DNA of 64,000 nt from positions 1 through 64,000 of IMG/VR virus record IMGVR_UViG_3300024262_006558. One strand, given 5' to 3'. The notes beneath the pieces were generated by a model, which was given only the letters and a program-made list of their open reading frames with translations, was not told where the DNA came from and did no database searches. A program made the translations under genes and the position numbers. Numbering within the stretch: position 1 is the first letter of the stretch; every line of letters starts with the position of its first letter. This document shows positions 1 through 64,000 of the stretch, piece after piece.

Positions 1-429
1 GGATTTCACAAAACAACCTGCCGCTGCTGCAGGTTGTTTTGTGTAATCCTGAGTACTCTGACTTGCTTGCGCAACTGGAGATGCTTCAGAATCATCTTTC
101 TTTCCACCAGGTAGGAATTGAAGGTCACGGATTTTTACTTTGACAGCAGTACGGCTGTTACCGTCTTTGTCATCGTATTTGTCCATTGCTAATGTTCCTT
201 GAACATAAACATTGCTACCCTTCTTAACGTATTGTTCGATTAGACCAGCAAGACCAGCCCAAGCTTCACAATTAAACCAGTGAGTGTTTTGAACTTTCTC
301 ACCTTGTTTGTTTTTGTACTCTTCATTTACAGCAATAGAAAACGTTGCTACTTTGCTGTTTCCAGCTTCTCTGATTACTGGGTCCTGTCCTACAGAACCT
401 CCTAGAGTTACTAAATTGATACCTCTCAT
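1..429 (-). CDS. ssb: Single-stranded DNA-binding protein (3'-partial, runs off window; not in ORF track)
   Basis: Manual translation from ATG at 429: MRGINLVTLGGSVGQDPVIREAGNSKVATFSIAVNEEYKNKQGEKVQNTHWFNCEAW...YVKKGSNVYVQGTL, the typical SSB OB-fold pattern; no stop before position 1. Confidence 0.93.
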   Translation of the reverse strand, partial: MRGINLVTLGGSVGQDPVIREAGNSKVATFSIAVNEEYKNKQGEKVQNTHWFNCEAWAGLAGLIEQYVKKGSNVYVQGTLAMDKYDDKDGNSRTAVKVKIRDLQFLPGGKKDDSEASPVAQASQSTQDYTKQPAAAAGCFVKS

Positions 430-499
430 TTTTCTTTTTTTTGTTTTACTTACTTTACTAAACTTATAGTTATCATATATAATATAATAATTATAGAGG

Positions 500-507
500 C
501 AAATATA
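500..507 (-). promoter_or_regulatory. Bacteroidota-type -7 promoter element TATATTTG upstream of ssb
   Basis: Matches TAnnTTTG; 70 nt upstream of ssb ATG; same motif recurs before other replication genes. Confidence 0.55.
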
Positions 508-532
508 AAGCGAATTTTTGGTTTTTTCAAGG

Positions 533-540
533 TATTTATA
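533..540 (+). promoter_or_regulatory. Putative late promoter motif TATTTATA
   Basis: 16 nt upstream of ATG 557; same octamer precedes many structural genes. Confidence 0.55.
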
Positions 541-556
541 TAAAAATCTTTTTTAT

Positions 557-3500
557 ATGAATTCGAAAGACAAGAGAGTACTACAAGAGGTACAAAAAAT
601 GCTTTTTTTAGCTGAGACTACCAGAAAAGGTGCTCAAGAAAAGTCTGTTTCAGAGAAGCCAGTTCAAGGCCCTTTTTCAGATTATAAGTCAAGTAGCGAA
701 AAGGACATTCTTCCTTTCCCTATGAAGTACGCTATGGTTAGCAGGGGAGGAGAGAGCTTTAAAGAAGATATGGCTTACGCTTTTCTTTCTTTAAAAGAAG
801 CAGGTAAAAGCACTGAAGAGGCTATTTCTATATTAGCTCCACAATTAAAAGGAGACCAAAACTTTAAAGGGTTTATTCAATCCTTAGAACAAGCGCAAGA
901 ACAATCTGGCATCAAAAGCCCAAATCAAGCCGCAGAACTTATTTTTCAAATCCCTGAGGAAATGAAACAATATGGAGACGCTGCTAAGAAAAGATATTTT
1001 GAACATGCTTTCGGTGATGAAAAAAGTATGATATCATACAACTGGTCTAATGGAAAGCTTTCACCTAGAGGATACTGGCAATTACAATACCTAGCTAGAT
1101 TAGCTTCAGGTAAACCATCTTCTCCAGAAGAAAATGCAATATTATCAAGTAGAAGATCTGACCTATATAAAAGGAGAGCTGAAGACACGTTAAGAAGCTT
1201 CTATAAAAAAGCTATTCTTCCTATAGCTATACCTCTTATGGGTAGAGATGCTAAAGACATTGAAATAGCTGATAGAGATATTGATTTCAAAATTTCTATT
1301 GAAGATGCTGTTGATAAAATGATCGATAACATTGGTCAGTACGATGCTAATAAAAACAACATTGGAGCATGGGCTTTAACTGTAATGAAAAATCAGTTGA
1401 AAGATACCCTTAAGAAATTTACCACTCAAAAGCTTAGGGCTGGAATAGATACTAAATCGGGCATCAGTATTTCTGACGCGTTTGAAAACAACAATTGGAT
1501 AGACTGGAGATCTACTTTAGATCCAGAGACTTCTATGGGAGAAAATGGTGGTATAGATCAAGATGGAATTGCTTCTGTTAAAGAGGTGGCTGAAGGTGTT
1601 TGGAACTATAAATTTAAGTCTCCATCAGAAGCATATATAGAATTTTCTGAAGCTGCAGAGGGTGAGGCAAACAATATATTCAATAAAGGAAATCTTGTAA
1701 AATCTGACATTCAAAAACTAAAAGACGTTGGAGCTTTCTTATCTGTTAAAAAAGATGTTGGCTTTGAAGACCCTGGATCATCTAAACAGCCAGATATAGC
1801 TGATGATTCTAATCAGGATGACAAAGAAAGCATGAGCGATGTAGACGCAAATGAATCTTATGAAGATGTGTTTGAAGAGCTATTATCTGCAGATGAAAAT
1901 CTTGGAGCGCAAATTAAAAATAAGCTTAGCGCTTATTTAAGTAAAAATGGAACAGAAGAAATCGGGAGAGCTATTTTTCACTTCATTCAAGACTTCGATT
2001 ACAAATTCTTTAAAAATAGAGATACGAAAATTAGTAGATCTGATTTTGAAAAAATTGTTTCTGCTGGTAGAGATAAATATGATAAAGATTGGAAAAATTT
2101 TCCAAAAGAAAAGTTTGGACAATCTTTAGGTAAAAAATATACAAATGACGAAGGGGATATCTATCCAGAGTTAGAGCCTTATGTTTTATCTAAGATGGTA
2201 AAAAGAGGTCAAGAAGGTGGCGGATCTGGAGCTGGTACAAAAATATCAAGAGAAGACTTCGAAGCTGATCAAAAAGAAAGAGGAGTTGATGCTCTTAAAA
2301 AAGATCAACTTGACGTTTTAGCTGGAGCTGCTGGTAAAGCGCTTAAAGATGGAGTTGGTAGAAACACTAAACTAGGAAAGACGATTGAAAAACTCTTCAA
2401 TTATGAAAGGGGAAATTTAGATGAAAATATGAATAAGAACTTAAATAGCGTTATTAAAGAAGCAATACAAGAAGTGCTGTCTGAAATGAAGCCAAAAACA
2501 GTTGAGCTAAAGGCTATGTCTAAAGTTAACATGTTAAGGCATATATTAGCTCCAAAGTTAGTAAAAGAAGGCTTTACTGCATCTTCAATAAAGGAAGACT
2601 TCAAAGTTAAAAGTGATGGCTCTTTTGCTGGAAACATAAAGAAAGAATATGAAGATGTTATTTTTGAAAATGTTGGTCTTAAAAAAGTTTATGATTTAAT
2701 AGTTCACAATTTAGGGTCTGCTCACGTTATATCTGAGGCTACTTCTGAAGAATGGTCTTCACACTATAAGGATAGATGGACTGGGGAGGGGGCAAAATGG
2801 CCACTAAGTCAAGAGGAAGTTCAGCAAGTAGAAAATGAAATATCACTTGCCGCTCAAGGCAAATCATCATTTGGAGACCTTTCTAAATGGATGAGAGAAT
2901 ATAATAATGGTAAAGGTTCTAAAAAAATTACATACGCTCTTAATAGAGCGGTAGAGGAATATCAAAAAACTGGTAACTCTAATTTTTATACTTACTTAAT
3001 TACTTTTTATTCAATAGACCCTACTATAAAAGATGGCTATGTTGGTGGTTTAAGAAAAAGGTATGGCTTAGAAACCGTAGATGATGACTCATTGGGTGAA
3101 ATTGTTGATAATGCTATTATGAACAAGATGGAATTAATGATTCAGAATTACAATCCTGCAGACAGTGGCGCTGGAGACTTCTTTTCTTATACATTCGCTC
3201 CAAGAGTTTCTAATATTCTAAGAGATGTACAGACTCAGATAGAAAAGAAGTATGATGAAGACTTAACTGGTGGAGCGTCTAGCAGTGATGATGATGAAAG
3301 ATCTAGCTTAAACAAGCAAGCAGTCGCTCAACATCAATCTGATTCTAGCACCACTTTTTCTGATCAAGCTGATGATTTAAAAAAAGGTGTTTATAACAAT
3401 CTTAAATCAACTGCTGGAGAAGCTGTGGCAAATGCTTATTATGATTACTTTATTAAAGGCGCACCTCAATGGACTGATTTAGTAGAAGATTCTGAAGATT

Positions 3501-4015
3501 GGGAAAGATATGGTATTAGAGGTAGAGGTAAAAACCAACTTGCTAATAAAGTGCTTATGCCTGGATTAGTAAAAAAAGGAATGAACGCTTCTGAAGTTAA
3601 AAAAGATTTCAGCGTAAACAAAGACACTGGAGCTCTAGCTGCAATTCCTAATGATAGAAAAATTGCATATGAAGCAGCAATAGCTGACGATAGAGTTCTT
3701 AAAAGAATCTACGACTTCATAGTTAACGATCAAGACTTAAACTTTAGGGATCCAAATACAGTGCCTTTGAGTTACATATGGAATAAAGGAGCTAATTCTC
3801 CTAATCCTTCTGAAAAAAGTCAGGGATTCATTGGAAACATAGAAGCCATTCTCTCAAAGAAATTCAAAGAGAAGTGGGAGCCAATTATCGCTAAAGTAGA
3901 TGCTAAATATCCAGGTATAGGAAAAGTGCTATTAAGCAATCCTTACAAAGGGCAAGCAACAAAGCCCGTCAGTCATAAAACTGATTGGAGAGCGGATATG
4001 GTTTTCGATAAATAA
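557..4015 (+). CDS. Large hypothetical protein with two sigma-70 region-2-like segments
   Basis: Long ORF; likely start ATG 557 (MNSKDKR). Segments NIGQYDANKNNIGAWALTVMKNQLKDTLKK and QNYNPADSGAGDFFSYTFAPRVSNILRD resemble sigma region 2.3-2.4. Confidence 0.6.
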   Translation: MNSKDKRVLQEVQKMLFLAETTRKGAQEKSVSEKPVQGPFSDYKSSSEKDILPFPMKYAMVSRGGESFKEDMAYAFLSLKEAGKSTEEAISILAPQLKGDQNFKGFIQSLEQAQEQSGIKSPNQAAELIFQIPEEMKQYGDAAKKRYFEHAFGDEKSMISYNWSNGKLSPRGYWQLQYLARLASGKPSSPEENAILSSRRSDLYKRRAEDTLRSFYKKAILPIAIPLMGRDAKDIEIADRDIDFKISIEDAVDKMIDNIGQYDANKNNIGAWALTVMKNQLKDTLKKFTTQKLRAGIDTKSGISISDAFENNNWIDWRSTLDPETSMGENGGIDQDGIASVKEVAEGVWNYKFKSPSEAYIEFSEAAEGEANNIFNKGNLVKSDIQKLKDVGAFLSVKKDVGFEDPGSSKQPDIADDSNQDDKESMSDVDANESYEDVFEELLSADENLGAQIKNKLSAYLSKNGTEEIGRAIFHFIQDFDYKFFKNRDTKISRSDFEKIVSAGRDKYDKDWKNFPKEKFGQSLGKKYTNDEGDIYPELEPYVLSKMVKRGQEGGGSGAGTKISREDFEADQKERGVDALKKDQLDVLAGAAGKALKDGVGRNTKLGKTIEKLFNYERGNLDENMNKNLNSVIKEAIQEVLSEMKPKTVELKAMSKVNMLRHILAPKLVKEGFTASSIKEDFKVKSDGSFAGNIKKEYEDVIFENVGLKKVYDLIVHNLGSAHVISEATSEEWSSHYKDRWTGEGAKWPLSQEEVQQVENEISLAAQGKSSFGDLSKWMREYNNGKGSKKITYALNRAVEEYQKTGNSNFYTYLITFYSIDPTIKDGYVGGLRKRYGLETVDDDSLGEIVDNAIMNKMELMIQNYNPADSGAGDFFSYTFAPRVSNILRDVQTQIEKKYDEDLTGGASSSDDDERSSLNKQAVAQHQSDSSTTFSDQADDLKKGVYNNLKSTAGEAVANAYYDYFIKGAPQWTDLVEDSEDWERYGIRGRGKNQLANKVLMPGLVKKGMNASEVKKDFSVNKDTGALAAIPNDRKIAYEAAIADDRVLKRIYDFIVNDQDLNFRDPNTVPLSYIWNKGANSPNPSEKSQGFIGNIEAILSKKFKEKWEPIIAKVDAKYPGIGKVLLSNPYKGQATKPVSHKTDWRADMVFDK

Positions 4016-4022
4016 TAAAAGT

Positions 4023-4052
4023 AAAAAAGACGGTTTAATCACCGTCTTTTTT
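4023..4052. terminator. Intrinsic terminator hairpin (A-tract and T-tract flanks)
   Basis: AAAAAAGACGGT-TTAATC-ACCGTCTTTTTT just after stop at 4015. Confidence 0.8.
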
Positions 4053-4095
4053 GTTTTACACTCAATTATATGAAAACATTCATCTATTTATTTAT

Positions 4096-4794
4096 ATGAA
4101 AACACTAGATAAAAATTGGTTTTCGGAGGGGTGGATAGACTTTGAGTACAAACAATATATATTGCTTGATTATCTAAAGCAATCAGAAAAGTTTTATCAA
4201 GAAAATAAAATATACCCCTTTTTATCAGATCTACTGGATAGATATAATGAACTTGTGGATTATAAAAATAATCTTAATTCAATAGAAGAGTCATTTCCAA
4301 AAAAGATCATTGGAATAAATCTAAAAAGCAAATCATTCATTTATAAAAGACGAACAAAAAGAGAAATGCCATCTCTTGATGTCATACAGGAAATTGTTGA
4401 TTTTTCTATTTCAGAAATGCAGAAAGTAATTAATAGAGGTAAAGATCTGTATAGAAAATTAGAAGATGGAATAGTTTTTCAATCTGTAGGAACAATTCCT
4501 AATAATAGAGAAGAAGGGTACATATTGGTTAGGTGTCAAAAGAAAGTACACGCTTATAGATATAGATTCTCTATGGTAGAGTCTAGAAACCATCTATCGG
4601 TATTTCCAGTTAGAACTTTCACATCCACCTTAACTAATACTCCAGGTAAAATAAAAGAAAGATTAAAAAGTAGATATCAGGATATATTAAATCCAGCCGT
4701 ATACTACGTGGACATAAATACAGATGCTCCCTTAGAAGAAACTCTTATGCCCATCATAAAGAGACGGTTCACTAAAGATTTTAGAGGACTCTAA
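4096..4794 (+). CDS. Hypothetical protein resembling a conserved Bacteroidota protein
   Basis: Likely start ATG 4096; N-terminus NWFSEGWIDFEYKQYILLDYL...IYPFLSDL recalled as similar to a Bacteroidota conserved hypothetical family (not searched). Confidence 0.6.
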   Translation: MKTLDKNWFSEGWIDFEYKQYILLDYLKQSEKFYQENKIYPFLSDLLDRYNELVDYKNNLNSIEESFPKKIIGINLKSKSFIYKRRTKREMPSLDVIQEIVDFSISEMQKVINRGKDLYRKLEDGIVFQSVGTIPNNREEGYILVRCQKKVHAYRYRFSMVESRNHLSVFPVRTFTSTLTNTPGKIKERLKSRYQDILNPAVYYVDINTDAPLEETLMPIIKRRFTKDFRGL

Positions 4795-5042
4795 AATTCA
4801 GCCTCCATTAAATCTTCATAATCTTTTTTTATGTTTTTGTAACGTTTGTAAAAATCTGTGTCAGCCTCATTGTCTTCCAAAGATTTTTCTACCATCTTAA
4901 AATAAGTTTCCATAGTTGAGATATATATCTGCGTACCTGACTCGCTTAAAACTTCTGGATATTTTTCTGAAAATTCAAGAAATAAAGTGCTGAAATCTCT
5001 TTTAACTTTATACCCTATCCAAAACCTCTTTCTTGTTTTCAT
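4791..5042 (-). CDS. Hypothetical protein
   Basis: 83-aa ORF in tightly packed minus-strand run. Confidence 0.6.
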   Translation of the reverse strand: MKTRKRFWIGYKVKRDFSTLFLEFSEKYPEVLSESGTQIYISTMETYFKMVEKSLEDNEADTDFYKRYKNIKKDYEDLMEAEF

Positions 5043-5050
5043 GTTTTTTA

Positions 5051-5515
5051 TTATTTATAAAACTCATCCAACCTATCTTTAGCCAACTTTTCGCTATTAG
5101 TTCTAATTAGTGAATGAATGTTCTTGTATTCATAAGAATCGCTATATAAAAAATCTTCACCATGCTCCCTAAAAAAATTTGGAGTAAATTTATAATAAGC
5201 TGTTGTTTTTTTAAATATGTCCTTATTCATAACCCACGCAGTAAACCCTATAACTTTCCTATACTTCATTAGATCTACCGCTGTAACCATAATAGTCTCA
5301 AAAGTTCTCTCAGACTTCTGTTGTCTATATCTTTTTTTAAAATCTAATTTCCACTCCCATAAAAATTTCCATGAAAGAATACCATGCCTCTGACTATAGA
5401 TACCCTCCTTTAATTTCTTATAATGTATAACCATTATATCTTCACCATTCCAGCAAAAATATATATTACCAATCCTTTTGTAACTATAAGGGTTTAGTGT
5501 TCTGTGCTTCTTCAT
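5051..5515 (-). CDS. Hypothetical protein
   Basis: 154-aa ORF overlapping upstream gene. Confidence 0.65.
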   Translation of the reverse strand: MKKHRTLNPYSYKRIGNIYFCWNGEDIMVIHYKKLKEGIYSQRHGILSWKFLWEWKLDFKKRYRQQKSERTFETIMVTAVDLMKYRKVIGFTAWVMNKDIFKKTTAYYKFTPNFFREHGEDFLYSDSYEYKNIHSLIRTNSEKLAKDRLDEFYK

Positions 5516-5669
5516 CGTCTTCTGAATTTTCGTAATTACCTAGCGCAATTAATTCTGAGATTATTTCCCTATTAATCTCCTGAGTCAAGCTGTCAACTAA
5601 CTCTGATACTAACTCATGTTCATAAGGGGGAACGTATTTATTATATGCAAAATAGAATCTTTTACGCAT
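5484..5669 (-). CDS. Hypothetical protein
   Basis: 61-aa ORF filling the gap between NUDIX and next gene. Confidence 0.55.
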   Translation of the reverse strand: MRKRFYFAYNKYVPPYEHELVSELVDSLTQEINREIISELIALGNYENSEDDEEAQNTKPL

Positions 5670-5677
5670 ACTAAAAC

Positions 5678-6160
5678 TTAAGCATTAGAACAGTAGTAAT
5701 CAATTATTCTTTTAATGACAATGGATTTATCCACAATAGCCTCTTTTAGACCTGGGATCATATTAGCTTCTGGTTGTGAACAGATCTCTTCAAGAGTAAA
5801 CCATCCATAATCTAAATGCTCCTGACTATGCTTATCATCTCCAGAAACATAAGGAACAAATTCTTCTTGAAATATTCCTACAAAAGTATAATACGTATTG
5901 TGATTTGTTGATTGAATATAGAGTGGTTTATCTGATATTGTGTAAGGCTTGCCGCACTTAGTTTCTTCATAAAACTCTCTCTTAGCCGTCACTTTAGGTT
6001 GATTATCCTCATCTTCATAAGTTCCTCCAAAAAGCCCCCAACAATTAGGGAAAGTATGTTGTGGTCCAAAACTCCTTCTTCCCAAAAGAATTCTTCCCGT
6101 TGATTTGGCTATAGGCAGTATGCCTGCGCCAACGTGTTGATTATCCACCATATTCATCAT
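5678..6160 (-). CDS. NUDIX hydrolase
   Basis: Nudix box GGTYEDEDNQPKVTAKREFYEET; EHLDYGWF C-terminal motif. Confidence 0.9.
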   Translation of the reverse strand: MMNMVDNQHVGAGILPIAKSTGRILLGRRSFGPQHTFPNCWGLFGGTYEDEDNQPKVTAKREFYEETKCGKPYTISDKPLYIQSTNHNTYYTFVGIFQEEFVPYVSGDDKHSQEHLDYGWFTLEEICSQPEANMIPGLKEAIVDKSIVIKRIIDYYCSNA

Positions 6161-6163
6161 GTA

Positions 6164-6171
6164 TATAAATA
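6164..6171 (-). promoter_or_regulatory. Putative late promoter motif TATTTATA
   Basis: Immediately upstream of NUDIX start. Confidence 0.45.
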
Positions 6172-6188
6172 TGGAATAATTATAGCAA

Positions 6189-6422
6189 TCAAAACCAAGC
6201 TTTATAGAAAAAGTCTCTTAGATCTTTTTTTAAAAGAGACGCTAAAACAAAAAATAAAGATGCCCACCCTACAATTGTTAACACTAAAAAATCTTGAATT
6301 GTTTGTGACCAATGCTTGCGACTAAGCTCTCCACCTTTTTTTACATACATAAAACTACTCACTTGTAAAAACGTCCAAGTAACAACTCCTACTCCGAAAT
6401 GTATTTTTGTATCTAGAGTCAT
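6189..6422 (-). CDS. Small membrane protein
   Basis: Two hydrophobic stretches; 4-nt overlap with upstream gene. Confidence 0.6.
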   Translation of the reverse strand: MTLDTKIHFGVGVVTWTFLQVSSFMYVKKGGELSRKHWSQTIQDFLVLTIVGWASLFFVLASLLKKDLRDFFYKAWF

Positions 6423-6916
6423 TTTTTCTTAATTATAGTATCAGCATAACAACATAGGTCCAGAGTCTTAACCTGAGTCATTAGATCACTTCTACCTTTT
6501 CTTGAGTACAACTTATACATAGCATCTCTTGCTGAGTCAGCAGTCTCCTTACTTGCGCACTTGTCTGAAACAAGTTGCTGCAAGCTTTCTTTCTTCACAA
6601 TTACCCAGTAATCGATAGTCTCAAAAGCAAAGTAATCAACCTCTGTAGCATAAGCCCATCCAACCTTTCCTTGTACATTCTTTATCTCAATCCAATGAAT
6701 GTTCTCATTTGGTTCCTGATCGCTTCTCTGGCTCTTCTTAAGACCTTTGACATCTATCTTCAACTCAGACACTATCTTTATGTCCCAGTGCTCTCTCATG
6801 TCCTGTGAAGGCGTTGCTTCATCTACTTTGGCCCCATTCTTTTCCAGCAACTGTATTAAATCAGCTTCCTTCACTTTCCCTTTCTTGAGAAATTCTTGTA
6901 TTGTATTCTGTATCAT
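6419..6916 (-). CDS. Putative PD-(D/E)xK-like nuclease
   Basis: D...HWDIK...IDVKG...WIEIKN...GW pattern of phage restriction-endonuclease-like proteins. Confidence 0.5.
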   Translation of the reverse strand: MIQNTIQEFLKKGKVKEADLIQLLEKNGAKVDEATPSQDMREHWDIKIVSELKIDVKGLKKSQRSDQEPNENIHWIEIKNVQGKVGWAYATEVDYFAFETIDYWVIVKKESLQQLVSDKCASKETADSARDAMYKLYSRKGRSDLMTQVKTLDLCCYADTIIKKK

Positions 6917-6925
6917 TTTTTTATA

Positions 6926-8407
6926 TTAAATATCATACATCATAAAGTATAGCGAGTGCTTACTTCTCGTTACAGCAACGTAATGTATTCTTTGAGCCTC
7001 TTGATCATCTGGATCATTCATAAGGAATGAAGCTCTCTCCAACTGCTTATTAGTCATGTTGTCATAAACATCATTATCCTGAAGAGTTTCTTCTGAAATT
7101 GAATTTACCACAATGCATGTATCATATTCTCTACCTTTACTTTTATGTATAGAAGTAAAATACTTTCTACTTCCCTCGTTTGCCTTTATAAATGAAATTA
7201 CATTAGCTTCAGCTCCACCGAAATACTTTTTAACTCGATCGAGCTTTGCCTTAGTTCTTGGGTTTTTATCCTTTTGATAAGCTTTCAGCTCAGATGGGGT
7301 AATGTAATTAAAATACTTGATTGGTATTTGTCTCTGTAGGAATTCTCTCTCCAATCTTCTGATTGTAGCATTTGTTCTAACCAAGCCAACAACCTCACCT
7401 TGCCCTTTAAACATATCGACCAAATCATCAAGAGTGAATATTATCCCATGATTCACATCTCCATGTTTATCGCTATTTGCTGTAGCTTCTAAATCAGTAT
7501 ATTTATTTGAATTTTCTACAATAGATTGATCGCTCCTAAAGTTTATTGTGAGGTTCATTCTCTCCACAGTCCTACGCTTTTCAAGCATAGCTTCTATCTT
7601 CTCACAATTAGCTCCAGAGTAGCCATATATACTTTGAGCCGCATCTCCAACTAAATAGTAATATTTAGCGTTTAGAGAAAGTAATGTTTCCATTTGAATA
7701 GCGCTTGTATCTTGGTACTCATCTACAAAAATGTAATCATAACTACCTTTGAATACTTTCAAGTATCTGTCTTCTCTAAATAGGTCACGTACTTCAATAA
7801 GCATATCAGAGAAATCTCTCGCCTTCTTTTCATAAAGGAATGACTTATATTCACTCCAGTATTTAGGAGCATGAGTTTTGACTCCTACAGCGTTTTGCAA
7901 TTTATAGGCCCCAATTTGAGATGAGTAATATTCACCTTCTGAATAAAGATCGTTAATCAACGCTTCAAACTCATGACTCTCCGAAGGGGTTGCGTACCTA
8001 CTTGGTCTATACTTACCTCTGTACCAATCGATAAATTCATAGAATGTTGCTACATTCTTGTATTTATTCAGCCTCCCTAACACGCTCATACAATAAGCAT
8101 GTATGGTGGTGATTTTAATATCATCATTACCAACACGCTTTTGTAATTCTTCTACAGCAGTCTTAGTAAAAGAAAAGAAGATAATCTTTTTGGGATCTAC
8201 ACCTCTCTTAAGCAACTCCTTCAATCTATGAACACATGAATGTGTCTTTCCTGAGCCAGCTGTTGCTTTAAGTAGTATAGAGTCTTCCCCATCATAGAAG
8301 ACATATTCCCCTTGTTCATCAGTAAGACCATGAGACTTCTTTTGTTCCACGGCTCCGAATAGGCTAATCTGATTTTCACTTGCTACTTCTTTTACTTTTT
8401 TTGCCAT
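6926..8407 (-). CDS. UvrD/Rep-family (SF1) helicase
   Basis: ATAGSGKT (I), FVDEYQDTS (II), VGDAAQSIYGY (III), NFRS (IV), SIHKSKGREY (V), YVAVTRSK (VI). Confidence 0.93.
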   Translation of the reverse strand: MAKKVKEVASENQISLFGAVEQKKSHGLTDEQGEYVFYDGEDSILLKATAGSGKTHSCVHRLKELLKRGVDPKKIIFFSFTKTAVEELQKRVGNDDIKITTIHAYCMSVLGRLNKYKNVATFYEFIDWYRGKYRPSRYATPSESHEFEALINDLYSEGEYYSSQIGAYKLQNAVGVKTHAPKYWSEYKSFLYEKKARDFSDMLIEVRDLFREDRYLKVFKGSYDYIFVDEYQDTSAIQMETLLSLNAKYYYLVGDAAQSIYGYSGANCEKIEAMLEKRRTVERMNLTINFRSDQSIVENSNKYTDLEATANSDKHGDVNHGIIFTLDDLVDMFKGQGEVVGLVRTNATIRRLEREFLQRQIPIKYFNYITPSELKAYQKDKNPRTKAKLDRVKKYFGGAEANVISFIKANEGSRKYFTSIHKSKGREYDTCIVVNSISEETLQDNDVYDNMTNKQLERASFLMNDPDDQEAQRIHYVAVTRSKHSLYFMMYDI

Positions 8408-8412
8408 CTAAT

Positions 8413-9234
8413 TTAAGCGATTTGAGTGTTTGAGTTTGCTTCTGATACCAATTTCTCAATTATCTGCCTAACATCTTCCTCAAGCTTATCTGCTGAATGT
8501 AATAACCAGCTTTGATAACTCTTATCTCCTTCAAGCGATTCAACAATAGACTTACCTTTATATTTACCAAAATTAAAAGTAGGAACACCTTGTGCGTTAA
8601 GATAAATCTTACCCTCAAGGTCCATGTTAGTTTTTCTATTGTTACAAAGCTTTCCAAGCGAATGGATGTCTGCTGTTACTTTTCCGCCATTGTCCAACAC
8701 TTCTCCCTTATGTGTGTCAATTAACGCGTTTAACAGAGCGATATTTGTAGTTATTGTATCTTGAGAGGTAGGCTGCTCTGGATGAAATTTACCCAAATAT
8801 TTTCTAGAAACCGCCTTTAAACTTCTTGGTTCTATCTTTTGATGCAACTGCATCAAGTCAACAATGTTTCGATCGTAAGTTAAAAATGATAATCCTGACC
8901 TACTGAATTCATGAGTTAAGAATTTCAAATCGAAATCTTTAATTGAGAATCCAATAAAATCACAGCCCTCAAAGAAGGCTAGTAACCCTTTAGCTTTTGC
9001 TTCAAAGGTTGGAGCATTTTTAACATGTTCGTTTGTTATGCCATTTATGGCAGTTGAAGCCTCTGATATGTCAATACCAGGGTTAATCTTTGTTATGGCT
9101 ACAATTTCTTTTTCCTCCCCAGGAAACCTCTTTACAACCGCAATTTCTATAATCCTATCTTCTTTAGGATTAAGGCCAGTCGTTTGTATTTTTACAAAGC
9201 ATACAGGTCTTTCAAGTTCTGTTGATAATTTCAT
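8413..9234 (-). CDS. DnaQ/epsilon-like DEDDh exonuclease homologue with degenerate active site
   Basis: xTTGLNPKEDRIIEIA, INPG, AINGIT, APTF, FDL, FNFGKYKG motifs; ExoI reads VKIQTTG instead of FDLETTG. Confidence 0.8.
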   Translation of the reverse strand: MKLSTELERPVCFVKIQTTGLNPKEDRIIEIAVVKRFPGEEKEIVAITKINPGIDISEASTAINGITNEHVKNAPTFEAKAKGLLAFFEGCDFIGFSIKDFDLKFLTHEFSRSGLSFLTYDRNIVDLMQLHQKIEPRSLKAVSRKYLGKFHPEQPTSQDTITTNIALLNALIDTHKGEVLDNGGKVTADIHSLGKLCNNRKTNMDLEGKIYLNAQGVPTFNFGKYKGKSIVESLEGDKSYQSWLLHSADKLEEDVRQIIEKLVSEANSNTQIA

Positions 9235-9281
9235 TATAATTAGATTTATACTTATTTACTTCAACAGTAAAGTTATAAGCT

Positions 9282-9596
9282 TTATATCCAATCTCCAAGA
9301 ACTTTTCCTTTTATTTTGCTTAAATCTTGCGTGGAGAATGTTTTAGTTACATTCTCTATAAAATCAAATTCATTAGGATTAACCCAAAAAACAACTCCAG
9401 ACATTTCACCGTCTGAGTTCAAAGTTTCAACCTGATGATCCGATCCATCAACTGAAAGCACCATTAATCTAGCGCCTGAATCAATAACATAACCATCCTT
9501 CATTTCCTTAGAAATGGAAAGCGAGCAGAGAGACACTTGTAGCTCTTGCTCGCTTTCTATGACAGCATTAAAATCAAATTTAATTAATTGAATCAT
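9282..9596 (-). CDS. Hypothetical protein
   Basis: 104-aa ORF overlapping sigma gene end. Confidence 0.6.
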   Translation of the reverse strand: MIQLIKFDFNAVIESEQELQVSLCSLSISKEMKDGYVIDSGARLMVLSVDGSDHQVETLNSDGEMSGVVFWVNPNEFDFIENVTKTFSTQDLSKIKGKVLGDWI

Positions 9597-10437
9597 TTAG
9601 ATATTCTTTTAATCTAGAGCTTTTCCCATGACTTCTAAGCTTCCTTTTGGCCAATTCTTTAATTTGCCTAACTCGCTCATTAGTTAAGCTTAATACGTCA
9701 CCAATCTCTCTTAAAGTTTTTGGCTCATTACCATTTAACCCATAGTACATACTAAGAATATCGGCTTCTCTTTCTGAAAGTTGTTTAAATATACTATTTA
9801 TCTCTGTAGCTAAAGATTCTCTGTTGATAGCGTTCTCCATCTGATCATAAGAATCATTTTGCAAAAAATCTACTAAAGAATATTCTGAATCTTCAGAAAC
9901 TTTATTTTCCAAAGAAACGCTTTTGTTTACATCTGGACTTGAGGATATTACCTCACTCTCTTCTATGCAGGCTTTGTCAATCATCTCTTCCAATGTAGGC
10001 TCTCGACTTAGTTCCTGAACCAGTTTTTCTCTGGCTTTGTTTAATTTGTTTTGCGCGTTTATCTTATTAACGGGCAGTCTAACAGTTTCAGTGTTGTCGT
10101 ATATTGACGCCATTATAGCTTGTCTTATCCACCATACTGCATAAGATAAAAATCTTATATTCTTAGATGCGTCAAACTTATTTATAGCCCTAATCATCCC
10201 TATATTACCTTCATTTATCAGGTCGTTAAGTTCCAATCTATCATTTCTGTACTCTTTAGCTACAGATACAATAAACCTTTGATTGCACTCAATAAGTTTT
10301 TCTCTTGCAATTTCGTCACCATTTTGAGCTAGAACTGCAAGTTCTATTTGCTTATTTGCACTCAATTGGTCAAATTTTCTAATTTCTCTAAAATAATTTT
10401 TTCTAGAAAAAGAATCTTCTTGATCGTTTCTTTCCAT
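9580..10437 (-). CDS. RNA polymerase sigma-70 family factor (RpoD/RpoS-like, regions 1.2-4)
   Basis: NQRFIVSVAKEY, DLINEGNIGMIRAINKFD, FLSYAVWWIRQAI, VRLP, region 4 TLREIGDVLSLTNERVRQIK. Confidence 0.95.
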   Translation of the reverse strand: MERNDQEDSFSRKNYFREIRKFDQLSANKQIELAVLAQNGDEIAREKLIECNQRFIVSVAKEYRNDRLELNDLINEGNIGMIRAINKFDASKNIRFLSYAVWWIRQAIMASIYDNTETVRLPVNKINAQNKLNKAREKLVQELSREPTLEEMIDKACIEESEVISSSPDVNKSVSLENKVSEDSEYSLVDFLQNDSYDQMENAINRESLATEINSIFKQLSEREADILSMYYGLNGNEPKTLREIGDVLSLTNERVRQIKELAKRKLRSHGKSSRLKEYLNDSIN

Positions 10438-10475
10438 TTTCGCTTAATTCACTTTTTTTTAGCCCTCTGGGAGGC

Positions 10476-10799
10476 TTACTTGTCCCATTCAAGTTGAGTG
10501 AAAAAACTCTTCAACTTCTCAAATTCCTCTTTTGTGTTCACCACTTTAATAGCATACTGATTCGGTCGTGACGGATCAGTTATATTGTGTCCACTAAGTT
10601 CAATTTTTAGAAACCTTTCTTCTTTTCCCTTTTGCCTAACATATACTAAATCCATTTCAATAAGTGAGTCGTTTTGATCTTCATCATTCCCCACACTTAC
10701 AAATGTACTCATAGAAGCCTTATTGTTAGCAGTCATTATAGACTGCGTAACATCAGCTTTTTTATTACTGGCTACTGGTTGTTCTTTCACTTCTCCCAT
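10476..10799 (-). CDS. Hypothetical protein
   Basis: 107-aa ORF with upstream TAGATTTG. Confidence 0.65.
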   Translation of the reverse strand: MGEVKEQPVASNKKADVTQSIMTANNKASMSTFVSVGNDEDQNDSLIEMDLVYVRQKGKEERFLKIELSGHNITDPSRPNQYAIKVVNTKEEFEKLKSFFTQLEWDK

Positions 10800-10831
10800 T
10801 GTGATAATACTTTAACTTATTTCTTTCATAA

Positions 10832-10839
10832 CAAATCTA
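10832..10839 (-). promoter_or_regulatory. -7 element TAGATTTG
   Basis: TAnnTTTG match upstream of the 10799 start and the sigma/DnaQ/UvrD run. Confidence 0.5.
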
Positions 10840-10877
10840 CTAAAAAATATCAAGAAAATCAAGTAAAAAGTGAAAAG

Positions 10878-10901
10878 AAAATAGGGGGCGAAATACCCCC
10901 T
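10878..10901 (-). terminator. Intrinsic terminator after hsp20
   Basis: AGGGGG/CCCCCT stem followed by T-rich tract on minus strand. Confidence 0.65.
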
Positions 10902-10930
10902 TTAATACTGTTTAATGAGCTAAAAGTCAG

Positions 10931-11329
10931 TTATTTAACTTTGATACTAAAGCTCTTCTTCTTGCCTTCTTCAGTCTTGGGGATAACAACCTTTAAAACA
11001 CCGTCTTTATAAGATGCGTCAATGCTTTCTATATCAAATCTCCTAGACAGTTTAAACGTCTTTTTAAACGGTTGGATTGGTTGCTTTTTCTTGTGATACT
11101 TATATCCTTCTTCAGATTTAACTGCATCCCCTTCATATGAAACAATAAATAGATCTCCATCGATTTTAATATCGAAGTCACTCTTTTTAGCTCCAGATAA
11201 ATATAAATCTAATCTATACTCATTATCACTTTCTAGTATGTCATATTGAGAATATGATTCATGCTCTAAAACCGTGTTAAAGATGTCTCCAAAAATTTCA
11301 TTCAATTCTTTGTTAAATGTGCTTTTCAT
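10931..11329 (-). CDS. Small heat shock protein (Hsp20/alpha-crystallin)
   Basis: YDILE...LDLYLSGAKKSDFDIKIDGD...FKKTFKL...IDASYKDGVLKVVIPK. Confidence 0.92.
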   Translation of the reverse strand: MKSTFNKELNEIFGDIFNTVLEHESYSQYDILESDNEYRLDLYLSGAKKSDFDIKIDGDLFIVSYEGDAVKSEEGYKYHKKKQPIQPFKKTFKLSRRFDIESIDASYKDGVLKVVIPKTEEGKKKSFSIKVK

Positions 11330-11466
11330 GTTTTTTGATTTATGCTTTAAACTATAGCTCTAGTATAGTCCAAATTCGTACCAATATAGAAAATGCTAAA
11401 ATCCCTGACAGAATTTCCTTTTTTCTTCAATAACAATAAAATAAATAAGACAATTTGTCGTATATG

Positions 11467-11862
11467 CTAGAATCTATCCTCGTACTTAAGAATTTTCTGC
11501 ATTTTAACTGGTGTAAGCTCCAATCCTTCTCCGCCACTTAATTTAATGTGGAAATCCTTGGAAATTGCATACTTAAGAAGGTCAAAATTCAACCTAGTAC
11601 CATCAACGTCAAACCCTCTTTCTGAAAATGTAACAGAATAAGGATTGTCAGTATCTTTGTCGAATATAACCCTAGCTTTCTTCTTAGGTTTCTCAGAGAC
11701 TGGCTCTTGAGATGGTGCTGGAGATTGAGCTACAGCTCTCATAGCCTTTTGTTCTATACCTGGAACAGAAGAAGGGTCTATACCTTGCTCTTCTAGCAAG
11801 GAATAAAGCTCTGTCTTTATAATTTCCTGTAACTGATTTGGTTGTGTTTTACCTGCTCCCAT
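11467..11862 (-). CDS. Hypothetical (probable virion) protein
   Basis: Preceded by TATTTATA; LQEIIKTEL motif. Confidence 0.65.
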   Translation of the reverse strand: MGAGKTQPNQLQEIIKTELYSLLEEQGIDPSSVPGIEQKAMRAVAQSPAPSQEPVSEKPKKKARVIFDKDTDNPYSVTFSERGFDVDGTRLNFDLLKYAISKDFHIKLSGGEGLELTPVKMQKILKYEDRF

Positions 11863-11877
11863 AAATAGACTATTTCA

Positions 11878-11885
11878 TATAAATA
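11878..11885 (-). promoter_or_regulatory. Putative late promoter motif TATTTATA
   Basis: 15 nt upstream of ATG 11862. Confidence 0.55.
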
Positions 11886-11925
11886 GGTGTTTTTTTTAAA
11901 AAGCAGACCCTTTTAATGGCCTACT

Positions 11926-12120
11926 TTATTGCATTTCTTGCTTCTTTTTCGCTATGATAGCTTCGAATTTACTTTTGAACTCTGCTTCTAATTTTGCTTT
12001 TTTAGCTTTTAATTTAGCGGTTCTTTCAATGCTTCTCTTAGCGCTAGTGCTAGCTCTTTTTGCTGATTTCTTAGCTCTATTTTTAGCTTGAGCCTTTTTG
12101 TTCTTATTTGATTTTTTCAT
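11926..12120 (-). CDS. Small highly basic Lys/Ala-rich protein
   Basis: MKKSNKNKKAQAKNRAKKSAKR...; overlaps upstream gene. Confidence 0.65.
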   Translation of the reverse strand: MKKSNKNKKAQAKNRAKKSAKRASTSAKRSIERTAKLKAKKAKLEAEFKSKFEAIIAKKKQEMQ

Positions 12121-12394
12121 TTTCGCTTTGTTTTTCTGCTGCTTGTAAAACTTTATTTAACCTTTCCATTGAAGTGTTGAAAATCTCCTTAGATTCTTCA
12201 TCTGTAACTAAAACTGGATTAATGCACTCTATTTTCGAGTTATTTCCACTTATTGGGACAAAGAATGCTACGGCGCCATTATCTGTAAAAAGTTGCGCAT
12301 TAGCCTTTTTAATACTCTCTACATGAGCTGGGATATCATTCTGGTCCATATCACCAACGCCAACATAAAAACAAATAATTAACTGATTCTTCAT
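12104..12394 (-). CDS. Hypothetical protein
   Basis: 96-aa ORF. Confidence 0.65.
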   Translation of the reverse strand: MKNQLIICFYVGVGDMDQNDIPAHVESIKKANAQLFTDNGAVAFFVPISGNNSKIECINPVLVTDEESKEIFNTSMERLNKVLQAAEKQSENEKIK

Positions 12395-12442
12395 AAATTA
12401 TATTTTTAAAAAACTTAATCAAAAATTTACATAAAACAAAAT

Positions 12443-12478
12443 AAAAAAGCCTATAACAATTAAGTTATAGGCTTTTTT
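12443..12478. terminator. Intrinsic terminator after nrdB
   Basis: AAAAAAGCCTATAAC-AATTAA-GTTATAGGCTTTTTT perfect stem. Confidence 0.85.
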
Positions 12479-12497
12479 ATTGCATGATTTATATTTA

Positions 12498-13490
12498 TTA
12501 AAATTCAGCGTCAAAATTAAAGTCGTTCTCACTATCTCTCTTTCCAGCTCTCTTATATTCAGCAACCCTCTTTTCAAAAAAGTTAGTTTTACCCTCTAAA
12601 GAAATCATATCCATAAAATCAAAAGGGTTAGGCGTGTTATACACTTTTTCGCAACGCAATTCATTTAGCCAGAAATCAGCAACAAACTCAATGTACTCAG
12701 ACATCAACTTTGAATTCATTCCTATTAAGGACACAGGGATTGATTCAGTTATGAACTCCTTCTCAATGTCTACGGCAGATACAATTATTTCAGTGATAGT
12801 CTTTTTATCCACTTTGTTAACCACGTGATCATTATGCAGTAAACATGCAAACTCACAATGCTTCCCTTCATCTCTTGAGATTAGCTCATTAGAGAAAGTA
12901 AGCCCAGGCATTAAACCTCTCTTTTTCAACCAGAACAATGCGCAGAAGCTACCAGAAAAGAAGATTCCTTCTACAGCGCAAAATGCAATCAATCTTTCTT
13001 GAAATGTTCCGTTATCAATCCATCTTAATGCCCAATCAGCTTTTTTCTTAACACAAGCTATTGTGTCAATAGCGTTAAATAGCCTATCTTTTTCAGCTTC
13101 ATCTTTAATGTAAGTGTCTATTAATAATGAATATGTCTCACTATGAACATTCTCCATCATAATTTGGAATCCGTAATAGAATTGAGCTTCAGCGTATTGA
13201 ACATCCGCTAGCATGTTGTTTGCTAGATTTTCGTTAACAATACCGTCTGATGCAGCAAAGAATGCGAGGATGTTTTTAATGAAATGCTTTTCATCATCAT
13301 TTAACTTATTATCCCAATCAGCTAAGTCTGGAGATAAATCTAACTCTTCAGCCGTCCATATCATTTCCTGAGTAACTTTATATTGATTCCAAATATCAGG
13401 ATGTTTTATGGGAAAAATAACATATCGATTAGGGTTATCAACCAATATAGGCTCTATTTCTTGCCCCTCTTTCTTTATATCTTCACTCAT
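12498..13490 (-). CDS. nrdB: Ribonucleotide reductase class Ia beta subunit
   Basis: [49 protein letters not shown] diiron and radical-transfer motifs. Confidence 0.97.
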
Positions 13491-13530
13491 ATTATATACT
13501 TTTTAATTTCTTCTAATGGTCGTAAAAATA

Positions 13531-13560
13531 AAAAACCCTGCTCAATTAAGCAAGGTTTTT
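13531..13560 (-). terminator. Intrinsic terminator upstream of nrdB
   Basis: AAAAACCCTGCT...AGCAAGGTTTTT stem (one G-U on minus strand). Confidence 0.65.
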
Positions 13561-13588
13561 CTAAACTTTATTTTCGTTCTAGTAATAA

Positions 13589-13798
13589 TTAAAGTATTTC
13601 TGTAATATCTTTTTCCGAGACGTATCCTCGTTTCCCCACTATAAGGTAATTGTAGATACACCTACCAAATAACCTATCCACATAAGCTCCTGAATTTATC
13701 GTGCCTAAATTTGTAATAGTACCTTCTCCTAGTGGGTGGGTTATTCCATTAACCACCTTTACTTTATGCCCTCTATCAATAGCTTTTTGATCCTTCAT
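13589..13798 (-). CDS. Hypothetical protein
   Basis: 69-aa ORF between nrdA and nrdB. Confidence 0.55.
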   Translation of the reverse strand: MKDQKAIDRGHKVKVVNGITHPLGEGTITNLGTINSGAYVDRLFGRCIYNYLIVGKRGYVSEKDITEIL

Positions 13799-13815
13799 AT
13801 TCTTGTGTTCTTGGT

Positions 13816-14079
13816 CTATGAGGTGATTTTAGGTACAATTACTGAGCATTTATCCGAATTGACAACGAATCCACAAGTATCAAGTTCTGGATTATCTTCC
13901 CTATAATCCTCAATCTCTTTATGGCCTTTTTTATTGGTTTTTATCACATCTTTATATAAGACTGTAAACGTCTTCTTACCGCCAATCTCACTAACTCTAC
14001 CAATTACTGGTTGAGATGGAGAGTGCATAAAAAACACTTTTGTTCCAACATTTATTTCTACTCCATTAAAATCTTTCAT
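13816..14079 (-). CDS. Hypothetical protein
   Basis: 87-aa ORF; MKDFNGVEINVG start typical of small phage SH3-like proteins. Confidence 0.65.
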   Translation of the reverse strand: MKDFNGVEINVGTKVFFMHSPSQPVIGRVSEIGGKKTFTVLYKDVIKTNKKGHKEIEDYREDNPELDTCGFVVNSDKCSVIVPKITS

Positions 14080-14090
14080 AATAAATAAAT

Positions 14091-14393
14091 TTAAACTTCA
14101 TGTATAATATATGAACCTTCCTCGATGTGCCCATCATGCAACAAAGTTAGCAATACTTCATATATGCCGCTGACATTGCTATAGTTTCCAGAAGCAATCT
14201 CTTTTGATAACTCTTCTTTATGTTTATATGAGTGAACATCTTCTTTTACAATATCCTCACTTACGGTACCATCTCCATCCCCCTCTTCAATTAGGGACAC
14301 AGATAAATCTCCACCATAAGTTTTGTTCACAAACGACTCAAGCGCATGTGATGATGTTTCTAAAATTACTTTTTTGTTAAATACACTTTCCAT
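14091..14393 (-). CDS. Hypothetical protein
   Basis: 100-aa acidic ORF. Confidence 0.6.
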   Translation of the reverse strand: MESVFNKKVILETSSHALESFVNKTYGGDLSVSLIEEGDGDGTVSEDIVKEDVHSYKHKEELSKEIASGNYSNVSGIYEVLLTLLHDGHIEEGSYIIHEV

Positions 14394-14461
14394 ATCATGA
14401 TTATTAAGTTATAAATTATACCTCTGATAACTTAAACGTAAATTTATAAAATTTGTTGCAT

Positions 14462-14493
14462 AAAAAAAAACCATACTATTAATAATAGTATGG
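14462..14493 (-). terminator. Intrinsic terminator after nrdA
   Basis: CCATACTATT-AAT-AATAGTATGG stem plus T9 on minus strand. Confidence 0.75.
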
Positions 14494-14525
14494 AATTCCT
14501 AAAACGACAACTATAAGCTAATTAG

Positions 14526-17066
14526 CTACGAGCCGCATGCTTCGCAATCTTCCCCATTTTGCATTGCCTCGATGGAACAACTTATTGCCTCCTCTTCAGT
14601 ATAAACCTTAGCTTCAACCTTCTTAGTGTCAACTGTGAATTTAACCGCATCAGCTGCAGCTTTCGTCCTTAAGTAATACATTCCAGTCTTCAAAGCACTC
14701 TCTGGAGTCTTGCCATACTTGGCTTTGTTTTCCAAAAGACTTTTTTGTTTTACAATATCTCCAGATAACTCACCTTCTATTTTAGAAATTTCTTCTAAGA
14801 ACAGATCTAATTCTTCCTGAGCTCCTTCTGATACTGTTACTCCCCCTCCCCATCCAAAGAAATGCATGGCAGTTAAACTACCAAAATTTGGTTGAGCCAT
14901 GTGAATATTCATTGACTGAGTTTGATCTATATAAGCTCCTCTTCCAGCGTACATGTTGATGATGTCCTTTTGAGAAATCTCCCAAGTAGTTCTATACTTG
15001 TGTTTTAGATTTTCAGGGATTTCATCGATAGCTTGAACGCTACCATTATTAGACATTATCTGACTTTTAATCCCATTACTCCATATGCCAAGATCACACA
15101 ACTCTCTAACCAAGTGTTTGTTAACAATGATGAACTCACCGCTTAAAACTCGTCTTAAATACATATTGCTTTGCTGAGCTTCAGCTGCAGCTTCATTTCC
15201 AAATATACTAGCTGTAGAAGCGGTAGGCATTGAACATGTTGTTAAAGAGTTTCTTAGACCGTATTTTATTATGTCCGCTCTTAACCCTTCCCAATCATAC
15301 CTATCAGATGGAGTTACTCCCCACATGTCAAATTGTAATATGCCTTCAGATGCTGGAGATCCTTTGAATGTGCTGTATGACCCTTCTTTCTTAGCAAGAT
15401 CATTAGACGCTTTTAAAGAAGCGTAATATATTGTTTCGTATATTTTCTTATTCAAATCTGCAGACTTAGCGTCACCATATGACATATCCATTAAAAAGAA
15501 TACATCAGCTAAACCTTGAGTTCCTAAACCGATTGGTCTATGCTTAAAGTTTGAATTACTTGCAGTCTCTACAGGGTAGAAATTAATATCAATAACTTTA
15601 TTCAAGTTTATTGTCGCTCTATAAGATACTTGCTCTAATTTTTCGAAGTCAAACTTCTTATTTTTTCTACCTTTAACAAAATTAGGAAGACAAATACTAG
15701 CAAGATTACAAACGGCAGTTTCTTCTGGAGATGTAAATTCAATTATCTCAGCACATAAATTTGAACACTTGATTGTACCTAGATTCTTTTGGTTTGACTT
15801 AACGTTACACGCATCTTTATAAAGCATATAAGGGCCGCCAGTCTCCATTTGAGACTCTAACATTTTAGTCCAAAGCTCTCTAGCTTTAATCTTTCTAATG
15901 TACTTACCTTCAGCTTCATATTTTTCATACAACTCAACAAACTTTTCAGAATAAACCTCATCTAAACCAGGGCATTCTTTAGGGTCCATTAAAGCCCAGT
16001 CTTGATCGTTCTCCACTCTTTGCATGAACAAGTCAGGTAACCACATTGCATAGAACAAATCTCTTGCTCTCATTTCTTCTTTACCATGATTTTTCTTCAT
16101 TTCCAATAAATCGAAAATATCTCCATGCCATGGCTCTATATAAATAGCAATTGACCCTTTTCTCTTGCCTCCACCTTGATCTACATATCTAGCAGTCTCA
16201 TTGAACACCTTAAGCATAGGTACAATTCCATTCGAAGTCCCGTTAGTCCCTTTTATGTAAGACCCTTTAGTTCTTATATTGTGTATACTTAAGCCTATAC
16301 CTCCAGCCGATTGAGAAATGTCTGCGCATTCAGATAAGGTATCGTAAATACCTTTTATTGAATCATCCTTTGCTTGAAGTAAAAAACAGCTAGACATCTG
16401 AGGCTTATTGGTTCCAGCGTTGAATAATGTTGGGGTAGCATGTGTGAAATACTTTTCAGTCATCATGTCGTAAGTCTCCAGAGCGCTCTCTATGTCGTTT
16501 CCATGAATGCCTATAGCAACTCTCATGAATACATATTGAGGGGTCTCAGTAATTTCTAGAGCTTTCTTCTTCTCATTATATGTTTTAAGTAAATAGCTCT
16601 TCTCAAGAGTCTTGTACCCGAATATATCAAAAGTAAAATCTCTTGACTTTATGATTGCAGAATTTAATTCGTCCGAGTTTTCTACTACTGTTTTATAATA
16701 TTCTTCAGATACTAGTGGAGCTCTTTCTCCAGTTTCTGGATCAATGTTGTTGTAAAGTTTGTCAGTTGCTTTTGAGAAACTTCTTTCAGTTGTCTTGTGT
16801 AAAGATGATATCGCTAACCTTCCAGCTAACACCGCGTAATCAGGGTGTTGTGCAGTAAGAGCAGCCGCAGTCTCTACAGCTAAATTATCTAATGCTTCAG
16901 TAGTTACTCCATCGTAAATACCTTCAATAACTTTCTTGGCAATATCAAAAGGCTTTATCCAACTTGGATCCAACTTATAAGATTGCTTTTCTATTCTAGA
17001 AAGAACCTTTTCCAATTTCACAGGCTCTTTCTTTCCAGTCCTTTTAGTTACATAAACTTCGTTCAT
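14526..17066 (-). CDS. nrdA: Ribonucleotide reductase class Ia alpha subunit with N-terminal ATP cone
   Basis: VTKRTG ATP cone, ATPTLFNAG, SSCFL, SNLCAEI, MPTAST, KTGMYYLRT, C-terminal CEAC. Confidence 0.97.
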   Translation of the reverse strand: MNEVYVTKRTGKKEPVKLEKVLSRIEKQSYKLDPSWIKPFDIAKKVIEGIYDGVTTEALDNLAVETAAALTAQHPDYAVLAGRLAISSLHKTTERSFSKATDKLYNNIDPETGERAPLVSEEYYKTVVENSDELNSAIIKSRDFTFDIFGYKTLEKSYLLKTYNEKKKALEITETPQYVFMRVAIGIHGNDIESALETYDMMTEKYFTHATPTLFNAGTNKPQMSSCFLLQAKDDSIKGIYDTLSECADISQSAGGIGLSIHNIRTKGSYIKGTNGTSNGIVPMLKVFNETARYVDQGGGKRKGSIAIYIEPWHGDIFDLLEMKKNHGKEEMRARDLFYAMWLPDLFMQRVENDQDWALMDPKECPGLDEVYSEKFVELYEKYEAEGKYIRKIKARELWTKMLESQMETGGPYMLYKDACNVKSNQKNLGTIKCSNLCAEIIEFTSPEETAVCNLASICLPNFVKGRKNKKFDFEKLEQVSYRATINLNKVIDINFYPVETASNSNFKHRPIGLGTQGLADVFFLMDMSYGDAKSADLNKKIYETIYYASLKASNDLAKKEGSYSTFKGSPASEGILQFDMWGVTPSDRYDWEGLRADIIKYGLRNSLTTCSMPTASTASIFGNEAAAEAQQSNMYLRRVLSGEFIIVNKHLVRELCDLGIWSNGIKSQIMSNNGSVQAIDEIPENLKHKYRTTWEISQKDIINMYAGRGAYIDQTQSMNIHMAQPNFGSLTAMHFFGWGGGVTVSEGAQEELDLFLEEISKIEGELSGDIVKQKSLLENKAKYGKTPESALKTGMYYLRTKAAADAVKFTVDTKKVEAKVYTEEEAISCSIEAMQNGEDCEACGS

Positions 17067-17094
17067 TTGTTGTTTTTTTTGTTAATTAAATATT

Positions 17095-17682
17095 TTATAA
17101 AATGCATGAAAGTAATAAGTCCTTATTGCAAGATTTCATGTGGTAATCTCTTACAACATGATCAACGTCATATTTCCAAGTATGTAGAGATTGTCTCAAT
17201 ATATAATACTGAACTCTCTCTACTGTTTTATCACCTACCATCCCAAGCTCTTTCGAGATCTTCTTGAAGGTTTTTAAATCATAATTGAAATCTCTATCTC
17301 CAACTATACAGTTGTCTAGAGACGTCTTGTTCTCTTTGATGAATTCATACACTTCATCACTAATTTTATTGTTGTCATGCAACAATTTCATACTAGAGGA
17401 AAATTTACTCCTAGTATCTTTGTGTAAATTTGACACTGCAACTCTCGCTGCAAGCGCTTCTATTTGCTTATTCTCGTCAATATTTTCTTCTAAAACCTGA
17501 AGCAATATATCATCGATTTTTCTTGTGGTAATATTTTCATAACATTTGCCTAAAACTTTTCCTGATATCATCTGAATGATCTCATCCTCTATATCAAGTC
17601 CTGGTGTCATTTTCTCAATTCTTTTAGAGATTTTCCCTAAATTTATACTCTCTTTTTTACCACTCTTTTTTACCACAAACAT
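17095..17682 (-). CDS. Stand-alone ATP-cone/NrdA N-terminal-domain paralogue
   Basis: Aligns by eye to the first ~210 aa of the adjacent NrdA (VVKKSGKKE, LAARVAVSNLHK, RDFNYD, ERVQY); has no catalytic barrel. Confidence 0.85.
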   Translation of the reverse strand: MFVVKKSGKKESINLGKISKRIEKMTPGLDIEDEIIQMISGKVLGKCYENITTRKIDDILLQVLEENIDENKQIEALAARVAVSNLHKDTRSKFSSSMKLLHDNNKISDEVYEFIKENKTSLDNCIVGDRDFNYDLKTFKKISKELGMVGDKTVERVQYYILRQSLHTWKYDVDHVVRDYHMKSCNKDLLLSCIL

Positions 17683-17823
17683 GCTAGAAAACCTTTAAAT
17701 TTACCTATTTACCACTTTTTTGAGACAAAGATTCCCTAGAGCAATTTTTGATCGCCCTTAAATTCGTTTAAAATTTAATCAGGGAGTGTTTACAGCGAAG
17801 TTATATTTTTCTTCTGTTTTTGA

Positions 17824-17831
17824 CAAATATA
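17824..17831 (-). promoter_or_regulatory. -7 element TATATTTG upstream of ATP-cone/nrdA
   Basis: TAnnTTTG match in the intergenic region. Confidence 0.5.
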
Positions 17832-17903
17832 TTTCTATTTTTTTTGCCTTTTAATCGCTGCTTTGTATAATAATAAATAACAATAAATTTACAATATTCG
17901 GAC

Positions 17904-19334
17904 TTAACTAATCCTGTTTTTATTAGCATAAGCTTCCATTTCTTTCATCACGTCAACATTGCCTGGATTTTGATCTGAAATCGTTGGTGTAACTCCTGGG
18001 ATTGGTGGAAAATTTTGTGTATTTTTTTTCGGGAAACTAATGTAAACTCGACTTGTGTCGAATTCAACATCCTCCAAAAAGAAACCATCTGCTCCAAGTC
18101 TACTTTTTATAACACCTACTATAGCCTCATTTTTGCTCTTCTGTTCTTCCGTTCTAGCAACGGAAATAAGAAGGTCTAACTCCGCAGCTTTAGCATATGA
18201 ATCAGCAATAGAGTCGATGCCTATTTTCTCTTCTTTAGCCCCGCCTCTATTTGTTTGAGTAGCTGTCCAAACAGGTACTTCAAACTCTTCAGCTAAACCC
18301 CTTACTTGTCGATACAACTTCTGCAGCATATGTCTATGTTCTAAACCATGCTCTGTTGGTTCCATTATATCTACATAATCAATGAAAATAACATCTGGAA
18401 CAAAGTTCTCATTTCTTTTAATGGTTGCCAAGTGAGCTTTAAGAGTGTTTACTGTTGCTACTCCAGATTTATATTTTTTAATCTTAAGAACTCCGCCTCT
18501 CTCTTTTATTTCTTTAGCAGTCTGTATAATCTTAGGTTTCTGATATAATACCTCATTAAGCAATACGTTATTTAATGCGGCATGAAATCTCTTACTTACA
18601 TCCTTGTGACTTAATTCTAGAGTATAATATAAAACTTTTCTACCTGCAGCGAAAGCGTTTGCAGCCATAGCGACAAGCATCATTGACTTACCTCCGCCAG
18701 TGGGAGCCATGACAACAGCCATCTCTCCAGAGGAAACTCCGCCACCTATCTTTTCATCAAGGCCAGGCATGCACGCAACTGGCTTACGGAAATCCTCTTT
18801 TAACGTTTCCTCAATATCATCAACATAATCATGCCCTGTGTCTTTTGGTTCACCAGCTCTTAATGCCTCCACTATAGGTTCTTGAATGCTGTCAAAATCA
18901 TTTTTAGCCCATGAAGCGACAGATTTCTTAATCGCTAAAGCTAATGATCTCTTCTTAAAAAATTCATAAGCTGTATCATGTATCGCTTCTACTGATTTTA
19001 CCTCTATTTTCTGCACCTTCTCAGTTACCCCGTGAAGATATTCAGCAACACTAAATTTCTCGGTTTTATTTATTATACTTTGAATATCGCTATAACCTGG
19101 CCTAACTCCGTATTGATTTATAAACTTAATGATATGGTTTACATATATCCTTTGGTATTCATCAAAATATTCAGGGACTATAATATCCATAAGTTGCTCA
19201 TAGAACTTATTGTCCTCCAAGAAACATTTTATGAACTTTGTCTGGTACTCTGGGTCAAAAACGGCTTTTATTCTCGTTTCATCTTCCGTCAGCACCGAAT
19301 TAAGATCTAATTCTTCATTTTTTTCTTCTCCCAT
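17904..19334 (-). CDS. DnaB-like (T4 gp41-type) replicative helicase
   Basis: Walker A APTGGGKS, YYTLE, Walker B IFIDYVD, WTATQTNR, IKSRLG. Confidence 0.92.
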   Translation of the reverse strand: MGEEKNEELDLNSVLTEDETRIKAVFDPEYQTKFIKCFLEDNKFYEQLMDIIVPEYFDEYQRIYVNHIIKFINQYGVRPGYSDIQSIINKTEKFSVAEYLHGVTEKVQKIEVKSVEAIHDTAYEFFKKRSLALAIKKSVASWAKNDFDSIQEPIVEALRAGEPKDTGHDYVDDIEETLKEDFRKPVACMPGLDEKIGGGVSSGEMAVVMAPTGGGKSMMLVAMAANAFAAGRKVLYYTLELSHKDVSKRFHAALNNVLLNEVLYQKPKIIQTAKEIKERGGVLKIKKYKSGVATVNTLKAHLATIKRNENFVPDVIFIDYVDIMEPTEHGLEHRHMLQKLYRQVRGLAEEFEVPVWTATQTNRGGAKEEKIGIDSIADSYAKAAELDLLISVARTEEQKSKNEAIVGVIKSRLGADGFFLEDVEFDTSRVYISFPKKNTQNFPPIPGVTPTISDQNPGNVDVMKEMEAYANKNRIS

Positions 19335-19349
19335 TTTATTTATTCTTTA

Positions 19350-19357
19350 CAAATGTA
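19350..19357 (-). promoter_or_regulatory. -7 element TACATTTG upstream of helicase
   Basis: TAnnTTTG match 15 nt upstream of start. Confidence 0.55.
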
Positions 19358-19375
19358 TCGTTTTTTAATTAAACG

Positions 19376-20419
19376 TTACTTATTTGATTCTTTTGTATAC
19401 TCCGCTTCTTGAGACTTTAGCCTGTAGAAAGGGGAAAGAAAATTATCCACGTTAATCCTCTCAGCTTCCATCATATTTAGGAATCCTTGTTTTTTCATGC
19501 CCAAAACAGCGCGACTAATACTTCTATCATCATCTATTGGCTCATTTAACATTTGAGTAACATCATTTATTGCTATTTTAGAAATAAATGGCTTTTTCAA
19601 ATTCATAAGTTTAGCATTTCTATACAAAACCTCTTCAGCCTCAATTATCTTGTCTAAAGTTTTAGACTTTTTGTATTTCTTCTCCTTTTTTAGCTCAAGG
19701 CACTCATGCTTTATTTCTTTATAAGTGTATTTTCTGTCAATTATATCTGGAAAGAATTTTATTAGAGTATTTCTAGTAACCCCTTTCACTCCAGCAATAT
19801 TATCTGATGTATCACCCTCGAAACACTTAAACATTAACTCATTTTCTAGAGTATGACCCATTTTTTGCTTAAAGTTATCTTTAGTAATCAATCCAATACT
19901 GTCAGGATTCATAACGGATACTAATTCAGAAATAAGTTGATAATAGTCTTTGTCTCTGCTAAAAATTATGATCTCTTCCTCTAGACCCAACTCTTCACTC
20001 ATTATACAGTACTGAGCTATTAAATCATCTCCCTCAATATAATCAGCTTCAATCTGTCTTATGTACAAGTCTTCTATTATGTTCTTAGCTCTAATTTTTT
20101 GCATTAAAACCTCGTACCGCTCTTTGCTTTCAGGGTCATTCATCCCCTCTTCTATAATTGCGCACTCTTCAATGTCCCAATCCTTCTTACGATTTGCTTT
20201 ATAAGGTTTATATAGTTCGTATCTCAGCTTTCCAGACTTTATTCCATCCCAGCAACATACGACCCTGTTAGGCAGTACTTTGCGAACAGCAGTAGAAAGG
20301 CTTATTAAAAATCCATACGTCCCACTACACCTCTCTCCATACGCGTCTAGCGCTGTTGACCTGTGGTGATTACGCTTAAGGTTCCAATTACCATCTATTA
20401 GGAAAGTTTTTCTTGGCAT
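19376..20419 (-). CDS. 5'-3' exonuclease / T4 RNase H-like flap nuclease
   Basis: Likely start MPRKTFLIDG at 20419; CWDG, YKANR, IEGDDLIA, SRDKDYYQL, GDTSDNIAGVKG. Confidence 0.9.
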   Translation of the reverse strand: MPRKTFLIDGNWNLKRNHHRSTALDAYGERCSGTYGFLISLSTAVRKVLPNRVVCCWDGIKSGKLRYELYKPYKANRKKDWDIEECAIIEEGMNDPESKERYEVLMQKIRAKNIIEDLYIRQIEADYIEGDDLIAQYCIMSEELGLEEEIIIFSRDKDYYQLISELVSVMNPDSIGLITKDNFKQKMGHTLENELMFKCFEGDTSDNIAGVKGVTRNTLIKFFPDIIDRKYTYKEIKHECLELKKEKKYKKSKTLDKIIEAEEVLYRNAKLMNLKKPFISKIAINDVTQMLNEPIDDDRSISRAVLGMKKQGFLNMMEAERINVDNFLSPFYRLKSQEAEYTKESNK

Positions 20420-20440
20420 AACTATTTTTCTTCTTAACAA

Positions 20441-20448
20441 CAAATATA
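20441..20448 (-). promoter_or_regulatory. -7 element TATATTTG
   Basis: 21 nt upstream of ATG 20419. Confidence 0.55.
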
Positions 20449-20482
20449 TAGTATTGAGTTTAAAAAAGCACTTAAAAGGGGG

Positions 20483-20512
20483 AAAAAAAAACCTCCCATA
20501 AGGAGGTTTTTT
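20483..20512. terminator. Intrinsic terminator after recA
   Basis: A9-CCTCC-CATAA-GGAGG-T6. Confidence 0.8.
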
Positions 20513-20546
20513 ATATTCACACAACAATAAAATGTATTACATCTTA

Positions 20547-21596
20547 TTAACTGTCTTCCGTATTAAATTCTATTACAGCTTCCAGGTCTCCTACTTCAAC
20601 TTGCCATTCTTTCTTGTATTGATCCTTGTACTTGTTGATTTCAGTAGGTAATATGAAACCATGAGCAGCGCAAATAATTTTACCCTTAAGAGCTAATTCT
20701 GAAATGTGATTCTTCTCTACTGCAAGATCACTCTCGATAGCAAATACAACCGTTTTCTTTTGATGTGTAGCTTTATGTTTTCTAGCTCCAGACTTAATAC
20801 CTCCCATTCTTAAAACTAATGAAGAACAGTAATAAATTCCTTCTCCACCGTTTGGAACCAGCTTAGGTTGACCCATTGGGCTATCTGGAGGAGATGTATA
20901 CCCCTGATTTAACATCAATAAAGTGTTTTTGTAAGGATAATCGGCTTTTCTAGTGTTTGTAATCTTGTGAGAAAGATATCTACCAACCTGTTCCTTTAGG
21001 ACTCTAGACGCTAGCATCATTCCACCACCAGATTCACCTTTTTCTGCTTTTTCCCACTCAGCTCTTGCTGGCGTCCCACCAACAGAATCCCATAAGAATA
21101 CAAGATCAAAATCTAATTCACCCTCTTCCTGCTCCTTAATATGAGCTTTCATAATATCAATACAATCCTCAAGGCATTCAACCTCATCATGCATGATTAC
21201 AAAGTCTTCAGAAAACCCCATTGTCTCAGCTCTTTCCCAAGACCATTTCTTTTCAGTGATGATCAATACAGGTAATTTACCTTGAGCTTGAGCCGCAGCT
21301 GCAGCTTTAATTAAAATACTTGTCTTACCAACATCCGACTTACCATACACCATTGTAACATGACTTTCAGGAATCCCAGGTAAACCCGTAATCTCTTGGA
21401 AAGCATCACCTAAACTTAACCAAGTTTGAGGCTTGGTATCATTCTTAACATAGTTAATCTTCTTTTTGTAATCATCAAGTTTGCTAACTCTTTTAGACAC
21501 TTTAACTTCGTCCTTTTTTCCAATAACTTCTCCAGTAGCAGTGTCTACTTTGTAGTCACCCACTTCTTTGACTGTTTCGTTTTTCTTTTTCGCCAT
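20547..21596 (-). CDS. recA: RecA/UvsX-like recombinase
   Basis: Walker A YGKSDVGKTS, Walker B FLWDSVG, PNGGEGIYYCSS, VEKNH. Confidence 0.88.
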   Translation of the reverse strand: MAKKKNETVKEVGDYKVDTATGEVIGKKDEVKVSKRVSKLDDYKKKINYVKNDTKPQTWLSLGDAFQEITGLPGIPESHVTMVYGKSDVGKTSILIKAAAAAQAQGKLPVLIITEKKWSWERAETMGFSEDFVIMHDEVECLEDCIDIMKAHIKEQEEGELDFDLVFLWDSVGGTPARAEWEKAEKGESGGGMMLASRVLKEQVGRYLSHKITNTRKADYPYKNTLLMLNQGYTSPPDSPMGQPKLVPNGGEGIYYCSSLVLRMGGIKSGARKHKATHQKKTVVFAIESDLAVEKNHISELALKGKIICAAHGFILPTEINKYKDQYKKEWQVEVGDLEAVIEFNTEDS

Positions 21597-21618
21597 TTCC
21601 TTCTTTTTAAACGTTTAA

Positions 21619-21957
21619 TTAATTTTTAGACTCGTACACTTTCCAATCGAGCTCTTTCTTTCCAGGTTCTGTTGCAGAATCTCTTAATCGAGGATAGAAG
21701 ATATCCTTAGCTTTCTTTTGTTGGCCAAAATTTAATGTAGCCTTACAACCACCGCATCTAACATAAACGTATTCAAACTGCTCTTCTCCCGCAATGTGAG
21801 AATCAAGTTTTAGGTTGTCGCTCCCACAACATCCACATTTATAGATTGAATCGAATGATATTTTTTTGGAGTCCTGAACCATTTCGAAAAGGTTATCTCC
21901 TTCGGAAACAAACGTATGAGTTTCTTTTCCGATCTTTCTCTTAAAATAATATTTCAT
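21619..21957 (-). CDS. Zinc-ribbon hypothetical protein
   Basis: CGCCGS...CGGC. Confidence 0.7.
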   Translation of the reverse strand: MKYYFKRKIGKETHTFVSEGDNLFEMVQDSKKISFDSIYKCGCCGSDNLKLDSHIAGEEQFEYVYVRCGGCKATLNFGQQKKAKDIFYPRLRDSATEPGKKELDWKVYESKN

Positions 21958-22038
21958 TTTTTGTAATAATTATAAGTTTGATTATCGTCGCATAAAAAAT
22001 ATAGTCATAGCGAACTCAAAAATCAAGCTTATATGGAA

Positions 22039-23697
22039 TTATTTATCTGAATAAATGAAGAATTTCTTCTCACCTAAATCAGCATAATTAACCCCAATCC
22101 TATAGCCAAGAGCAAAGGATGCATTCCTTAGCTTTGAAAGGGTTTTTAGAATTTCCTCTATAAGTTTTTGTTCAGTAGGATGAACATCAAAAATTAAAGA
22201 GTCATGTATTTGAAATAAAAATTTACTCTTTTTTGTTTTAAGCAATTCTCTAATTTCAAACAATTTATCCGTCATTATTTCAGCGGCTGTAGATTGAATC
22301 AGATTATTAAATGCTGCGTAGTCTTTTTCTGGATATATAATAGAGCCTTTATGTGTTTTTATCTTTTGAGAAAGCTTTACTTCCTTTATTAGCTTTTCAG
22401 AAAATTCAATAATAGGCTTTAACATCTGCTTCGCATAATACAACCCTAGCTCTGGATCAGCCATATGGCTAGATAGCATGTCTACCAACCTTTTATGAGA
22501 AGCTCCATATAACATAGTATGACTTAAGCCTTTAGCTGTGCTACGCTCGCCATTAGTTATAATTTCTTTCTGAAATATCTCTTTACCTAATTCGTAATGA
22601 ATATCTTTATTGTTAAAGTCTTCTATAAACTTCTTATCTCTACTAAGGTGCATAGAGATTCTAGTTTCAAAAGAAGTGTAATCACACACAAATATACGAC
22701 CACCTCTAAACCTACTAATAATACTAGCTCTTATAGGACTGTCTTTTGGAAGATTTTGTATATTGAATTTATCCTTAGATACAATACGGCCAGTGATAGT
22801 TCTCTTATTTGAATAATTGAACTTGGCAAACTTTCTATTATCTCTAGTTTGGAAGTCAATAGAATCATGCTCGAAAGTATTATGGAAACAAACATCCTGA
22901 TTTGATATCCAAGTTGTTATACGATCCTTCTCCTGCATTCTTTTGAGAAACACCTTCTGCTCTTCGTTTAAGTCTAGATCAGCTATTAGGCTCAAAAAGA
23001 ACGGTACGTACTTATGGTAATCCATTCCAGGGACTACATTAAAGTAAGTCTTCTCGTCAAGCTCTGCCCCATTCTTTATCCAGAACACATTTTCAACGGT
23101 AACTAAATCCAATGCTTCAATATCAATAACTGGGTCTATATTGAGATAAGAAAAAGGTAATAAATCATACTTTCCCAGAATACGTGTCAACTCGCCCTTA
23201 AAGTCCTCCATGTAGTACTTTAAACTTTCAATATTAACAATGAAGTCTTTATCCATGTTTCGGAGATATAATGCTCCACCATGATAATAAATGTAAATAG
23301 GATGTAATGGGGCTATATTCTTCTCTAGAAACCCTTCTAAATCTCCCTCTATGAACGCGTCATATTCGATATGATCAGATGGGAGCCATTCCATAACGGA
23401 CTTAGTAACAAAGTCTTTAATATCATCAAAGAATTCGTTTTTGTTTTCCGTATGAGTGTGTGTCCAGCAAACTTTATTGTTTACTTCTTTATCAAGTATG
23501 TTATGTTTCGGAAAATATTCTTTAAGATTTGGCCATCCAACTATTTGTATAGGAGTATCGTCCACTTCACACGGAATACTCGTGGGAAGTGTTGCTGAGA
23601 TATGTACAGGGAATTTCTTTAAATACTCCTTTAATACCTCGAAACTCTCTTTTTCTGGAGAATAAATCTCACAAACTCTAAAACTAGTTGTCGCCAT
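22039..23697 (-). CDS. Family A DNA polymerase-like protein (compact)
   Basis: TITGRI, NIQNLPK, motif A CDYTSFETR, motif B RSTAKGLSHTMLYG, NNLIQSTAAE, motif C QIHDSLIF. Confidence 0.88.
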   Translation of the reverse strand: MATTSFRVCEIYSPEKESFEVLKEYLKKFPVHISATLPTSIPCEVDDTPIQIVGWPNLKEYFPKHNILDKEVNNKVCWTHTHTENKNEFFDDIKDFVTKSVMEWLPSDHIEYDAFIEGDLEGFLEKNIAPLHPIYIYYHGGALYLRNMDKDFIVNIESLKYYMEDFKGELTRILGKYDLLPFSYLNIDPVIDIEALDLVTVENVFWIKNGAELDEKTYFNVVPGMDYHKYVPFFLSLIADLDLNEEQKVFLKRMQEKDRITTWISNQDVCFHNTFEHDSIDFQTRDNRKFAKFNYSNKRTITGRIVSKDKFNIQNLPKDSPIRASIISRFRGGRIFVCDYTSFETRISMHLSRDKKFIEDFNNKDIHYELGKEIFQKEIITNGERSTAKGLSHTMLYGASHKRLVDMLSSHMADPELGLYYAKQMLKPIIEFSEKLIKEVKLSQKIKTHKGSIIYPEKDYAAFNNLIQSTAAEIMTDKLFEIRELLKTKKSKFLFQIHDSLIFDVHPTEQKLIEEILKTLSKLRNASFALGYRIGVNYADLGEKKFFIYSDK

Positions 23698-23704
23698 TGA
23701 ATGG

Positions 23705-23712
23705 CAAATATA
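23705..23712 (-). promoter_or_regulatory. -7 element TATATTTG
   Basis: 7 nt upstream of the polymerase A-like ATG (very short leader). Confidence 0.55.
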
Positions 23713-23718
23713 ATAGTT

Positions 23719-26700
23719 TTATTTGAAATAACCACCATACCTTTTAATAATAGAGACATCCTTTTGCTTATTCCAAGGAGAACTGTACCTAGTAGGTAAT
23801 CTGTTAGGTTTTATTTTTTTACCATTATATTCCCAATGCCAAAACTCATCTATAGACCCAGCATCATCATGAAGCTTGGGCGGGTTATGCCACCCAAACT
23901 TCCAAGCGTTTTTATGGAACCACTGATAATTGGGGTGTTTATATCCAACTGGTCTGTCTGCGTATGATTTCCCTGTCTTGGTCTTTACTCCCCAAAACAT
24001 ATCTACCGCTAGCCCCAATCCATGCACTGATGTACCTGGAGAGGCTGCGTATTTACCATATTTCTTTTTAAGCGCAGTTTGTCTTACGAGACTTCTGTAC
24101 CCGTCAGTAAATATTATATTCTGCTTCCCTATAAATGTGGCCTTGTTAAATGCTGATATCATGCTGTCAAAAGACTTAGCAGCCGCATTAACCAAATAAG
24201 GCTTATCTCCACTAAGATTCTTTGCAAGTATTTCTGATCTTGTAAGTTGATCTTCAGGTATGTTGCCATTCCTCACCGTCTTCATAGTCGTCTTTGCTTC
24301 ACTAGGAGCATTGTTATCAAGAGTTAATATTCTTTCAGCATCATCATTATAATAACTGTTAATGTTAGTCTGTTCCCCTGGAGTGGTTCCAGCTTGAGGT
24401 TCAAACACCTTAATGCCTCTTAATGTGTTAATTGTAATAGGTTTAACTCCACCATAATTCTCTGAAGTTTGAACTATTTTTATCCCTTCGTAGCTAGTGC
24501 TAAAATCATTTGACCTAATAGTGTGCTTCACCTTCATTATCTGATACAACCCTCCAAACAAAGGAGTTTTGTTAATGAAAAAGTATTGCATAGGATATAT
24601 TTGAGCATTCCCAAGAGTCTCTACCCTAGCTTTATAAGACCTTCCTTCTAGCACGGAAAGCATGGAGCAATTAGTTGTTACAGTTTTATTCTGATTTTCA
24701 TTATCTACCAATCTCTGAAGATTAACAATACTCTCCGCTGTAGCTTTATTTTCATCAGTCCCTACGCTTACTGATTTTATAATCTGATTATCTGGGCTTC
24801 CAAACTCTACAAGCAAAGCAGGTACGTTTATATTTTCTGGATCAGGCACACTGTTTTGAAGCGCGTTTTTTCCATTTGAAAATACCCTTCTTTCTGGTGT
24901 TGGAGCAAATAATACGTGAAAATAGTTTCTAACCGTTATTTTGGCTTGCTCAGGATTCGGTTTATATATATCTTTTATATCTCTATAATTAGCGTTTCCA
25001 GGAATAGGTATAAATATAAAATTGTTCTTAGTACATATCTGCTGAATAACATTTAAAACCGTTGTGTTGGCTTTAATTTTATAAAGCGGGTCAATACTTA
25101 TAATAGACTTACTTACTTCAACTTGAGCGTTGTTTAATGCATTTAAAGGGAAATCATACCTAAACGTACCATTTGGAGGAGAAGATTGCGCTCCCTGATT
25201 CTCACTAGCATCAATTATAGGCTGTGCTTCTTCAAGTTCAGCTTCAGAAGGGTCACTACTCAACACATCTTGAGGACTAAGAACATCTTCTCTATTACTT
25301 AACATTTTTTCTAACCTATCAGCTAATCCATTGCCATCTATAACTGGAGTGCAAAGAGGGGATGACCCATCCATTTCCTCTTGATCCTCAAATGCTAAAG
25401 CGTTCCATTGGCTAAACAAAAGATGAAACTGTTTATAAATGACGTCTTTTTGCTCTTCAGCCTTACCTAGTATATTTCCAATGATCTGCTTTTGCTCCTC
25501 TTCTATCCTATTAAGTTTTTGCAAAAGATTTCTACAAAATATTTTCAAAAACACTCTCTGATTTCTACCTGAATTAAAACTATCGGTAGAAGAGCTCGGT
25601 AGAGCGCCTGATTCACTTATGGAATCTCTTATAAAAGGTCCAAAAACAAGGGTTCTTGCGCTATCTGAGTTCACATCATTGGTGTGTTGATAAACAGTAT
25701 AAGCTAACCCTTCAGCAGAAATCTCAGTTTCATTATCTGTAGGATTTTGAACTATTTTCTTTTTCCAAAGGAGATCTTCTTCATTTATTTGAAAAATATC
25801 AAATGAACCACTAGCTCCTGCCGCCCCATTGTTTAGTATATCAAAATTTGACAGGTTTGTCACCCTTGATTGATCGTCTTCTGATAGGTTTCCAAATAGA
25901 ATAAATCCTGTATTGTCATCAGTTCTATAGTTATCTTTCTCCGACTCAGTTAACTCCCTTGATGTTACTATGTTCTGTCCTCCACCTGCAGTTGTTATGG
26001 TAATTGGAAATCTAGTATCTTTGTCAAAATATATACCAGTTGTTAAAATATCGTTTTGTAATTGAGCATTGCTTGAAATCCCTAAGTCATCTTCATTGTC
26101 CTTTAAAGAAGTGTATGAAAAAACTTGATTCTTATCTACGTACTCATTGAATGTTGTTATTCTACCAGCTTCCTCATTGTCAGAACCGCTAGAAAAATAC
26201 TGTTCAACACTAGTAACTCCATAAATAGTTTCAGCTAATCCAGCATCAAAAAACTTTCTCTCATCAGGATCTTTATTTGAAAACTGTAAATCTGTAGGAG
26301 AGTTTTTCTTATCCCTAGCAGAGATAGCGTCAGCTCCTTCGAAAACCATTAAATAATACGTGTTATTCACAGTTCCATTAATATAAGGGACGCTATTATT
26401 CCTCATCCTATTTAAAACATAAGCGTCACCCGCCCATCCAGCCTTATCTATAAGGTCTCCATTATTAAGCTTTAATAAACTTCTACATACTGAATCTAAA
26501 AATTCCTTAACGGTTTTAGATCTGCTCAAATCTGCTCCAAGAGCAAATGGGTCTATTGCATCATCAGGATTTAGAAACACTCTGAAATTTAAAATATCAT
26601 CACTAAGAGCGCTTCCTGGCTTATCATGCATTAATATAGGGTTACCAGAGCTATTTAACGCCTCTGGCTGTTCATCCTCCGTTTCTGGGTTCTGATTTCT

Positions 26701-28563
26701 AAACCCTTCTCCACTATTTAATAACGCTCTATCCCAAAAAAGACAAAAATCTTTTAATTGCAATCTTTCTTCAGCAGGCATTCCTAATATCAAAGCATCG
26801 CTTATATTTTCAAAATCTGCATTAGCCAAATCAGAAATATCATCAACCCCATCCCTGTCGAAACCAAATGCTCCATTTTGAAAATCGCCAGGCAAATTCG
26901 GATCAGAGCTTCTAGTTACATAAGCAGCTATACCAGATCTTTCTAAAATATTTGATGCCACACTAGTATAATAAGGCTTATATGGATTGCTTTGTAAAAT
27001 TTCAAGATTACTAATTCTGTTTTTTAAATCGTTTTGATCTTGCGCGTTACTTTCGTTAACAATGGATTGATTCTCTGCAATACCTTCTGATACGGCTTTA
27101 ATAAAATCATCAACAAACCTAAGCTCATTATCTTCTATCCCAACTCCTGTTGCTGGTATTTCTTTACCAGAATCTTTAGGATCAAGCTCCATAGGAAAAT
27201 TCAATCCTATCAATCTATTTTGCCCAGTTCTAGTATCCTGATTATTTTCATAACCTTTAATTCCTTCTTCTAGAATTCTCCCTAAAATATAGCCAGCATC
27301 TCCAGCTGTCCTGCTAAACACTTCACCTATAGTTAATTGCTCTAGTTTACTTTCATTAGCCTCAAATATGCTTTGCTGTATAGCTTTCTCAACTAAAGAA
27401 AGATTATCACCTATAGCCTTAAGTCTTATTTTGTAGGCGTCATTGAAGTCGGTTTGGTAACCGTCTACAGTTTCACCATCTTTAGACGCGGCAGCTTTTT
27501 TAGCTGCATCTTTCATCTCTTGTGGAGAACTATTGCTTGTGGCCCCTGGGTTTTTTAAACCCATCTTTTGTTTAAATGCTTCATAAGAAGTAGCTCCATT
27601 GTCAGCTAGCACTCTTGAAACCTCACCGTTAAATTTACTCTTAAGTATAATAAACCTATTTAGAGTGGATATATCACTAGATCTTGATGCAAAGTTTTTC
27701 AATTCTTTTTCAGTCAGCCCTAAGTCATTATCCCCAGTCCCAGCTGTTGGTAATTGTATTTTAGTAAACTTAGTTGTCCCTGTCGTGCCATCTATTTGCC
27801 CCGCTGTAATAATATTATTATTTACTTTCCCGTCTATTGTGTCGCCGAAATTAACTAATTTACTAATAATTATAGCTCCTAACGCATTAGTTTTTAATCC
27901 AGCTAACGTGTTCTGAATCTCATCATACTCTTTGGTTACTTGTTTAGATTTAACGTCAACCTGCTTACCTATCTTAATTAGATCATACAAGGTTTGAGCT
28001 TTAGTAGATTTCTCAATGAAATCACTACTAAAGCTGTTAGTTTTATCTACACCGCTATCTAGTAGCCCAGCTTCTTTCTTTAACCTTTTTACAGCTAAAA
28101 GATATAAAAGTGGCATATCAGCAAAGAATCCCCATTGGTTTGGTACAAAACTAGTTTTTATCTCATAACTATTATCCGATGGATCATAGTTAACATTATA
28201 CTTTTTAAGATTTAATATCCAAGTAACTGGTTGCCCAAGATACCCTTTAAATGTAAAAAAGAACTTTGGAGGAGGCCAGTTAAACAGTACTCCATAGTTA
28301 AGCTCGCTACCCTCCCTCTCTTGATCAAATATTGTATTTCCATACAGATCTTTGAATGTTATTTCTACTATTGGTTGCAAAGATGGATTTACCTCTACAG
28401 AAATATCAGTTATCCCAAATCCTACACCTTCTCTCATCAATTCGAATCTGAATGATTTCTTTCCAGTGAAGTCGATTGCGGTATTGTTGACGCACGTTTC
28501 TAATCGGACTTGAAAATTCAAATCCTGAACGTCAAATAAGTCAGGTTTTATTGGCTTTGGCAT
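23719..28563 (-). CDS. Large baseplate hub-like protein with C-terminal M15 (VanY-like) peptidase
   Basis: 1614 aa; hub-like GNAQIYPMQYFFI...GLYQIMKVKHTI; C-terminal GYRS...PGTSVHGLGLAVD...EFWHWEY zinc-peptidase motifs. Confidence 0.75.
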   Translation of the reverse strand: MPKPIKPDLFDVQDLNFQVRLETCVNNTAIDFTGKKSFRFELMREGVGFGITDISVEVNPSLQPIVEITFKDLYGNTIFDQEREGSELNYGVLFNWPPPKFFFTFKGYLGQPVTWILNLKKYNVNYDPSDNSYEIKTSFVPNQWGFFADMPLLYLLAVKRLKKEAGLLDSGVDKTNSFSSDFIEKSTKAQTLYDLIKIGKQVDVKSKQVTKEYDEIQNTLAGLKTNALGAIIISKLVNFGDTIDGKVNNNIITAGQIDGTTGTTKFTKIQLPTAGTGDNDLGLTEKELKNFASRSSDISTLNRFIILKSKFNGEVSRVLADNGATSYEAFKQKMGLKNPGATSNSSPQEMKDAAKKAAASKDGETVDGYQTDFNDAYKIRLKAIGDNLSLVEKAIQQSIFEANESKLEQLTIGEVFSRTAGDAGYILGRILEEGIKGYENNQDTRTGQNRLIGLNFPMELDPKDSGKEIPATGVGIEDNELRFVDDFIKAVSEGIAENQSIVNESNAQDQNDLKNRISNLEILQSNPYKPYYTSVASNILERSGIAAYVTRSSDPNLPGDFQNGAFGFDRDGVDDISDLANADFENISDALILGMPAEERLQLKDFCLFWDRALLNSGEGFRNQNPETEDEQPEALNSSGNPILMHDKPGSALSDDILNFRVFLNPDDAIDPFALGADLSRSKTVKEFLDSVCRSLLKLNNGDLIDKAGWAGDAYVLNRMRNNSVPYINGTVNNTYYLMVFEGADAISARDKKNSPTDLQFSNKDPDERKFFDAGLAETIYGVTSVEQYFSSGSDNEEAGRITTFNEYVDKNQVFSYTSLKDNEDDLGISSNAQLQNDILTTGIYFDKDTRFPITITTAGGGQNIVTSRELTESEKDNYRTDDNTGFILFGNLSEDDQSRVTNLSNFDILNNGAAGASGSFDIFQINEEDLLWKKKIVQNPTDNETEISAEGLAYTVYQHTNDVNSDSARTLVFGPFIRDSISESGALPSSSTDSFNSGRNQRVFLKIFCRNLLQKLNRIEEEQKQIIGNILGKAEEQKDVIYKQFHLLFSQWNALAFEDQEEMDGSSPLCTPVIDGNGLADRLEKMLSNREDVLSPQDVLSSDPSEAELEEAQPIIDASENQGAQSSPPNGTFRYDFPLNALNNAQVEVSKSIISIDPLYKIKANTTVLNVIQQICTKNNFIFIPIPGNANYRDIKDIYKPNPEQAKITVRNYFHVLFAPTPERRVFSNGKNALQNSVPDPENINVPALLVEFGSPDNQIIKSVSVGTDENKATAESIVNLQRLVDNENQNKTVTTNCSMLSVLEGRSYKARVETLGNAQIYPMQYFFINKTPLFGGLYQIMKVKHTIRSNDFSTSYEGIKIVQTSENYGGVKPITINTLRGIKVFEPQAGTTPGEQTNINSYYNDDAERILTLDNNAPSEAKTTMKTVRNGNIPEDQLTRSEILAKNLSGDKPYLVNAAAKSFDSMISAFNKATFIGKQNIIFTDGYRSLVRQTALKKKYGKYAASPGTSVHGLGLAVDMFWGVKTKTGKSYADRPVGYKHPNYQWFHKNAWKFGWHNPPKLHDDAGSIDEFWHWEYNGKKIKPNRLPTRYSSPWNKQKDVSIIKRYGGYFK

Positions 28564-28611
28564 TAGAATGTTTTAATGAAAATATATACAAACAAGATAT
28601 TATTGTAAATA

Positions 28612-28923
28612 CTACTGTAGATCTTCCCTATTTCTACCTATACTTATTTTTTTTACTACTTCTTCCTGAACATCTTTTAATGGAAAAGGCACTCTAATAA
28701 TAGTATTGTCTGGAATGTCGAACTCAATAAAATATTCAGGATTAGCCCACATTATTATCTTACTGCAAGTTGCATCATCATAAATATTTTCAGCAATCCT
28801 ATCTAATCTAGTTTTATCGCTATTGTACTCTACAAACTTATCTGTAGATCTTTGTTTAATTTTAAAAGGAGGGAAAGCTTTTAATTTCATCCCATCTCTT
28901 AATAAAGCTGCAAAATCAATCAT
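28612..28923 (-). CDS. Baseplate wedge / LysM-like (gp53/Tail X-like) protein
   Basis: RLDRIAENIYDD...IIMWANPE...IPDNTIIRVP; position in baseplate module. Confidence 0.75.
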   Translation of the reverse strand: MIDFAALLRDGMKLKAFPPFKIKQRSTDKFVEYNSDKTRLDRIAENIYDDATCSKIIMWANPEYFIEFDIPDNTIIRVPFPLKDVQEEVVKKISIGRNREDLQ

Positions 28924-28941
28924 ATCATTAATTATTTAATA

Positions 28942-31900
28942 TTAAGTAGCTGCTCCAGGGGTGGGCTGAGTATCAGGCCTTTGAGCTTGTTTCCCTGCTG
29001 ATGAATCAGGCTTTACTGGCGTCTTCTTGCTAACTGTCTTTTTTCTATCGCTAAAATAACCTCCTACATCATCAGAAAGAAGAGGAGCGCCTCCTCCAGT
29101 TCTATATTCTCCAATAATTTCGAAATTCATCGTAACATTAGCCCACATAGGTTGAGTTTTACCACCATCTAAAGTCCATACAGTATCAGTGTAATCATAC
29201 GATATACTATTTACAATAATATCGTGGTTAAAATACTCTCCTAAATGCATGTGGCAAACTGGTGGTTTAAGGAAAGAAAATCCTGACCCTGTATTTTTAG
29301 AGGGTCTAGTCATTTTTTCCAGGAACTCAATTCTTGTAATAAAATCTACTTTATCTCCAGAAAAATACGCAGGTTGGAAAAGTAGATTTTTCTTCATCTC
29401 ATCTAACCTAGTTACAGTGTTCTCTGGCTTACTATCTATTTTCCCATCTTCCCTATCTCTGTATCCAACATTTGAGTATACATTAGAACCATTTGGGCTT
29501 TCCTCAGAATACCTTACTGACACAGTTCTGTCAAGTTCCCAAATTTTAGAATTTATATTCTTAACTTGAATTCTCTTCTCTGTAACATCAGCTTGTCTAG
29601 AAGCTGTTTCTGGACCACCTACAGAAATGGCTGCATTTAACTCACCTATCTCATTTCTAATAGCTTTTCTTTCAGCGATCAAAGCATCTAGCTGAGCTTT
29701 CTTTTGAGGCCTTGTTGGTTGAGTAAACCTCTTGCCTTCAAAATTGTATTCTATACTTTTTCCAGTTTCGTAATCAACTCCAATATCCACCTTCTGAGCA
29801 AAATCTGTCAATACAAAGAATGACACGCTACCATTTCTAGTGCTATAATTATATGTATACAGAGGTTCTGGTCTACCAACGAAGTTTATAGAATTCCAGT
29901 TTGCGTTACTTGCGTGATTAAACGAAGATACATAAGGAGGGAAAAACATAGATGACATTTTACCATCCCCATTCTGTATTGAATAGTTCTGGAAGAATAA
30001 TGTTAAATTCTCCGCTCCAGATGGAGCGTAAGGATTTGCAATACTATATCTCTGTTTAGAGACTTTTGGAGCCCCATCAGCTTTAACTCCTATTACAAAT
30101 TCTTTTGCAATCTGAGTATCAAAGTTACCTTGCATATCCAGTCCAGAGCCAGCGCTTGAGTTTTTTATTGTATTAACTATTCTCCTTACCCCTCTTCTTC
30201 CTAATTTAAAATCAGCGTCATCAAAAGCGTTCCCTGGAAGAACTTGAGACTGCATTGATAAAGCTGACCCTAACTTACCTGGACTTGGCCTTAATATATC
30301 TTCTGGCTCAGCTTTGAAGTATTTACCTTGATTAGCTGCAATAATCGCTCTAGGGGTGGTGTTGGTTTCCGCTTGAGTTTCTAACCCAATATTACCCAAG
30401 CCTCCAATTGATGCTGTTATCAATTCCTGAACTCCTCCAAAAGTAGTGTTCATTAGAACGTCTCTACCAGATTGGTCTCCAGGAAGTAATTTTTGAAGAT
30501 TAAACGTACTTCTGCTTGAGTTGTACTTTAACATTGCCTCAGTCAAGGATCCTCTTAGGAATTTTCTGTCGGCAGTAATATTAGACTCTGGAAACCTTAT
30601 AGTTTCAGTGGGTTTATCTATTCCTTTAAGAGATATACCAAGATATCCTTGCAAATTATTGCTTTGATTTTTAATGTAGTTTGCGGTAGCTGCTAAAGGC
30701 CCGTTATCACCAATCCTAGCTTGATTCCATAATTCAGATCTACTGTCTTTACCTATTTCATAACTTGGTTGAGCTTGATTTAAAATAGCATCGTTTTTTG
30801 ACACCAATAACTTTCTAAATATAATACCCTGAACCAATACTCTTGATATACCTACAAAAGCACTTGTTCCAAATCCTAATATGTTCACACCCAAAAGACC
30901 ACCACCATTTCTAGATATCATAGTATCTCTAAATGTTGCTGAGTCCTGCTCAAGATCAGTGGTGTGTGGTTTATTTTTTCCTATTAAATCTTCCCTTAAA
31001 GGATCAGAGTTTTCTAAAAGATCAGTGGTTTTAGAAATATTCTTAGAGACGTTTACACCTCTTGAGATTTCTGAATCGCCTAACAAGTCAGTCTCTACAG
31101 GAACATTCTTACTTATAAGATCTTCTCTTAATTGTTGACCAGCAACTAGTAGAGAAGTTTCTTTGCCTACATTTTTTCCTATAAGATCCTCTCTAGGCGC
31201 CTCACTGTCTACTAATAAATTAGTAACCTTTCCCACGTTCTTGCCTATAAGATCTTCTCTAGGATCTTGACTATCAATTAGTAAGTCAGTTACCTTTCCT
31301 ACATTCTTGCTTAAAAGATCTTTTCTAGGAGCCTGGCTATCAGAAAGTAAATCAGTAACTTTCCCTACATTCTTTCCTAACAGATCATTTCTAGTTAGAT
31401 CACTATCCGTTTCCAAATTAGTAACCTTAGCCACAGTCTTCCCTAAAAGATCTTTTCTAGTAGTTGCACTATCCGTTTCTAAGTTTGTCACCTTAGTAAC
31501 AGTCATCCCCAATAGATCTTTTCTAGTAGAAGCGCTATCTGTTTCTAAATTTGTTATCTTAGGATTATTTGCCCCAAGCAAGTCAGTTCTAAATTGATTA
31601 CTATCCGTCTCTAGATTTGTTACCTTAGAGCTATTTGCTCCAAGTAAATCAGTTCTAAATTGATTGCTATCCACCTCTAAATTGGAAGCTTTAACCACGG
31701 TCATCCCTAATAGATCTTTCCTAGTCTGAGCGCTATCCGTCTCTAAATTAGTGATCTTAGGATTATTCTTCCCAACTAGATCTTTCCTAGTCGCATCACT
31801 ATCTCTCTCTAAGCTAGTAACTTTGGGATTATTCATCCCTAAGAGATCTTTTCTAAATATTTCAGAATCTTTTTCAAGATCAGATTCAACTACAATATTC

Positions 31901-33030
31901 TTACTTAATAAATTCTTTCTTGCTTCAGCAAAGAAAGTTAATAGATCAGTTGTTTCAACCTTACTTCTTCCTATGAGATCTTTTCTTACTCCAGCAAATA
32001 AACTGTCTAGAGTTTCGGTTCTTATTTCAACTTTTTTCCCTACGTTGTTTTGACGTATTGAATCAGAGTCAGTTAATAAATCTGTTACACTCCCCGTGTT
32101 GCGAGCTACAGAATCCTTTCTAATAACATCAGAGGAAGTAAGTAGATCAGTTGTCGGAGAAACGTTAGCCGATATTAAAGCAGCTCTAAAAGCCGCTGAT
32201 ACATCCTCTAGGGAAATGGTGCTTGTTTTATTCTTGCTCAAGAGAGCGTCTCTAGTTTTAGAGAAAAATGTCTCAAGATCAGTGGAGCTAACAATATTTT
32301 TTGAAGTTGAATCTTTTCTAAAAACCTCAGAGTCTTTTAACAGATCTGTTTGATCAGACATCCCTTTTGAAAGGTTGTTTTTCCTGTATGCTTCAGAGTC
32401 TAATTCAAGATTGCTAGTTTCAGATACCCCTTTTGAAAGATTATTTATCCTGTATGCTTCAGAGTCAGTTTCAAGATTTGTTTCTTTTACAGAATTTTTG
32501 GCAACATTAGCGATTCTTATACCTTCAGAGTCGTCAGCTAAATCCCTCCCAGGAACATCTACAGTATTCTTAGAAACAGCGTTTCTTCTTAAAGTTTCAG
32601 ATGAAGTAAGTAAATCGGAAGAGTTCTCTACATTTTTAGATAAAAGAGTTTCACGGACTTGACGAGACTTATCTAATAAGTCACTCAATTCTTTGTTTAT
32701 CTTTAGTCTAGCTTCAAGTCCTTTTCTTATGTCTTCAGAGCTTCTTAATAAATCAGTTTCCTTAGAAACGTTTTTAGAAAGCAATAAATCTCTTATAGCC
32801 TTTGACCCTGCATCTAAATCTTTTGAAAATAGGTTTGGTTTATTTTTTGAAAGTAGATGCTCTCTAGTTCTTGGATAAGCAACATCATACACATTTTCAG
32901 GACGTACAACATTCTTAGCTAGAAGCTTTGCTCTAGTTTCATCAGCAAATTCCCCATAGAATCTTTTAATTCTACGTTCTATTCGCTCTTGCTCATCGTG
33001 TTCATCGAAAAATGGTCCAAGGTCAGACAT
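28942..33030 (-). CDS. Tail-associated protein with ~30 22-aa repeats and a C-terminal tube/baseplate-initiator-like domain
   Basis: Repeats such as KVTNLETDSATTRKDLLGKTVA; C-terminal FPPYVSSF...NWN...VGRPEPLYTY...PPVCHMHLG. Confidence 0.7.
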   Translation of the reverse strand: MSDLGPFFDEHDEQERIERRIKRFYGEFADETRAKLLAKNVVRPENVYDVAYPRTREHLLSKNKPNLFSKDLDAGSKAIRDLLLSKNVSKETDLLRSSEDIRKGLEARLKINKELSDLLDKSRQVRETLLSKNVENSSDLLTSSETLRRNAVSKNTVDVPGRDLADDSEGIRIANVAKNSVKETNLETDSEAYRINNLSKGVSETSNLELDSEAYRKNNLSKGMSDQTDLLKDSEVFRKDSTSKNIVSSTDLETFFSKTRDALLSKNKTSTISLEDVSAAFRAALISANVSPTTDLLTSSDVIRKDSVARNTGSVTDLLTDSDSIRQNNVGKKVEIRTETLDSLFAGVRKDLIGRSKVETTDLLTFFAEARKNLLSKNIVVESDLEKDSEIFRKDLLGMNNPKVTSLERDSDATRKDLVGKNNPKITNLETDSAQTRKDLLGMTVVKASNLEVDSNQFRTDLLGANSSKVTNLETDSNQFRTDLLGANNPKITNLETDSASTRKDLLGMTVTKVTNLETDSATTRKDLLGKTVAKVTNLETDSDLTRNDLLGKNVGKVTDLLSDSQAPRKDLLSKNVGKVTDLLIDSQDPREDLIGKNVGKVTNLLVDSEAPREDLIGKNVGKETSLLVAGQQLREDLISKNVPVETDLLGDSEISRGVNVSKNISKTTDLLENSDPLREDLIGKNKPHTTDLEQDSATFRDTMISRNGGGLLGVNILGFGTSAFVGISRVLVQGIIFRKLLVSKNDAILNQAQPSYEIGKDSRSELWNQARIGDNGPLAATANYIKNQSNNLQGYLGISLKGIDKPTETIRFPESNITADRKFLRGSLTEAMLKYNSSRSTFNLQKLLPGDQSGRDVLMNTTFGGVQELITASIGGLGNIGLETQAETNTTPRAIIAANQGKYFKAEPEDILRPSPGKLGSALSMQSQVLPGNAFDDADFKLGRRGVRRIVNTIKNSSAGSGLDMQGNFDTQIAKEFVIGVKADGAPKVSKQRYSIANPYAPSGAENLTLFFQNYSIQNGDGKMSSMFFPPYVSSFNHASNANWNSINFVGRPEPLYTYNYSTRNGSVSFFVLTDFAQKVDIGVDYETGKSIEYNFEGKRFTQPTRPQKKAQLDALIAERKAIRNEIGELNAAISVGGPETASRQADVTEKRIQVKNINSKIWELDRTVSVRYSEESPNGSNVYSNVGYRDREDGKIDSKPENTVTRLDEMKKNLLFQPAYFSGDKVDFITRIEFLEKMTRPSKNTGSGFSFLKPPVCHMHLGEYFNHDIIVNSISYDYTDTVWTLDGGKTQPMWANVTMNFEIIGEYRTGGGAPLLSDDVGGYFSDRKKTVSKKTPVKPDSSAGKQAQRPDTQPTPGAAT
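30910..32950 (-). repeat. Degenerate 66-bp (22-aa) tandem coding repeat
   Basis: Consensus K-x-T-[ND]-L-[EL]-x-D-S-x3-R-x-D-L-[LI]-[GS]-K-N-x2; best conserved ~31000-31900; ends approximate. Confidence 0.88.
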
Positions 33031-33045
33031 GTATTATGTTTTTAT

Positions 33046-33053
33046 TATAAATA
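33046..33053 (-). promoter_or_regulatory. Putative late promoter motif TATTTATA
   Basis: 15 nt upstream of ATG 33030. Confidence 0.6.
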
Positions 33054-33081
33054 ACTGGACAAAAATTTTAAAAGACTTGTT

Positions 33082-36000
33082 TTAAGTAACAAGATCGTTA
33101 TCATCAACAATAAATTGTTGTATATCTCTACCGTTCAACTTAAGATCGACTGTAATTGTTCTATTACCTCCACCTCCTCCAGATTTACCTCCTGAGCCCA
33201 AACTTCCAGATAACTCTTGCATCGCTGTCGCAATAGTCCCCATTGCGGCAGCATTCGCTAACCCCTCAGAAACATCAGCAAACTCTTCTAATCTATCCAT
33301 ATCAAGAGCTGCAACCGCAGTATTAAGCCTTTCTATACCTTCAGAGAAACGATCCATGCCATCGGCAGCTATTACCATGAAATCAGCCAATGGCTCCATT
33401 ACAGCGGCTAATCCAGACAACATGCCAACCATAGTAATTAAACCAAGTATAGCAACTGGGTTTAAGAACCCCATTGCGGCTACAGAAAACCCAAGTAAAC
33501 CTGGGACTGCTGATAACAAAGCATCTCCCATTTGAGAAAAGCCTCCCCAGTTTATATTAGCAAGAGATTTAAACGCATCAGCAGCAAGCAATAACCCGCC
33601 CGCCGCAGCAGCTAATGATGCTCCGACAAGAATCAACGTACCAGCTCCTAATAACAAGAATACTAATTGTGGACCCATAAGTAAAGCTCCAAGACCCATT
33701 AATGCAAGCACTGATAAAGCCATAATCCCAATACCCATTAGAACGCTGCCCCAGTCTATATCAGTCATCATTTGCATTGCAAACGCAAATGGTATTAAGG
33801 ATGCTCCAACTAAAACCATAGCCAGCGCTCCTTTTAATAAACTTCCCATATCCACGGCGCTCATCAGTTTAGATAAAGCAACAATAGACCCTCCTAATAC
33901 TATTAAAGATAAAGACGCCATTGCTAGTTGCGGTAGAGCCTCAAATCCTCCCATAGTGCTCATAGCCATACCAAAAGCGGCTACACCCACACTGATACCT
34001 ACAAGCGAAGCAGTTACCTTAAGAATGTCTTTCATTTTTACTCCACCAAAAGCTTTTATTCCATTTGCTAAACTCCCAAGAAATCCGCCACCTTTACCTT
34101 TTGGCATTTTTTTACTTAATTTATCAGAGCTTTCAGTTATTCCGCCAAGAGCCCCGCTTCCACCGCCTGCAATTTTACTAACCCCTCCTTTTACAGCTGA
34201 AGCTATAAATTGCCCGATTGATGATTTAAATATAAACGCGGCAGCCATTAACCCGCCTACTATCATTTTTCCCCACCCTGGCAGCTTATTAATCCCTTGA
34301 TTAAGAACGCCTAATACTTTAGCAAGCGTCTCTATAAAAGGTTGAAAAATTGTAAATGTATTTATTAGTGTATTAACTAAGGCTGTCCAAGAATCCTGTA
34401 AAGACTTATTTTCCATAGCTTGCGTTTCTAAATCTTTAGCTCTAGCTACTCTATCTTCTGTTAATTTTTTAATCTCATCTGGGCCCAGCATAGAAAGATC
34501 TCTACCATCTAAAATATCAGCAAGATCTGAATCAGCCTTAATTTGAACTTTGCCGTCTTTAAATTCCGTCATATCGGCGATCATAGCTTTCGCATCTTCA
34601 CCTCCTTCAAATTCAAACATACTCTCAGGGAATATATCTAGCTTAGCATTATCTTGAGCTGTCTTAGTAAACATGTTTTGAAGATCAGTAAGCTGCATAC
34701 CTGTAGCATCCGCTACAATTCTAAGCCTGTCAGAATCTACTGGGTCGAATTTCATTTCCCCAGTCTTTTCATCAAACTCCCCTATGTCACCACCCATTTG
34801 CTTCAATAGCTTTTGCATTTCTTCAGGACCCTTACGAGCGGCTGAAAGTAAATCCATTGGGTTTATGTTTGCGAAAGAACCTGCAGCCAATTGTAATTCA
34901 GCAGCCATCTCCATAGACCCTTCAATACTCCTAGCTCTTTCAGCTACATTGAAAATACTGTCTACGTTAATTCTCATTCTTTCAGCTTGAGCCGTCATTC
35001 TAGCTAAACTTTCTTCTCCTCCTTGGAATCCGAACTCACGCATCTTTTTGATGTTTCTTTCCATTCCTTCCAACACCCTCTTTGTGCTAACTCCTAATAA
35101 TTTAGCGTTAACATTAGCTGTTTTAAAGGCTCCTTCTACCCTTTCGGAATCAGCTCCCATATTTATAAGATCTCCAGCTAAACCCGCCATAGTCTCAGAG
35201 CTTGCTCCAGTAGCTTTTTGAACCGCTGCCATAGAGTCAGCCATTTGAATCAACGTCCCTTTATCTACGCTCCTAATCTCCTCAGAAAGAGACCCCATAA
35301 GCTGAACCGTCTCACCAACACTCATTCCAAACTCAGCGGTTTTCATAGTAAGGTCTGTCATCGCCGCAGCGCCTTCCATCCCTACACCTTTAAACATGAT
35401 GCCAAAATTTTTCTGAGCATCAGATATAGCTTGATCGAATTCGAACATTCTATCAATACCTTTTCTTTTAATATTTTTACCTAAAGCTTCCATCCCTTTA
35501 CTAAGGCTGAAAATTTCTTTAGTGCTTTTTTGAGCTTCGGCTACAAATTCTTTTTGACCCTCAACCATATTAGACATATTGCCAGCAATACTCATGGTTT
35601 CAACATCCATTTTTCCAAACAGATTCAAAGCAACCGCAGCATCATCTCCATATTTTTCTACAAACTTAGAAATCTCACCTTTAGCTATTGCTATAGCTAA
35701 ATCCTTTCTAAGTGTTTCATCAGCAATATTAAGTAGCTCACCATGCTCTTTGGTGATACTAGCCATTTCCTTATCTATACTTTTGTAGGCATCAAGTTGA
35801 TCCTCTGTTTTTTCAAGTATTTGTTTTAAGGTATCTTTATTTAGATCAGTTAAATCATCTTTATAATGATCCCAATCTTTCATTATTTCCTTAGTCTCTT
35901 TTTGAAAATCTACTAAGGACATGTCCTCAATAGATCTACCCACTTTAGTTTCCATTAAATTTGAAAACTCCTTCATGGATCCAGCATTAAGCTGAGACAT

Positions 36001-36363
36001 GCTAGAAGCCAAGTCTTTCACCCCTTTAGAAAGATCCCATTTAGCTAGTGATGCAAAATCCTTTTGCAAGCCCTCAGTTTTGTTTAAAAAACTTTTATCA
36101 AGCTCTTCTCCAACCGTTTTAAGCCCGTCTCTAATTTCCGTAAGATGATTTGCAATGTTTGTGAGGTCTGCAGGGGTCTTTTTAACTTTATCAAAAAATT
36201 CAGCCCCAGATATGTTCATGATATTATTGGAAATAGCATCCCACGTATCTCTAGTGCCATCAGTGAGACGTTTCATCTCTTTCTGGTTGTTCAAGATATT
36301 ATTTGTTGCATTTAAAGCTTGTTGATAAGCTTTTGGGTCAAAATTTCCTGGAGCGTCAGCCAT
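33082..36363 (-). CDS. Tail tape measure protein
   Basis: 1093 aa, helical Ala/Gly/Met-rich with hydrophobic C-terminal half; downstream of chaperone pair and upstream of baseplate genes. Confidence 0.85.
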   Translation of the reverse strand: MADAPGNFDPKAYQQALNATNNILNNQKEMKRLTDGTRDTWDAISNNIMNISGAEFFDKVKKTPADLTNIANHLTEIRDGLKTVGEELDKSFLNKTEGLQKDFASLAKWDLSKGVKDLASSMSQLNAGSMKEFSNLMETKVGRSIEDMSLVDFQKETKEIMKDWDHYKDDLTDLNKDTLKQILEKTEDQLDAYKSIDKEMASITKEHGELLNIADETLRKDLAIAIAKGEISKFVEKYGDDAAVALNLFGKMDVETMSIAGNMSNMVEGQKEFVAEAQKSTKEIFSLSKGMEALGKNIKRKGIDRMFEFDQAISDAQKNFGIMFKGVGMEGAAAMTDLTMKTAEFGMSVGETVQLMGSLSEEIRSVDKGTLIQMADSMAAVQKATGASSETMAGLAGDLINMGADSERVEGAFKTANVNAKLLGVSTKRVLEGMERNIKKMREFGFQGGEESLARMTAQAERMRINVDSIFNVAERARSIEGSMEMAAELQLAAGSFANINPMDLLSAARKGPEEMQKLLKQMGGDIGEFDEKTGEMKFDPVDSDRLRIVADATGMQLTDLQNMFTKTAQDNAKLDIFPESMFEFEGGEDAKAMIADMTEFKDGKVQIKADSDLADILDGRDLSMLGPDEIKKLTEDRVARAKDLETQAMENKSLQDSWTALVNTLINTFTIFQPFIETLAKVLGVLNQGINKLPGWGKMIVGGLMAAAFIFKSSIGQFIASAVKGGVSKIAGGGSGALGGITESSDKLSKKMPKGKGGGFLGSLANGIKAFGGVKMKDILKVTASLVGISVGVAAFGMAMSTMGGFEALPQLAMASLSLIVLGGSIVALSKLMSAVDMGSLLKGALAMVLVGASLIPFAFAMQMMTDIDWGSVLMGIGIMALSVLALMGLGALLMGPQLVFLLLGAGTLILVGASLAAAAGGLLLAADAFKSLANINWGGFSQMGDALLSAVPGLLGFSVAAMGFLNPVAILGLITMVGMLSGLAAVMEPLADFMVIAADGMDRFSEGIERLNTAVAALDMDRLEEFADVSEGLANAAAMGTIATAMQELSGSLGSGGKSGGGGGNRTITVDLKLNGRDIQQFIVDDNDLVT

Positions 36364-36379
36364 TTATAAATCATTTTTT

Positions 36380-36387
36380 TATAAATA
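36380..36387 (-). promoter_or_regulatory. Putative late promoter motif TATTTATA
   Basis: 16 nt upstream of tape measure ATG, directly after a terminator. Confidence 0.6.
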
Positions 36388-36396
36388 GATGATAAT

Positions 36397-36427
36397 AAAA
36401 AAAGACCCCTATTATAAAGGGGTCTTT
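36397..36427 (-). terminator. Intrinsic terminator
   Basis: AAAGACCCCT-ATTATAA-AGGGGTCTTT stem with T tract on minus strand. Confidence 0.8.
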
Positions 36428-36449
36428 GGCACTCGTGAAACTAAAATTA

Positions 36450-37094
36450 TTAATCTCTTTTTCCTCTTAAATAATTCAACCCTTCCTTATTACCCATGCT
36501 TCCTAATCTTGAGTTCATGAAGTTTAAAGCGGTTCTAGAGTTTTTCCCATAAGAAGCGTTATTGATTGTTCCTTGAGTTTCTCTATAAAGATTAGCAGCT
36601 TCTTTAGCCCCCATACTCCCCATTCTAGACTCTCTATATCTTAAAACATCGTTGATATTCTTTTGATTTGGATCTTCGTCATTCCCTGACCCTGGAGTAA
36701 ACCAATAATTAGAATCAAATGTTGACAAAGCGCCAACTCTCCAAGTTTTCATATTTAAAATACCATCCAATGCTATACCAATAATAAGTAAAGATAAAAT
36801 TGGGTAAAGGAAATATCCTAAGTCTCCAGAAGCATTTATAATATAAGCTGAAAATTCATTGTTGAATAATACCAAAAATACTACAGGAGCGGTTTTCACC
36901 ACCCCCCTAAACAATCTCTGATAAGAAGTTTCTGCATGAGGTATAAATATCCAAGCAATAAACATCATTACAAGTCTAAATGGTAAAGTTAATAAGCTTA
37001 CGATACCGCCTTTGACTTTTTTGTTTCTTAGCTTTCTTTCTCTAGATTTGTTAAGATTACCAAGAATCCTATCTTTTATTTTGCTATCCTCCAT
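36450..37094 (-). CDS. Membrane protein with duplicated C-terminal motif
   Basis: Three hydrophobic segments; SRMGSMGAKEA / SRLGSMGNKEG repeat. Confidence 0.7.
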   Translation of the reverse strand: MEDSKIKDRILGNLNKSRERKLRNKKVKGGIVSLLTLPFRLVMMFIAWIFIPHAETSYQRLFRGVVKTAPVVFLVLFNNEFSAYIINASGDLGYFLYPILSLLIIGIALDGILNMKTWRVGALSTFDSNYWFTPGSGNDEDPNQKNINDVLRYRESRMGSMGAKEAANLYRETQGTINNASYGKNSRTALNFMNSRLGSMGNKEGLNYLRGKRD

Positions 37095-37119
37095 AATCTT
37101 TTTTAGTTAGTTCCTACTA

Positions 37120-38868
37120 CTATAACGTATTATCATCGAAAAAGGTTGCATCTTGCTTGCTTAATATTTTTCTAATCTCTTTTATCATAAAACTTTTTGC
37201 AAGTTTTTTAGCGTCTTCTGGAGATTTGTCTGGAGCCTTTTCCCCTTTTTCTTCAGGCTTAACTTCAGTATCATCCGCAATTTGAGTTACTCCTATGTAA
37301 TCTCTTATTGCCGTTAACATTCCTTTCTTAATGTTTGGATCCACTATATTAGTATAAATATTTTTCATGAATCCATTAAGATATGCAAGAGCTCTTTCTT
37401 CATCAGCGTCAAGATTTAAATCTTTACCACTTGGCTCTATTGGAGATCCCAAAAAAACCATCTTTAACCACTTGTACTGTTCAGGGTAAGCTTCTATTTG
37501 AATAGGTTGCGCCGTTTCATGTAGTTGATCCCCTATTGAGCTCTTTAACACTTTTAAATTATTCTCTAATCTATTTTTACCAGCGTTTACATCACTTTTA
37601 AACGTTTTGAAAAACTCTCTCGCCTCTTTAGATGCGTCTGGTATATTTACTTTAAACTTAGAAATCCTATTGTCTTGAAGCGTCTTAACAAACTCAGGCA
37701 ATTTAAATTCATCTCTTGAAATCGAGAAAATCTTTGGTTCTCTAGCTGTTTCAACCTCTTTGTCATAATCAGTAGCAATCGATACTGATTTTACTTTACT
37801 AACATTTACGAATGGCAACACTAATGGTTTACCTGGGGCTATTAGCGTGTTGCTCCATTGAGACCTCATCTCTGACCACTTCATAGGGAACTTTCCCCCG
37901 CCATCACCTTCTATTAATAGCTCGAATAAGAATCCACTACTTCTACCATCCATTCTCTTGAGAACTTTTATAGGGTAATTTAACCCTTCTGAAGACACTA
38001 TTTTTATTATACTTCCAGATCTCACTTGAGTTATATGAAATGCTTCACCTTGCTCTCCTATAATAACATCAGAAAGCCCTAATATGCCTCCCCAGCTACC
38101 ATCCGACTCATAAGGGAAAAGCCCGTTAATAAAATTGGTCGGACTAACTTTAAATGAAGTGTTCTTGGATTTAAACTCACCCCCATTAAATGTTCCCCCT
38201 AAAAATTGAGCATCACTTCCATCTTTTGACGAAACGAATTTTACCCCTCTGAATTCTCCATCCATCCACTTTCCAGTGAAAGCAAGTACTTGCTCAGTTT
38301 TAAAATCTATTGTAATTGCTTCTGCTATAAACTTAGATTCAGCTAACCAATTAAGCTTTCCAGTCTTCCAGTCATAATTTTTACTTTCAGACATGCCAGC
38401 TAATACAGTTATCTTTCTTGCTGGATTTTTTCCAGCAATCAAATAAGTTCCATCCCCATTCTTTTGTATACCTAAAGTATACCCTCCGCTTTCTTGAGAT
38501 TCTGAATCTACCTCTTCCTGATCAGGATTGGAATTCATATTATCAGAAGCTTTCTTAAGTTTATCAGCCTGTTCTACAGCGTCAATAATCTCCTTAGTTT
38601 CTTTATATTGTAGATCTGTCATCTCAGACTTGTATAGCTCCAACTCCTGTTTAGCTGCAGCTATATCACCACTCATAGCTTGAGTGATCTTAGCACGTAT
38701 TGTATTGCTTATTGCTTTAAATGTAGGAGAATTAAGAGCATCCTTGATGGACTTCCTGTAGGAATTAAACTTAGACTTGATATCTTTGAGAGATAATTCA
38801 TCTATCCTATCAAAAGATTTGTTGTTTTTTTGTTCTATATTTTTGAATTCTTCGAAGAAATCGTGCAT
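37120..38868 (-). CDS. Hypothetical (probable virion) protein
   Basis: 582 aa; TATTTATA upstream; W.DGEF.G / F.GGTFNGGEF short repeats. Confidence 0.7.
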   Translation of the reverse strand: MHDFFEEFKNIEQKNNKSFDRIDELSLKDIKSKFNSYRKSIKDALNSPTFKAISNTIRAKITQAMSGDIAAAKQELELYKSEMTDLQYKETKEIIDAVEQADKLKKASDNMNSNPDQEEVDSESQESGGYTLGIQKNGDGTYLIAGKNPARKITVLAGMSESKNYDWKTGKLNWLAESKFIAEAITIDFKTEQVLAFTGKWMDGEFRGVKFVSSKDGSDAQFLGGTFNGGEFKSKNTSFKVSPTNFINGLFPYESDGSWGGILGLSDVIIGEQGEAFHITQVRSGSIIKIVSSEGLNYPIKVLKRMDGRSSGFLFELLIEGDGGGKFPMKWSEMRSQWSNTLIAPGKPLVLPFVNVSKVKSVSIATDYDKEVETAREPKIFSISRDEFKLPEFVKTLQDNRISKFKVNIPDASKEAREFFKTFKSDVNAGKNRLENNLKVLKSSIGDQLHETAQPIQIEAYPEQYKWLKMVFLGSPIEPSGKDLNLDADEERALAYLNGFMKNIYTNIVDPNIKKGMLTAIRDYIGVTQIADDTEVKPEEKGEKAPDKSPEDAKKLAKSFMIKEIRKILSKQDATFFDDNTL

Positions 38869-38884
38869 GTCTGTTCGCTTTCTT

Positions 38885-38892
38885 TATAAATA
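38885..38892 (-). promoter_or_regulatory. Putative late promoter motif TATTTATA
   Basis: 16 nt upstream of ATG 38868. Confidence 0.55.
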
Positions 38893-38908
38893 GTCGAAAA
38901 AGATTAGA

Positions 38909-39892
38909 TTACCTTCCCGACTTGGAGTTTGTTTTAGCTCTTTGAGCTGCAGCGTCTTCTGCTTTTCTTTTCTTCTCAAACTCTTCTTGCAATCTTTGAA
39001 GATACCATTTTCTATCACTTATAGACATATTCATAGCTTCATGATATGATATTCCATTTTGACTATAATGGCTTGCTAAAAAGCATTCTTCTTTAATGTT
39101 TTTTAAATGAGACTCTGGAAGCTTCAAGAAATCATTACTAATACCAAACTTATGCATTGATTCATGTGAGCAAACTGGGCAGTTGAATTGTATATTATTT
39201 TCTACTCCTAACTCAGTTTCTGAAAAGAATTTTCTTGCTCTATTGAAATCCATAAGGTTCATTGCGTTAAACGCTGCTCTTATGTACTTCTTGCTTTCTA
39301 TCCCTCCGAAAGACTCTACTGAATCCACTAATTTTCTCCTAAAAACACTCTTACCCTCTTCTTGTTCAATTCCCTGGTACTTTAATTCATCCCTCAATGT
39401 TAAAGGCCTGATTTTAATAGGTATAACTTTCTTGTTATCAATTTCTTCAACTGATGGAATTAGTCCCATACTATTATACTGAGCTCTAGATGGTATATGT
39501 AAAGTGTACAGCCCATCTTTAGGGTCAAGCTTAGATTCTTTAAAGTTCAAAGAAGATAATCTAACTGGCCACTCTGTTTTATGTCCACAACTCTCACAAG
39601 TAACATTAAGCTTTAGTTCATCTCCCCAGGCTGTAGAATATAAAAACATTAATATACCTTGAAAATCTGGTATCACAAAGTCTAGCGGATCTATATCACT
39701 GTCTATAATCACACTATTCAAAACCATCTCCATAGCTTTACCTGATTTATTCAGGAAATAACTAGTCAATACTTTTTCCTCAACTCCAGTAAGATACTTA
39801 ATCATGATAGAAGAAGTTCCTCCTGAGTAGAATTTACCTTGAGAAGGTAAGTTGACTATATCAAATTCTCTTGAGTCTATTGAGTGTTTCAT
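38909..39892 (-). CDS. T4 gp26-like baseplate/tail assembly chaperone with C-terminal extension
   Basis: VNLPSQGKFY, IKYLTGVEE, CESCG...CPVC; C-terminal GISYHEAMNMSISDRKWYLQRL. Confidence 0.78.
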   Translation of the reverse strand: MKHSIDSREFDIVNLPSQGKFYSGGTSSIMIKYLTGVEEKVLTSYFLNKSGKAMEMVLNSVIIDSDIDPLDFVIPDFQGILMFLYSTAWGDELKLNVTCESCGHKTEWPVRLSSLNFKESKLDPKDGLYTLHIPSRAQYNSMGLIPSVEEIDNKKVIPIKIRPLTLRDELKYQGIEQEEGKSVFRRKLVDSVESFGGIESKKYIRAAFNAMNLMDFNRARKFFSETELGVENNIQFNCPVCSHESMHKFGISNDFLKLPESHLKNIKEECFLASHYSQNGISYHEAMNMSISDRKWYLQRLQEEFEKKRKAEDAAAQRAKTNSKSGR

Positions 39893-39896
39893 AGTG

Positions 39897-39922
39897 AAAA
39901 AAATAGGGGCGCTAAGGCCCCT
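39897..39922 (-). terminator. Intrinsic terminator between the two gp26-like genes
   Basis: AGGGGC-GCTAAG-GCCCCT stem, T tract on minus strand. Confidence 0.65.
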
Positions 39923-39935
39923 TATTAAATTGGTA

Positions 39936-40913
39936 TTATAAATCTACATCTGGGTAGAATAGTTTAACTGGATTTGGAGAGATCTCCTGATCATAAACAT
40001 GACCACAGTGTTCGCACTCTACTTGAGCTGTGTAATCTAAACCTGGCTCGATAATTTTCATATATTCTCTAAGAGCAATTGAATCTCTCATAGGCATAGC
40101 ATGTACCAGCTTTCTAATATAAGTCTTATCTCTATTGCCATCCACTTCCATTATTTGTCTAGTGAATCTGTCGGTAACATATCTGTTCACCTTGACACCA
40201 CCCTTAGTTGGCATTGGCTTAGACTTACCAAGAACTTTTTCATCTTGACCTGTCATCAATCTTACTTTGATAGTTTTCTTAAGCAATGGTAAAGGAAATT
40301 CAAATTCACCTCTTTCATCTGGCATAGCCGTTAACTCCTTAGTTTGGAAATCGCTCAAATTAACTGTAGGCTCATGGTCTTCACCACAAGATGGACAATT
40401 CATAACGCCTGGCTTGAATTCGTCGCCTAACCCAGTTCTTCTTAGTTCAAGTAAGATTGCATTTCTGTCAGCAATCAATAAGTCATCTAAAGGAAGCTCT
40501 GAAGCCGTAACTCCTTGTTGCAATAAAATATCTAAAACTCTACCGCTTTTAATTAGATCTGGAGAATATAAAATATCATCCTCTGTAGCGGTTAAATATT
40601 TAATAACTACAAACGCTTGATTGTTTTCATAAAAAAGACCTTTTGAAGGTAACGCTACTTGTTCCGTTGGTATCTCAAACTCACGATCGATATACTGATC
40701 TGGAACTTGATTACTCATTTGATTCGTAGATGGAGCTGGGCTTGGAGCTTGAGCTGGAGGGGTGATGTTAACTTTTTGTTGACCCGCCTCGCCTTGCATG
40801 CTTTTCATTTCCTGTTGGAAAGCTTGCATCTCTGCTTTAGCCGCTTCTCTTGAAGCTGCTTCAAGAGCCGCTTCATCATCTTGTATTAATACTTTCTTGT
40901 TGTCATCTGCCAT
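39936..40913 (-). CDS. T4 gp26-like baseplate/tail assembly chaperone
   Basis: VALPSKGLFY, IKYLTATEDDIL, DRNAILLELR, CPSCG, FPLP, RLMTGQDE, MPMRDS, CEHCG. Confidence 0.82.
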   Translation of the reverse strand: MADDNKKVLIQDDEAALEAASREAAKAEMQAFQQEMKSMQGEAGQQKVNITPPAQAPSPAPSTNQMSNQVPDQYIDREFEIPTEQVALPSKGLFYENNQAFVVIKYLTATEDDILYSPDLIKSGRVLDILLQQGVTASELPLDDLLIADRNAILLELRRTGLGDEFKPGVMNCPSCGEDHEPTVNLSDFQTKELTAMPDERGEFEFPLPLLKKTIKVRLMTGQDEKVLGKSKPMPTKGGVKVNRYVTDRFTRQIMEVDGNRDKTYIRKLVHAMPMRDSIALREYMKIIEPGLDYTAQVECEHCGHVYDQEISPNPVKLFYPDVDL

Positions 40914-41002
40914 GATTATAGCTTTTATTTATTAAATCCTTTGCTAATAAATATAAGCTATAATTTTTCTGAAGTAAATAGAAAATGTTTTTTTGAATTC
41001 TG

Positions 41003-41893
41003 TTAGTTAGAAGTAAAAGATTGAGTTTGCGTTAAAGACTTAATATCTGTATTCTGATTATTCTGAGGCGTGTTAGCCAACTTCTCTTGTTCAGCTTTTT
41101 GGTCTTCTAAATCTTTTTCCATTTGAGTTATTTGTTCCAACTCTTCTTCAGCTTGATCAAACTGAGCTTTTTTAGCTCTCTTCTCTTCTGGCTGCTCTGA
41201 AGGAACTACATCCTTAACTCTCTTAAGAAACTTAACCTTCTCTTCCGTATTGCCTTTCATATTATCAAGACTCACTTCCATGTCAGTGAAATAAGCTTCT
41301 ATTTCTTCCTGTATTATTTTATGAATCTCATTCACTGAGTTATCTTTTTCTTCTGAAAAATCCTCTACTTTAGTTATTGAAATCTGGTCATTAAACCACG
41401 CTATGTATATCCTTTGATTTCCTCCCCAATTTGGATCTTTAGCCACAATGCTATCATAGCCAAACTTATCCCTCATCATAGTATAGAATTCATTGATGTT
41501 ATAAGGAGAGCTTCTGAAAATTTCATTAATAACATCAATGTCATCCTCATTGTTTTCATCCAATACCCTAGCTGATGTATCTAAAACTGATTCATACCCT
41601 TCATAGCTTACATCCCCATAATTAGAAAGAAATCCATCACCGCTTTCATCAAACACTCTAAGCATTTCTACTATGTCATCGTACTTAAGAATTCTCTTTC
41701 CAATAAAGAATGGCTTATTAAAAGTTAGATTTACTTGATAAAGAAAACCTCCATTGGCATATCCTTTTGCTATATTGTAATCGCTGGTAAAATAGAAACC
41801 ATAACCTTCCATAGTAGCATTAGCTCCTATCTTTTCATAATCCCATTTATCGAGTTTATGAGGTCCTCCGTGATATGCTTTAATTTGTGTCAT
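41003..41893 (-). CDS. ADP-ribosyltransferase-like (ART-PolyVal-like) domain protein with acidic C-terminal tail
   Basis: AYHG...EGYGFYFT...AKGYA...LYQVNL...KFGYDSIV...DQI pattern. Confidence 0.6.
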   Translation of the reverse strand: MTQIKAYHGGPHKLDKWDYEKIGANATMEGYGFYFTSDYNIAKGYANGGFLYQVNLTFNKPFFIGKRILKYDDIVEMLRVFDESGDGFLSNYGDVSYEGYESVLDTSARVLDENNEDDIDVINEIFRSSPYNINEFYTMMRDKFGYDSIVAKDPNWGGNQRIYIAWFNDQISITKVEDFSEEKDNSVNEIHKIIQEEIEAYFTDMEVSLDNMKGNTEEKVKFLKRVKDVVPSEQPEEKRAKKAQFDQAEEELEQITQMEKDLEDQKAEQEKLANTPQNNQNTDIKSLTQTQSFTSN

Positions 41894-42369
41894 TATTTTA
41901 ATAGTCTTGTAAAACGTTTTTTTTGAACTTCGTAATCCTTTTTGAGGTCAGATTCCCATACTCTATAAAGGGTGTATCCCATACCTTCAGCTAATCTATC
42001 TTTATATTTATCATTTCTAACAATCCTTTCCTGCATTCTACTTCTCTTAGTATACTGTTCTGGATTTGCATGAAAGTAATCACCATCAACTTCTACTAGT
42101 ATATGTTTAGATGGGATATAATAGTCATATATTTTAGTTTTTAAAACTTTTTGAGGTATAAATTCAACACCTATTTCTCCTAGTAGCTCCTCAAACCTTT
42201 GCTCTGGCCATGTTTTATCCTTCACCATTCTAGCCGCCTGAGCTTCAACATATTTTTGCTTCTCAAGAGGTGTTCGCTTTCTTCTCCTAGCTGACTTTTT
42301 AACCTTTTTTAAAAGACTGTTTACTTTCTTGCTTCTTTTTTTCATCCCCCTTTTAGTTAGACAATTCAT
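41893..42369 (-). CDS. DUF559/Vsr-like endonuclease
   Basis: PEQRF...YDYYIPSKHILVEVDGDYFH...DKYKD...GYTLYRVWESD. Confidence 0.85.
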   Translation of the reverse strand: MNCLTKRGMKKRSKKVNSLLKKVKKSARRRKRTPLEKQKYVEAQAARMVKDKTWPEQRFEELLGEIGVEFIPQKVLKTKIYDYYIPSKHILVEVDGDYFHANPEQYTKRSRMQERIVRNDKYKDRLAEGMGYTLYRVWESDLKKDYEVQKKRFTRLLK

Positions 42370-43303
42370 AGAATTGGTCTAAAACTTGAGGAAGAGTTGC
42401 TATTATTTTACTTGATATAACTTCAGGATTAGCTTTAACTAATAATTCTAAAAGTTCTGACGAATCCAATTCATCTACTGAGCTTATTCCCTGTTCTTCC
42501 GCAAGATTTACTATAGCGATACCCGACCCTATAGCCATCAACCCTATTATGCTACCATATATGTTAGTGGAAATTATCTCTATATCACTATCATTTTTTT
42601 CTGGAGCATGCTTTTGTATCATTTGAGATATAATTGTTTTGTACACAGTGTGCCACTGATGACCTAGCTCTTCAAAAACGTAAGAGATTCTATTTAAATA
42701 CTTAGAATCTAATTTGTCTTTCAATAATGAACAAGCTCTCGCTGCCGACTGCTCTATTTCAGATGCCGTCAATGCTGTGCTTGCCGCCATAGCCCCAATA
42801 CTTTCTTCAACTATCTCTTTTTTAGATTCACCAAGTATGCTAGATTTCATTTCTTTGATAAAAGAATTTGGAGCGCACTTCTTTACTAGTTTATATATTT
42901 CTGGAGTCATAGCATCGCTTACCCCTTGAAAATCTGGCTCATTTAAACCCATCATATAGTTACCCGCCCAATCTTTAATAGCTTCAGCTATTTGATTTGG
43001 ATCATCACCATATTCACACTCAGAAACAAAAGTGCTAAAAGCTCCCCCTCCTCTACCGCCTACTTGCTCGTCTTCAACATACTCATTCAACTCAACGTTC
43101 TTGTTAAATTGTTCTAAGAATTCTGGTATCTTATTAATTACTGATTTTAATATACCTTCAAGACTTTCTTCAGCTCTATCTTTTAATTGCCTAGCCTCAT
43201 CTTCTGTTATTAGATTACTCACCTTAACATTAAATATATCCTCACTAATTAGACCAGTGACAAACTGAAGCTTTATGTACTCCTTTGTTAATTTGTTAAT
43301 CAT
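42353..43303 (-). CDS. Hypothetical (probable virion) protein
   Basis: 316-aa acidic ORF; N-terminus related in style to next gene (GLISED / GVISEQ). Confidence 0.7.
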   Translation of the reverse strand: MINKLTKEYIKLQFVTGLISEDIFNVKVSNLITEDEARQLKDRAEESLEGILKSVINKIPEFLEQFNKNVELNEYVEDEQVGGRGGGAFSTFVSECEYGDDPNQIAEAIKDWAGNYMMGLNEPDFQGVSDAMTPEIYKLVKKCAPNSFIKEMKSSILGESKKEIVEESIGAMAASTALTASEIEQSAARACSLLKDKLDSKYLNRISYVFEELGHQWHTVYKTIISQMIQKHAPEKNDSDIEIISTNIYGSIIGLMAIGSGIAIVNLAEEQGISSVDELDSSELLELLVKANPEVISSKIIATLPQVLDQFYELSN

Positions 43304-43307
43304 AAAA

Positions 43308-44054
43308 TTAAGCGAATCCTATTTTTTCCAAAACAGCTGGTAACACTTTTCTTACATAACCTGCTATCTCAGTGCCTTTTACTGCTTCTAAAGCTCCAGG
43401 AGCTGTTACTCCAGCAACAAACAATAAACCAACTACCCCCATCATCATTGCCTCCGCTGCTTTATGTACTTGATCGTCTGACGCGCTTGGCATAAAAGGT
43501 TTAAGAATCTTCTCAAATACGTGAATGTATTTGTGATGTATACCTTCTCCAACTTTAGCTATTTTTCCACCAACATTCTGAATTACTTGCGAATTGGCTT
43601 TTTTTCCTACCCAAGACAAAGCCTTACCTCCAAACTGTAAAATAGCTGGAGCGGAAACAACTAAACCTAATACGCCTCCCTCTTCCAAATTATGAGCGTA
43701 AACTTGTTCATTAAAAGTTATCTCATTAACCTGTTGAGATTGAGTATTGGCTGCTGGAGCTGTATTGTCATAATTTCCTGGAGAATCTAAAACCCCATCT
43801 TTATCCCCTATTTTGGCGGTAGAGTTTTTTATAATATTACCCAAATCTTTTGAGATAATATTCATAGCGTCAGACATTGTCTTTTCTATCTTGGCTATGT
43901 CAGGGTTTGCAGCTGATTGTTGCTCTCCGCTTGTTGCAGGATCAACGCTTGACTCCATCTCCAATTCTTCCAATGATTGCTTATATTGCTGCTCGGATAT
44001 TACTCCAACCAACCTTTCATTTCGTAATGTTTGCTCTTTTAGTAGCTTGCTCAT
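43308..44054 (-). CDS. Hypothetical (probable virion) protein
   Basis: TATTTATA upstream; hydrophobic C-terminal helices. Confidence 0.7.
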   Translation of the reverse strand: MSKLLKEQTLRNERLVGVISEQQYKQSLEELEMESSVDPATSGEQQSAANPDIAKIEKTMSDAMNIISKDLGNIIKNSTAKIGDKDGVLDSPGNYDNTAPAANTQSQQVNEITFNEQVYAHNLEEGGVLGLVVSAPAILQFGGKALSWVGKKANSQVIQNVGGKIAKVGEGIHHKYIHVFEKILKPFMPSASDDQVHKAAEAMMMGVVGLLFVAGVTAPGALEAVKGTEIAGYVRKVLPAVLEKIGFA

Positions 44055-44073
44055 AATAAATGCTTTTATTTAT

Positions 44074-44081
44074 TATAAATA
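44074..44081 (-). promoter_or_regulatory. Putative late promoter motif TATTTATA
   Basis: 19 nt upstream of ATG 44054. Confidence 0.55.
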
Positions 44082-44115
44082 TTCCCTTTTTTTCATCGTT
44101 TAGCACAAATAATTA

Positions 44116-44123
44116 TATTTATA
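44116..44123 (+). promoter_or_regulatory. Putative late promoter motif TATTTATA (divergent)
   Basis: 30 nt upstream of ATG 44154. Confidence 0.5.
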
Positions 44124-44153
44124 TATATGTATATGTACAATACAATTATAAAC

Positions 44154-44558
44154 ATGATATTTCTTACTGCAAGTACTGGAGGTGCCGATATTTCGGTTGA
44201 TATTTGGCAAAGACTAGCTGATGCTGGGCTTGTGTTTTTAATAATGGGAGTAGGGCTGGTTCTTATTGGTAGATATTTAAAAACAAAGGACAAAATCATA
44301 CACGCAAAAGATGAACAGCTTATTGAGCTGAATACTTATGTTCGAGAAAATGATAAAAACAATCTAGTTGTCCTTTCTGAAGTAAATCATACTTTAGATA
44401 AAATAATAGAAACTCAAAAAGTTATTAGTGAAAGAACTATGGAGGGTCAAAAAATTAATGCCAAAATCGTAATTAAAGAGATCACCTCCCTAAAAGAGAC
44501 TATCGAGCTTAGAGTAGAAAATCTTTCTGACAAAATAGATAACAACAAAAAAAAGTAA
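44154..44558 (+). CDS. Holin-like protein (single N-terminal TMD plus coiled coil)
   Basis: Likely start ATG 44154; TMD LADAGLVFLIMGVGLVLIG followed by a charged helix; basic C-terminus. Confidence 0.5.
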   Translation: MIFLTASTGGADISVDIWQRLADAGLVFLIMGVGLVLIGRYLKTKDKIIHAKDEQLIELNTYVRENDKNNLVVLSEVNHTLDKIIETQKVISERTMEGQKINAKIVIKEITSLKETIELRVENLSDKIDNNKKK

Positions 44559-44560
44559 CA

Positions 44561-44953
44561 ATGGATACAGCCGCATCTACTAGAGATAAGTTGCAAAAAG
44601 TTAGGGAGCAAATCAACAAAAAATCCAAACAAATTCAGTTGTTTACTGAAAGCGGGATTGACACTATCCCCACTACGGATGATTGGCAACCTTTTAAAAA
44701 TATCTTAATTAAAACTATCTTAGAAGACTTTGACCAAGACACAGTTTTGCTTACTAAAGGTTCTAAAGGTTCAATTCTTGAGAAACATCACCATATCTCT
44801 ATAGAAGTTGTATATGTATTAACTGGTAGAGTCTCAGAAAACTGTAGCAACACAATATTATCCAAGGGGGGAGTTATAACTATCCCAGCTGGAGTCAATC
44901 ATGAGTTCGAATTCATAGAAGACTCTACTATACTTGTACACTGGATCGATTAA
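44561..44953 (+). CDS. Cupin-domain protein
   Basis: KHHHISIEVVYVLTGRV ... GGVITIPAGVNHEF cupin motifs 1 and 2. Confidence 0.8.
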   Translation: MDTAASTRDKLQKVREQINKKSKQIQLFTESGIDTIPTTDDWQPFKNILIKTILEDFDQDTVLLTKGSKGSILEKHHHISIEVVYVLTGRVSENCSNTILSKGGVITIPAGVNHEFEFIEDSTILVHWID

Positions 44954-45408
44954 GGCTTAAGAAAAGCTTGAGCCGATTTACCGCTCGCTAATTCATCAAC
45001 TCTATTATTAAAAGGATTAGTGGAATGCCCTTTCACGTGAGTAAAAGTGCAATTATGTTTTTCCACTAAAGAGCTCATCTCTTGCCACAAATCTTTATTT
45101 ATTACAGGCTTCTTAGCGCTGTTTATCCACCCCTTTCTTATCCATCCAGATATCCATCCCTGATTCATGCAGTTAACCACGTATGCGCTGTCAGACTTTA
45201 TTTCAATAACGGATCCAGGAGATCCGTTAAAATGTTTAAGTCCCTCTATGACGGCTAACATTTCCATCCTATTATTAGTAGTTGTTGCTGATTCACCCCC
45301 TGAAGATTCGTGTATAATTTCCTCAGCTTCATTTAAAACTAAGAACGCCCATCCACCTGGACCTGGATTACCTTTACAGGCTCCATCTGTATAAATTGTA
45401 TGTTTCAT
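44950..45408 (-). CDS. rnhA: Ribonuclease HI
   Basis: IYTDGACKGNPGPGGW, TTNNRMEM, SDSAYV, NKDLW, VKGHS, NNRVDELA. Confidence 0.96.
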   Translation of the reverse strand: MKHTIYTDGACKGNPGPGGWAFLVLNEAEEIIHESSGGESATTTNNRMEMLAVIEGLKHFNGSPGSVIEIKSDSAYVVNCMNQGWISGWIRKGWINSAKKPVINKDLWQEMSSLVEKHNCTFTHVKGHSTNPFNNRVDELASGKSAQAFLKP

Positions 45409-45417
45409 AATATCTTT

Positions 45418-45705
45418 TTAAAATCTTAATGATAAGTTTATTTGACCTTTTTCTAATAGCTTGCGTCTTTCAATTCGCAATCTACTTATACATGCTGCGC
45501 ATATATGATAGTTTTCTGAATTAGTTAATTCTTCAAAGATCTCAAAGAAACCCCCTTCGCTAGCAAGGCAATGATCGCAACTTTGGAAGTAGTCTCTAGT
45601 ACTGGAATTCGTATAACTATACGGAGATCTAGTGCTTAAGTGAGCTATATCCTTTAAGTTTCTAATTCTTCTTGGGTCGAAATAAAATAGCTTTCTTTGC
45701 CCCAT
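45418..45705 (-). CDS. Hypothetical protein with CxxC...CxxC
   Basis: TAATG stop-start overlap with DnaE-C. Confidence 0.65.
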   Translation of the reverse strand: MGQRKLFYFDPRRIRNLKDIAHLSTRSPYSYTNSSTRDYFQSCDHCLASEGGFFEIFEELTNSENYHICAACISRLRIERRKLLEKGQINLSLRF

Positions 45706-48092
45706 TACATTTGAGCAACCTCATCTATAGAAATCTGTTTTTTTCCACCAACTTCTTTCTTTCCAAAATTTAAAAACCCTGCATCATTCTTTTCTATCCT
45801 AGCTAGGTAAACACTATTCTTTTTCATGGACTTATAAAATATCTCAGCATCTTTACCAAACATCCTTAGAACTGTGTCCTTTACCCCGTCAGACACTTTA
45901 AGCACAAGCATGTTCTTACCGCCTTTAGTAGCGTCCATTCTTTTAGATTGTAAAATGAAATAGTAATCATCAACATCAACATATTCATTGATACTACTTA
46001 TCTCTCTACCCGCAGATTCAGTTATGATCTGTTTTATTTCTGTAGCTTTTTTGATATATGCTAAATCAACTCCGCACACATCCATAAACTCTTTATTCTT
46101 TTCAATATCGGTAGTCGCTACATAAGTATCCTCATTTGGCTTCAATTCTGATTCATAACTAGACGCTGAGAACAAGGTTAATTGTTTTGGATCAGCCTTC
46201 TTTCTCTTCTTTTTCTTAGCAAATAAATCACATAATTCTTCACGAGAATGAGACCAATCATCAAACACACCAGCTTTAACTGAGGCTTCGTATGGAGTCT
46301 TGCCAAACTTGCTAAAGTTAGCATCAAAGAAATGATATTTGGACACCGATTTAAAGTTAGTTTCTTTCTGAATTTTAAGAACTTCATTTAAATCACTATA
46401 TGCCGCATCACCCATACCATTAATCGCAGATAATCCCATTGATATTTCTTTTTCATCCGTAGTAGCCCATCTCCAAGAAGATTTTCTAGAAGGAGGTAGA
46501 ATATCTATACCTTTAGCTATAGCTGAAGATATTGCAGCATTTAACCATTCACGCTCCTTATCTTTACCTCCATTTGTCTTAGGGTGATTCAATAAAGAAG
46601 TGTAAAACTCTACTGGGTAATAATGTTTTAAATACAATGTTTGCATTGCCAAATAAGCATATGAAAGGGAGTGAGACTTGTTAAATGAATATCCTAAATA
46701 CTCGATCATCCATTCTTTAATCTTCTCTAAAGATTTTTCATCCATACCATTCTTAAGAGATCCATCCAAGAACATGTTCCAGTACTTTAAAAACCCTTTG
46801 TATGCTTTATTATCTTTTTCCTCTTCACTCAACGGAGGTCCCATAAACTCTCCATTTTCACCTTTCTTTCTAGAGGCTAAATCTTTCTGAATTAACTTAC
46901 TCGCCTTATCCATCGCACGTCTAAGTAAATCACCTTCACCTAAACTCATTCCAGCAAATTGATTTGCTATAAACATTACTTGCTCTTGGAAGATAAGTAC
47001 GCCATTACTTTCTGACAATATAGGCTCCAACCAAGGGTGTATATACTTAATCTCAGATGGAGCAAATTTATTTTTTATGTATTCACGATCAGCTCCGATA
47101 CCCATTGGACCTGGTCTAAATAACGCATTGGCCGCAACAAGTTCAGAAAACTTATCGATTCTTATCCCTTTAATCAATGAGTTCATACCAGCGGATTCAA
47201 ACTGAAAAATACCATGATTTAACCCAAGTCTCAACTCCTTATATAAATTAGCGTCTTCAATGTCAACATGATCCACTTTTTCCTGAACTTCTTTAAAGGT
47301 TTCTTCACCGTACTTAATCCGTATCAAATCAATAGCGTCCTTAATTACATTTAAAGTTTCAATCTTAAGACGGTCAAGCTTTAATATTCCTAAAGTTGAT
47401 AAATCCTTACCTGACTTGTCGGCCTCTTGAAAGGCCGTCACGATAGAATTCTCCTCACCCTTAGGCTTTGCTATAATATTAGTTGGAACATAGTTATAGC
47501 ATGGCCCTGGAGTTATTACAAGACCTGCCGCGTGCTGCCCTATACCTCTAATTTGCCCTTGAAGTTTAAGCGTGTGCTCTAATATGATCGCGTTCTCTGG
47601 ATCTGTCAACCAAGCCTTAACCCTAGTGCTGCACCCTGGATGTTCTGGATATTCCGTTAACCACTCTTCAAAAGAATCGTAATCTCCCAAACTTCCGCCC
47701 ATCTCTTTGGTGACCTGAAAAACTTCAGATTCAAAACCAGATGCTTCAGTTCCTTGATGAGCTTTTGTTACATCTTTAATACATCCTTTTTCATTGAATG
47801 TAGAGAATGTCCCTACGTTAAGTACTCTGTTTCTACCATACTTTTCATATAATATCTCATTCGTGACATGGTCTGTACCATTCATGAAGTCAATATCGAT
47901 GTCTGGCGGACTATTGTGTACTAAAATAGCCGTTTTTAAGCTGTTTTCACCGTTTTCTCCATTATTTATAAAGTCGATATCTATACAGTTTTTTGATGTT
48001 CCATAAAATAGATGGTCTTCATCAAAGGAAAGGTCATACACTTTACCTGAGTAATCGACTTTTCTAATATGTTTTATTTTACTTTTTTGCAT
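45705..48092 (-). CDS. dnaE: DNA polymerase III alpha, C-terminal half, preceded by 60-aa split-intein C part
   Basis: After VHN: SPPDIDIDF catalytic motif, GQHAAG, LKLDRL, GIFQFES, LIFQEQVM, GYSFNKSHS. Confidence 0.95.
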   Translation of the reverse strand: MQKSKIKHIRKVDYSGKVYDLSFDEDHLFYGTSKNCIDIDFINNGENGENSLKTAILVHNSPPDIDIDFMNGTDHVTNEILYEKYGRNRVLNVGTFSTFNEKGCIKDVTKAHQGTEASGFESEVFQVTKEMGGSLGDYDSFEEWLTEYPEHPGCSTRVKAWLTDPENAIILEHTLKLQGQIRGIGQHAAGLVITPGPCYNYVPTNIIAKPKGEENSIVTAFQEADKSGKDLSTLGILKLDRLKIETLNVIKDAIDLIRIKYGEETFKEVQEKVDHVDIEDANLYKELRLGLNHGIFQFESAGMNSLIKGIRIDKFSELVAANALFRPGPMGIGADREYIKNKFAPSEIKYIHPWLEPILSESNGVLIFQEQVMFIANQFAGMSLGEGDLLRRAMDKASKLIQKDLASRKKGENGEFMGPPLSEEEKDNKAYKGFLKYWNMFLDGSLKNGMDEKSLEKIKEWMIEYLGYSFNKSHSLSYAYLAMQTLYLKHYYPVEFYTSLLNHPKTNGGKDKEREWLNAAISSAIAKGIDILPPSRKSSWRWATTDEKEISMGLSAINGMGDAAYSDLNEVLKIQKETNFKSVSKYHFFDANFSKFGKTPYEASVKAGVFDDWSHSREELCDLFAKKKKRKKADPKQLTLFSASSYESELKPNEDTYVATTDIEKNKEFMDVCGVDLAYIKKATEIKQIITESAGREISSINEYVDVDDYYFILQSKRMDATKGGKNMLVLKVSDGVKDTVLRMFGKDAEIFYKSMKKNSVYLARIEKNDAGFLNFGKKEVGGKKQISIDEVAQM
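47913..48092 (-). mobile_element. Split intein C-terminal part (IntC, 60 aa)
   Basis: Own ATG; block F VYDLSFDEDHLFY; block G ILVHN followed by Ser+1. Confidence 0.92.
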
Positions 48093-49140
48093 CTATAATT
48101 CTTTTAACTCTATCTATAACTAACTTCTGATTATCTTTCCAGTCTTTTTCCCAAATCTCAACGTAAGTACAGCTATATTCTTTCTCTATCAAAGATACCT
48201 TTACCTCTTCTTCTTTCCAAATGTCTTGAGCTATCTTTTTTTTATGCTTATGAAAATAATCATGACTATAAATATCTGGATTGCAATGCCAATAATCCCC
48301 TTGAATCTCTATTACTATATTATATTCTTTATTAAAAAAGTCTACTCTATAATTCCTTTTAGTGTCATAATTAATAAAGTTCGCCTGTTTATTTCCTGAT
48401 GCGTAATAAAATGAATCTTTAATTTCAGGAATCTTAACCAATTCTTTTACTACTTGTATTTCCAGATTTGAAACTCCTCCAGAAAAATTTGCTCTATTTT
48501 CATTTTGCCATTCATCAGAGTAAAACAAATTCTCAACCCCATATTTTATCATCATAGAATCGGTTACTGCTGAATAGTGAGAGCCTCTATTTAGAAATGA
48601 ATCATGACCGTATCTCTCATTCATGGTGGAAACAATCTTTTTATGTATATTTGGAGATTGTATTGGAGCCCTTAACCCAGTTGTGCCTAAGTTTTTATTT
48701 AAAGTCTTTCCGTATTTTTCTCTATACTCTTTTGTTTTATAATAAAGCGACTTGTATTCCTTTTCTCTAAGAGGGTGCCCTAATTCATAGAAATACTTCC
48801 CTCCTCTAGCTGGGTGTAGCTCTAAAACACTTTCCTTATCCAGGAATTTATCATAGTACTTAACTTTTAAATTAGAAAGACTTTCAAGTGACCCATCTTC
48901 CATCTGAAGTTTAATAACCCATCTCCCTCTATGTTTTGCATGAACCACAGAATCGACTGTATCTCCAGAGATCGTTTCCAATCCAATAAATGATGAAAGT
49001 GACACATTTAGAGGTGTCTTATATTTCCATATGTCTAAATCAGCCTGAGTTGGATCTATAAAGCCATAAAACTCTTTTATAGCTTTGTCTAGATCTTTTT
49101 TGGTGTCAAAATTATTACTTAGTAAATATTCTTTTGTCAT
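48079..49140 (-). CDS. Free-standing Vsr/DUF559-like (putative homing) endonuclease between the dnaE halves
   Basis: RYG/KYGVEN repeats; SNLE...VDFF...IEIQGDYWHCNP...EIWEKDW. Confidence 0.85.
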   Translation of the reverse strand: MTKEYLLSNNFDTKKDLDKAIKEFYGFIDPTQADLDIWKYKTPLNVSLSSFIGLETISGDTVDSVVHAKHRGRWVIKLQMEDGSLESLSNLKVKYYDKFLDKESVLELHPARGGKYFYELGHPLREKEYKSLYYKTKEYREKYGKTLNKNLGTTGLRAPIQSPNIHKKIVSTMNERYGHDSFLNRGSHYSAVTDSMMIKYGVENLFYSDEWQNENRANFSGGVSNLEIQVVKELVKIPEIKDSFYYASGNKQANFINYDTKRNYRVDFFNKEYNIVIEIQGDYWHCNPDIYSHDYFHKHKKKIAQDIWKEEEVKVSLIEKEYSCTYVEIWEKDWKDNQKLVIDRVKRIIDAKK

Positions 49141-49155
49141 AATGAAATCTTTATC

Positions 49156-49182
49156 TATAAATAGGTAAGGATTTTATAAATA
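49156..49182 (-). promoter_or_regulatory. Two tandem TATTTATA motifs upstream of the endonuclease
   Basis: Copies at 49156-49163 and 49175-49182. Confidence 0.55.
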
Positions 49183-49500
49183 TTAAATTTTGGGAATGCC
49201 TTTCCATAATTTAACATTTACAAACTCTCTATTTTGATCTTGGAATGATTCTGTCAGTGAGTTATAGTAACACATTTCAACTGTTATGTATTCATCTCCT
49301 ATATTGGCTCCTAAAACATCTTCTTGATACACTCTTTTTACTACACATAGAAAACTACCTTGATACGATCCGTTATCAATAAGTTCACCTTCTTCATTTA
49401 AACCATCCAATGGTATGTGTGTTTTAAAATTCTCCCACTTATCCATAGAAGTAGAAGTTGTGTTTATTTTATCTGGTTCTCTAATTTCAAATTTTTCCAT
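49183..49500 (-). CDS. Hypothetical passenger protein inside fractured dnaE
   Basis: 105-aa ORF, no nuclease or intein motifs seen. Confidence 0.7.
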   Translation of the reverse strand: MEKFEIREPDKINTTSTSMDKWENFKTHIPLDGLNEEGELIDNGSYQGSFLCVVKRVYQEDVLGANIGDEYITVEMCYYNSLTESFQDQNREFVNVKLWKGIPKI

Positions 49501-49563
49501 TTTAAAATTTCAATTTATCTGATATGAACCCTTTTTTAGACCCAACTAATTCTTGAATAAATT

Positions 49564-51765
49564 TTATTTAACAAACAAAATATCAGTTTCTAAAATATCA
49601 TCCACCCTTATCTCCATTCTTTCACCCTCTCTTTCTACGGGAACTATATGATTACCAGTTAACTTAATTACAGCACCATCCTCTGTTTCTATTTCATAAA
49701 CAGATTCATCCGCCCCAATCTCTCTCACATGCATCTGAACTAACTCTCCTTTACCTGTTGATGTTTCTACTGGATCACCTACTTCAAGGTCTACCACGCT
49801 TTTATAAGTGCCATCTTTCATCAAAACTGTACAGTCATCAGTAAGGCAATCTCTAGATGGATTCAAGAAACGCTCGAAATATAAATCAAACCTAATTGGA
49901 TCAATCTTAATAATATCAAGGCACCAAGAGAGCAAGCTTCCTGCGGCAGATCCACGCGCAGGACCGATGTCATATCCCCTCTTTCTATATTCTCTAATTA
50001 TCTCCCAATTAACCAAGAAATAATCAAGCATCTTCTTTGACTCAATTACTTCAAGCTCATACTCTAATCTATCAAAGTACTCCTTCATTTTCTCTTCAGT
50101 CATTTCAACTATACCACTCTTTTTATAGTAGCCTAGTTTTTGTTTTAATTTAGCATGAGCTAATTTAGTTATTATACCTTTAGTGGTAGTTTCCTTGAAG
50201 TAATCTAAAACATCTTGAGTAGGTTCGTATTGAGGATATTTCTCAACACCAATTTCGAAATCATAATTACATTTACTAGCAATCTCTAAAGTGTTATCTA
50301 AACATATATTAACAAAACTCTCAGGATAGTTGAAATCTCTATCAGAATTTAGTTTTTGGAAATCAGCGCGTCTAAAATAGTACATCTTTCTATTCTCTTT
50401 CAAGAAAGCATTATCTATAGACGTTCTCTGTTTGATAGATGTGACTACATCTTGCAAAACAGCATCTTCCTCTTTAGGGTAGAAAGTGTCATTTGTAAGT
50501 ATTGGCTTTACATTGTAATACTTCATCATTTTAATCATGAATACATTGTAAGCTCTTTGTTGAGAAGAACCGTTAAATTGTAATTCAATATAAAAATCTT
50601 CCCCAAACTCTTTTTCAAACTTCTGAAACAACTGTTCAGCTTTTCTTTCTTCACCCCTTTGTACTAAGTGGGAGAATACGCTATCCTCGGAAGAAGTTGT
50701 AACTATTAAACCTTCTTTGTGCTTAAGTAACCATTCAGTTTTAATTCTACCTTTTTGGTAATAACCTTCAGTGTTCGCCTTATAAAGAAGTAGATTCAGA
50801 TTTTTATAACCTTCTTCATTCTTTATATATATTTTTTGCTTAAATGATTCCCCTTGAGCTCTTCCCTCTTCTACATCACCAATTTTCTCATTAAGATAAA
50901 GGTCTATTCCTAATATAGGTTTTATACCAGCCTCTTTACATGCTTGGTAAAATTCGAAAGTACCAGACATTGTAGAGGAATCGGTGATAGCCATAGACTC
51001 ATGACCATACTCCTTTGCTATCTTAATGTAATCTTTAACTGATCCAGCCCCCTCAAGTATAGAGTGGAATGTATGTAAGCATAGTGGAACAATTGGGCGC
51101 TCTCCGCCTTCGGATTCTTTTTTGTCGGCTTTTTCAAGCATCTCTTGAAGAGATGCTTCAACATCAACTTCTTCGTAATCTCCTGAATAATTAAACCAAC
51201 CGATCTCTTGAAGCTTGAAGAAACATTTAGCTAACGCCTCAACATCTACAAGTGCATCATGGGCATCTTGGAAAGCTGTATTAAATAGTTTTAAATATAA
51301 CTCACTTAAAGTAGGCCATTTATATCCACCACCTCTCTTTTTGGGAACCTTACAGAAATCTACAGTAGTGTTTTTTGTACATATATGCCTAATCTTCTGT
51401 ACAAAATTAGGCATACCTAAACGAGTATACTCACATCCCACAATTTTTTCATCAAAAGAAATATTGTGAGCAATAAGATATCTAGACCCTTGAAGATCTT
51501 CCGAGAACATATTAAGAGCTACTTCTAGATCTATACCTTCTTGTTCTGCTCTCTCTGTTGTGACCCTGTGTATATTGGACGCTTCTATCGGTATTGTATA
51601 ACCATCAGGCCTGATAACAATGCTTTCAGTTTTTATACAATTATAATCCTTATCATAAACCTTCCATGCAATTTGGACCATTCTTGGCCAATTGTCAAAG
51701 TCAGTTAATGGAGCGTTATATTTTTTTGGAAGACCTGTAGTCTCCGTATCAAATACTATATACAT
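49564..51765 (-). CDS. dnaE: DNA polymerase III alpha, N-terminal half (DEDDh exonuclease plus PHP), followed by 94-aa split-intein N part
   Basis: MYIVFDTETTGLPK, AHNISFD, HDALVDV; PHP CLHTFHSILEG...MAITD; GPARGSAAGSLLSWCL...FERFLNPSRD then CLTDD. Confidence 0.95.
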   Translation of the reverse strand: MYIVFDTETTGLPKKYNAPLTDFDNWPRMVQIAWKVYDKDYNCIKTESIVIRPDGYTIPIEASNIHRVTTERAEQEGIDLEVALNMFSEDLQGSRYLIAHNISFDEKIVGCEYTRLGMPNFVQKIRHICTKNTTVDFCKVPKKRGGGYKWPTLSELYLKLFNTAFQDAHDALVDVEALAKCFFKLQEIGWFNYSGDYEEVDVEASLQEMLEKADKKESEGGERPIVPLCLHTFHSILEGAGSVKDYIKIAKEYGHESMAITDSSTMSGTFEFYQACKEAGIKPILGIDLYLNEKIGDVEEGRAQGESFKQKIYIKNEEGYKNLNLLLYKANTEGYYQKGRIKTEWLLKHKEGLIVTTSSEDSVFSHLVQRGEERKAEQLFQKFEKEFGEDFYIELQFNGSSQQRAYNVFMIKMMKYYNVKPILTNDTFYPKEEDAVLQDVVTSIKQRTSIDNAFLKENRKMYYFRRADFQKLNSDRDFNYPESFVNICLDNTLEIASKCNYDFEIGVEKYPQYEPTQDVLDYFKETTTKGIITKLAHAKLKQKLGYYKKSGIVEMTEEKMKEYFDRLEYELEVIESKKMLDYFLVNWEIIREYRKRGYDIGPARGSAAGSLLSWCLDIIKIDPIRFDLYFERFLNPSRDCLTDDCTVLMKDGTYKSVVDLEVGDPVETSTGKGELVQMHVREIGADESVYEIETEDGAVIKLTGNHIVPVEREGERMEIRVDDILETDILFVK
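49567..49848 (-). mobile_element. Split intein N-terminal part (IntN, 94 aa)
   Basis: Cys1 CLTDDCTVLMKDG block A; block B KLTGNHIV; ends ETDILFVK-stop. Confidence 0.92.
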
Positions 51766-51789
51766 GGATTGTTATTTTTACTTAGATAA

Positions 51790-51797
51790 CAAAAATA
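51790..51797 (-). promoter_or_regulatory. -7 element TATTTTTG upstream of dnaE-N
   Basis: TAnnTTTG match 24 nt upstream of ATG. Confidence 0.45.
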
Positions 51798-51832
51798 TGC
51801 AATCCACTTATGATTTACAAGAAAAACTTGTA

Positions 51833-52099
51833 TTATGATTTGTGAAGATCTAAATTTCTTTTTACAACTAAGAAAAAAGAAATTATTATAAATGATGCAA
51901 ATAAAGCTATAGGGGGGAAGTTTAAAAACCAATACACCACGGAAGTCATAAGAAAATGACTAAAACCCGCCATCAATCCATAGTTGACCACTTTATACGT
52001 AGCTTTGTTTTCTTTAATATAATGAGCCCCAGCCATAATAAAGCCGAATAACATTAAAAAAACAGGTACAAGTAATGCGATTGTGATAATATTGTTCAT
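51833..52099 (-). CDS. Small membrane protein
   Basis: Three hydrophobic segments. Confidence 0.65.
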   Translation of the reverse strand: MNNIITIALLVPVFLMLFGFIMAGAHYIKENKATYKVVNYGLMAGFSHFLMTSVVYWFLNFPPIALFASFIIISFFLVVKRNLDLHKS

Positions 52100-52229
52100 A
52101 GTAATTAAGTTTTAGTTTCAATTACTATAACGAAGATCTTCTTATAATGTTTCCATAATGGAAACTTATTTTTTACAAGCTCATCTTCAAGAGGGGCGTA
52201 GGGCGATTTTTAAATATTATATTTTAGCA

Positions 52230-52469
52230 TCAATAGTCATTTTCACTATCTTGCCTCTGACATAAAATCCCTTTTCTTAAATCTTCACAAAGCTTTCTAA
52301 CCTCATTAATCTTACCCCTAGCTCTTATACTAGCTCGTCTACCTGTTTTGGATCTCAAGAATTTAGTGACATCCGCATCGGCGGAGTCAACTAATTCCTT
52401 TAAGTATTCCCAGTTTTGTCTGATTTCATAAAAATCAGTTTCCACTATTTCTTTCTTAGGCCTCCCCAT
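52230..52469 (-). CDS. Histone H1-like Hc1 family protein
   Basis: Likely start MGRPKKE at 52469; LKELVDSADADVTKF...ASIRARGKINEVRKLCEDLRK matches the Hc1-family pattern. Confidence 0.7.
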   Translation of the reverse strand: MGRPKKEIVETDFYEIRQNWEYLKELVDSADADVTKFLRSKTGRRASIRARGKINEVRKLCEDLRKGILCQRQDSENDY

Positions 52470-55400
52470 CGTCTCTTTTGAATGAAGATTTTTCCCCCTT
52501 AAGCTTGTTGATAGAATCAAGCCTGTCCATAACATCTCTAGCTTTATTAGCTATTTGCTCACTTTCTTTTTGAAGTTTACCGTCTGATATTTCAATTTCC
52601 TCAATTTCTTGAATCACTCTCTTCTTTGCAGGCTTTTTCTTAACAACCTCGAACTCTCCTTCAGACTCAGTTTCAACTTCATTTTCTTGAGACTTTATTC
52701 TTTCATCTATTCTATTAATCATTCCACTCATTTTTCTACTAGCAGCAGATATCAAAATGTGATTTTCAAACAGTTTATTCTCTTTACTTATATCGTTTTC
52801 CTCTTCACCTTTTAAAGTGTGCTCCATAAGTTCTTCGTAGAAATTGTCAAATCTATCATCGGAAGCTTTTAGCAATTTATGAAGTCTGCCTCTCTTTATT
52901 TCAGCTAAGTCTCCAACAGGCTCTTCAGTTGGGCCATCATCTATTCCAGCCGCTCCAAGATCTGCTCCTAAATCACCTTCCAGATCACCACCTCCAGCAG
53001 CATCTAAATCACCGTCTAAATCATCGATGCCAGCATCCATTCCCCCTCCAGCAATATCCCCGTCAAATCCGCCTCCGAATCCTCCAGCTCCACCGTCACC
53101 AAGACCTTCCTCGCCTCCTTCTCCAGGAGTCTGTATAGCCGCATGAGGGTTTTCATACTTTTTATCAAGATCTTTAAATAACCCGATTTTCTTATATGAT
53201 TCCGCTGCAGATTCAATTTCCATGAATAGTTTCTTCTCAACTTTCTTCTGCTTCAAGATAAGTTTGATCTCTTCTTTAGAGAATCCCATAACATTCTCCA
53301 TAGCCCATGTATATGAAGCTGGAGACATTCCTTCTGGAGTAAACATTTGAGAGAAAACTTCTAACTTAGATTTCCACGTCTCCATGTTCAACAATACTTG
53401 TTGAGTAGAAGGGTTAGTAAGTTGCAAATCGAAATTATCTATATCATCTTCAAACCCTAAGAATAATAAGTGAATATTAGCTATTCTTCTTAATTCCATC
53501 AACACACACTCCTGTATCATGTTAATAGTTCTTGCGAACCTTAAATCAGATTGAGACAATAAACTTCCACCTGGAATAGATTCCGTGTAGTTCAAATAAG
53601 GTTTTGGAACCTTAATTGCAGCAAACAATTTATTTTGAAGATATTCAATATCCATGATATCACCAAGATTTGTTGCCCCTGGTAAAGTATCAATCTTTGA
53701 AGACTTATCTCCCCTAACTGGTATGAAGTAATCTTCTTCAACACTAGGGGGGTTGTATTTTCTATTTGAGTTTCCGTTTCTTGAATCTACGACTGGCTGT
53801 CTTTTAAGACGAGTTTTGATATCTTCAATATATTGTAAAACGTCAGCATCATCTATGTTTCCTACATCAATGTAGAACACTCTACGTTCTGGAGCTCTAA
53901 CAATACGATATACAAGCATTGCATCTTCTGCAAGCTGTAATTGTTTCCAAAGTTTTCTAGCTGGATCTAATACCGATCTACCATAAGGTAATCTACGAGT
54001 GTCTTCAAGTAATCTGAAATGGGCAATTTGCCAATCTTCAAATATCATTCCTTGAGTGTCCCATCTGAATCTGGTTCTTCCTGGCTCACCTTCAACGCCT
54101 TCTTCTCTATGAATTTCTTCAGAAGGCAAGGCTAGTACATCAAAAATACCATATTCTTTATCAATGTGTAAATGTAAAAAGAAATCTCCATATTTACACA
54201 AATCTCTAATCCACAACCTCATGTTAAATTCAACATTCAATCGTTTCTTAAGAAGATCATTCAACACTTCTTTAACTCTTTTGTTAGGGGAGAAGATCTC
54301 AAGGATATTACCTCTCTCATTTCTGGTCAAGCAATTGTGAGTGAAAACACCAGTTCCATTTGAGGTTAGAATGGCGAAATTATGATGCTCGCCCACATTA
54401 ACTAAATCATAAGTCTTCCTTTTACCAACAAACTCAACAGATTTAATTGAATGGTTTGTCGCAGACACAAAATTGGTCCAATTTTTATATTCAGATCTTG
54501 ACAATAAGCCTTCAATTTCTTTTCTAGAAATATCATTATCTCTACAAATTTTAGATAAATTTGGCCTTTCACCTTGTGAAGAAAGATATAAACTCTTTAT
54601 ATAATTTAATCTTTCTTTTTTAGAATTATATTTTTTTACAAAATCAGTCCATTTGCCATATCCATTTTTCTCAAGATATGTATTAACCTTTTTTGGTCTC
54701 CAATTAAAATCATCACATATTTTTGACATATTATTCTCAAGAATAATTTGTCCTAAATAATTTTCACACGCTCCCTCTATTGCTTGTATAGATATTTTGC
54801 TATTGTGAAACCCTAAATCCTCCCACCTTTGTAAATTTAAAGATTTATATACTTTTGATTTATACAGAATTCTTCTAGTAGTTCCAAGAATCTCACAAGC
54901 CTCTTCGACTGTTGATGAATTATTATACGCTTGCAATAATTCATGAATAGAAAATTCTCTTTTTTTATCATGAAGATATCTTCCATTTTTTTCTCCAGAC
55001 AATCTATACCCTTTACCATACATAGGGTTTTCTTTTCCTGAATAACCAAATAAATCTTTTAATTCTTCTTGAGAATAATTTGAGTATTTTCTTTTTTGTC
55101 TGTCAGAAATTTCTTGGACTCTTTTAGATCTCCATTCTGGATCGCTCCAATATGGACCTGAAGAAGAATTTGTTTCAGAAAACACTTTTTTCATCTTATC
55201 TGAATAACTCTTGTCATTTTTCCACCTGTCAGAATTAAGAGAGCTATGAAGCTTTTGGTGATCAAACCAATCCATGACCTGAAGATTGGATGGATCATTA
55301 TTTAGTTTATTAAAATCCTTATGGTGAACAACTCCTTTTTTCTCTCCCCAAAGACTACGTTTAACAATTCTATGCGTATATTCCCATTTACCATCTTCAA

Positions 55401-56097
55401 AAACCATCTCATAACCACTTATTCTATCACCATCTCCAGATGCTCTAGTATAAAACGGTTGTATTGATTGGCTCTCTTTGAGATCTGATGTTTTTATATA
55501 TTTGTCTTCACCATTAGAAAGCCATAAATGTTCTGAAGTAGCCATTACGTGAGAATCATCATCAAACGTCACTTTATACACATCTTGTTCGCCTTTATAT
55601 ATGACTCTTTGACATATAGCTGGCTCACTTCTCTGTAATTCAGGATTATATGAATAAACATGGAAATTTTCCATATTTTCATCATATAGCTCTTCTATTG
55701 TTTTTCTTTCCCCACTTAAAAGCGGGATTACAGTATTTGCATCCAAGCATTCATCCCTCATGATGTCAAGCGCTGCCGCTATCTCAGGGGATTGGTCCAT
55801 AGCCCTAAAGTCTTGATAGGATGTTATTCTATCCGCATCAAAATACATAGTTCTCGTATACAAGTCTCTAGCTATTGAGTCTACTTGCCAATCAAGGAAC
55901 TGTTGTTGTTGCTGCTCTCTAGGGTCTTGATATCTATAAAATCTATCGTCACCTTTCTTCCCAGAGCCATTATCCTGACTTGGAGTGTGCCCTACTGGGG
56001 CTTGTGTGTATTCCTTTTCTCCAGGATCTCTAGGATCTGGCTTGAATCGTTGTGCAACTCTTTGAAATATTGTTTTTTGTGCGTTATTATCTGCCAT
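52456..56097 (-). CDS. Portal vertex protein (T4 gp20-like) with intein
   Basis: [13 protein letters not shown], RIWIR-like [62 protein letters not shown], DIEY. Confidence 0.95.
   Translation of the reverse strand: [1213 protein letters not shown]
54334..55749 (-). mobile_element. Intein (472 aa) with HNH endonuclease in portal
   Basis: [10 protein letters not shown] ... ATSEHLW ... [16 protein letters not shown] ... [14 protein letters not shown] ... [10 protein letters not shown]. Confidence 0.95.
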
Positions 56098-56133
56098 TTG
56101 ATAAAATATATATAATCATTGTTGTAATATCAA

Positions 56134-57885
56134 TTAATCTAGTAACCAACTTAGATCATTGTCCTCTTCAGCCGCCTGCGTGGCAGCGTCCTTAGATAAA
56201 TAGATGGGTTTCATATTTGACTTATGCTTCTCATCAAATTCTTTTGTTTTCTTTTTAGTGTGTTGTCTATCTGCCTCAGAAGAACCTTTACCATCATAAG
56301 GGTTCTGGCTATAGCTTATAGCTCCAAGCATTGCTTTATACAAGTTTCTCCCCTCTACAGCTTTCTCCCAAACATATTCTTTAATATAACAAACAATAGC
56401 GAATGCTATCAAAAGGTCATCATGACTTCCTGATTCATGCTCAATTTTACCATTGGGCTTTTGAACAAATGTCTCCATTTCTATAACCACTCTAGGCGAA
56501 TTAAGCGTAACTACTTTTTCTGATAAATATTTCTTAAGAGCGCTAATTAATAAAGGTCTTGTTTTTGGCGTGGTCTGAAACCCTGGCACCACTTCATTTT
56601 CAACCACTTTAAATCTAGAATCTCTAGGCCCAGTCCAAGTCTCTCTATAAGCTGAAGCTTTATGGACTCTTTTGTATCCTAAATTCTTATGCAACTCATA
56701 ACAAGTTGCTGATCCCATATTATTAAACTCAATAGCAACGTAAGCTTCATTGTAAACCATTCCTACAGCATATATTACATGAGCTAATTCGTGAGCGTCT
56801 AATTTCTTATGATACTCAGCCACTTGAATCATATCTATAGCTTCAAATACTTGTATAGTAGAGTAATCCTTTCCATCTCCACGCGCAACATCTGATGCAA
56901 TTATGTACTCGCAACCTTCAACTGGCTTATGATATACCCAGAATGAATTTTTATCCTTAACAAAAGGATCCTCACCTTCTTTATGCTTCTTCTCATCAAA
57001 ATAACAAATAGGTTTAGTTCCATTAGTTTGTTGAGCATAATATTTCCTAACCCTATCTGGGATAACGGTGGCCTTCGAACCTTCAAAAGATAAATCAAGC
57101 TCTTGAGCAATTTTTACCTCATCTCTATGTAATTGATTACATATCTCTTCATACCAAGGGCTCCAATACCTAGTGGTTCCATCGTCTTGAGCTCTAAGCT
57201 CAAGACCCTGAGCACAGTAAGGATTGTCTTTCCAGTGTACAACGCTTCTACAGAACTTATTCTGTCCCTTGATAGAAGATTGCCAAGTTTTATAGTAATA
57301 GCCTGAGGTACCGTTAGGTGTCGAAATAATGATAGTCTTACCACCAGTTCTGGATACAGCAAGACCAGCTCCCATATTGATTTGATCCGCATGTTCAATA
57401 AAAGCTGCTTCATCCAAAATCAACATTGTCAAAGAATCCCCACGACCAGCGTCTGGAGAAGATGCCACAGCCTTAATGCTTGATCCATTAGAAAATGTAA
57501 GTTCGTTTTGATTATCCTTAAGCCTAGCTTCAGGCATTAAGAATGGAGGCGTGTTATTAATATATTGTTTAACTGTTTCTAGGAATCTTTTCGCTCCTTT
57601 AAAATCATTGGCAATAATTAGTATTCTTTGATCGTGTTTAAATAAAGCCGCCCATGCAACATATCCAGCGGTAGCAACCGATAAACCTGTTTGCCTACTT
57701 TTTAGTATAATGTTATTTTGATACTTGTTAAACTTGTAGATTACTCTCTTTTGGTATTCATATGGGGAAAACTTTGAAAGCTCACTTGTATCCGCATCGA
57801 AAATAACTCCGTAATTCTCCAGGTAATATATCGGATCAGCCATGCATTTGGCCAACTCTAATTCTTCGTAGGTAAGTTCAGACAT
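56134..57885 (-). CDS. terL: Terminase large subunit (T4 gp17-like)
   Basis: LKSRQTGLS, LILDEAAF, ISTPNG, QELDLSF, ASDVARGDGKDYS, IEFNNMG, HDDLLIA. Confidence 0.96.
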   Translation of the reverse strand: MSELTYEELELAKCMADPIYYLENYGVIFDADTSELSKFSPYEYQKRVIYKFNKYQNNIILKSRQTGLSVATAGYVAWAALFKHDQRILIIANDFKGAKRFLETVKQYINNTPPFLMPEARLKDNQNELTFSNGSSIKAVASSPDAGRGDSLTMLILDEAAFIEHADQINMGAGLAVSRTGGKTIIISTPNGTSGYYYKTWQSSIKGQNKFCRSVVHWKDNPYCAQGLELRAQDDGTTRYWSPWYEEICNQLHRDEVKIAQELDLSFEGSKATVIPDRVRKYYAQQTNGTKPICYFDEKKHKEGEDPFVKDKNSFWVYHKPVEGCEYIIASDVARGDGKDYSTIQVFEAIDMIQVAEYHKKLDAHELAHVIYAVGMVYNEAYVAIEFNNMGSATCYELHKNLGYKRVHKASAYRETWTGPRDSRFKVVENEVVPGFQTTPKTRPLLISALKKYLSEKVVTLNSPRVVIEMETFVQKPNGKIEHESGSHDDLLIAFAIVCYIKEYVWEKAVEGRNLYKAMLGAISYSQNPYDGKGSSEADRQHTKKKTKEFDEKHKSNMKPIYLSKDAATQAAEEDNDLSWLLD

Positions 57886-57900
57886 AATTCCCTATTTTCT

Positions 57901-57908
57901 TATAAATA
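57901..57908 (-). promoter_or_regulatory. Putative late promoter motif TATTTATA
   Basis: 15 nt upstream of terL ATG. Confidence 0.6.
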
Positions 57909-57921
57909 GGGGAAAATAAGC

Positions 57922-58236
57922 TTAAAGACCCACAAAGACCTTCACTGCATCAAAGTCAGAATCAGGTAAAACTTGATAAGTGTCCGTGATATAAATAACT
58001 GATGTAGAGCTGTTTTTGTAATAAACTTGATAATCTCCCACTGTTGATGCTGACCAAGAACTAGCATAAGCTCCTGTTTCAGCATTAACTAAAGACATTG
58101 AGACGGTGTCGCCAGTAATTGGAGTTCCATCACGGTATATATCAATATCAAAAGTTACTGGAGTAACTGCAGAATTGTTTCTATCTACCGAGTAAATAAT
58201 TTCATTAATTGTCTCGCCTGTCCTAAATCTTGCCAT
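57922..58236 (-). CDS. Hypothetical beta-rich virion protein
   Basis: Ig-like pattern GAYASSWS...GDYQVYY; TATTTATA at 58240-58247. Confidence 0.65.
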   Translation of the reverse strand: MARFRTGETINEIIYSVDRNNSAVTPVTFDIDIYRDGTPITGDTVSMSLVNAETGAYASSWSASTVGDYQVYYKNSSTSVIYITDTYQVLPDSDFDAVKVFVGL

Positions 58237-58257
58237 AATTATAAATATATGCTATTT

Positions 58258-58395
58258 TTAAGGAGTTATAAATAAATCATCTTCTGGATCCAAAGTTTGT
58301 TCGAAAACTTTATATTCGGACAAACTATACTCTTTTATAACTGCGCTATTAGGATCTATGCCTTGATCTACTTTTAAACTACTTGCAACCTTCAT
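58258..58395 (-). CDS. Small acidic ORF (45 aa, not in ORF track)
   Basis: MKVASSLKVDQGIDPNSAVIKEYSLSEYKVFEQTLDPEDDLFITP; start overlaps patatin end and ORF fills the gap. Confidence 0.4.
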   Translation of the reverse strand: MKVASSLKVDQGIDPNSAVIKEYSLSEYKVFEQTLDPEDDLFITP

Positions 58396-59359
58396 TATTT
58401 CCTTTTTCAACTTTCTCATTGACAAGTACTATACTTCTCTTTTCACAAGTACCGTCTTCTATACCTTTCATTCCTAAATTCCACCAATCCTCCATTACTT
58501 TTTTATCAAACATAAGAGAATTTTCAGCTAGCATATAAGGGGTATAATAAACATTTATTTTCACATCTTTATCTTTTGCCTTAAGTCTACCTATAGATAT
58601 ATCATCCTTTGAAATTTCTTTATGCATAATCCCACTAACTCTCATAAAAAGCTGTAAAACATTTTTAGCAAAAAAATTATCTTTAGCTGCGTACTTAGCT
58701 GGTCTATGAACAATTACATCAATCTCATCAACCCCTCTATCTATAGCTCCTTGAATTGGTATATGCTCTATTATTCCTCCATCCACAAATTCGCTTCCTT
58801 CTTTTTTAAGTAAAGACATCCATATTGGAACATTTGAAGATGCCCACATCCAATCAACAAAATCCTCATAACTATATTCATTTGAAGATTTGTATTCTGA
58901 TAATCCTGTTTTTAAATTAACAACTACAGCAACTAACTCTTTACCTAGCTCTTCTCTTATTTTAATATAATCTTGTTCAGTAAAAAGTCCTTTAATTGTT
59001 TTTCTTAAATTTTCAGACTCACCTAGAGTTGGTCTATTTTCTCCTTTAAACAATTTACATATAGGATTTAATATCAAAACTCTATATAAGGCATTAAAAA
59101 CATTTATTCCACCTTTTTTAGTAAAAGGATTAATGTTGAATATACTTTCTTGAGTGACTGAAGTATATGCCTCTTTCAATCTTGCCATTTCCTTTGTTGC
59201 GGTCAATGGAGATAATAAAATTCCAGTAGATGATCCAATACAAACATCGTAATCACCTCCATTTTTATTAATTAAACCTTCTATGGTTCCACCGCCCCAT
59301 GCACCGAAAGCTCCACCGCCACTTGCTACAATTGCTCTTGTTTTTTTCTTATTACTCAT
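58379..59359 (-). CDS. Patatin-like phospholipase
   Basis: SGGGAFG oxyanion loop, GSSTG nucleophile elbow, ASSNVP, VDGG catalytic Asp. Confidence 0.93.
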   Translation of the reverse strand: MSNKKKTRAIVASGGGAFGAWGGGTIEGLINKNGGDYDVCIGSSTGILLSPLTATKEMARLKEAYTSVTQESIFNINPFTKKGGINVFNALYRVLILNPICKLFKGENRPTLGESENLRKTIKGLFTEQDYIKIREELGKELVAVVVNLKTGLSEYKSSNEYSYEDFVDWMWASSNVPIWMSLLKKEGSEFVDGGIIEHIPIQGAIDRGVDEIDVIVHRPAKYAAKDNFFAKNVLQLFMRVSGIMHKEISKDDISIGRLKAKDKDVKINVYYTPYMLAENSLMFDKKVMEDWWNLGMKGIEDGTCEKRSIVLVNEKVEKGNNEGCK

Positions 59360-59379
59360 TCTTTATATATATATATAAT

Positions 59380-60450
59380 TTAAACGTTTCCATGTACTCC
59401 AGCATAGTCCATAACCCCTGCAGATAATTGACCATATAAATATTGCTGTATTGTGTTGCCTTCTTGATTTATTACTGTTAAAAGCCAATCATGAACTGAT
59501 GTGTCTGAAGTCAGAATAGATGCTATAAGAGGGTTTGTGTTACCTTTTACATATTTGTTTATGTCTGAGTCTAAGCTGTCTAAGAATGGCATTGCTATAG
59601 CTTCAGCTTCAGGTATAGATGTAGCTCCTGAGTGAGACATTAATATTAATCCTCCTGTAGCAAGAATAACTTCATCAATAACATTTTCTCTTCTCCTAAC
59701 CCCTTCTGATCTAGCTAATTTCTTAGTATAATATTTTGTTGAGTCTTTTGTGTTAATTGTGTCATATTCACCATCGGCTTTAACCCATGATCTTTTAACA
59801 AGCCTGTGAGACACATACCCATCAGCTTCAACGTGATATTGAAACTCCGCCTTTAGAATAGGGTTTTCATATACTAGGTCAGACAATCCTGTCTGAGGAT
59901 TAATTACAATATTAACAGTTTCATAATATTCAGTATTTATTAAAAAACCATTAGAAAATGTAAATTTAGGATGCAATTTTCCATTTATATCTTTTTTATA
60001 GTCTATAGATTTTGGAGTTATTGTGTAATCTAATTCACCAAGCCTTTCAATTGTATCATCAGAAATATAGTGATACAACTTATAATGATTATATTTCTCT
60101 TGCTCTTCTTCAGTTAATACTTCATCTCTTTTATCTTTATCTACAATAAAGTTCTTACTTAATATTTTTTTTTCTTCTAAAGTATAAGCACTCCATGTCT
60201 GCCCAGTATTAGATTCATATATATCCCTTATTTCTTCTCTTACGAAAAAATGTCTCTGCCCAGCTTCTTCACCAAATTTTTCCCAATTAACTATTGAAGT
60301 TATGTTACTATACCCTGGGTACGTAGATGACCCTGAAACAACAAATGTAGTTGCTCCGCTTAACTCTTTCTCATCCCAAACTAATGCTTCTAAACCAATT
60401 CTGTAATCAGTTAATCCGCTTAAATTATATGCAAATATATTATTTCCCAT
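59380..60450 (-). CDS. Hypothetical virion/tail-associated protein
   Basis: TATTTATA at 60456-60463; shares an N-terminal segment with the neighbouring gene. Confidence 0.7.
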   Translation of the reverse strand: MGNNIFAYNLSGLTDYRIGLEALVWDEKELSGATTFVVSGSSTYPGYSNITSIVNWEKFGEEAGQRHFFVREEIRDIYESNTGQTWSAYTLEEKKILSKNFIVDKDKRDEVLTEEEQEKYNHYKLYHYISDDTIERLGELDYTITPKSIDYKKDINGKLHPKFTFSNGFLINTEYYETVNIVINPQTGLSDLVYENPILKAEFQYHVEADGYVSHRLVKRSWVKADGEYDTINTKDSTKYYTKKLARSEGVRRRENVIDEVILATGGLILMSHSGATSIPEAEAIAMPFLDSLDSDINKYVKGNTNPLIASILTSDTSVHDWLLTVINQEGNTIQQYLYGQLSAGVMDYAGVHGNV

Positions 60451-60468
60451 TTTTTTATAAATATTAAT

Positions 60469-61284
60469 TTATTTTTTACACATTTCTATTCTAGCCCTTC
60501 TCATTTTCACAGAAGTATTCTTTTTAGATTTTATCTTTATAGAAATTTTATATGAATCCTCGTCAAGATCCGCATAAACAAACCCGCTATAGGATTCCCA
60601 ATTATCTTTATTTTTGAATTCTATAGTATTTTCTGATAATGTACTAGAATCATCTATATCCACCTTAATATCTGTCGATTTGCTGTCGCTGCCACTAACT
60701 TCATAATACCAACCTATTCTATAATTTCCTTTTGGTATATCAATAGTGTTTAGTATGCAATTTTCATAATAAGAACTACTTGATGTTGTTATCTCACCCT
60801 CTGATGATGCGCTCTCAGAATAAGATGACGCTGGAGTTGTTGTTAAAACAGGTATATCATCACTAGACATTAGACTACTTAATATTGTTTCTAAATCTTT
60901 ATTTTTACTATCTTCATTTATTAAAGATTGAGTCTCAATAGAATATATCTTTATTTCATCTTCAGATAAAATAGATTCTCTATCACTTTTATTGGTAGCG
61001 AAATTTTTTGATAATTCTTCTTTTTCTCCATCTGATAATGATGAAAAATCTGTCACAGAATAGTAAGAAACTAAAGATTCTCTATATTCTGTGTATGTCA
61101 TATTTGATGATGAATAGCTGCTTTTTAAGTTATCTATATTTGTAACATCTGTAGAGTTATTAGATGCAAAATCATAATCATCAGAAACAACAATCAACTG
61201 CCTTCTTTTATATCTATCCTCAGGCTCTCCATCTACAAATATACTATCCTGCCTAGGCAATAAATCTAATCTTGCTATTTTCAT
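60469..61284 (-). CDS. Hypothetical virion/tail-associated protein
   Basis: Ser-rich linker, beta-rich C-terminal domain. Confidence 0.7.
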   Translation of the reverse strand: MKIARLDLLPRQDSIFVDGEPEDRYKRRQLIVVSDDYDFASNNSTDVTNIDNLKSSYSSSNMTYTEYRESLVSYYSVTDFSSLSDGEKEELSKNFATNKSDRESILSEDEIKIYSIETQSLINEDSKNKDLETILSSLMSSDDIPVLTTTPASSYSESASSEGEITTSSSSYYENCILNTIDIPKGNYRIGWYYEVSGSDSKSTDIKVDIDDSSTLSENTIEFKNKDNWESYSGFVYADLDEDSYKISIKIKSKKNTSVKMRRARIEMCKK

Positions 61285-61286
61285 AA

Positions 61287-63602
61287 TTAACTATTTATGG
61301 TCCAATTCATATCTGTAACTTTTATATTTTGTGATGATGATGTATTCTCAACAAAAATGGCTAACATATCTCCATTAGACACTTCTATAAGGCATTTAGA
61401 GTTAGAAAAAGTAGTTTCATTAGACCCTTGAGTTTTAGACGGGGCTTTAGAGCTATTTATCAACGCAAATCCAGAACCAGTATCCAAAGCTATATAGAAA
61501 TCCGCTTCTTGATTATTCCCTGATGTAAAATTTATTGAAGTATTCACTGATAATCTAATTGTAGTATCTCCAGTATAAGTTACAACACCTGCAGCATGAG
61601 AAAAGTCAGTAATAAAATCAACATTGTAATTATTTGATGCTATTTGGACTGGGGTGTCTGCTGCTGATATAATTGTGTTTGTGGCATTATTTAATATGTA
61701 AATCTCTACACTTGGTACAGAAACAGTCGTAAGGGTGCTTATATTTATAGATGTCCAACCAGATCCGTTATAGTAAAATATATCATCAGTAACAGGGGAT
61801 CCTGTAAATGAAACATCATTTAAATTAGATAGTACAGTATCATATTTATTTAAAAACACACTATTTAAATTTGTCCCTCCTGAATATATAGTTCCACCAG
61901 ATAATGTCGGAGCATAAACTCCTCCAGTAAATGTAGCACCAGATAGATTAGCTTTAGAATTAAGTGCTCCCTGTAAGTTATTTATATCACTTATGTTATG
62001 AGTATGAATCTTACTTGCAAACACATTATTTAAATTTGTCCCTCCTGAATATATATTACTAACATCCAATGATTCCCCAAAAAACACTGCCTCTGTTGTG
62101 TTTCCAGAAAAAACATCAGAATAAGTTGTTCCTGTTATATATAAATCTGTAAAATTTTGAGTTTCTAAACTTCCAGAGTCTCCCTTTAGTCCTCTAGGGC
62201 CTTGTATTTTAACAATATTAAGAGAGGATCCATTGGCTTGTAATTGAAGTGTCCCACCTCCCTGTCCTCTTCTAAATCCTATTCTTAATTTATACCCTTC
62301 TTTTAAATCTAAAGAAACAAAAAATGATCCTGTTGCACCAAACCCTGTTTGCCTGATATACATCTCAGATAACGTACCGTCTACTTCTTGCCATGTGGAT
62401 CCTGTGTTTATTTCTAGTCTACATTCTGCCTGAGTTCTACTAGTACTACCAGTTCCTTTTATAGACACTCTACCAAGAACAAGATATGTAAAATCTGAAT
62501 TTATAGTAACTTCATCACTGTCTACTATTACATCATGAGAAAAGTTTAAATCTGTTTTCCTTTCTTCATTTAGAGGTACTGTTGCGACCCAGGCTGTAGA
62601 TGTTGTCGTTGTTCCCCCGACTCCATCATAAGCATCAAAATAAGAAGTTGATAAACCTGATAGCGACTCATCTATTATAGAGTCTATTATATCTTCTAAA
62701 TATGTTCCGCCAGAATATATAGTAGTAGCCGATAATATATTAAATAATGAATCTCCACTAACTGAGATGTTATCAAATGAACCTCCACTTATATTTACCG
62801 TTGGATTATTGTCCGTCCCCCCAGTAAATGTATTTAACCCATCTTGAACTCTTGTTATGTCACTTGTGCCCCCAGTTGGTATCAAAGATATAATTACATC
62901 CTCTAAATCTGTTCCGCCTGAATATATAGTCCCACCAGATAATGTCGGAGCATAAACTCCTCCAATAAACGTAGCGCCAGATAAATTAGCTTTAGAATCT
63001 AGGATGCCCTGGAGATTGTTTATATCACTTATATTATGCGTGTGAATCTTGCTTGCAAACACATCACTTAAATCCGTGCTTCCAGAATATATAGTAGTAG
63101 CCGATAACGCATTAAATAAAGAACTTCCACTAATTGAAATGTTATCAAATGACCCCCCGCTTATATTCACAGTAGGATTTAAAATAGTACCTCCAGTAAA
63201 TGTATTTAATCCATCTTGTATTTTTGATGAATTTTGTGCTGTAGATGCCGTTATTACACTTTCTAAATCAGTTCCACCTGACAATATCACACCAAAAGAT
63301 GCTGTAGACGCTGTTACATTCCCAACTATTGTTACATCTGAATTTATAACACCATTATATGCTGCTATATAATTAATTCCTACCGTATTAACATTTATAA
63401 TTAAATCCCCGTCTGATGATAAAATAATATCACCAGAATCAACACTACTTTGAAGATCCAATGAAGCCCTTACTTCATCAATAGTAAAATTGCCATCAGG
63501 AGAAATTAACTCGGTAGAAGTGCCTGCTGAAAAAATAGTTCCATTAGGCTCTATTAAATCACTTATTAATTGAGTTGTTATAGCGCTTAATATAATCCCC
63601 AT
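61287..63602 (-). CDS. Tail fibre/adhesin-like protein with internal duplications
   Basis: HTHNISDINNLQG and SGGTIYSGGT repeats; two beta-sandwich (C1q-like) segments. Confidence 0.75.
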   Translation of the reverse strand: MGIILSAITTQLISDLIEPNGTIFSAGTSTELISPDGNFTIDEVRASLDLQSSVDSGDIILSSDGDLIINVNTVGINYIAAYNGVINSDVTIVGNVTASTASFGVILSGGTDLESVITASTAQNSSKIQDGLNTFTGGTILNPTVNISGGSFDNISISGSSLFNALSATTIYSGSTDLSDVFASKIHTHNISDINNLQGILDSKANLSGATFIGGVYAPTLSGGTIYSGGTDLEDVIISLIPTGGTSDITRVQDGLNTFTGGTDNNPTVNISGGSFDNISVSGDSLFNILSATTIYSGGTYLEDIIDSIIDESLSGLSTSYFDAYDGVGGTTTTSTAWVATVPLNEERKTDLNFSHDVIVDSDEVTINSDFTYLVLGRVSIKGTGSTSRTQAECRLEINTGSTWQEVDGTLSEMYIRQTGFGATGSFFVSLDLKEGYKLRIGFRRGQGGGTLQLQANGSSLNIVKIQGPRGLKGDSGSLETQNFTDLYITGTTYSDVFSGNTTEAVFFGESLDVSNIYSGGTNLNNVFASKIHTHNISDINNLQGALNSKANLSGATFTGGVYAPTLSGGTIYSGGTNLNSVFLNKYDTVLSNLNDVSFTGSPVTDDIFYYNGSGWTSINISTLTTVSVPSVEIYILNNATNTIISAADTPVQIASNNYNVDFITDFSHAAGVVTYTGDTTIRLSVNTSINFTSGNNQEADFYIALDTGSGFALINSSKAPSKTQGSNETTFSNSKCLIEVSNGDMLAIFVENTSSSQNIKVTDMNWTINS

Positions 63603-64000
63603 TATATACTTAGTTTTGTTATTGTTATATTACTATCATTAGCAATTGTTGTTAATGAACCACTTCCAGCATGAATAGATATTTGAACTTTTATCTTATC
63701 TCCTGAGTTAAATCTTTGTTTTATAGTTTTTGAAATGCTGCATTCGCCATTTGCTGTGCTTCTATGATATCCATAAGAAGCGCTTCTAAATATTTCATTA
63801 TATCCACCGCCAGAGTCTAACACAATTCTATTTTTTGAATTCTTTCTACCTCCTGAATTAATATCTATAGATAATCCATATGTTACCTCATAGAAACCAT
63901 CAGTTAATAGAGAAACTTCAGTGCCAGAATGAGAATAATTACTTCCAACTATTATTTCTGAATCCCAATTAACATCAGAATACACCCCTGTAGTAATAGT
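63602..64000 (-). CDS. Tail fibre-like protein, C-terminal part (5'-partial)
   Basis: Frame stays open to the window edge (TITTGVYSDVNW...); C1q-like beta domain; TAATG overlap with next gene. Confidence 0.7.
   Translation of the reverse strand, partial: TITTGVYSDVNWDSEIIVGSNYSHSGTEVSLLTDGFYEVTYGLSIDINSGGRKNSKNRIVLDSGGGYNEIFRSASYGYHRSTANGECSISKTIKQRFNSGDKIKVQISIHAGSGSLTTIANDSNITITKLSI

What the first reader, a model, noticed from the sequence alone, without database searches (positions are those of the whole stretch)
557..4015. Giant late-type protein with two sigma-factor region-2-like domains
Seen: two separate segments with the sigma-70 region 2 signature. About 1190-1423 (FYKKAILPIAIPLMGR...IEDAVDKMIDNIGQYDANKNNIGAWALTVMKNQLKDTLKK) is ECF-like; about 3000-3240 (IMNKMELMIQNYNPADSGAGDFFSYTFAPRVSNILRD) is group-3-like. 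After the second comes a segment (VYNNLKST...ANAYYDYFIKGAPQWTDLVE) weakly reminiscent of region 4. The gene is counter-oriented, has TATTTATA upstream, and carries a VIKEAIQEVLSE motif like the presumed head proteins. Inference: a virion-packaged multi-sigma protein ejected with the DNA to redirect host RNA polymerase, or a sigma decoy. I know of no described phage protein with this architecture.
Basis: partly seen in the sequence, partly recalled or inferred. Interest (0 to 1): 0.75.

Follow-up and report, generated by a model that had tools for sequence, protein, structure and literature searches.

The report
Fused double sigma-like phage protein
A 1152-residue protein of an uncultivated huge phage, probably of Bacteroidota, is a natural fusion of two neighbouring sigma-factor-like genes and so carries two sigma region-2 domains; it is most likely a new kind of phage factor that redirects the host RNA polymerase, and nothing shows that it is packed in the virion.

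Summary
Window 557-4015 (+) is one intact 1152-aa gene.

- **First sigma region-2 domain (aa ~155-300):** Pfam Sigma70_r2 gives E 7e-5. 18 of 28 relatives hit the same model. Every fold match that covers this stretch is a sigma region-2 domain.
- **Second domain (aa ~771-905):** more degenerate, supported by profile-profile comparison, by sigma70-ECF hits in relatives at the same position, and by fold matches led by pro-sigmaK.

In most relatives, all from huge-phage metagenome contigs, the locus is two tightly coupled genes. Gene 1 has an N-terminal module plus sigma2. Gene 2 is a divergent ECF-type sigma, and one homologue passes the curated NCBIfam and Pfam region-4 cut-offs. The window's protein is their fusion, joined near aa 628. 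VIKEAIQEVLSE is the old N-terminal helix of gene 2, not a motif shared with head proteins.

The gene has its own TATTTATA element, which it shares with the terminase, tail-fibre-like and endolysin genes, and its own terminator. The phage has three ordinary sigma genes and no detectable RNA polymerase.

Best reading: a phage specificity factor for host RNA polymerase. Virion packaging, a decoy role and a region 4 in this protein remain untested or unsupported. The RNA polymerase docking prediction gave no answer.

The parts
515..540 (+). Promoter-like element: T-rich tract (515-527) followed by TATTTATA (533-540), 24 nt before the ATG. No -35-like element.
   Evidence: 24 genes of the genome carry TATTTATA 19-30 nt before their ATG, with consensus tttt..a.C TATTTATA AaAAAA. 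The same T-tract plus TATTTAT(A/T) precedes gene 1 in nearly all relatives.
557..4015 (+). Intact coding sequence of the 1152-aa double sigma-like protein (P0001).
   Evidence: ORF listing and translation. Full-length relatives at 82% and 52% identity come from independent samples.
557..1018 (+). N-terminal family-specific region (aa 1-154). Conserved motifs include FPMKYAM. No known domain.
   Evidence: Conserved across the 28 family representatives. No Pfam, PHROGs or atlas lead.
1019..1456 (+). Sigma region 1.2/2-like domain no. 1 (aa 155-300). The Pfam core is aa 254-287 (nt 1316-1417).
   Evidence: Pfam E 7.4e-5. TIGR02952 E 1.7e-3. 18 of 28 relatives hit Sigma70_r2. ECF sigma hits in the PDB. 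21 of the top 50 VIA matches are sigma region-2 domains, and all of them cover this range.
1457..2437 (+). Remainder of the ancestral gene-1 part (aa 301-627): a conserved post-sigma2 segment (STLDPE..GENGGID, YKFKSP, LKDVGAFLSVKK), an acidic linker (aa ~400-445) and a helical region. Function unknown.
   Evidence: Family alignments. No domain hits.
2438..2491 (+). Fusion joint (aa 628-645): NLNSVIKEAIQEVLSEM is the conserved N-terminal helix of the ancestral gene 2.
   Evidence: The motif aligns with the N-termini of separate gene-2 proteins of all clades. A motif HMM hits only this protein in the genome, E 3e-6, with the next best at 0.03.
2492..2725 (+). Internal duplicate (aa ~646-723; by alignment, aa 613-718) of the C-terminal module. 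Absent from the 52%-identical homologue P0003.
   Evidence: Smith-Waterman score 108 against 47 +/- 7 for shuffles. Gap in P0003.
2867..3271 (+). Sigma region-2-like domain no. 2 (aa 771-905), degenerate. It derives from the sigma2 of the ancestral ECF-type gene 2.
3272..3370 (+). Acidic, Ser-rich linker (aa 906-938) at the position of sigma region 3.2. The SLDxPLGDxG motif of relatives is degenerate here.
   Evidence: Alignment A5. Weak match of DSSTTFSDQAD to region 3.2 of the phage's RpoD-like sigma, E 0.13.
3371..3763 (+). Confidently folded C-terminal module (aa 939-1069; second copy of the repeat) at the position where relatives have sigma region 4. The fold is not identified.
   Evidence: pLDDT 82-93. 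No profile similarity to region 4. Language-model neighbours are mostly Sigma70_r4 clusters, score 0.74, a lead only. Homologue L030 gene 2 has Sigma70_r4_2 above the cut-off.
3764..4015 (+). C-terminal tail (aa 1070-1152) with the conserved KYPGIGKVLL motif, then the stop codon.
   Evidence: Alignments. Low model confidence.
4023..4052 (.). Symmetrical hairpin flanked by an A-run and a T-run: a terminator-like site 8 nt after the stop codon.
   Evidence: Terminator scan and sequence.
4096..4794 (+). Conserved 232-aa companion ORF on the same strand. Function unknown. It may or may not belong to the system.
   Evidence: 34% identical homologue in the same relative position in L011, E 5e-43. 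A 232-aa ORF also follows the gene in L010. No domain hits.

Best explanation
The protein is a natural fusion of two adjacent, translationally coupled phage genes that both descend from sigma-70-family factors.

- **Gene-1 part (aa 1-627):** a family-specific N-terminal region followed by a complete region 1.2/2-like domain.
- **Gene-2 part (aa 628-1152):** a degenerate ECF-type sigma with a sigma2-like domain, a linker at the place of region 3.2, and a C-terminal module at the place of region 4. An extra copy of that module is inserted near the joint.

I infer, but have not shown, that the two halves work together as a phage-specific promoter-specificity factor. At least one sigma2-like domain would dock on the beta-prime clamp helices of the host (probably Bacteroidota) RNA polymerase core. 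It would then open an AT-rich, -10-only promoter. The best candidate is the TATTTATA class, which precedes this gene itself (as with self-regulated ECF sigma genes) and the terminase, tail-fibre-like and endolysin genes.

Shown: the sigma ancestry of both halves, the fusion and split history, the conserved synteny and the promoter class. Inferred: RNA polymerase binding, the promoter assignment and the timing.
For: Sigma2 no. 1.

Sigma2 no. 2 and homology to gene 2.

Gene 2 is a true sigma-family member in relatives:
- L030 gene 2 hits TIGR02937 at 45.2 bits against a cut-off of 42.9, covering profile positions 21-157 of 165.
- The same protein hits Sigma70_r4_2 at 27.0 bits against a cut-off of 25.7.
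- L013 gene 2 hits Sigma70_r2 at E 9e-4.
- Clade-C gene 2 is collinear with the phage's own ECF-like sigma from region 2 to region 4, hhalign E 8e-5.

Split versus fused forms:
- Gene 1 and gene 2 are adjacent or overlap by 1-4 nt in 10 loci.
- They are fused in P0001, P0002, P0003, P0005, P0014 and P0019.
- L016 gene 2 equals P0019 aa 672-1024, E 6e-61.

Genome context:
- No beta or beta-prime genes and no DFDGD motif in the 388-kb record, so transcription should depend on host RNA polymerase.
- The phage's RpoD-like sigma is closest to Bacteroidota sigma factors, 42-45% identity.

Promoter class:
- TATTTATA precedes gene 1 in almost all relatives.
- In this genome it also precedes the terminase, tail-fibre-like and endolysin genes.

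Conservation: residues of the sigma 2.3/2.4 surface (G270, W272, N279, D283) are invariant or nearly so in the family.
Against: - No test of RNA polymerase binding succeeded; the docking job gave 'no answer'.
- This protein's own Sigma70_r2 score is just below Pfam's cut-off, and its second sigma2 gets no direct HMM hit.
- No region 4 can be detected in it.
- The phage already has three canonical sigma genes. Any of them could serve the TATTTATA promoters.
- The link between this protein and that promoter class rests only on its own upstream region.
- A sigma needed for late promoters would normally be made before them.
Confidence: 0.5

Rival explanations
1. Virion-packaged, ejected sigma. The protein is made late, packed into the capsid and injected with the DNA. 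It then directs host RNA polymerase to the unusual early promoters.
For: - The gene carries the promoter class shared with the terminase, tail-fibre-like and endolysin genes.
- The phage has no RNA polymerase of its own.
- About 34 small genes at 230-274 kb carry a highly conserved ~40-bp bipartite promoter-like unit. It does not resemble the Bacteroidota consensus and contains two similar GTAyATAwT elements about 20 bp apart.
Against: - There is no structural-module context. Synteny is with SSB, helicase, exonuclease and sigma70 in all relatives.
- The supposed head-protein motif is not shared with any other protein.
- No virion proteomics or RNA data exist.
- Large size and late-type promoter are the only support.
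Confidence: 0.12
2. Sigma decoy or host shut-off factor. One or both sigma2-like domains occupy the beta-prime clamp helices, or bind a host or phage sigma, without supporting initiation. This would block host transcription or hand the polymerase over to the phage's canonical sigma factors.
For: - The second sigma-like half is degenerate in this protein, with no detectable region 3.2 or region 4.
- There are weak Rsd/AlgQ (anti-sigma) hits in gene 1 of a relative: E 3.6e-3 in NCBIfam and 7e-3 in Pfam.
- Precedent: phiEco32 gp79 displaces host sigma and stabilises the phage sigma (PMC12276001).
Against: - The DNA-facing sigma 2.3/2.4 residues are the most conserved part of the family. A pure decoy would not need them.
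- Gene 2 of relatives is a complete ECF-type sigma.
Confidence: 0.15
3. Replication-linked role. The sigma2-like domains are reused as DNA-melting or single-strand-binding modules of a replication initiator or organiser, not as RNA polymerase partners.
For: Strictly conserved divergent arrangement with the SSB gene, inside a replication and nucleotide-metabolism block.
Against: - No replication-type domain (primase, helicase, initiator) is detected.
- Gene 2 relatives pass sigma-family cut-offs, including region 4, which contacts the polymerase flap.
- A canonical sigma gene is part of the same conserved block.
Confidence: 0.08
4. The sigma resemblance is a chance feature of a helical, low-complexity giant protein.
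For: - Individual E-values for this protein are modest.
- Foldseek E-values are around 1.
Against: Independent lines agree on the same residues:
- 18 of 28 relatives hit Sigma70_r2.
- Curated cut-offs are passed in L030.
- Profile-profile links connect all clades.
- Sigma factors dominate three separate fold searches.
Confidence: 0.03

Closest known systems
ECF-type (group 4) sigma-70 family factors (TIGR02937; Pfam Sigma70_r2 plus Sigma70_r4_2)
   Same: - Both sigma2-like segments match ECF-type models best.
- The family motif NFGAWAFTVAKNxxID mirrors the ECF region 2.3/2.4 motif.
- Gene 2 of relative L030 passes the curated cut-offs from region 2 to region 4.
- The gene sits behind a conserved promoter-like element of its own, as self-regulated ECF sigma genes do.
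   Different: - 1152 aa instead of about 170-200.
- Two region-2 domains in one chain.
- Long family-specific N-terminal, middle and C-terminal regions.
- No detectable region 4 in this protein.
- The candidate promoter has no -35 element.
- No anti-sigma partner was recognised.
Phage T4 gp55 late sigma (with gp33 and the gp45 clamp)
   Same: - A phage sigma reduced to region 2 that recognises an 8-bp AT-rich -10-only late promoter. T4's is TATAAATA (my own knowledge); here the candidate is TATTTATA, with no -35.
   Different: - No sequence relationship was shown.
- gp55 is about 185 aa with one sigma2.
- No gp33 or clamp dependence was examined.
- The link between this protein and the TATTTATA promoters is inferred only.
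Two-part sigma systems: Bacillus subtilis SigO-RsoA and phage SPO1 gp33/gp34 (from my own knowledge; SigO-RsoA is mentioned in PMC7826278 and PMC10141391)
   Same: Two sigma-derived or sigma-associated polypeptides are encoded side by side and presumed to act together. The split and fused forms found here are the classic sign of interacting partners.
   Different: - Here both partners carry a region-2 domain, rather than dividing regions 2 and 4 between them.
- Both are several times larger.
- No homology to those systems was tested or found.
phiEco32 gp36 (ECF-like phage sigma) with gp79 co-factor (PMC12276001)
   Same: - A phage ECF-like sigma works with a second phage protein that displaces host sigma and stabilises the phage sigma on host RNA polymerase.
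   Different: - gp79 is a small protein and not sigma-like.
- There is no sequence similarity.
- No fusion is known.

Membership tests
Sigma-70 family (ECF-type) | Region 2 domain recognised by the family model above its curated score | tested here: inconclusive
   - Domain 1 of this protein scores 22.9 bits against the Pfam cut-off of 24, E 7.4e-5.
- 18 of 28 relatives hit the model at E < 0.01, best 1.6e-7.
- Domain 2 has no direct hit in this protein, but E 1.5e-8 (TIGR02937) at the aligned position of fused relative P0005.
Sigma-70 family (ECF-type) | Region 4 helix-turn-helix C-terminal to region 2 | tested here: not met
   - No Pfam or NCBIfam region-4 hit in this protein.
- hhalign of aa 929-1074 against region 4 of relatives and of canonical sigma factors found nothing.
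- Leads only: language-model neighbours are mostly Sigma70_r4 clusters, score 0.74.
- Homologue L030 gene 2 does pass Sigma70_r4_2, 27.0 against 25.7 bits.
Sigma-70 family (ECF-type) | Collinear region 2 - linker (3.2) - region 4 in one compact unit | tested here: inconclusive
   - Met in relatives: L030 gene 2 hits TIGR02937 over its cut-off, covering profile positions 21-157 of 165.
- An SLDxPLGDxG linker motif is present in clades B and C and in P0005.
- In this protein the linker motif is degenerate and region 4 is undetected.
Sigma-70 family (ECF-type) | Binds RNA polymerase core (beta-prime clamp helices) and confers promoter-specific initiation | tested here: inconclusive
   Docking aa 150-300 on Bacteroides thetaiotaomicron beta-prime 1-420 returned 'no answer', score 0.00. 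By the tool's own statement this is neither support nor evidence against. Initiation cannot be tested with these tools.
T4 gp55-type late sigma | Small region-2-only protein that recognises a -10-only late promoter with the help of a co-activator and the sliding clamp | tested here: inconclusive
   - A -10-only AT-rich promoter class exists and precedes late-function genes.
- Size and architecture differ.
- Co-activator and clamp dependence were not tested.
Virion-packaged ejected proteins (polyvalent or internal proteins) | Encoded in or with the structural module, and present in virions | tested here: not met
   - Genomic context is replication and nucleotide metabolism in all relatives.
- No motif is shared with other proteins of the genome.
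- Presence in virions is not testable with these tools.
Two-part sigma factor | Two sigma-derived polypeptides encoded together and acting as one factor | tested here: inconclusive
   - Adjacent or overlapping genes in 10 loci, and fused forms in at least six proteins, fit interacting partners.
- Joint function was not tested.

The most novel reading that the evidence does not exclude
The gene-1/gene-2 pair, here fused, is a previously unknown kind of sigma built from two region-2 modules. It is the lineage's own specificity factor for the -35-less TATTTATA promoters of late genes in huge Bacteroidota phages, a functional counterpart of T4 gp55/gp33 that arose independently from ECF-type sigma factors. 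A bolder variant holds that the two region-2 modules read the two similar GTAyATAwT elements of the bipartite early promoters after delivery with the virion.
Probability: 0.25. Interest if true: 0.8.

Novelty: new variant of a known kind. Interest (0 to 1): 0.65.

Why it matters
Huge phages that lack their own RNA polymerase must reprogram the host enzyme. How they do so in Bacteroidota, whose promoters and primary sigma are unusual, is essentially unknown.

This locus defines an unannotated, lineage-wide family. It has about 28 sequence clusters, all from metagenomic contigs, the longest of 372-494 kb, and none in 185,000 species genomes. It comprises a large sigma2-bearing protein plus a divergent ECF-type sigma, repeatedly fused into one chain with two region-2 domains. 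No described sigma has two.

If it binds RNA polymerase, it would show a new way of building promoter specificity. It would also provide matching promoter sets: the TATTTATA class and a 40-bp early unit. These could serve for in vitro work and as orthogonal parts for Bacteroidota genetics.

Tried and rejected
- **Sequence searches that found nothing.** tblastn against 50,697 phage records: no match. Profile of close homologues against PDB sequences: no match.
- **Homologue searches with poor yield.** A word-indexed search with the N-terminal alignment recovered only one known member. IMG/VR held one related locus. 185,579 species genomes held none.
- **No paralogue in the genome**.
- **Full-length AlphaFold2 model with 3 sequences was poor**, pLDDT 41. 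The C-half model with 14 sequences was moderate, pLDDT 60, and the second sigma2 region stayed at low confidence.
- **Foldseek against PDB, BFVD and AFDB clusters gave nothing below E 0.5.** Sigma factors were over-represented among the top rows.
- **RNA polymerase docking: no answer**.
- **Region 4 in this protein:** rejected at the level of profile comparison.
- **VIKEAIQEVLSE as a shared (head-protein) motif:** rejected.
- **A phage-encoded multisubunit RNA polymerase:** not found by Pfam models or by the DFDGD motif. About 105 kb of the parent contig could not be read.
- **Expression data:** only the source subsurface metagenome and one soil run hold the sequence, and there are no RNA runs.
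- **Weak single hits set aside as noise:** MrpR_N_CB, phrog_7222, vRNAP_dom in L016 gene 2, and Rsd/AlgQ in P0008.
Full report
**What is there.** The window is the first 64 kb of a 388,594-bp IMG/VR virus record. That record was cut from a 494,080-bp metagenome contig that begins at the same base. The source is a subsurface metagenome. G+C is about 35%, and almost all genes in the window are on the minus strand.

The finding is a single intact ORF, ATG 557 to stop 4015, 1152 aa, on the + strand. Its surroundings are:
- **Upstream, divergent:** an SSB gene, cut by the contig end.
- **Downstream:** a hairpin terminator-like site at 4023-4052, then a conserved 232-aa ORF of unknown function at 4096-4794.
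- **Further downstream, minus strand:** genes for a NUDIX hydrolase, a UvrD-type helicase, an exonuclease, a canonical 285-aa RpoD-like sigma factor and ribonucleotide reductase.

**The first sigma-like segment is real.**
- Pfam finds Sigma70_r2 at aa 254-287, E 7.4e-5 and 22.9 bits, just under the gathering score of 24. NCBIfam finds the BldN-type ECF model at aa 252-291, E 1.7e-3.
- An exhaustive phmmer search of 1.84 billion representatives found only 28 related clusters. They share the N-terminal ~430 residues.
- Scanned one by one, 18 of the 28 hit Sigma70_r2, best E 1.6e-7.
- A profile of the family hits, among natural PDB proteins, only ECF sigma factors (RpoE, BldN, SigL), and always at region 2.2-2.4.
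- The family alignment is collinear with regions 1.2 to 2.4. Its most conserved residues (G270, W272, N279, D283) sit in the region 2.3/2.4 motif NFGAWAFTVAKNxxID.

**The protein is a fusion of two genes.** Genomic neighbourhoods of family members show the same synteny everywhere. These sit on contigs of up to 372-494 kb. A ClpB-like ATPase and SSB lie on one strand. One or two genes follow on the other strand. NUDIX, UvrD helicase, exonuclease and sigma70 follow on the first strand again.

- In ten loci there are two genes, adjacent or overlapping by 1-4 nt. Gene 1 is 650-910 aa and gene 2 is 430-700 aa.
- In P0001, P0002, P0003, P0005, P0014 and P0019 the two are one ORF.
- Gene 2 of L016 matches aa 672-1024 of the fused P0019 at E 6e-61.
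- The split gene 2 of L011 (P0029) matches aa 776-1059 of the window's protein.
- The N-terminal helix of separate gene-2 proteins, of the type EQLRKIIRKTLLExYL, aligns with aa 628-645 of the window's protein.
- That motif occurs in no other protein of the genome. The supposed link to head proteins therefore falls.

**Gene 2 is a divergent ECF-type sigma, and it carries the second sigma-like segment.**
- L030 gene 2 passes NCBIfam TIGR02937 (sigma70-ECF) at 45.2 bits against a cut-off of 42.9, covering profile positions 21-157 of 165. It also passes Pfam Sigma70_r4_2 at 27.0 against 25.7 bits.
- L013 gene 2 hits Sigma70_r2 (E 9e-4) and TIGR02937 (E 4.7e-5).
- Clade-C gene 2 aligns collinearly with the phage's own ECF-like sigma from region 2 to region 4, hhalign E 8e-5.
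- After the sigma2 part, most relatives carry SLDxPLGDxG. This resembles the region 3.2 motif of sigma-70 as I know it.
- For the window's protein, aa 750-926 align with clade-C gene 2 at E 7.5e-7, probability 92%.
- The profile of sigma2 no. 1 aligns with aa 842-904 at E 4.9e-5.
- The aligned columns of fused relative P0005 hit TIGR02937 at E 1.5e-8.
- Foldseek found nothing significant in PDB, BFVD or AFDB. Sigma factors nevertheless stood out among the top rows, with five of the first 25 AFDB clusters.

It is ECF-like rather than group-3-like.

**Region 4 is not established in this protein.**
- The C-terminal module (aa 939-1069) is confidently folded, pLDDT 82-93. It sits where relatives have region 4.
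- It is duplicated: aa 613-718 resemble aa 933-1058, with score 108 against 47 +/- 7 for shuffles. The first copy is missing in P0003.
- Profile comparison finds no similarity to region 4.
- A language-model neighbour search returned mostly Sigma70_r4 clusters, but at a score (0.74) that the tool rates as a lead only.

**Promoter context.** Upstream regions of the genome show at least three motif classes.

- **(a) TATTTATA class.** The motif lies 19-30 nt before the ATG of 24 genes, all within 0-200 kb. A T-rich tract precedes it and there is no -35. Members include this gene (533-540), the terminase large subunit, two tail-fibre-like genes and an endolysin.
- **(b) Bipartite early-type unit.** About 40 bp long, AGTACATAaTaTCCCC-N6-GTATATATTggTGAAtc, in front of about 34 small genes at 230-274 kb.
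- **(c) Bacteroidota-type TAnnTTTG elements.** They are found in front of DNA polymerase genes and other genes, and are concentrated at 280-360 kb.

The T-tract plus TATTTAT(A/T) also precedes gene 1 in nearly all relatives. 'Late-type' is therefore a fair description of the promoter class. Timing itself is inferred.

**Transcription machinery.**
- The record has three canonical sigma genes: 9580-10437, 215581-216444 and 267937-268515.
- It has no beta or beta-prime domain hit and no DFDGD motif.
- The RpoD-like sigma is closest to the short primary sigma factors of Bacteroidota, 42-45% identity, and Bacteroidota make up most of the best 80 hits. This supports a Bacteroidota host.

**Mechanism.** The best-supported reading is that the two halves, partners elsewhere and fused here, form a phage-specific factor for the host RNA polymerase. 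At least one sigma2-like domain would bind the beta-prime clamp helices and open an AT-rich -10-only promoter. The TATTTATA class is the obvious candidate, because the gene itself sits behind it, as self-regulated ECF sigma genes do. This is inference. My one docking attempt (B. thetaiotaomicron beta-prime 1-420 with aa 150-300) returned 'no answer' and must not be counted either way.

The rivals, scored in their own section, are:
- a decoy or hand-over factor, with phiEco32 gp79 as precedent (PMC12276001);
- a replication-linked DNA-melting protein;
- chance resemblance.

**Novelty.** No cluster member carries a name beyond 'hypothetical protein'. The family is absent from the phage GenBank set and from the species genomes. 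The papers I could search describe jumbo-phage sigma factors only as minimal or RpoD-like forms (PMC7824862). I rate it a new variant of a known kind: sigma-70-family ancestry with an undescribed architecture and gene-pair organisation.

Noticed in passing
G000 230,000-274,000 (outside the window), + strand: About 34 small genes (60-300 aa) are each preceded by the same ~40-bp bipartite unit, AGTACATA(A/G)T(A/T)TCCCC-N6-GTATATATTGGTGAATC. It ends about 13 nt before the ATG. This looks like a dense early-gene block with a phage-specific promoter. The two halves share a GTAyATAwT core about 20 bp apart.
   Followed up: partly
window 533-540 and 23 other sites within G000 0-200 kb (e.g. upstream of 57885, 33030, 36363, 38868, 66493): A -35-less promoter-like class, T-tract + TATTTATA + A-rich, lies 19-30 nt before start codons. 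It precedes the terminase, tail-fibre-like and endolysin genes and several giant unknown genes (1362, 1093, 582 aa). It is absent from 200-388 kb.
   Followed up: partly
window 45705-51765 (-): The DNA polymerase seems split into two genes. 49564-51765 matches phrog_405 positions 18-442, and 45705-48092 matches positions 441-748. They are separated by a 105-aa ORF and a 353-aa DUF7487 gene that has two TATTTATA elements of its own. This may be an inserted mobile gene.
   Followed up: no
window 52456-56097 (-): The 1213-aa portal protein gene carries an HNH endonuclease domain (aa ~236-300) N-terminal to the portal domain (aa 620-966).
   Followed up: no
window 4096-4794 (+): A 232-aa ORF of unknown function follows the giant gene on the same strand. 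It is conserved in the same position in relatives L010 and L011 (34% identity, E 5e-43). It has a TATTTAT-like element just upstream.
   Followed up: partly
window 1-429 (-) and record ends: The SSB gene runs off the start of the window, which is also base 1 of the 494-kb parent contig. Relatives continue upstream with more phage genes, including a ClpB-like ATPase. The IMG/VR label 'provirus' (388 of 494 kb kept) may be a trimming artefact for a phage larger than 388 kb. The remaining 105 kb could not be read.
   Followed up: partly
G000 9580-10437 (-), 215581-216444 (+), 267937-268515 (+): There are three canonical sigma genes, two RpoD-like (285 and 287 aa) and one ECF-like (192 aa). The ECF-like gene lies within the 230-274 kb early-type block, so it may be an early product that switches on a later class.
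   Followed up: partly
L015 (relative, 372-kb contig), gene 1 protein P0008 aa 680-747: There are weak hits to the anti-sigma Rsd/AlgQ family (NCBIfam 'sigma D regulator' E 3.6e-3; a Pfam Rsd_AlgQ hit, E 7e-3, in one unidentified family member) in the C-terminal part of a clade-B gene 1. This is a lead that gene 1 might hold a sigma region 4.
   Followed up: no
L021, L022, L027, L029 (relatives), gene 2: Clade-B gene-2 proteins carry the same amphipathic helix motif at both ends: N-terminal EQLRKIIRKTLLExYL and C-terminal EARKIIRNTLISEYLKK. Its function is unknown.
   Followed up: no

What the first reader, a model, noticed from the sequence alone, without database searches (positions are those of the whole stretch)
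17095..17682. Stand-alone ATP-cone/N-domain copy of NrdA directly upstream of nrdA: possible RNR allostery decoy
The 195-aa ORF is collinear with the first ~210 aa of the neighbouring NrdA (ATP cone plus N-terminal helical domain) and stops just before ATPTLFNAG, so it has no catalytic cysteines. It is divergent but intact, which argues for selection. In class Ia RNRs, dATP binding to the ATP cone drives inhibitory oligomers. A free cone domain could soak up dATP or cap these oligomers and keep host or phage RNR active, which might also counter dNTP-depleting defences. It lacks the NrdR zinc ribbon, so it is not NrdR.
Basis: partly seen in the sequence, partly recalled or inferred. Interest (0 to 1): 0.68.

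Follow-up and report, generated by a model that had tools for sequence, protein, structure and literature searches.

The report
Stand-alone RNR regulatory domain in jumbo phage
A jumbo phage carries, just upstream of its ribonucleotide reductase gene, a separate small gene that copies only the enzyme's ATP/dATP-sensing front end; selection has kept it in four related phages, even where the reductase itself was swapped for another type, so it probably acts as a free regulatory module for DNA-precursor supply.

Summary
ORF 17095-17682(-) encodes 195 aa collinear with the first ~210 aa of the adjacent NrdA (27% identity, E 1e-22). It has a Pfam ATP-cone hit, ends at the N-domain/barrel boundary, and has no barrel and no NrdR zinc ribbon.

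It is a real gene, not a decaying copy. Four orthologues of 195-198 aa (45-69% identity, no internal indels, shared C-terminal tail) each sit 18-28 nt upstream of a full-length nrdA in syntenic jumbo-phage contigs. dN/dS is at most 0.06-0.26 with dS saturated. Neutral drift at the observed divergence left the ORF open in 0 of 20,000 simulations. It evolves about 3.4 times faster than the same domain inside NrdA.

In one relative the neighbouring nrdA is a different subclass (29% identity), yet the small gene is retained.

The AlphaFold2 model (pLDDT 94.5) superposes on the human RRM1 N-terminus (TM 0.85), and the core A-site positions (K5, K17, I18, R21, D57) are invariant.

The mechanism is untested. 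The complex prediction with NrdA gave no verdict. None of 325 NrdA-bearing deposited phages has a second N-domain copy, and no paper found describes such a protein. I call it a new variant of the ATP-cone regulatory theme.

The parts
17095..17682 (-). Stand-alone gene, 195 aa plus stop (P0001): a paralogue of the RNR alpha N-terminal regulatory region
   Evidence: ORF list and translation. 27% identity to the NrdA N-terminus, E 1e-22. Four orthologues of 195-198 aa. dN/dS at most 0.06-0.26. AF2 pLDDT 94.5.
17407..17682 (-). ATP-cone domain, residues 1-92
   Evidence: Pfam PF03477 at 39.5 bits on residues 1-88. Ungapped alignment to human RRM1 residues 1-103. K5, G8, E11, K17, I18, R21 and D57 are invariant in the family.
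17134..17406 (-). Helical N-domain, residues 93-183, equivalent to the RNR all-alpha region but diverged below Pfam PF00317 detection
   Evidence: No PF00317 hit, yet Foldseek TM 0.85 to the human RRM1 N-terminus over ~197 columns. The conserved NrdA FGFKTLE motif is replaced at positions 137-143.
17098..17133 (-). Family-specific C-terminal tail, residues 184-195 (S-C-[ND]-x-x-L-[LV]-L-S-[CS]...), predicted helix 187-194
   Evidence: Conserved in all four members, while only 1 of 12 residues matches NrdA. Secondary structure.
17067..17094 (-). 28-nt A-rich spacer between the small gene and nrdA, with no terminator
   Evidence: Sequence and terminator scan. Spacers in relatives are 18-24 nt and the relative reading frames differ, so these are separate proteins, not a read-through fusion.
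14526..17066 (-). nrdA, full-length class Ia RNR alpha, 846 aa (P0002), with its own ATP-cone
   Evidence: Pfam ATP-cone, lgN and lgC hits, barrel E 8e-197. About 59-64% identical to Bacteroidota NrdA.
14471..14493 (-). Terminator-like hairpin plus T-run just after the nrdA stop
   Evidence: The prediction implies that the small gene and nrdA form one transcription unit.
17722..17736 (-). Conserved upstream block GGGAATCTTTGTCTC, about 40 nt before the start codon: a candidate promoter or regulatory element
   Evidence: Near-invariant in the upstream regions of the window, L019 and L012. Its function was not tested.
12498..13490 (-). nrdB, RNR small subunit, 330 aa, with no ATP-cone
   Evidence: Pfam PF00268, E 1e-104, and no other domain.

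Best explanation
This is a functional, separately translated gene that encodes only the allosteric front end of a class Ia ribonucleotide reductase alpha subunit: the ATP-cone plus the helical connector. It is co-transcribed with nrdA. It arose anciently, either by partial duplication of an nrdA of the eukaryote/Bacteroidota-like type or as the 5' part left when an nrdA cassette was inserted. It has since been kept as an independent protein. Shown: the gene is under purifying selection, folds like the RRM1 N-terminus, keeps the cone's conserved core positions, and survives replacement of the neighbouring nrdA. Inferred: it binds ATP/dATP in the cone and acts in trans as a nucleotide-sensing regulatory subunit. 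It would use cone-mediated contacts to alter the dATP feedback control of an RNR (the phage's or the host's), so that dNTP synthesis stays high during replication of a ~390-kb genome. The patches where conserved NrdA residues are replaced (HPDY 71-74, FGFKTLE 137-143, the tail) are read as adaptation of former intramolecular surfaces to life as a free protein or to a new partner.
For: It is a real gene. There are four orthologues of 195-198 aa with 45-69% identity, no internal indels and a shared tail. All lie 18-28 nt upstream of a full-length nrdA in the same exo-DnaB-cone-nrdA synteny.

Selection. For window versus L019, dN is 0.259 with dS saturated, so dN/dS is at most 0.06-0.15. For window versus L012, dN/dS is at most 0.26. 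Identity by codon position runs 2nd > 1st > 3rd. The ORF stayed open in 0 of 20,000 neutral simulations at 38% nucleotide divergence.

Fold. pLDDT 94.5 and pTM 0.88. The top Foldseek hits are the human RRM1 N-terminus, TM 0.85, rmsd 2.1-2.4.

Ligand site. Residues 1-103 align to hRRM1 without gaps. I18 and D57, which the literature names as key A-site residues (PMC9221315), are invariant, as are K5, G8, K17 and R21. 22 of 38 highly conserved NrdA N-domain columns are kept in all four members.

Operon. There is no terminator before nrdA, one after it, and a conserved upstream block.

Independence from the neighbour. In L012 the nrdA is a different subclass, yet the gene is retained.
Against: There is no direct evidence of nucleotide binding, of any protein partner, or of expression. 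The complex prediction with NrdA 1-760 gave no verdict. The protein evolves 3-3.4 times faster than DnaB or the NrdA N-domain, so constraint is relaxed or the selection is of another kind. Position 88, a near-universal Lys, is Ser in one member, and position 6 (Arg) is Lys in two. The nrdA subclass swap argues against a tightly co-evolved interface with the adjacent enzyme. Only four sequences are known, and three come from short contigs.
Confidence: 0.45

Rival explanations
1. The target is a host protein rather than the phage's own NrdA. The free cone/N-domain mimics the host's Bacteroidota-type NrdA front end and engages host RNR oligomers. Alternatively it engages another cone-bearing host regulator such as NrdR, reprogramming host dNTP synthesis or nrd gene repression.
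For: The gene is kept when the phage nrdA is swapped for a different subclass. It resembles the eukaryote/Bacteroidota-type N-domain (E 2e-23) far more than the E. coli-type neighbour in L012 (E 0.005). The phage NrdA is ~59-64% identical to Bacteroidota NrdA, which suggests a Bacteroidota host with the same enzyme type. Fast evolution is typical of host-interaction proteins (general knowledge).
Against: The host is unknown and no host protein was tested. Tight linkage and probable co-transcription with phage nrdA point as readily to the phage enzyme. Whether the host has NrdR is unknown.
Confidence: 0.25
2. It is a neofunctionalised nucleotide sensor or buffer whose role is unrelated to RNR catalysis. 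For example, it could bind dATP/ATP or a related nucleotide to regulate another phage process, or to blunt a nucleotide-based or dNTP-depleting host defence.
For: The cone pocket positions are conserved. The helical half has diverged below Pfam detection and lost conserved NrdA motifs. Retention is independent of the NrdA subclass.
Against: A stoichiometric sponge for an abundant metabolite such as dATP is inefficient (inference). Invariant linkage to nrdA in all four genomes suggests an RNR-related role. The protein was not scanned against the PADLOC defence library, and no defence or anti-defence family was identified for it.
Confidence: 0.15
3. It is a non-functional remnant: a decaying partial duplicate, or the 5' stump left by replacement of an nrdA cassette, open only by chance.
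For: Its position and collinearity with nrdA. Cassette replacement does occur at this very site. Its rate is 3-3.4 times that of its neighbours.
Against: The ORF is open and free of internal indels in four lineages at 31-55% amino-acid divergence. It survived in 0 of 20,000 neutral simulations. dN is much lower than dS and the second codon position is the most conserved. Core fold and ligand positions are invariant. The AF2 model is confident.
Confidence: 0.05
4. It is a cis-acting leader ORF: its translation, not its product, matters, for example through translational coupling or mRNA stabilisation for nrdA expression.
For: The 18-28-nt spacer and the absence of a terminator before nrdA.
Against: Conservation is at the amino-acid level and has structure: ligand and core positions are invariant and there is a family-specific tail. 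At 195 codons it is far longer than known leader ORFs. The frame relation to nrdA varies between relatives.
Confidence: 0.05

Closest known systems
N-terminal region (ATP-cone plus all-alpha domain) of eukaryote-type class Ia RNR alpha, e.g. human RRM1 and yeast Rnr1
   Same: Same fold (TM 0.85). Best sequence match in the PDB (E 6e-31). Ungapped over residues 1-103, with K5, K17, I18, R21 and D57 conserved.
   Different: It is a free 195-aa protein with no catalytic barrel, specificity site or C-terminal redox tail. It lacks a ~10-residue loop, has lost the HPDY and FGFKTLE motifs, and has its own C-terminal tail.
NrdR (zinc ribbon plus ATP-cone repressor of nrd genes)
   Same: A small protein whose function rests on an ATP-cone separate from the RNR polypeptide, and which is linked to dNTP homeostasis.
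   Different: It has no zinc ribbon or DNA-binding part. It carries the RNR helical N-domain instead. Its sequence is closest to NrdA cones, not NrdR.
ATP-cones fused to the radical-generating subunit NrdB (Leeuwenhoekiella blandensis class Id; PMC5794259)
   Same: It shows that the cone is a portable regulatory module that can act from a polypeptide other than alpha, and it occurs in Bacteroidota-associated systems.
   Different: There the cone is fused to NrdB and alpha lacks a cone. Here the module is unfused, NrdB has no cone, and alpha keeps its own.
Multiple tandem ATP-cones in NrdAz-type alpha subunits (e.g. Pseudomonas aeruginosa), discussed in PMC9669993
   Same: Duplication of the regulatory front end followed by divergence of one copy.
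   Different: Those are in-frame tandem cones within one polypeptide. Here the copy includes the helical domain and is a separate gene.
Split nrdA genes in phages (interrupted by introns, inteins or homing endonucleases)
   Same: A short ORF encoding the NrdA N-terminus lies next to more nrdA sequence.
   Different: The downstream gene is a complete NrdA with its own cone and N-domain, and there is only one barrel in the genome. The short ORF is therefore not a piece of a split enzyme.

Membership tests
ATP-cone domain proteins (Pfam PF03477) | Profile match above the curated cut-off | tested here: met
   39.5 bits against a 25.8 cut-off for P0001. The other three members score 32.7-40 bits.
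ATP-cone domain proteins (Pfam PF03477) | Conserved nucleotide-pocket residues (hRRM1 numbering: K5, R6, K17, I18, R21, D57, K88) | tested here: met
   K5, K17, I18, R21 and D57 are invariant. Position 6 is K/K/R/R and position 88 is K/R/R/S. The importance of I18 and D57 is taken from PMC9221315.
ATP-cone domain proteins (Pfam PF03477) | Actual binding of ATP/dATP | not testable with these tools
   Needs ITC, thermal shift or a structure with ligand.
Class Ia ribonucleotide reductase alpha (NrdA) | Ten-stranded barrel with catalytic cysteines (PF02867) | tested here: not met
   P0001 has no PF02867 hit. The only barrel in the genome is in the neighbour.
Class Ia ribonucleotide reductase alpha (NrdA) | All-alpha N-domain (PF00317) | tested here: inconclusive
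   No Pfam hit at E<=1. The predicted structure nevertheless superposes on this region of RRM1, and BLASTP aligns it to the NrdA region that bears PF00317.
NrdR | N-terminal zinc ribbon (two CxxC pairs) before the cone | tested here: not met
   The cone beta-hairpin starts at residue 2. No N-terminal cysteines and no other Pfam domain.
Split or fractured nrdA | A complementary downstream part that lacks the N-terminal region | tested here: not met
   The downstream NrdA has its own cone, lgN and barrel. The genome has exactly two cones and one barrel.
NrdB-fused ATP-cone | Cone in the same polypeptide as the ferritin-like beta subunit | tested here: not met
   It is a separate ORF. The 330-aa NrdB has only PF00268.

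The most novel reading that the evidence does not exclude
The protein is a diffusible, trans-acting ATP-cone module. A phage would use it to rewire the dATP feedback switch of ribonucleotide reductase, most provocatively that of the host enzyme or of a host cone-bearing regulator. It would do so by joining or capping cone-mediated oligomers, keeping dNTP synthesis on during infection. This would be the first case of RNR allostery being manipulated by a separate mimic of the enzyme's own regulatory domain. Similar stand-alone forms in other large viruses could make it a recurrent strategy.
Probability: 0.2. Interest if true: 0.8.

Novelty: new variant of a known kind. Interest (0 to 1): 0.6.

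Why it matters
ATP-cones are the master on/off switch of dNTP synthesis. So far they are known fused to RNR subunits or to the NrdR repressor. A free, selected copy of the whole regulatory front end, kept next to nrdA in jumbo phages even when the enzyme is exchanged, suggests that the switch can be supplied or subverted in trans. If true, it gives a simple system of one small protein for dissecting cone-driven oligomerisation. It would also be a new route by which viruses control nucleotide pools, with possible links to dNTP-depletion defences. The practical test is cheap: express 195 aa and measure nucleotide binding and the effect on RNR.

Tried and rejected
1. Complex prediction of P0001 with NrdA 1-760, using my own alignments: score 0.00, controls not run, no verdict. 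It is not evidence either way.

I did not pursue it, so expression is untested.

3. Scans of viral contigs and metagenome contigs with the protein alignment returned only the same phage from other samples. Megablast against deposited phages found nothing.

4. DNA for the 69% relative (P0003) was unavailable, so dN/dS used the 59% and 45% relatives, where dS is saturated. The ratios are upper bounds only.

5. A 'broader clade' of stand-alone proteins (P0163, P0125, P0148, P0183, P0242) grouped with the family at SH-aLRT 89. I do not rely on it. The AU test shows that the alternative placement with the phage NrdA clade is as good or better (lnL +7.6, p-AU 0.59), so the grouping is probably long-branch attraction.

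6. I considered that those other short proteins are exon 1 of eukaryotic RNR1 genes. I rejected this for L018, L013 and L014, because the downstream ORFs are unrelated genes. Their taxonomic origin remains uncertain.

7. Read-through or frameshift fusion with nrdA is rejected. The frame offset differs among relatives (+1, 0, +2), and stops lie in the spacer.

8. More distant phage contigs with the same NrdA type (P0005, P0007; LR756504 and LR756502) have no upstream cone ORF.

Full report
**Observation.** The minus strand of the window carries an ATG-started ORF at 17095-17682, 195 aa (P0001). It lies 28 nt upstream of a full-length nrdA at 14526-17066, 846 aa (P0002). BLASTP aligns residues 1-195 of the small protein with residues 4-229 of NrdA at 27% identity, E 1e-22. 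Pfam finds an ATP-cone in residues 1-88 above the curated cut-off. PHROG families of RNR large subunits match residues 2-177. The ORF ends 11 residues after the conserved Y-x-x-x-S motif, where NrdA goes on with FTHATPTLFNAG. It has no barrel domain and no zinc ribbon.

**Genome context.** The window is the first 64 kb of a 388.6-kb IMG/VR virus record. The same sequence sits in a 494-kb JGI contig and in other samples. Neighbouring genes are replication genes: PolA, a RecA-like protein, a 5'-3' exonuclease and a DnaB-like helicase. Downstream of nrdA come three small ORFs and then nrdB. The genome has exactly two ATP-cones and one RNR barrel. The small ORF is therefore not half of a second, split RNR. 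A terminator-like hairpin follows nrdA and none separates the two genes. NrdA is ~59-64% identical to Bacteroidota NrdA, which suggests, but does not prove, a Bacteroidota host.

**Is it a gene?** Word and exhaustive profile searches found three orthologues:
- P0003: 198 aa, 69% identity.
- P0274: 198 aa, 59% identity.
- P0123: 198 aa, 45% identity.

Only P0001 and P0123 reach E<1e-30 among 1.84 billion cluster representatives. The family is therefore small and distinct from ordinary NrdA N-termini. All four genes lie 18-28 nt upstream of a full-length nrdA. The two relatives with enough flanking sequence (the P0003 contig and L012) share the exonuclease-DnaB-cone-nrdA order; the L019 contig is too short to show it. 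The four proteins align without internal gaps and share a family-specific C-terminal tail.

Selection tests gave these results:

| Comparison | Cone ORF | Reference gene |
|---|---|---|
| Window vs L019 | dN 0.259, dN/dS at most 0.06-0.15 (dS saturated) | NrdA residues 1-215: dN 0.076 |
| Window vs L012 | dN 0.41, dN/dS at most 0.26 | DnaB: dN 0.13 |

Identity by codon position runs second > first > third. When the gene was mutated at random to the observed 38% nucleotide divergence, the frame stayed open in 0 of 20,000 trials. The gene does evolve about three times faster than its neighbours.

**A swap of the neighbour.** In L012, DnaB is 82% and the exonuclease 76% identical to the window's. 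The nrdA after the small gene, however, is a complete 780-aa enzyme of a different subclass. It is 29% identical to the window's NrdA and carries an E. coli-like PTPIMCGVRTPNRQYSSC motif. The small protein there matches its own neighbour's cone only weakly (E 0.005). It matches the window-type NrdA N-terminus at E 2e-23. So nrdA was exchanged in one lineage while the small gene was kept. This is independent evidence of function. It also argues against an interface tightly co-evolved with one particular phage NrdA.

**Origin.** In trees of N-domains the family is a strongly supported clade (SH-aLRT 99-100) on a long stem. The free search placed it with other short proteins. A tree that holds it together with the window-type phage NrdA clade is not rejected and is slightly better (lnL +7.6, p-AU 0.59). 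An ancient partial duplication of the lineage's own nrdA fits the data. So does a 5' part left behind by a cassette insertion, the kind of event Burnim et al. propose for the relocation of cones to NrdB (PMC9669993). The exact donor is unresolved.

**Structure and ligand site.** AlphaFold2 with a 52-row alignment gives pLDDT 94.5 and pTM 0.88. Foldseek's best hits are the N-terminal region of human RRM1 (TM 0.85, rmsd 2.1-2.4 Å), ahead of E. coli NrdA. A profile search of PDB sequences agrees: human RRM1 at E 6e-31 against E. coli at 6e-7. The alignment to RRM1 is ungapped over residues 1-103, so numbering is shared. I18 is named as the basis of dATP/ATP discrimination, and D57 as essential for the inhibited hexamer (PMC9221315). 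Both are invariant in the family, as are K5, G8, E11, K17 and R21.

Of 38 columns that are at least 85% conserved in 44 full-length NrdA N-domains, 22 are kept in all four members, 8 partly, and 8 are replaced. Most of the replacements fall in or near three patches: HPDY (71-74), FGFKTLE (137-143) and the tail. I infer that the cone can still bind adenine nucleotides. I also infer that the altered patches are former intramolecular surfaces adapted to a free protein or to a new partner. Neither inference was tested.

**Mechanism.** The best-supported reading is a trans-acting, nucleotide-sensing regulatory protein tied to dNTP synthesis. Whether it acts on the phage RNR, on the host RNR or regulator, or elsewhere is open. 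The single complex prediction, with NrdA 1-760, gave no verdict and counts neither way.

**How unusual is it?** Among 325 deposited phages with an NrdA N-domain match, each has exactly one copy. The closest phage NrdAs, in huge phages LR756504 and LR756502 and in contigs L009 and L011, have no upstream cone ORF. Literature searches found no description of a stand-alone NrdA N-terminal protein. Short 'ATP-cone/all-alpha' proteins do exist in metagenomic catalogues, in clusters of 51-99 members, mostly viral. A few complete stand-alone ORFs occur in unrelated contexts. Some catalogue entries may be fragments. I therefore rate this a new variant of the known ATP-cone regulatory theme rather than something categorically new.

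**Verdict.** The inference of selection is confirmed by test. The 'allostery decoy' mechanism is plausible but unproven, and the neighbour swap complicates it somewhat. Interest 0.6.

Noticed in passing
L012:4250-6592 (relative contig, Logan SRR10367864): The nrdA next to the small gene is an E. coli-like subclass, only 29% identical to the window's NrdA, while the flanking DnaB and exonuclease are 82% and 76% identical. This is a clean example of in-place replacement of an RNR cassette between closely related jumbo phages.
   Followed up: partly
window 13589-14393 (-): Three small ORFs (100, 87 and 69 aa; no significant Pfam hit, apart from a weak DUF7205 flag on the 87-aa one) lie between nrdA and nrdB. 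In the P0003 relative, nrdB follows nrdA directly, so this is an insertion or deletion inside the nrd operon.
   Followed up: no
L001:4980-9274 (LR756504.1) versus L002:4986-7538 (LR756502.1): The closest deposited NrdA (63% identity in the N-domain) is one 850-aa ORF in LR756502. In LR756504 it appears broken into ORFs of 405, 307 and 510 aa. This may be an intron, intein or homing-endonuclease interruption, or an assembly error.
   Followed up: no
L017:5279-6606 (JGI 3300071516, 282-kb contig): Two tandem stand-alone cone/N-domain ORFs (203 and 201 aa) are 100% identical over 199 aa, with an RNR small-subunit gene nearby. This is either a very recent tandem duplication or an assembly repeat.
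   Followed up: partly
L018:6001-9159 (NCBI GCA_001574975.1, KQ965928.1): A 230-aa stand-alone cone/N-domain ORF is followed not by the rest of an RNR gene but by zinc-ribbon ORFs. By my reading, untested, these resemble giant-virus late transcription factors. Cyclin and NUDIX genes are nearby, so this could be a viral insertion in a eukaryotic genome.
   Followed up: no
L013:611-1564 and L014:154-1176: Two related stand-alone cone/N-domain proteins (P0148 and P0183, 205 and 201 aa) are each followed by an Hpt (histidine phosphotransfer) gene. This is a second, unrelated conserved context for such proteins.
   Followed up: no
window 17722-17736 (-): The block GGGAATCTTTGTCTC, about 40 nt upstream of the start codon, is nearly invariant in the window, L019 and L012, while the surrounding intergenic sequence varies. 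It is a candidate phage promoter or operator. I did not search for it elsewhere in the genome.
   Followed up: partly
window 1-64000: GC skew is negative in every 2-kb bin from about 4 kb onward, and all the genes examined, across 8.4-23.7 kb, are on the minus strand. IMG/VR labels the 388.6-kb record a 'provirus' inside a 494-kb contig, although the gene content seen here is that of a lytic-type jumbo phage replication module.
   Followed up: no
window 19376-20527 (-): The listed 383-aa ORF for the 5'-3' exonuclease starts at a TTG. Gene calls on identical contigs (347 aa) and in relatives (343-353 aa) start at an internal ATG, so the long form is probably over-extended.
   Followed up: no

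Follow-up and report, generated by a model that had tools for sequence, protein, structure and literature searches.

How can a jumbo phage make its replicative DNA polymerase when the dnaE gene is laid out as two reading frames with two further genes between them? The locus that raises this question lies within a 64,000-nt stretch of DNA (positions 1 to 64,000 of IMG/VR virus record IMGVR_UViG_3300024262_006558), which we refer to as the window. We conclude, with a probability of about 0.88, that the replicative polymerase gene of this phage is a fractured dnaE that contains a naturally split class-1 intein, a cassette encoding a Vsr-like homing endonuclease and an extra ORF, and that the sequence predicts trans-splicing of the two products. 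It is part of the same joint reading, held with the same confidence, that an EDxHD/Vsr-like endonuclease cassette split a mini-intein into two genes, and that a DUF551-like ORF stands upstream of the cassette in this phage. Because dnaE is cut in two by the split intein, the two parts of the polymerase have to be joined as proteins.

Fractured genes were first described in 2009 by Dassa et al. (PMC2677866), whose examples included dnaE genes that combine a split intein with a Vsr-like endonuclease. The present locus is a real, well-formed and complete example in a jumbo phage of a kind of element that was already known, and it leaves the current understanding of inteins and of phage replication unchanged. 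We found no specific report in the literature on this dnaE insertion site or on a split DnaE in jumbo phages. A blastn comparison of the 6-kb locus with 50,697 GenBank phage records gave no match, and no cultured relative is available.

Layout of the locus and the two polymerase pieces

Four genes follow one another on the minus strand, in the order DnaE-N-IntN, a 105-aa ORF (orf105), the 353-aa endonuclease and IntC-DnaE-C (Table 1). A preliminary description of this DNA had proposed a dnaE fractured by a split intein, with two genes between the halves, and we found all of the features that it named in place on that strand.

Table 1. Features of the dnaE locus and their positions in the window
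Feature	Coordinates	Strand	Remarks
DnaE-N-IntN ORF, 733 aa	49564-51765	-	639-aa extein + 94-aa IntN, TAA stop
DnaE N-extein, 639 aa	49849..51765	-	DEDDh proofreading exonuclease, PHP and first part of palm, to ...FERFLNPSRD
IntN, 94 aa	49567..49848	-	Cys1 (TGC 49848-49846); TAA stop 49564-49566
orf105, 105 aa	49183..49500	-	Between IntN and endonuclease cassette; DUF551-like
AT-rich hairpin	49145..49174	-	Precedes the endonuclease gene; 5 nt separate its 3' arm from the ATG
Free-standing putative homing endonuclease, 353 aa	48079..49140	-	N-terminal region beta and helical, DNA-binding-like; Vsr-like (EDxHD-type) nuclease domain at the C-terminus
IntC-DnaE-C ORF, 795 aa	45705-48092	-	60-aa IntC + 735-aa extein
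IntC, 60 aa	47913..48092	-	Own ATG at 48092; N-terminus basic; VYDLSFDEDHLFY in block F and ILVHN in block G
IntC loop between blocks F and G (aa 31-53)	47934..48002	-	Includes IDIDFINNG
DnaE C-extein, 735 aa	45705..47912	-	Ser+1 (AGT 47912-47910); SPPDIDIDF with catalytic aspartates; rest of palm, fingers, HhH

The class-1 mini-intein sits 3 residues ahead of the catalytic PDIDIDF strand of DnaE. Pfam domains recognised in the N-extein were RNase_T (residues 3-182), PHP (230-396) and DNA_pol3_alpha (533-643), and those in the C piece were DNA_pol3_alpha (60-242), DNA_pol3_finger (246-399) and HHH_6 (528-620). Nothing of the polymerase is lost at the break, since the NCBIfam model PRK05673 is matched at profile positions 7-399 by the N piece and is taken up again at positions 400-710 on the C piece. 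The exteins of 639 and 735 aa add up to 1374 aa, which is the length of the uninterrupted ortholog in a syntenic relative (P0017). We observed 79% identity to this ortholog, with the N-extein aligned to its residues 1-639 and the C-extein to its residues 640-1374, and the joined extein DNA (4125 nt) could be aligned to the P0017 gene without a gap. The earlier expectation that the joined halves would give a replicase of ~1374 aa, containing RFLNPSRD-SPPDIDIDF, agrees with these comparisons, in which collinearity between the exteins and an uninterrupted allele was exact.

The GC content of the insert is 0.28-0.29, which is more AT-rich than most of the flanking dnaE (0.30-0.43 in extein windows). 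Scans for sigma-70 promoters and terminators found no more of them than expected from shuffling. We envisage that the four genes would be co-transcribed.

The intein halves

IntN begins with Cys640 of the ORF, directly after ...NPSRD, and this first intein residue is conserved in 13 of 13 alleles. Block B (TGNH) was located at ORF aa 703-706; its T64 and H67 are invariant in a 9-allele alignment, and neither residue is missing from any of the 13 IntN sequences examined, which range in length from 94 to 97 aa. IntN was matched by the Pfam family Hint (E=8e-9, above its cutoff) and by TIGR01445 (intein_Nterm), and a profile built from the 9 aligned alleles reached E=6e-7 with Hint domains of known structure and E=0.011 with the gp41-1 intein. 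IntC alone, which is too short for this purpose, gave no significant Hint match; it could be aligned with the IntC of 22 other alleles. Its ATG, the only candidate Met, is 1471 nt downstream of the IntN stop, and its terminal LVHN is followed by SPPDIDIDF, with HN-S found in 23 of 23 IntC sequences. The net charge of IntN is -14 and that of the first 20 residues of IntC is +4, as had been anticipated from the acid-rich IntN and the basic IntC N-terminus.

The same intein halves occur at the same dnaE site in at least 20 independent loci or alleles from public metagenomes. The dN/dS of IntN was 0.03-0.15, similar to the 0.06 of the extein, although these values are rough because dS was saturated (>1). 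By their recurrence at one site and their low dN/dS, the intein halves are far beyond what chance would produce. When the IntN profile was compared with 185,579 bacterial and archaeal genomes, no relative was found, and from this the intein family appears, as judged by sequence, to be confined to phage and metagenome contigs.

We propose that DnaE-N-IntN (733 aa) and IntC-DnaE-C (795 aa) would associate through their intein halves, IntN being acidic and IntC basic, that Cys640 would form a thioester, and that Ser+1 would attack this thioester and Asn60 of IntC would cyclise. The product would be a 1374-aa polymerase with the native RD-SPPDIDIDF junction.

The phage-type split inteins gp41-1, NrdJ-1 and IMPDH-1 share with the present intein the genomic arrangement, the short split form and the oppositely charged halves. 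They reside in different host genes and exhibit only distant sequence similarity to it, and they have been tested biochemically, whereas the present intein is known from its sequence alone. All three are of the Cys1/Ser+1 kind, which is usual for phage-type split inteins; the residues of the Cys1/Ser+1 pair put forward in the preliminary description are present, but the combination itself is not unusual. As a candidate orthogonal split intein of this kind, with an N half of 94 aa and a C half of 60 aa, the locus nonetheless makes an addition, and its natural variants, at least 20 in number, could be used for consensus design.

The cyanobacterial Ssp/Npu DnaE intein is also naturally split within Pol III alpha, which it rebuilds by trans-splicing, as predicted here. 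It is inserted before CFNKSH, in contrast to the insertion before SPPDIDIDF in the phage gene, and its +1 residue is Cys instead of Ser; also, the cyanobacterial halves are encoded at distant loci without an endonuclease (PMC2677866), whereas those in the window are 1.47 kb apart. FNKSH is uninterrupted in the phage protein (residue 470 of the C piece), which upholds the earlier statement that the two junctions differ. Identity with the cyanobacterial split DnaE intein was rejected on this ground and for want of meaningful similarity (7qil, E=0.21 with the IntN profile). The site is indeed non-cyanobacterial, but this feature does not set the locus apart, as fractured dnaE genes at non-cyanobacterial sites were already included in the 2009 study (PMC2677866).

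The length of IntC, which had also been regarded as distinctive, requires a similar qualification. IntC here has 60 aa, of which ~22 form a loop that separates block F from block G, and the IntC lengths reported in 2009 were 33-54 aa (PMC2677866); yet a length of 48-62 aa was found in every allele of this intein. The loop sequence IDIDFINNG echoes the catalytic strand DIDIDFMNG of the C-extein, such that a copy of IDIDF is placed 24 residues upstream of the polymerase motif. An exact 5-aa match between the loop and the catalytic strand arose in 11 of 200,000 shuffles, and IDIDF is found again at that place in the loop in P0005-P0008, P0002, L099 and L028. To our knowledge, characterised split inteins are without an extra F-G loop of ~22 residues, and the presence of one could slow or modulate splicing. 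It is doubtful, and in our estimation quite improbable, that the loop with IDIDF is a functional mimic of the extein as opposed to a neutral relic. Such a mimic could substitute for the palm strand that the unspliced C fragment lacks and so hold that fragment in a folded or an inactive state, or, alternatively, the loop could gate trans-splicing; if true, this would be an adaptation between intein and host of a kind not described before.

The genes between the intein halves

An AF2 model of the 353-aa protein (pLDDT 84) was compared with known structures by Foldseek, and matched Vsr (1cw0_A, prob 1.00; 1vsr, prob 0.99) as well as the catalytic domain of I-Bth0305I (3r3p_B; prob 0.99, TM 0.74, rmsd 3.3 A). 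On the evidence of this model the protein is a Vsr-like (EDxHD-type) putative homing endonuclease, and the fold that it predicts is consistent with the Vsr-like endonuclease that had been recognised between the halves. The relation to Vsr and I-Bth0305I is visible only by fold comparison: searches of the PDB with the sequence and with a 22-member profile gave no match to either, only a spurious QueH stretch. By sequence, the protein matched PHROG "homing endonuclease" families, and DUF7487 on its N-terminal repeats. The residues of interest in the nuclease domain are D267, E278, D282, W284-H285, D311, E331 and D333; among 22 relatives D267, W284-H285 and E331 are invariant and D282, D311 and D333 nearly so, and their catalytic roles are putative. 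Every full-length relative in IMG/VR other than the protein itself (15 of 15) is located between IntN and IntC at the same dnaE site.

The EDxHD (Vsr-like) homing endonucleases have I-Bth0305I as their prototype (Taylor et al. 2011, PMC3239194). This enzyme resembles the 353-aa protein in its C-terminal nuclease fold and in its two-part layout with an N-terminal DNA-binding region. It is encoded, however, within a group I intron of recA (PMC3239194), whereas the endonuclease described here is free-standing between intein halves and has a larger N-terminal region with DUF7487-type repeats.

The 3' arm of the AT-rich hairpin lies where the ribosome-binding site of the endonuclease gene would be expected. 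We observed the same element in each of 9 loci, with a consensus of 11 pairs, 4 of which exhibited compensatory changes; in the window sequence alone the fold was not significant (z=-0.29), nor did single-sequence folding give a significant result for any of three intergenic or overlap regions. A hairpin upstream of the endonuclease has been reported for fractured genes (PMC2677866), and that in the window agrees with those reports. Another reported hallmark is an overlap of 6-69 bp between the endonuclease gene and the start of IntC (PMC2677866), which here amounts to 14 nt (48079-48092). Possibly, the hairpin limits translation of the endonuclease. In phage Aeh1, where mobE splits nrdA, a hairpin and a late-promoter-like element control translation of the endonuclease (PMC2677866). 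As at the present locus, an essential phage gene is interrupted in Aeh1 by the gene of a free-standing endonuclease, and a hairpin is present (PMC2677866). The Aeh1 arrangement differs in the absence of an intein, in the non-covalent association of the halves and in the HNH type of the endonuclease.

The closest counterparts are DnaE-1, -2 and -3 from the Global Ocean Sampling (GOS) data (PMC2677866), in which the host gene is also dnaE, the site is non-cyanobacterial, the intein is split and a free-standing endonuclease lies between the halves; the endonuclease of GOS DnaE-2 is Vsr-like, as here. The GOS genes also share with our locus the single coding strand, the hairpin before the endonuclease gene, the 3' overlap with the start of IntC and a probable phage origin. 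They are, however, incomplete read assemblies, whereas the present locus is complete and is part of a contig of ~494 kb. The spacers also differ, with 27-51 non-coding bases in the fractured genes of 2009 (PMC2677866) and an ORF-holding spacer here, which consists of 63 nt, orf105 and 42 nt from IntN to the endonuclease gene.

The similarity of the orf105 product is to the N-terminal ~100 aa in a phage protein family of ~180 aa. With a threshold of E<=1e-3, 12 relatives besides itself were recovered, the best at 5e-11, and 10 of the 12 are 174-193 aa in length. It retains 11 of 11 invariant family residues and lacks the C-terminal ~75 aa. Searches of Pfam, PHROG and NCBIfam assigned it to no family and the PDB gave no fold match; a structural match in the Atlas to DUF551 clusters (TM 0.55/0.65) offers a weak lead. 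Two intervening ORFs are present, as the preliminary description had emphasised, but this is not a distinctive property, since a second small ORF was also found in L021/L105 and in L100. Each of these is unrelated to orf105, which was absent from all other loci at the same site.

Alternative explanations and alleles at the site

Three other explanations of the interrupted gene were considered. The intein halves might no longer splice and serve only as a dimerisation zipper, in which case the polymerase would be a non-covalent two-chain enzyme, like the NrdA of Aeh1, which has no intein. Split genes that function without splicing do exist (cited in PMC2677866), and the unusual F-G loop of IntC could impair catalysis. 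We nevertheless consider this very unlikely, as Cys1, T..H, block F, HN and Ser+1 are all kept, under strong purifying selection, in all of the alleles examined; moreover, with the break 3 residues before the catalytic aspartates, a retained intein of 154 aa would sit in the active-site strand. Joining of the halves at the RNA level, by a group I or group II intron that carries the endonuclease ORF and with the intein-like motifs as incidental features, might be entertained because EDxHD endonucleases also occur in group I introns, eg, I-Bth0305I in recA. The flanking sequences, however, form a genuine Hint domain in which the splicing residues are conserved, and L098 has the same intein in one piece and in frame. 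A permissive Rfam search (E<=1) of positions 45000-52500 also gave no match to any RNA family, so that we rejected identity with a group I or II intron and give virtually no weight to RNA splicing.

The interruption of an essential gene by two foreign ORFs, together with the truncated appearance of orf105 relative to its own family, could be taken as a sign that the polymerase gene is decaying after a mobile-element insertion and that the phage relies on another polymerase. This is scarcely credible, since each half is complete as an ORF and the 4125 nt contain neither a frameshift nor an indel relative to the ortholog; the arrangement has also been maintained in many diverged phages.

The proposed reading also has support from the relatives of this phage. 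All stages of the 2009 model were found at this one dnaE site: an empty site (L004-7, L010, L011 and L109), a contiguous mini-intein in frame (L098), a split intein with the endonuclease gene (many loci, with the canonical spacer in L003, L016 and others) and a split intein from which the endonuclease gene has been deleted (L099 and L103). Such a comparative series at a single site is a prediction of the gene-breaking model. Presence of the intein is scattered over the polymerase tree, and the nearest relative of the window on the extein tree has an empty site. On branches of that tree with good support, intein state changed at least 8 times, no fewer than with shuffled labels; the count is approximate because the sequences had been chosen for their resemblance to the IntC/junction region and the tree came from a quick search. 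In mixed infections the endonuclease would cut cassette-free alleles of dnaE, into which the element would then be copied by repair; the scattered distribution among related phages would follow from these events. In some relatives, the polymerase was found to be in four pieces.

Organization of the broken dnaE and its predicted product

The window derives from a very large phage contig (388–494 kb) and has no DNA-level relatives among GenBank phages. Its dnaE region consists of two large minus-strand ORFs enclosing two small ones (Table), with the coordinates and four-ORF layout that a preliminary description had read from the sequence alone. We confirmed the locus as a genuine fractured dnaE that is complete and combines a split class-1 intein with an EDxHD-type endonuclease, and the sequence comparisons described here are, overall, in favor of the mechanism proposed in that description. 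Fractured genes were defined by Dassa et al. 2009 (PMC2677866); that paper lists three dnaE loci among them, with split inteins at three sites, none of which is the cyanobacterial site, and one with a Vsr-like endonuclease. The site described here may coincide with one of those three, and our searches of later literature found no description of it or of a jumbo-phage split DnaE. Fractured dnaE genes as a kind have been known since 2009, and the features of this locus that had appeared unusual are common to its relatives. Its value lies chiefly in two things, a candidate split-intein pair and a comparative series at one dnaE site that illustrates the gene-breaking model.

Features of the window in and near the broken dnaE
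Feature	Position	Strand	Description
N piece (DnaE-N-IntN)	49564-51765	-	733 aa; DEDDh exonuclease, PHP, then Pol III alpha catalytic domain positions 1-100
orf105	49183-49500	-	between IntN stop and hairpin
AT-rich hairpin	49174-49145	-	directly upstream of endonuclease ATG
Endonuclease gene	48079-49140	-	353 aa; C-terminal Vsr-like nuclease domain by predicted fold
C piece (IntC-DnaE-C)	45705-48092	-	795 aa; Pol III alpha domain from profile position 99, finger, HhH
IntC F-G loop	47934-48002	-	IDIDFINNG; echo of C-extein catalytic-strand motif DIDIDFMNG 24 residues downstream
DUF559/Vsr-like nuclease	41893-42369	-	158 aa, free-standing
ART-PolyVal protein	41003-41893	-	ADP-ribosyltransferase domain
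Portal protein	52456-56097	-	1213 aa, T4-like
Portal intein	54334-55749	-	472 aa, contiguous, portal aa 117-588; HNH endonuclease domain, Cys1, HN then Cys+1
Terminase	56134-57885		without intein
Class I ribonucleotide reductase large subunit	14526-17066	-	846 aa, ATP-cone, uninterrupted

On the N side of the junction, ...FERFLNPSRD is followed by a 94-aa IntN (the N-terminal intein half) that runs from Cys to a stop; on the C side, Met and a 60-aa IntC ending LVHN precede SPPDIDIDF. The C-terminal end of the N piece is a Hint N-half (Pfam Hint, E=8e-9; TIGR01445), and NCBIfam PRK05673 is matched over profile positions 7-399 in the N piece and from 400 onward in the C piece, so that the break is clean. 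Without the intein, the exteins sum to 639 + 735 = 1374 aa. This is also the length of an uninterrupted ortholog, P0017, which is 79% identical to each extein and whose gene gave a gap-free 4125-nt alignment to the joined extein DNA. This comparison with an uninterrupted allele, which had been proposed earlier, together with the PRK05673 continuity and the conserved splicing residues, supports the prediction that trans-splicing would rebuild the polymerase. RNA-level joining of the halves was considered through a search of 45000-52500 for RNA families, introns included, which gave zero matches. As had also been stated, the junction differs from the cyanobacterial split site, whose FNKSH region is unbroken here at residue 470 of the C piece. 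The P0017 gene lies in L109, a contig syntenic with the window, in the order terminase, portal, two small genes, DnaE, 94-aa gene, RNase H and cupin gene.

The split intein and its endonuclease

All of the splicing motifs (Cys1, block B TGNH, block F VYDLSFDEDHLFY, block G ILVHN and Ser+1) were found in the window and are conserved across alleles. The intein recurs at this site in over 20 further loci (metagenomic or viral) and protein clusters, whereas 185,579 cellular genomes yielded no relative of it. IntN is 94-97 aa long across the 13 alleles examined (94 aa in 11), and IntC ranges from 48 to 62 aa; the extended IntC noted earlier is thus real in length but not unique. Allele-to-allele dN/dS values for IntN, rough because dS is saturated, were ~0.03-0.15, similar to the neighboring extein; the intein is both intact and under selection. 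IntN has a net charge of -14 and IntC residues 1-20 of +4, in agreement with the acidic and basic character previously ascribed to them. Against solved structures, the IntN profile matched Hint domains (E=6e-7) but the gp41-1 intein only weakly (E=0.011); the intein represents a lineage of its own.

Between blocks F and G, the IntC of these alleles is longer by 12-25 residues. An exact 5-residue match to the C-extein arose in 11 of 200,000 shuffles of the window loop, and several diverged alleles keep the motif IDIDF(I)N.G at the corresponding position of the loop. Loop and C-extein codons for the motif differ at synonymous positions, which rules out a recent DNA duplication; the motif may be the relic of an old duplication, or else a mimic at the protein level.

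The 353-aa protein had no match to a Pfam nuclease domain or, by sequence or profile, to the PDB. In its AlphaFold model (pLDDT 84), however, the C-terminal domain matched Vsr (1cw0_A, prob 1.00; 1vsr, prob 0.99) and the I-Bth0305I catalytic domain (3r3p_B, prob 0.99, TM 0.74, rmsd 3.3 A), with which it is predicted to share a fold. These matches place it in the Vsr-like/"EDxHD" homing-endonuclease family, which was first discovered in fractured genes (PMC2677866, PMC3239194). Among 22 relatives, D267, W284-H285 and E331 do not vary. In 15 of 15 loci, the full-length non-self IMG/VR relatives (35-45% identity) occupy the same dnaE site, flanked by IntN and IntC, and remoter matches have the nuclease domain alone in common, a pattern that fits an N-terminal region setting site specificity. 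The 3' end of the gene overlaps the IntC start-codon region by 14 nt, and the upstream hairpin is conserved across nine loci, where 4 of its 11 pairs show compensatory changes; both arrangements are described as fractured-gene hallmarks (PMC2677866).

In most of the related phage contigs, further Vsr-like nuclease domains are encoded a few kb beyond dnaE, which suggests that other genes of the replication module have also been invaded. In L004, L005, L006, L007, L008, L009 and L011 they lie 2-5 kb downstream. The window's free-standing 158-aa nuclease, weakly similar to the dnaE endonuclease catalytic domain, adjoins the ART-PolyVal protein.

States of the dnaE site

Related loci display several states at this one site. 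Empty alleles occur in L004-L007, L010, L011, L013 and L109, and many loci are split with an endonuclease. L098 813-1250 (Ga0136558_1016299) has a contiguous, in-frame mini-intein of ~146 aa with a short linker, KKNSTKE, exactly at the cassette position of split alleles; it either resembles the unsplit ancestor or derives from a re-fusion. The endonuclease is deleted from the split alleles of L099, which retains a C-terminal remnant, and L103. L103 3700-4200 and L105 3700-5300 have identical flanks and differ solely by a ~1-kb internal deletion in L103. The deletion removes the end of a 110-aa ORF together with most of the endonuclease gene, sparing the split intein and the last ~40 endonuclease codons; it is a direct instance of an endonuclease being lost through deletion. 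Such states are predicted by the gene-breaking model of Dassa et al. (PMC2677866). Counted on the well-supported branches of a C-extein tree, the split and empty states need 8 or more changes (shuffled labels need no more), and an empty allele is the sister of the window DnaE. The cassette has a GC content of 0.28-0.29, and most flanking dnaE is less AT-rich (windows of 0.30-0.43). Taken together, the states seen at this site argue for repeated gain, probably by homing, and loss by deletion.

The second intervening ORF and other interrupted genes

The second intervening ORF, orf105, aligns with the first ~100 residues of a phage protein family whose members are ~180 aa long, keeping all of the family's invariant residues and missing the C-terminal part. 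Similarity leads point weakly toward DUF551, and no PDB fold match was found. It is absent from all other same-site dnaE loci, and different small ORFs occupy its position in L021/L105 (110 aa) and L100 (115 aa). A second ORF is thus a recurrent add-on: two intervening ORFs are present, as first described, but do not distinguish this locus. We regard orf105 as a hitch-hiker, either a gene or a fragment of one.

The portal gene of the window contains an intein (Table); the 741-aa portal protein of L109 has none, and the L109 terminase has a LAGLIDADG intein. Each of the three intein sites in these 2 phages is filled in just one of them. The ribonucleotide reductase large-subunit gene, a frequent phage target of inteins and endonucleases, is intact in the window. 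The dnaE of L100 1-7279 (JACCEA011321704.1), like that of L107, is broken at three sites (GPARG/SAAG, the window's site and YSFNK/C) into at least 4 pieces, including a 164-166-aa polypeptide composed of IntC, a 34-aa extein and IntN, with two ORFs apiece in two of the breaks; assembly of these polymerases would require three orthogonal trans-splicing reactions.
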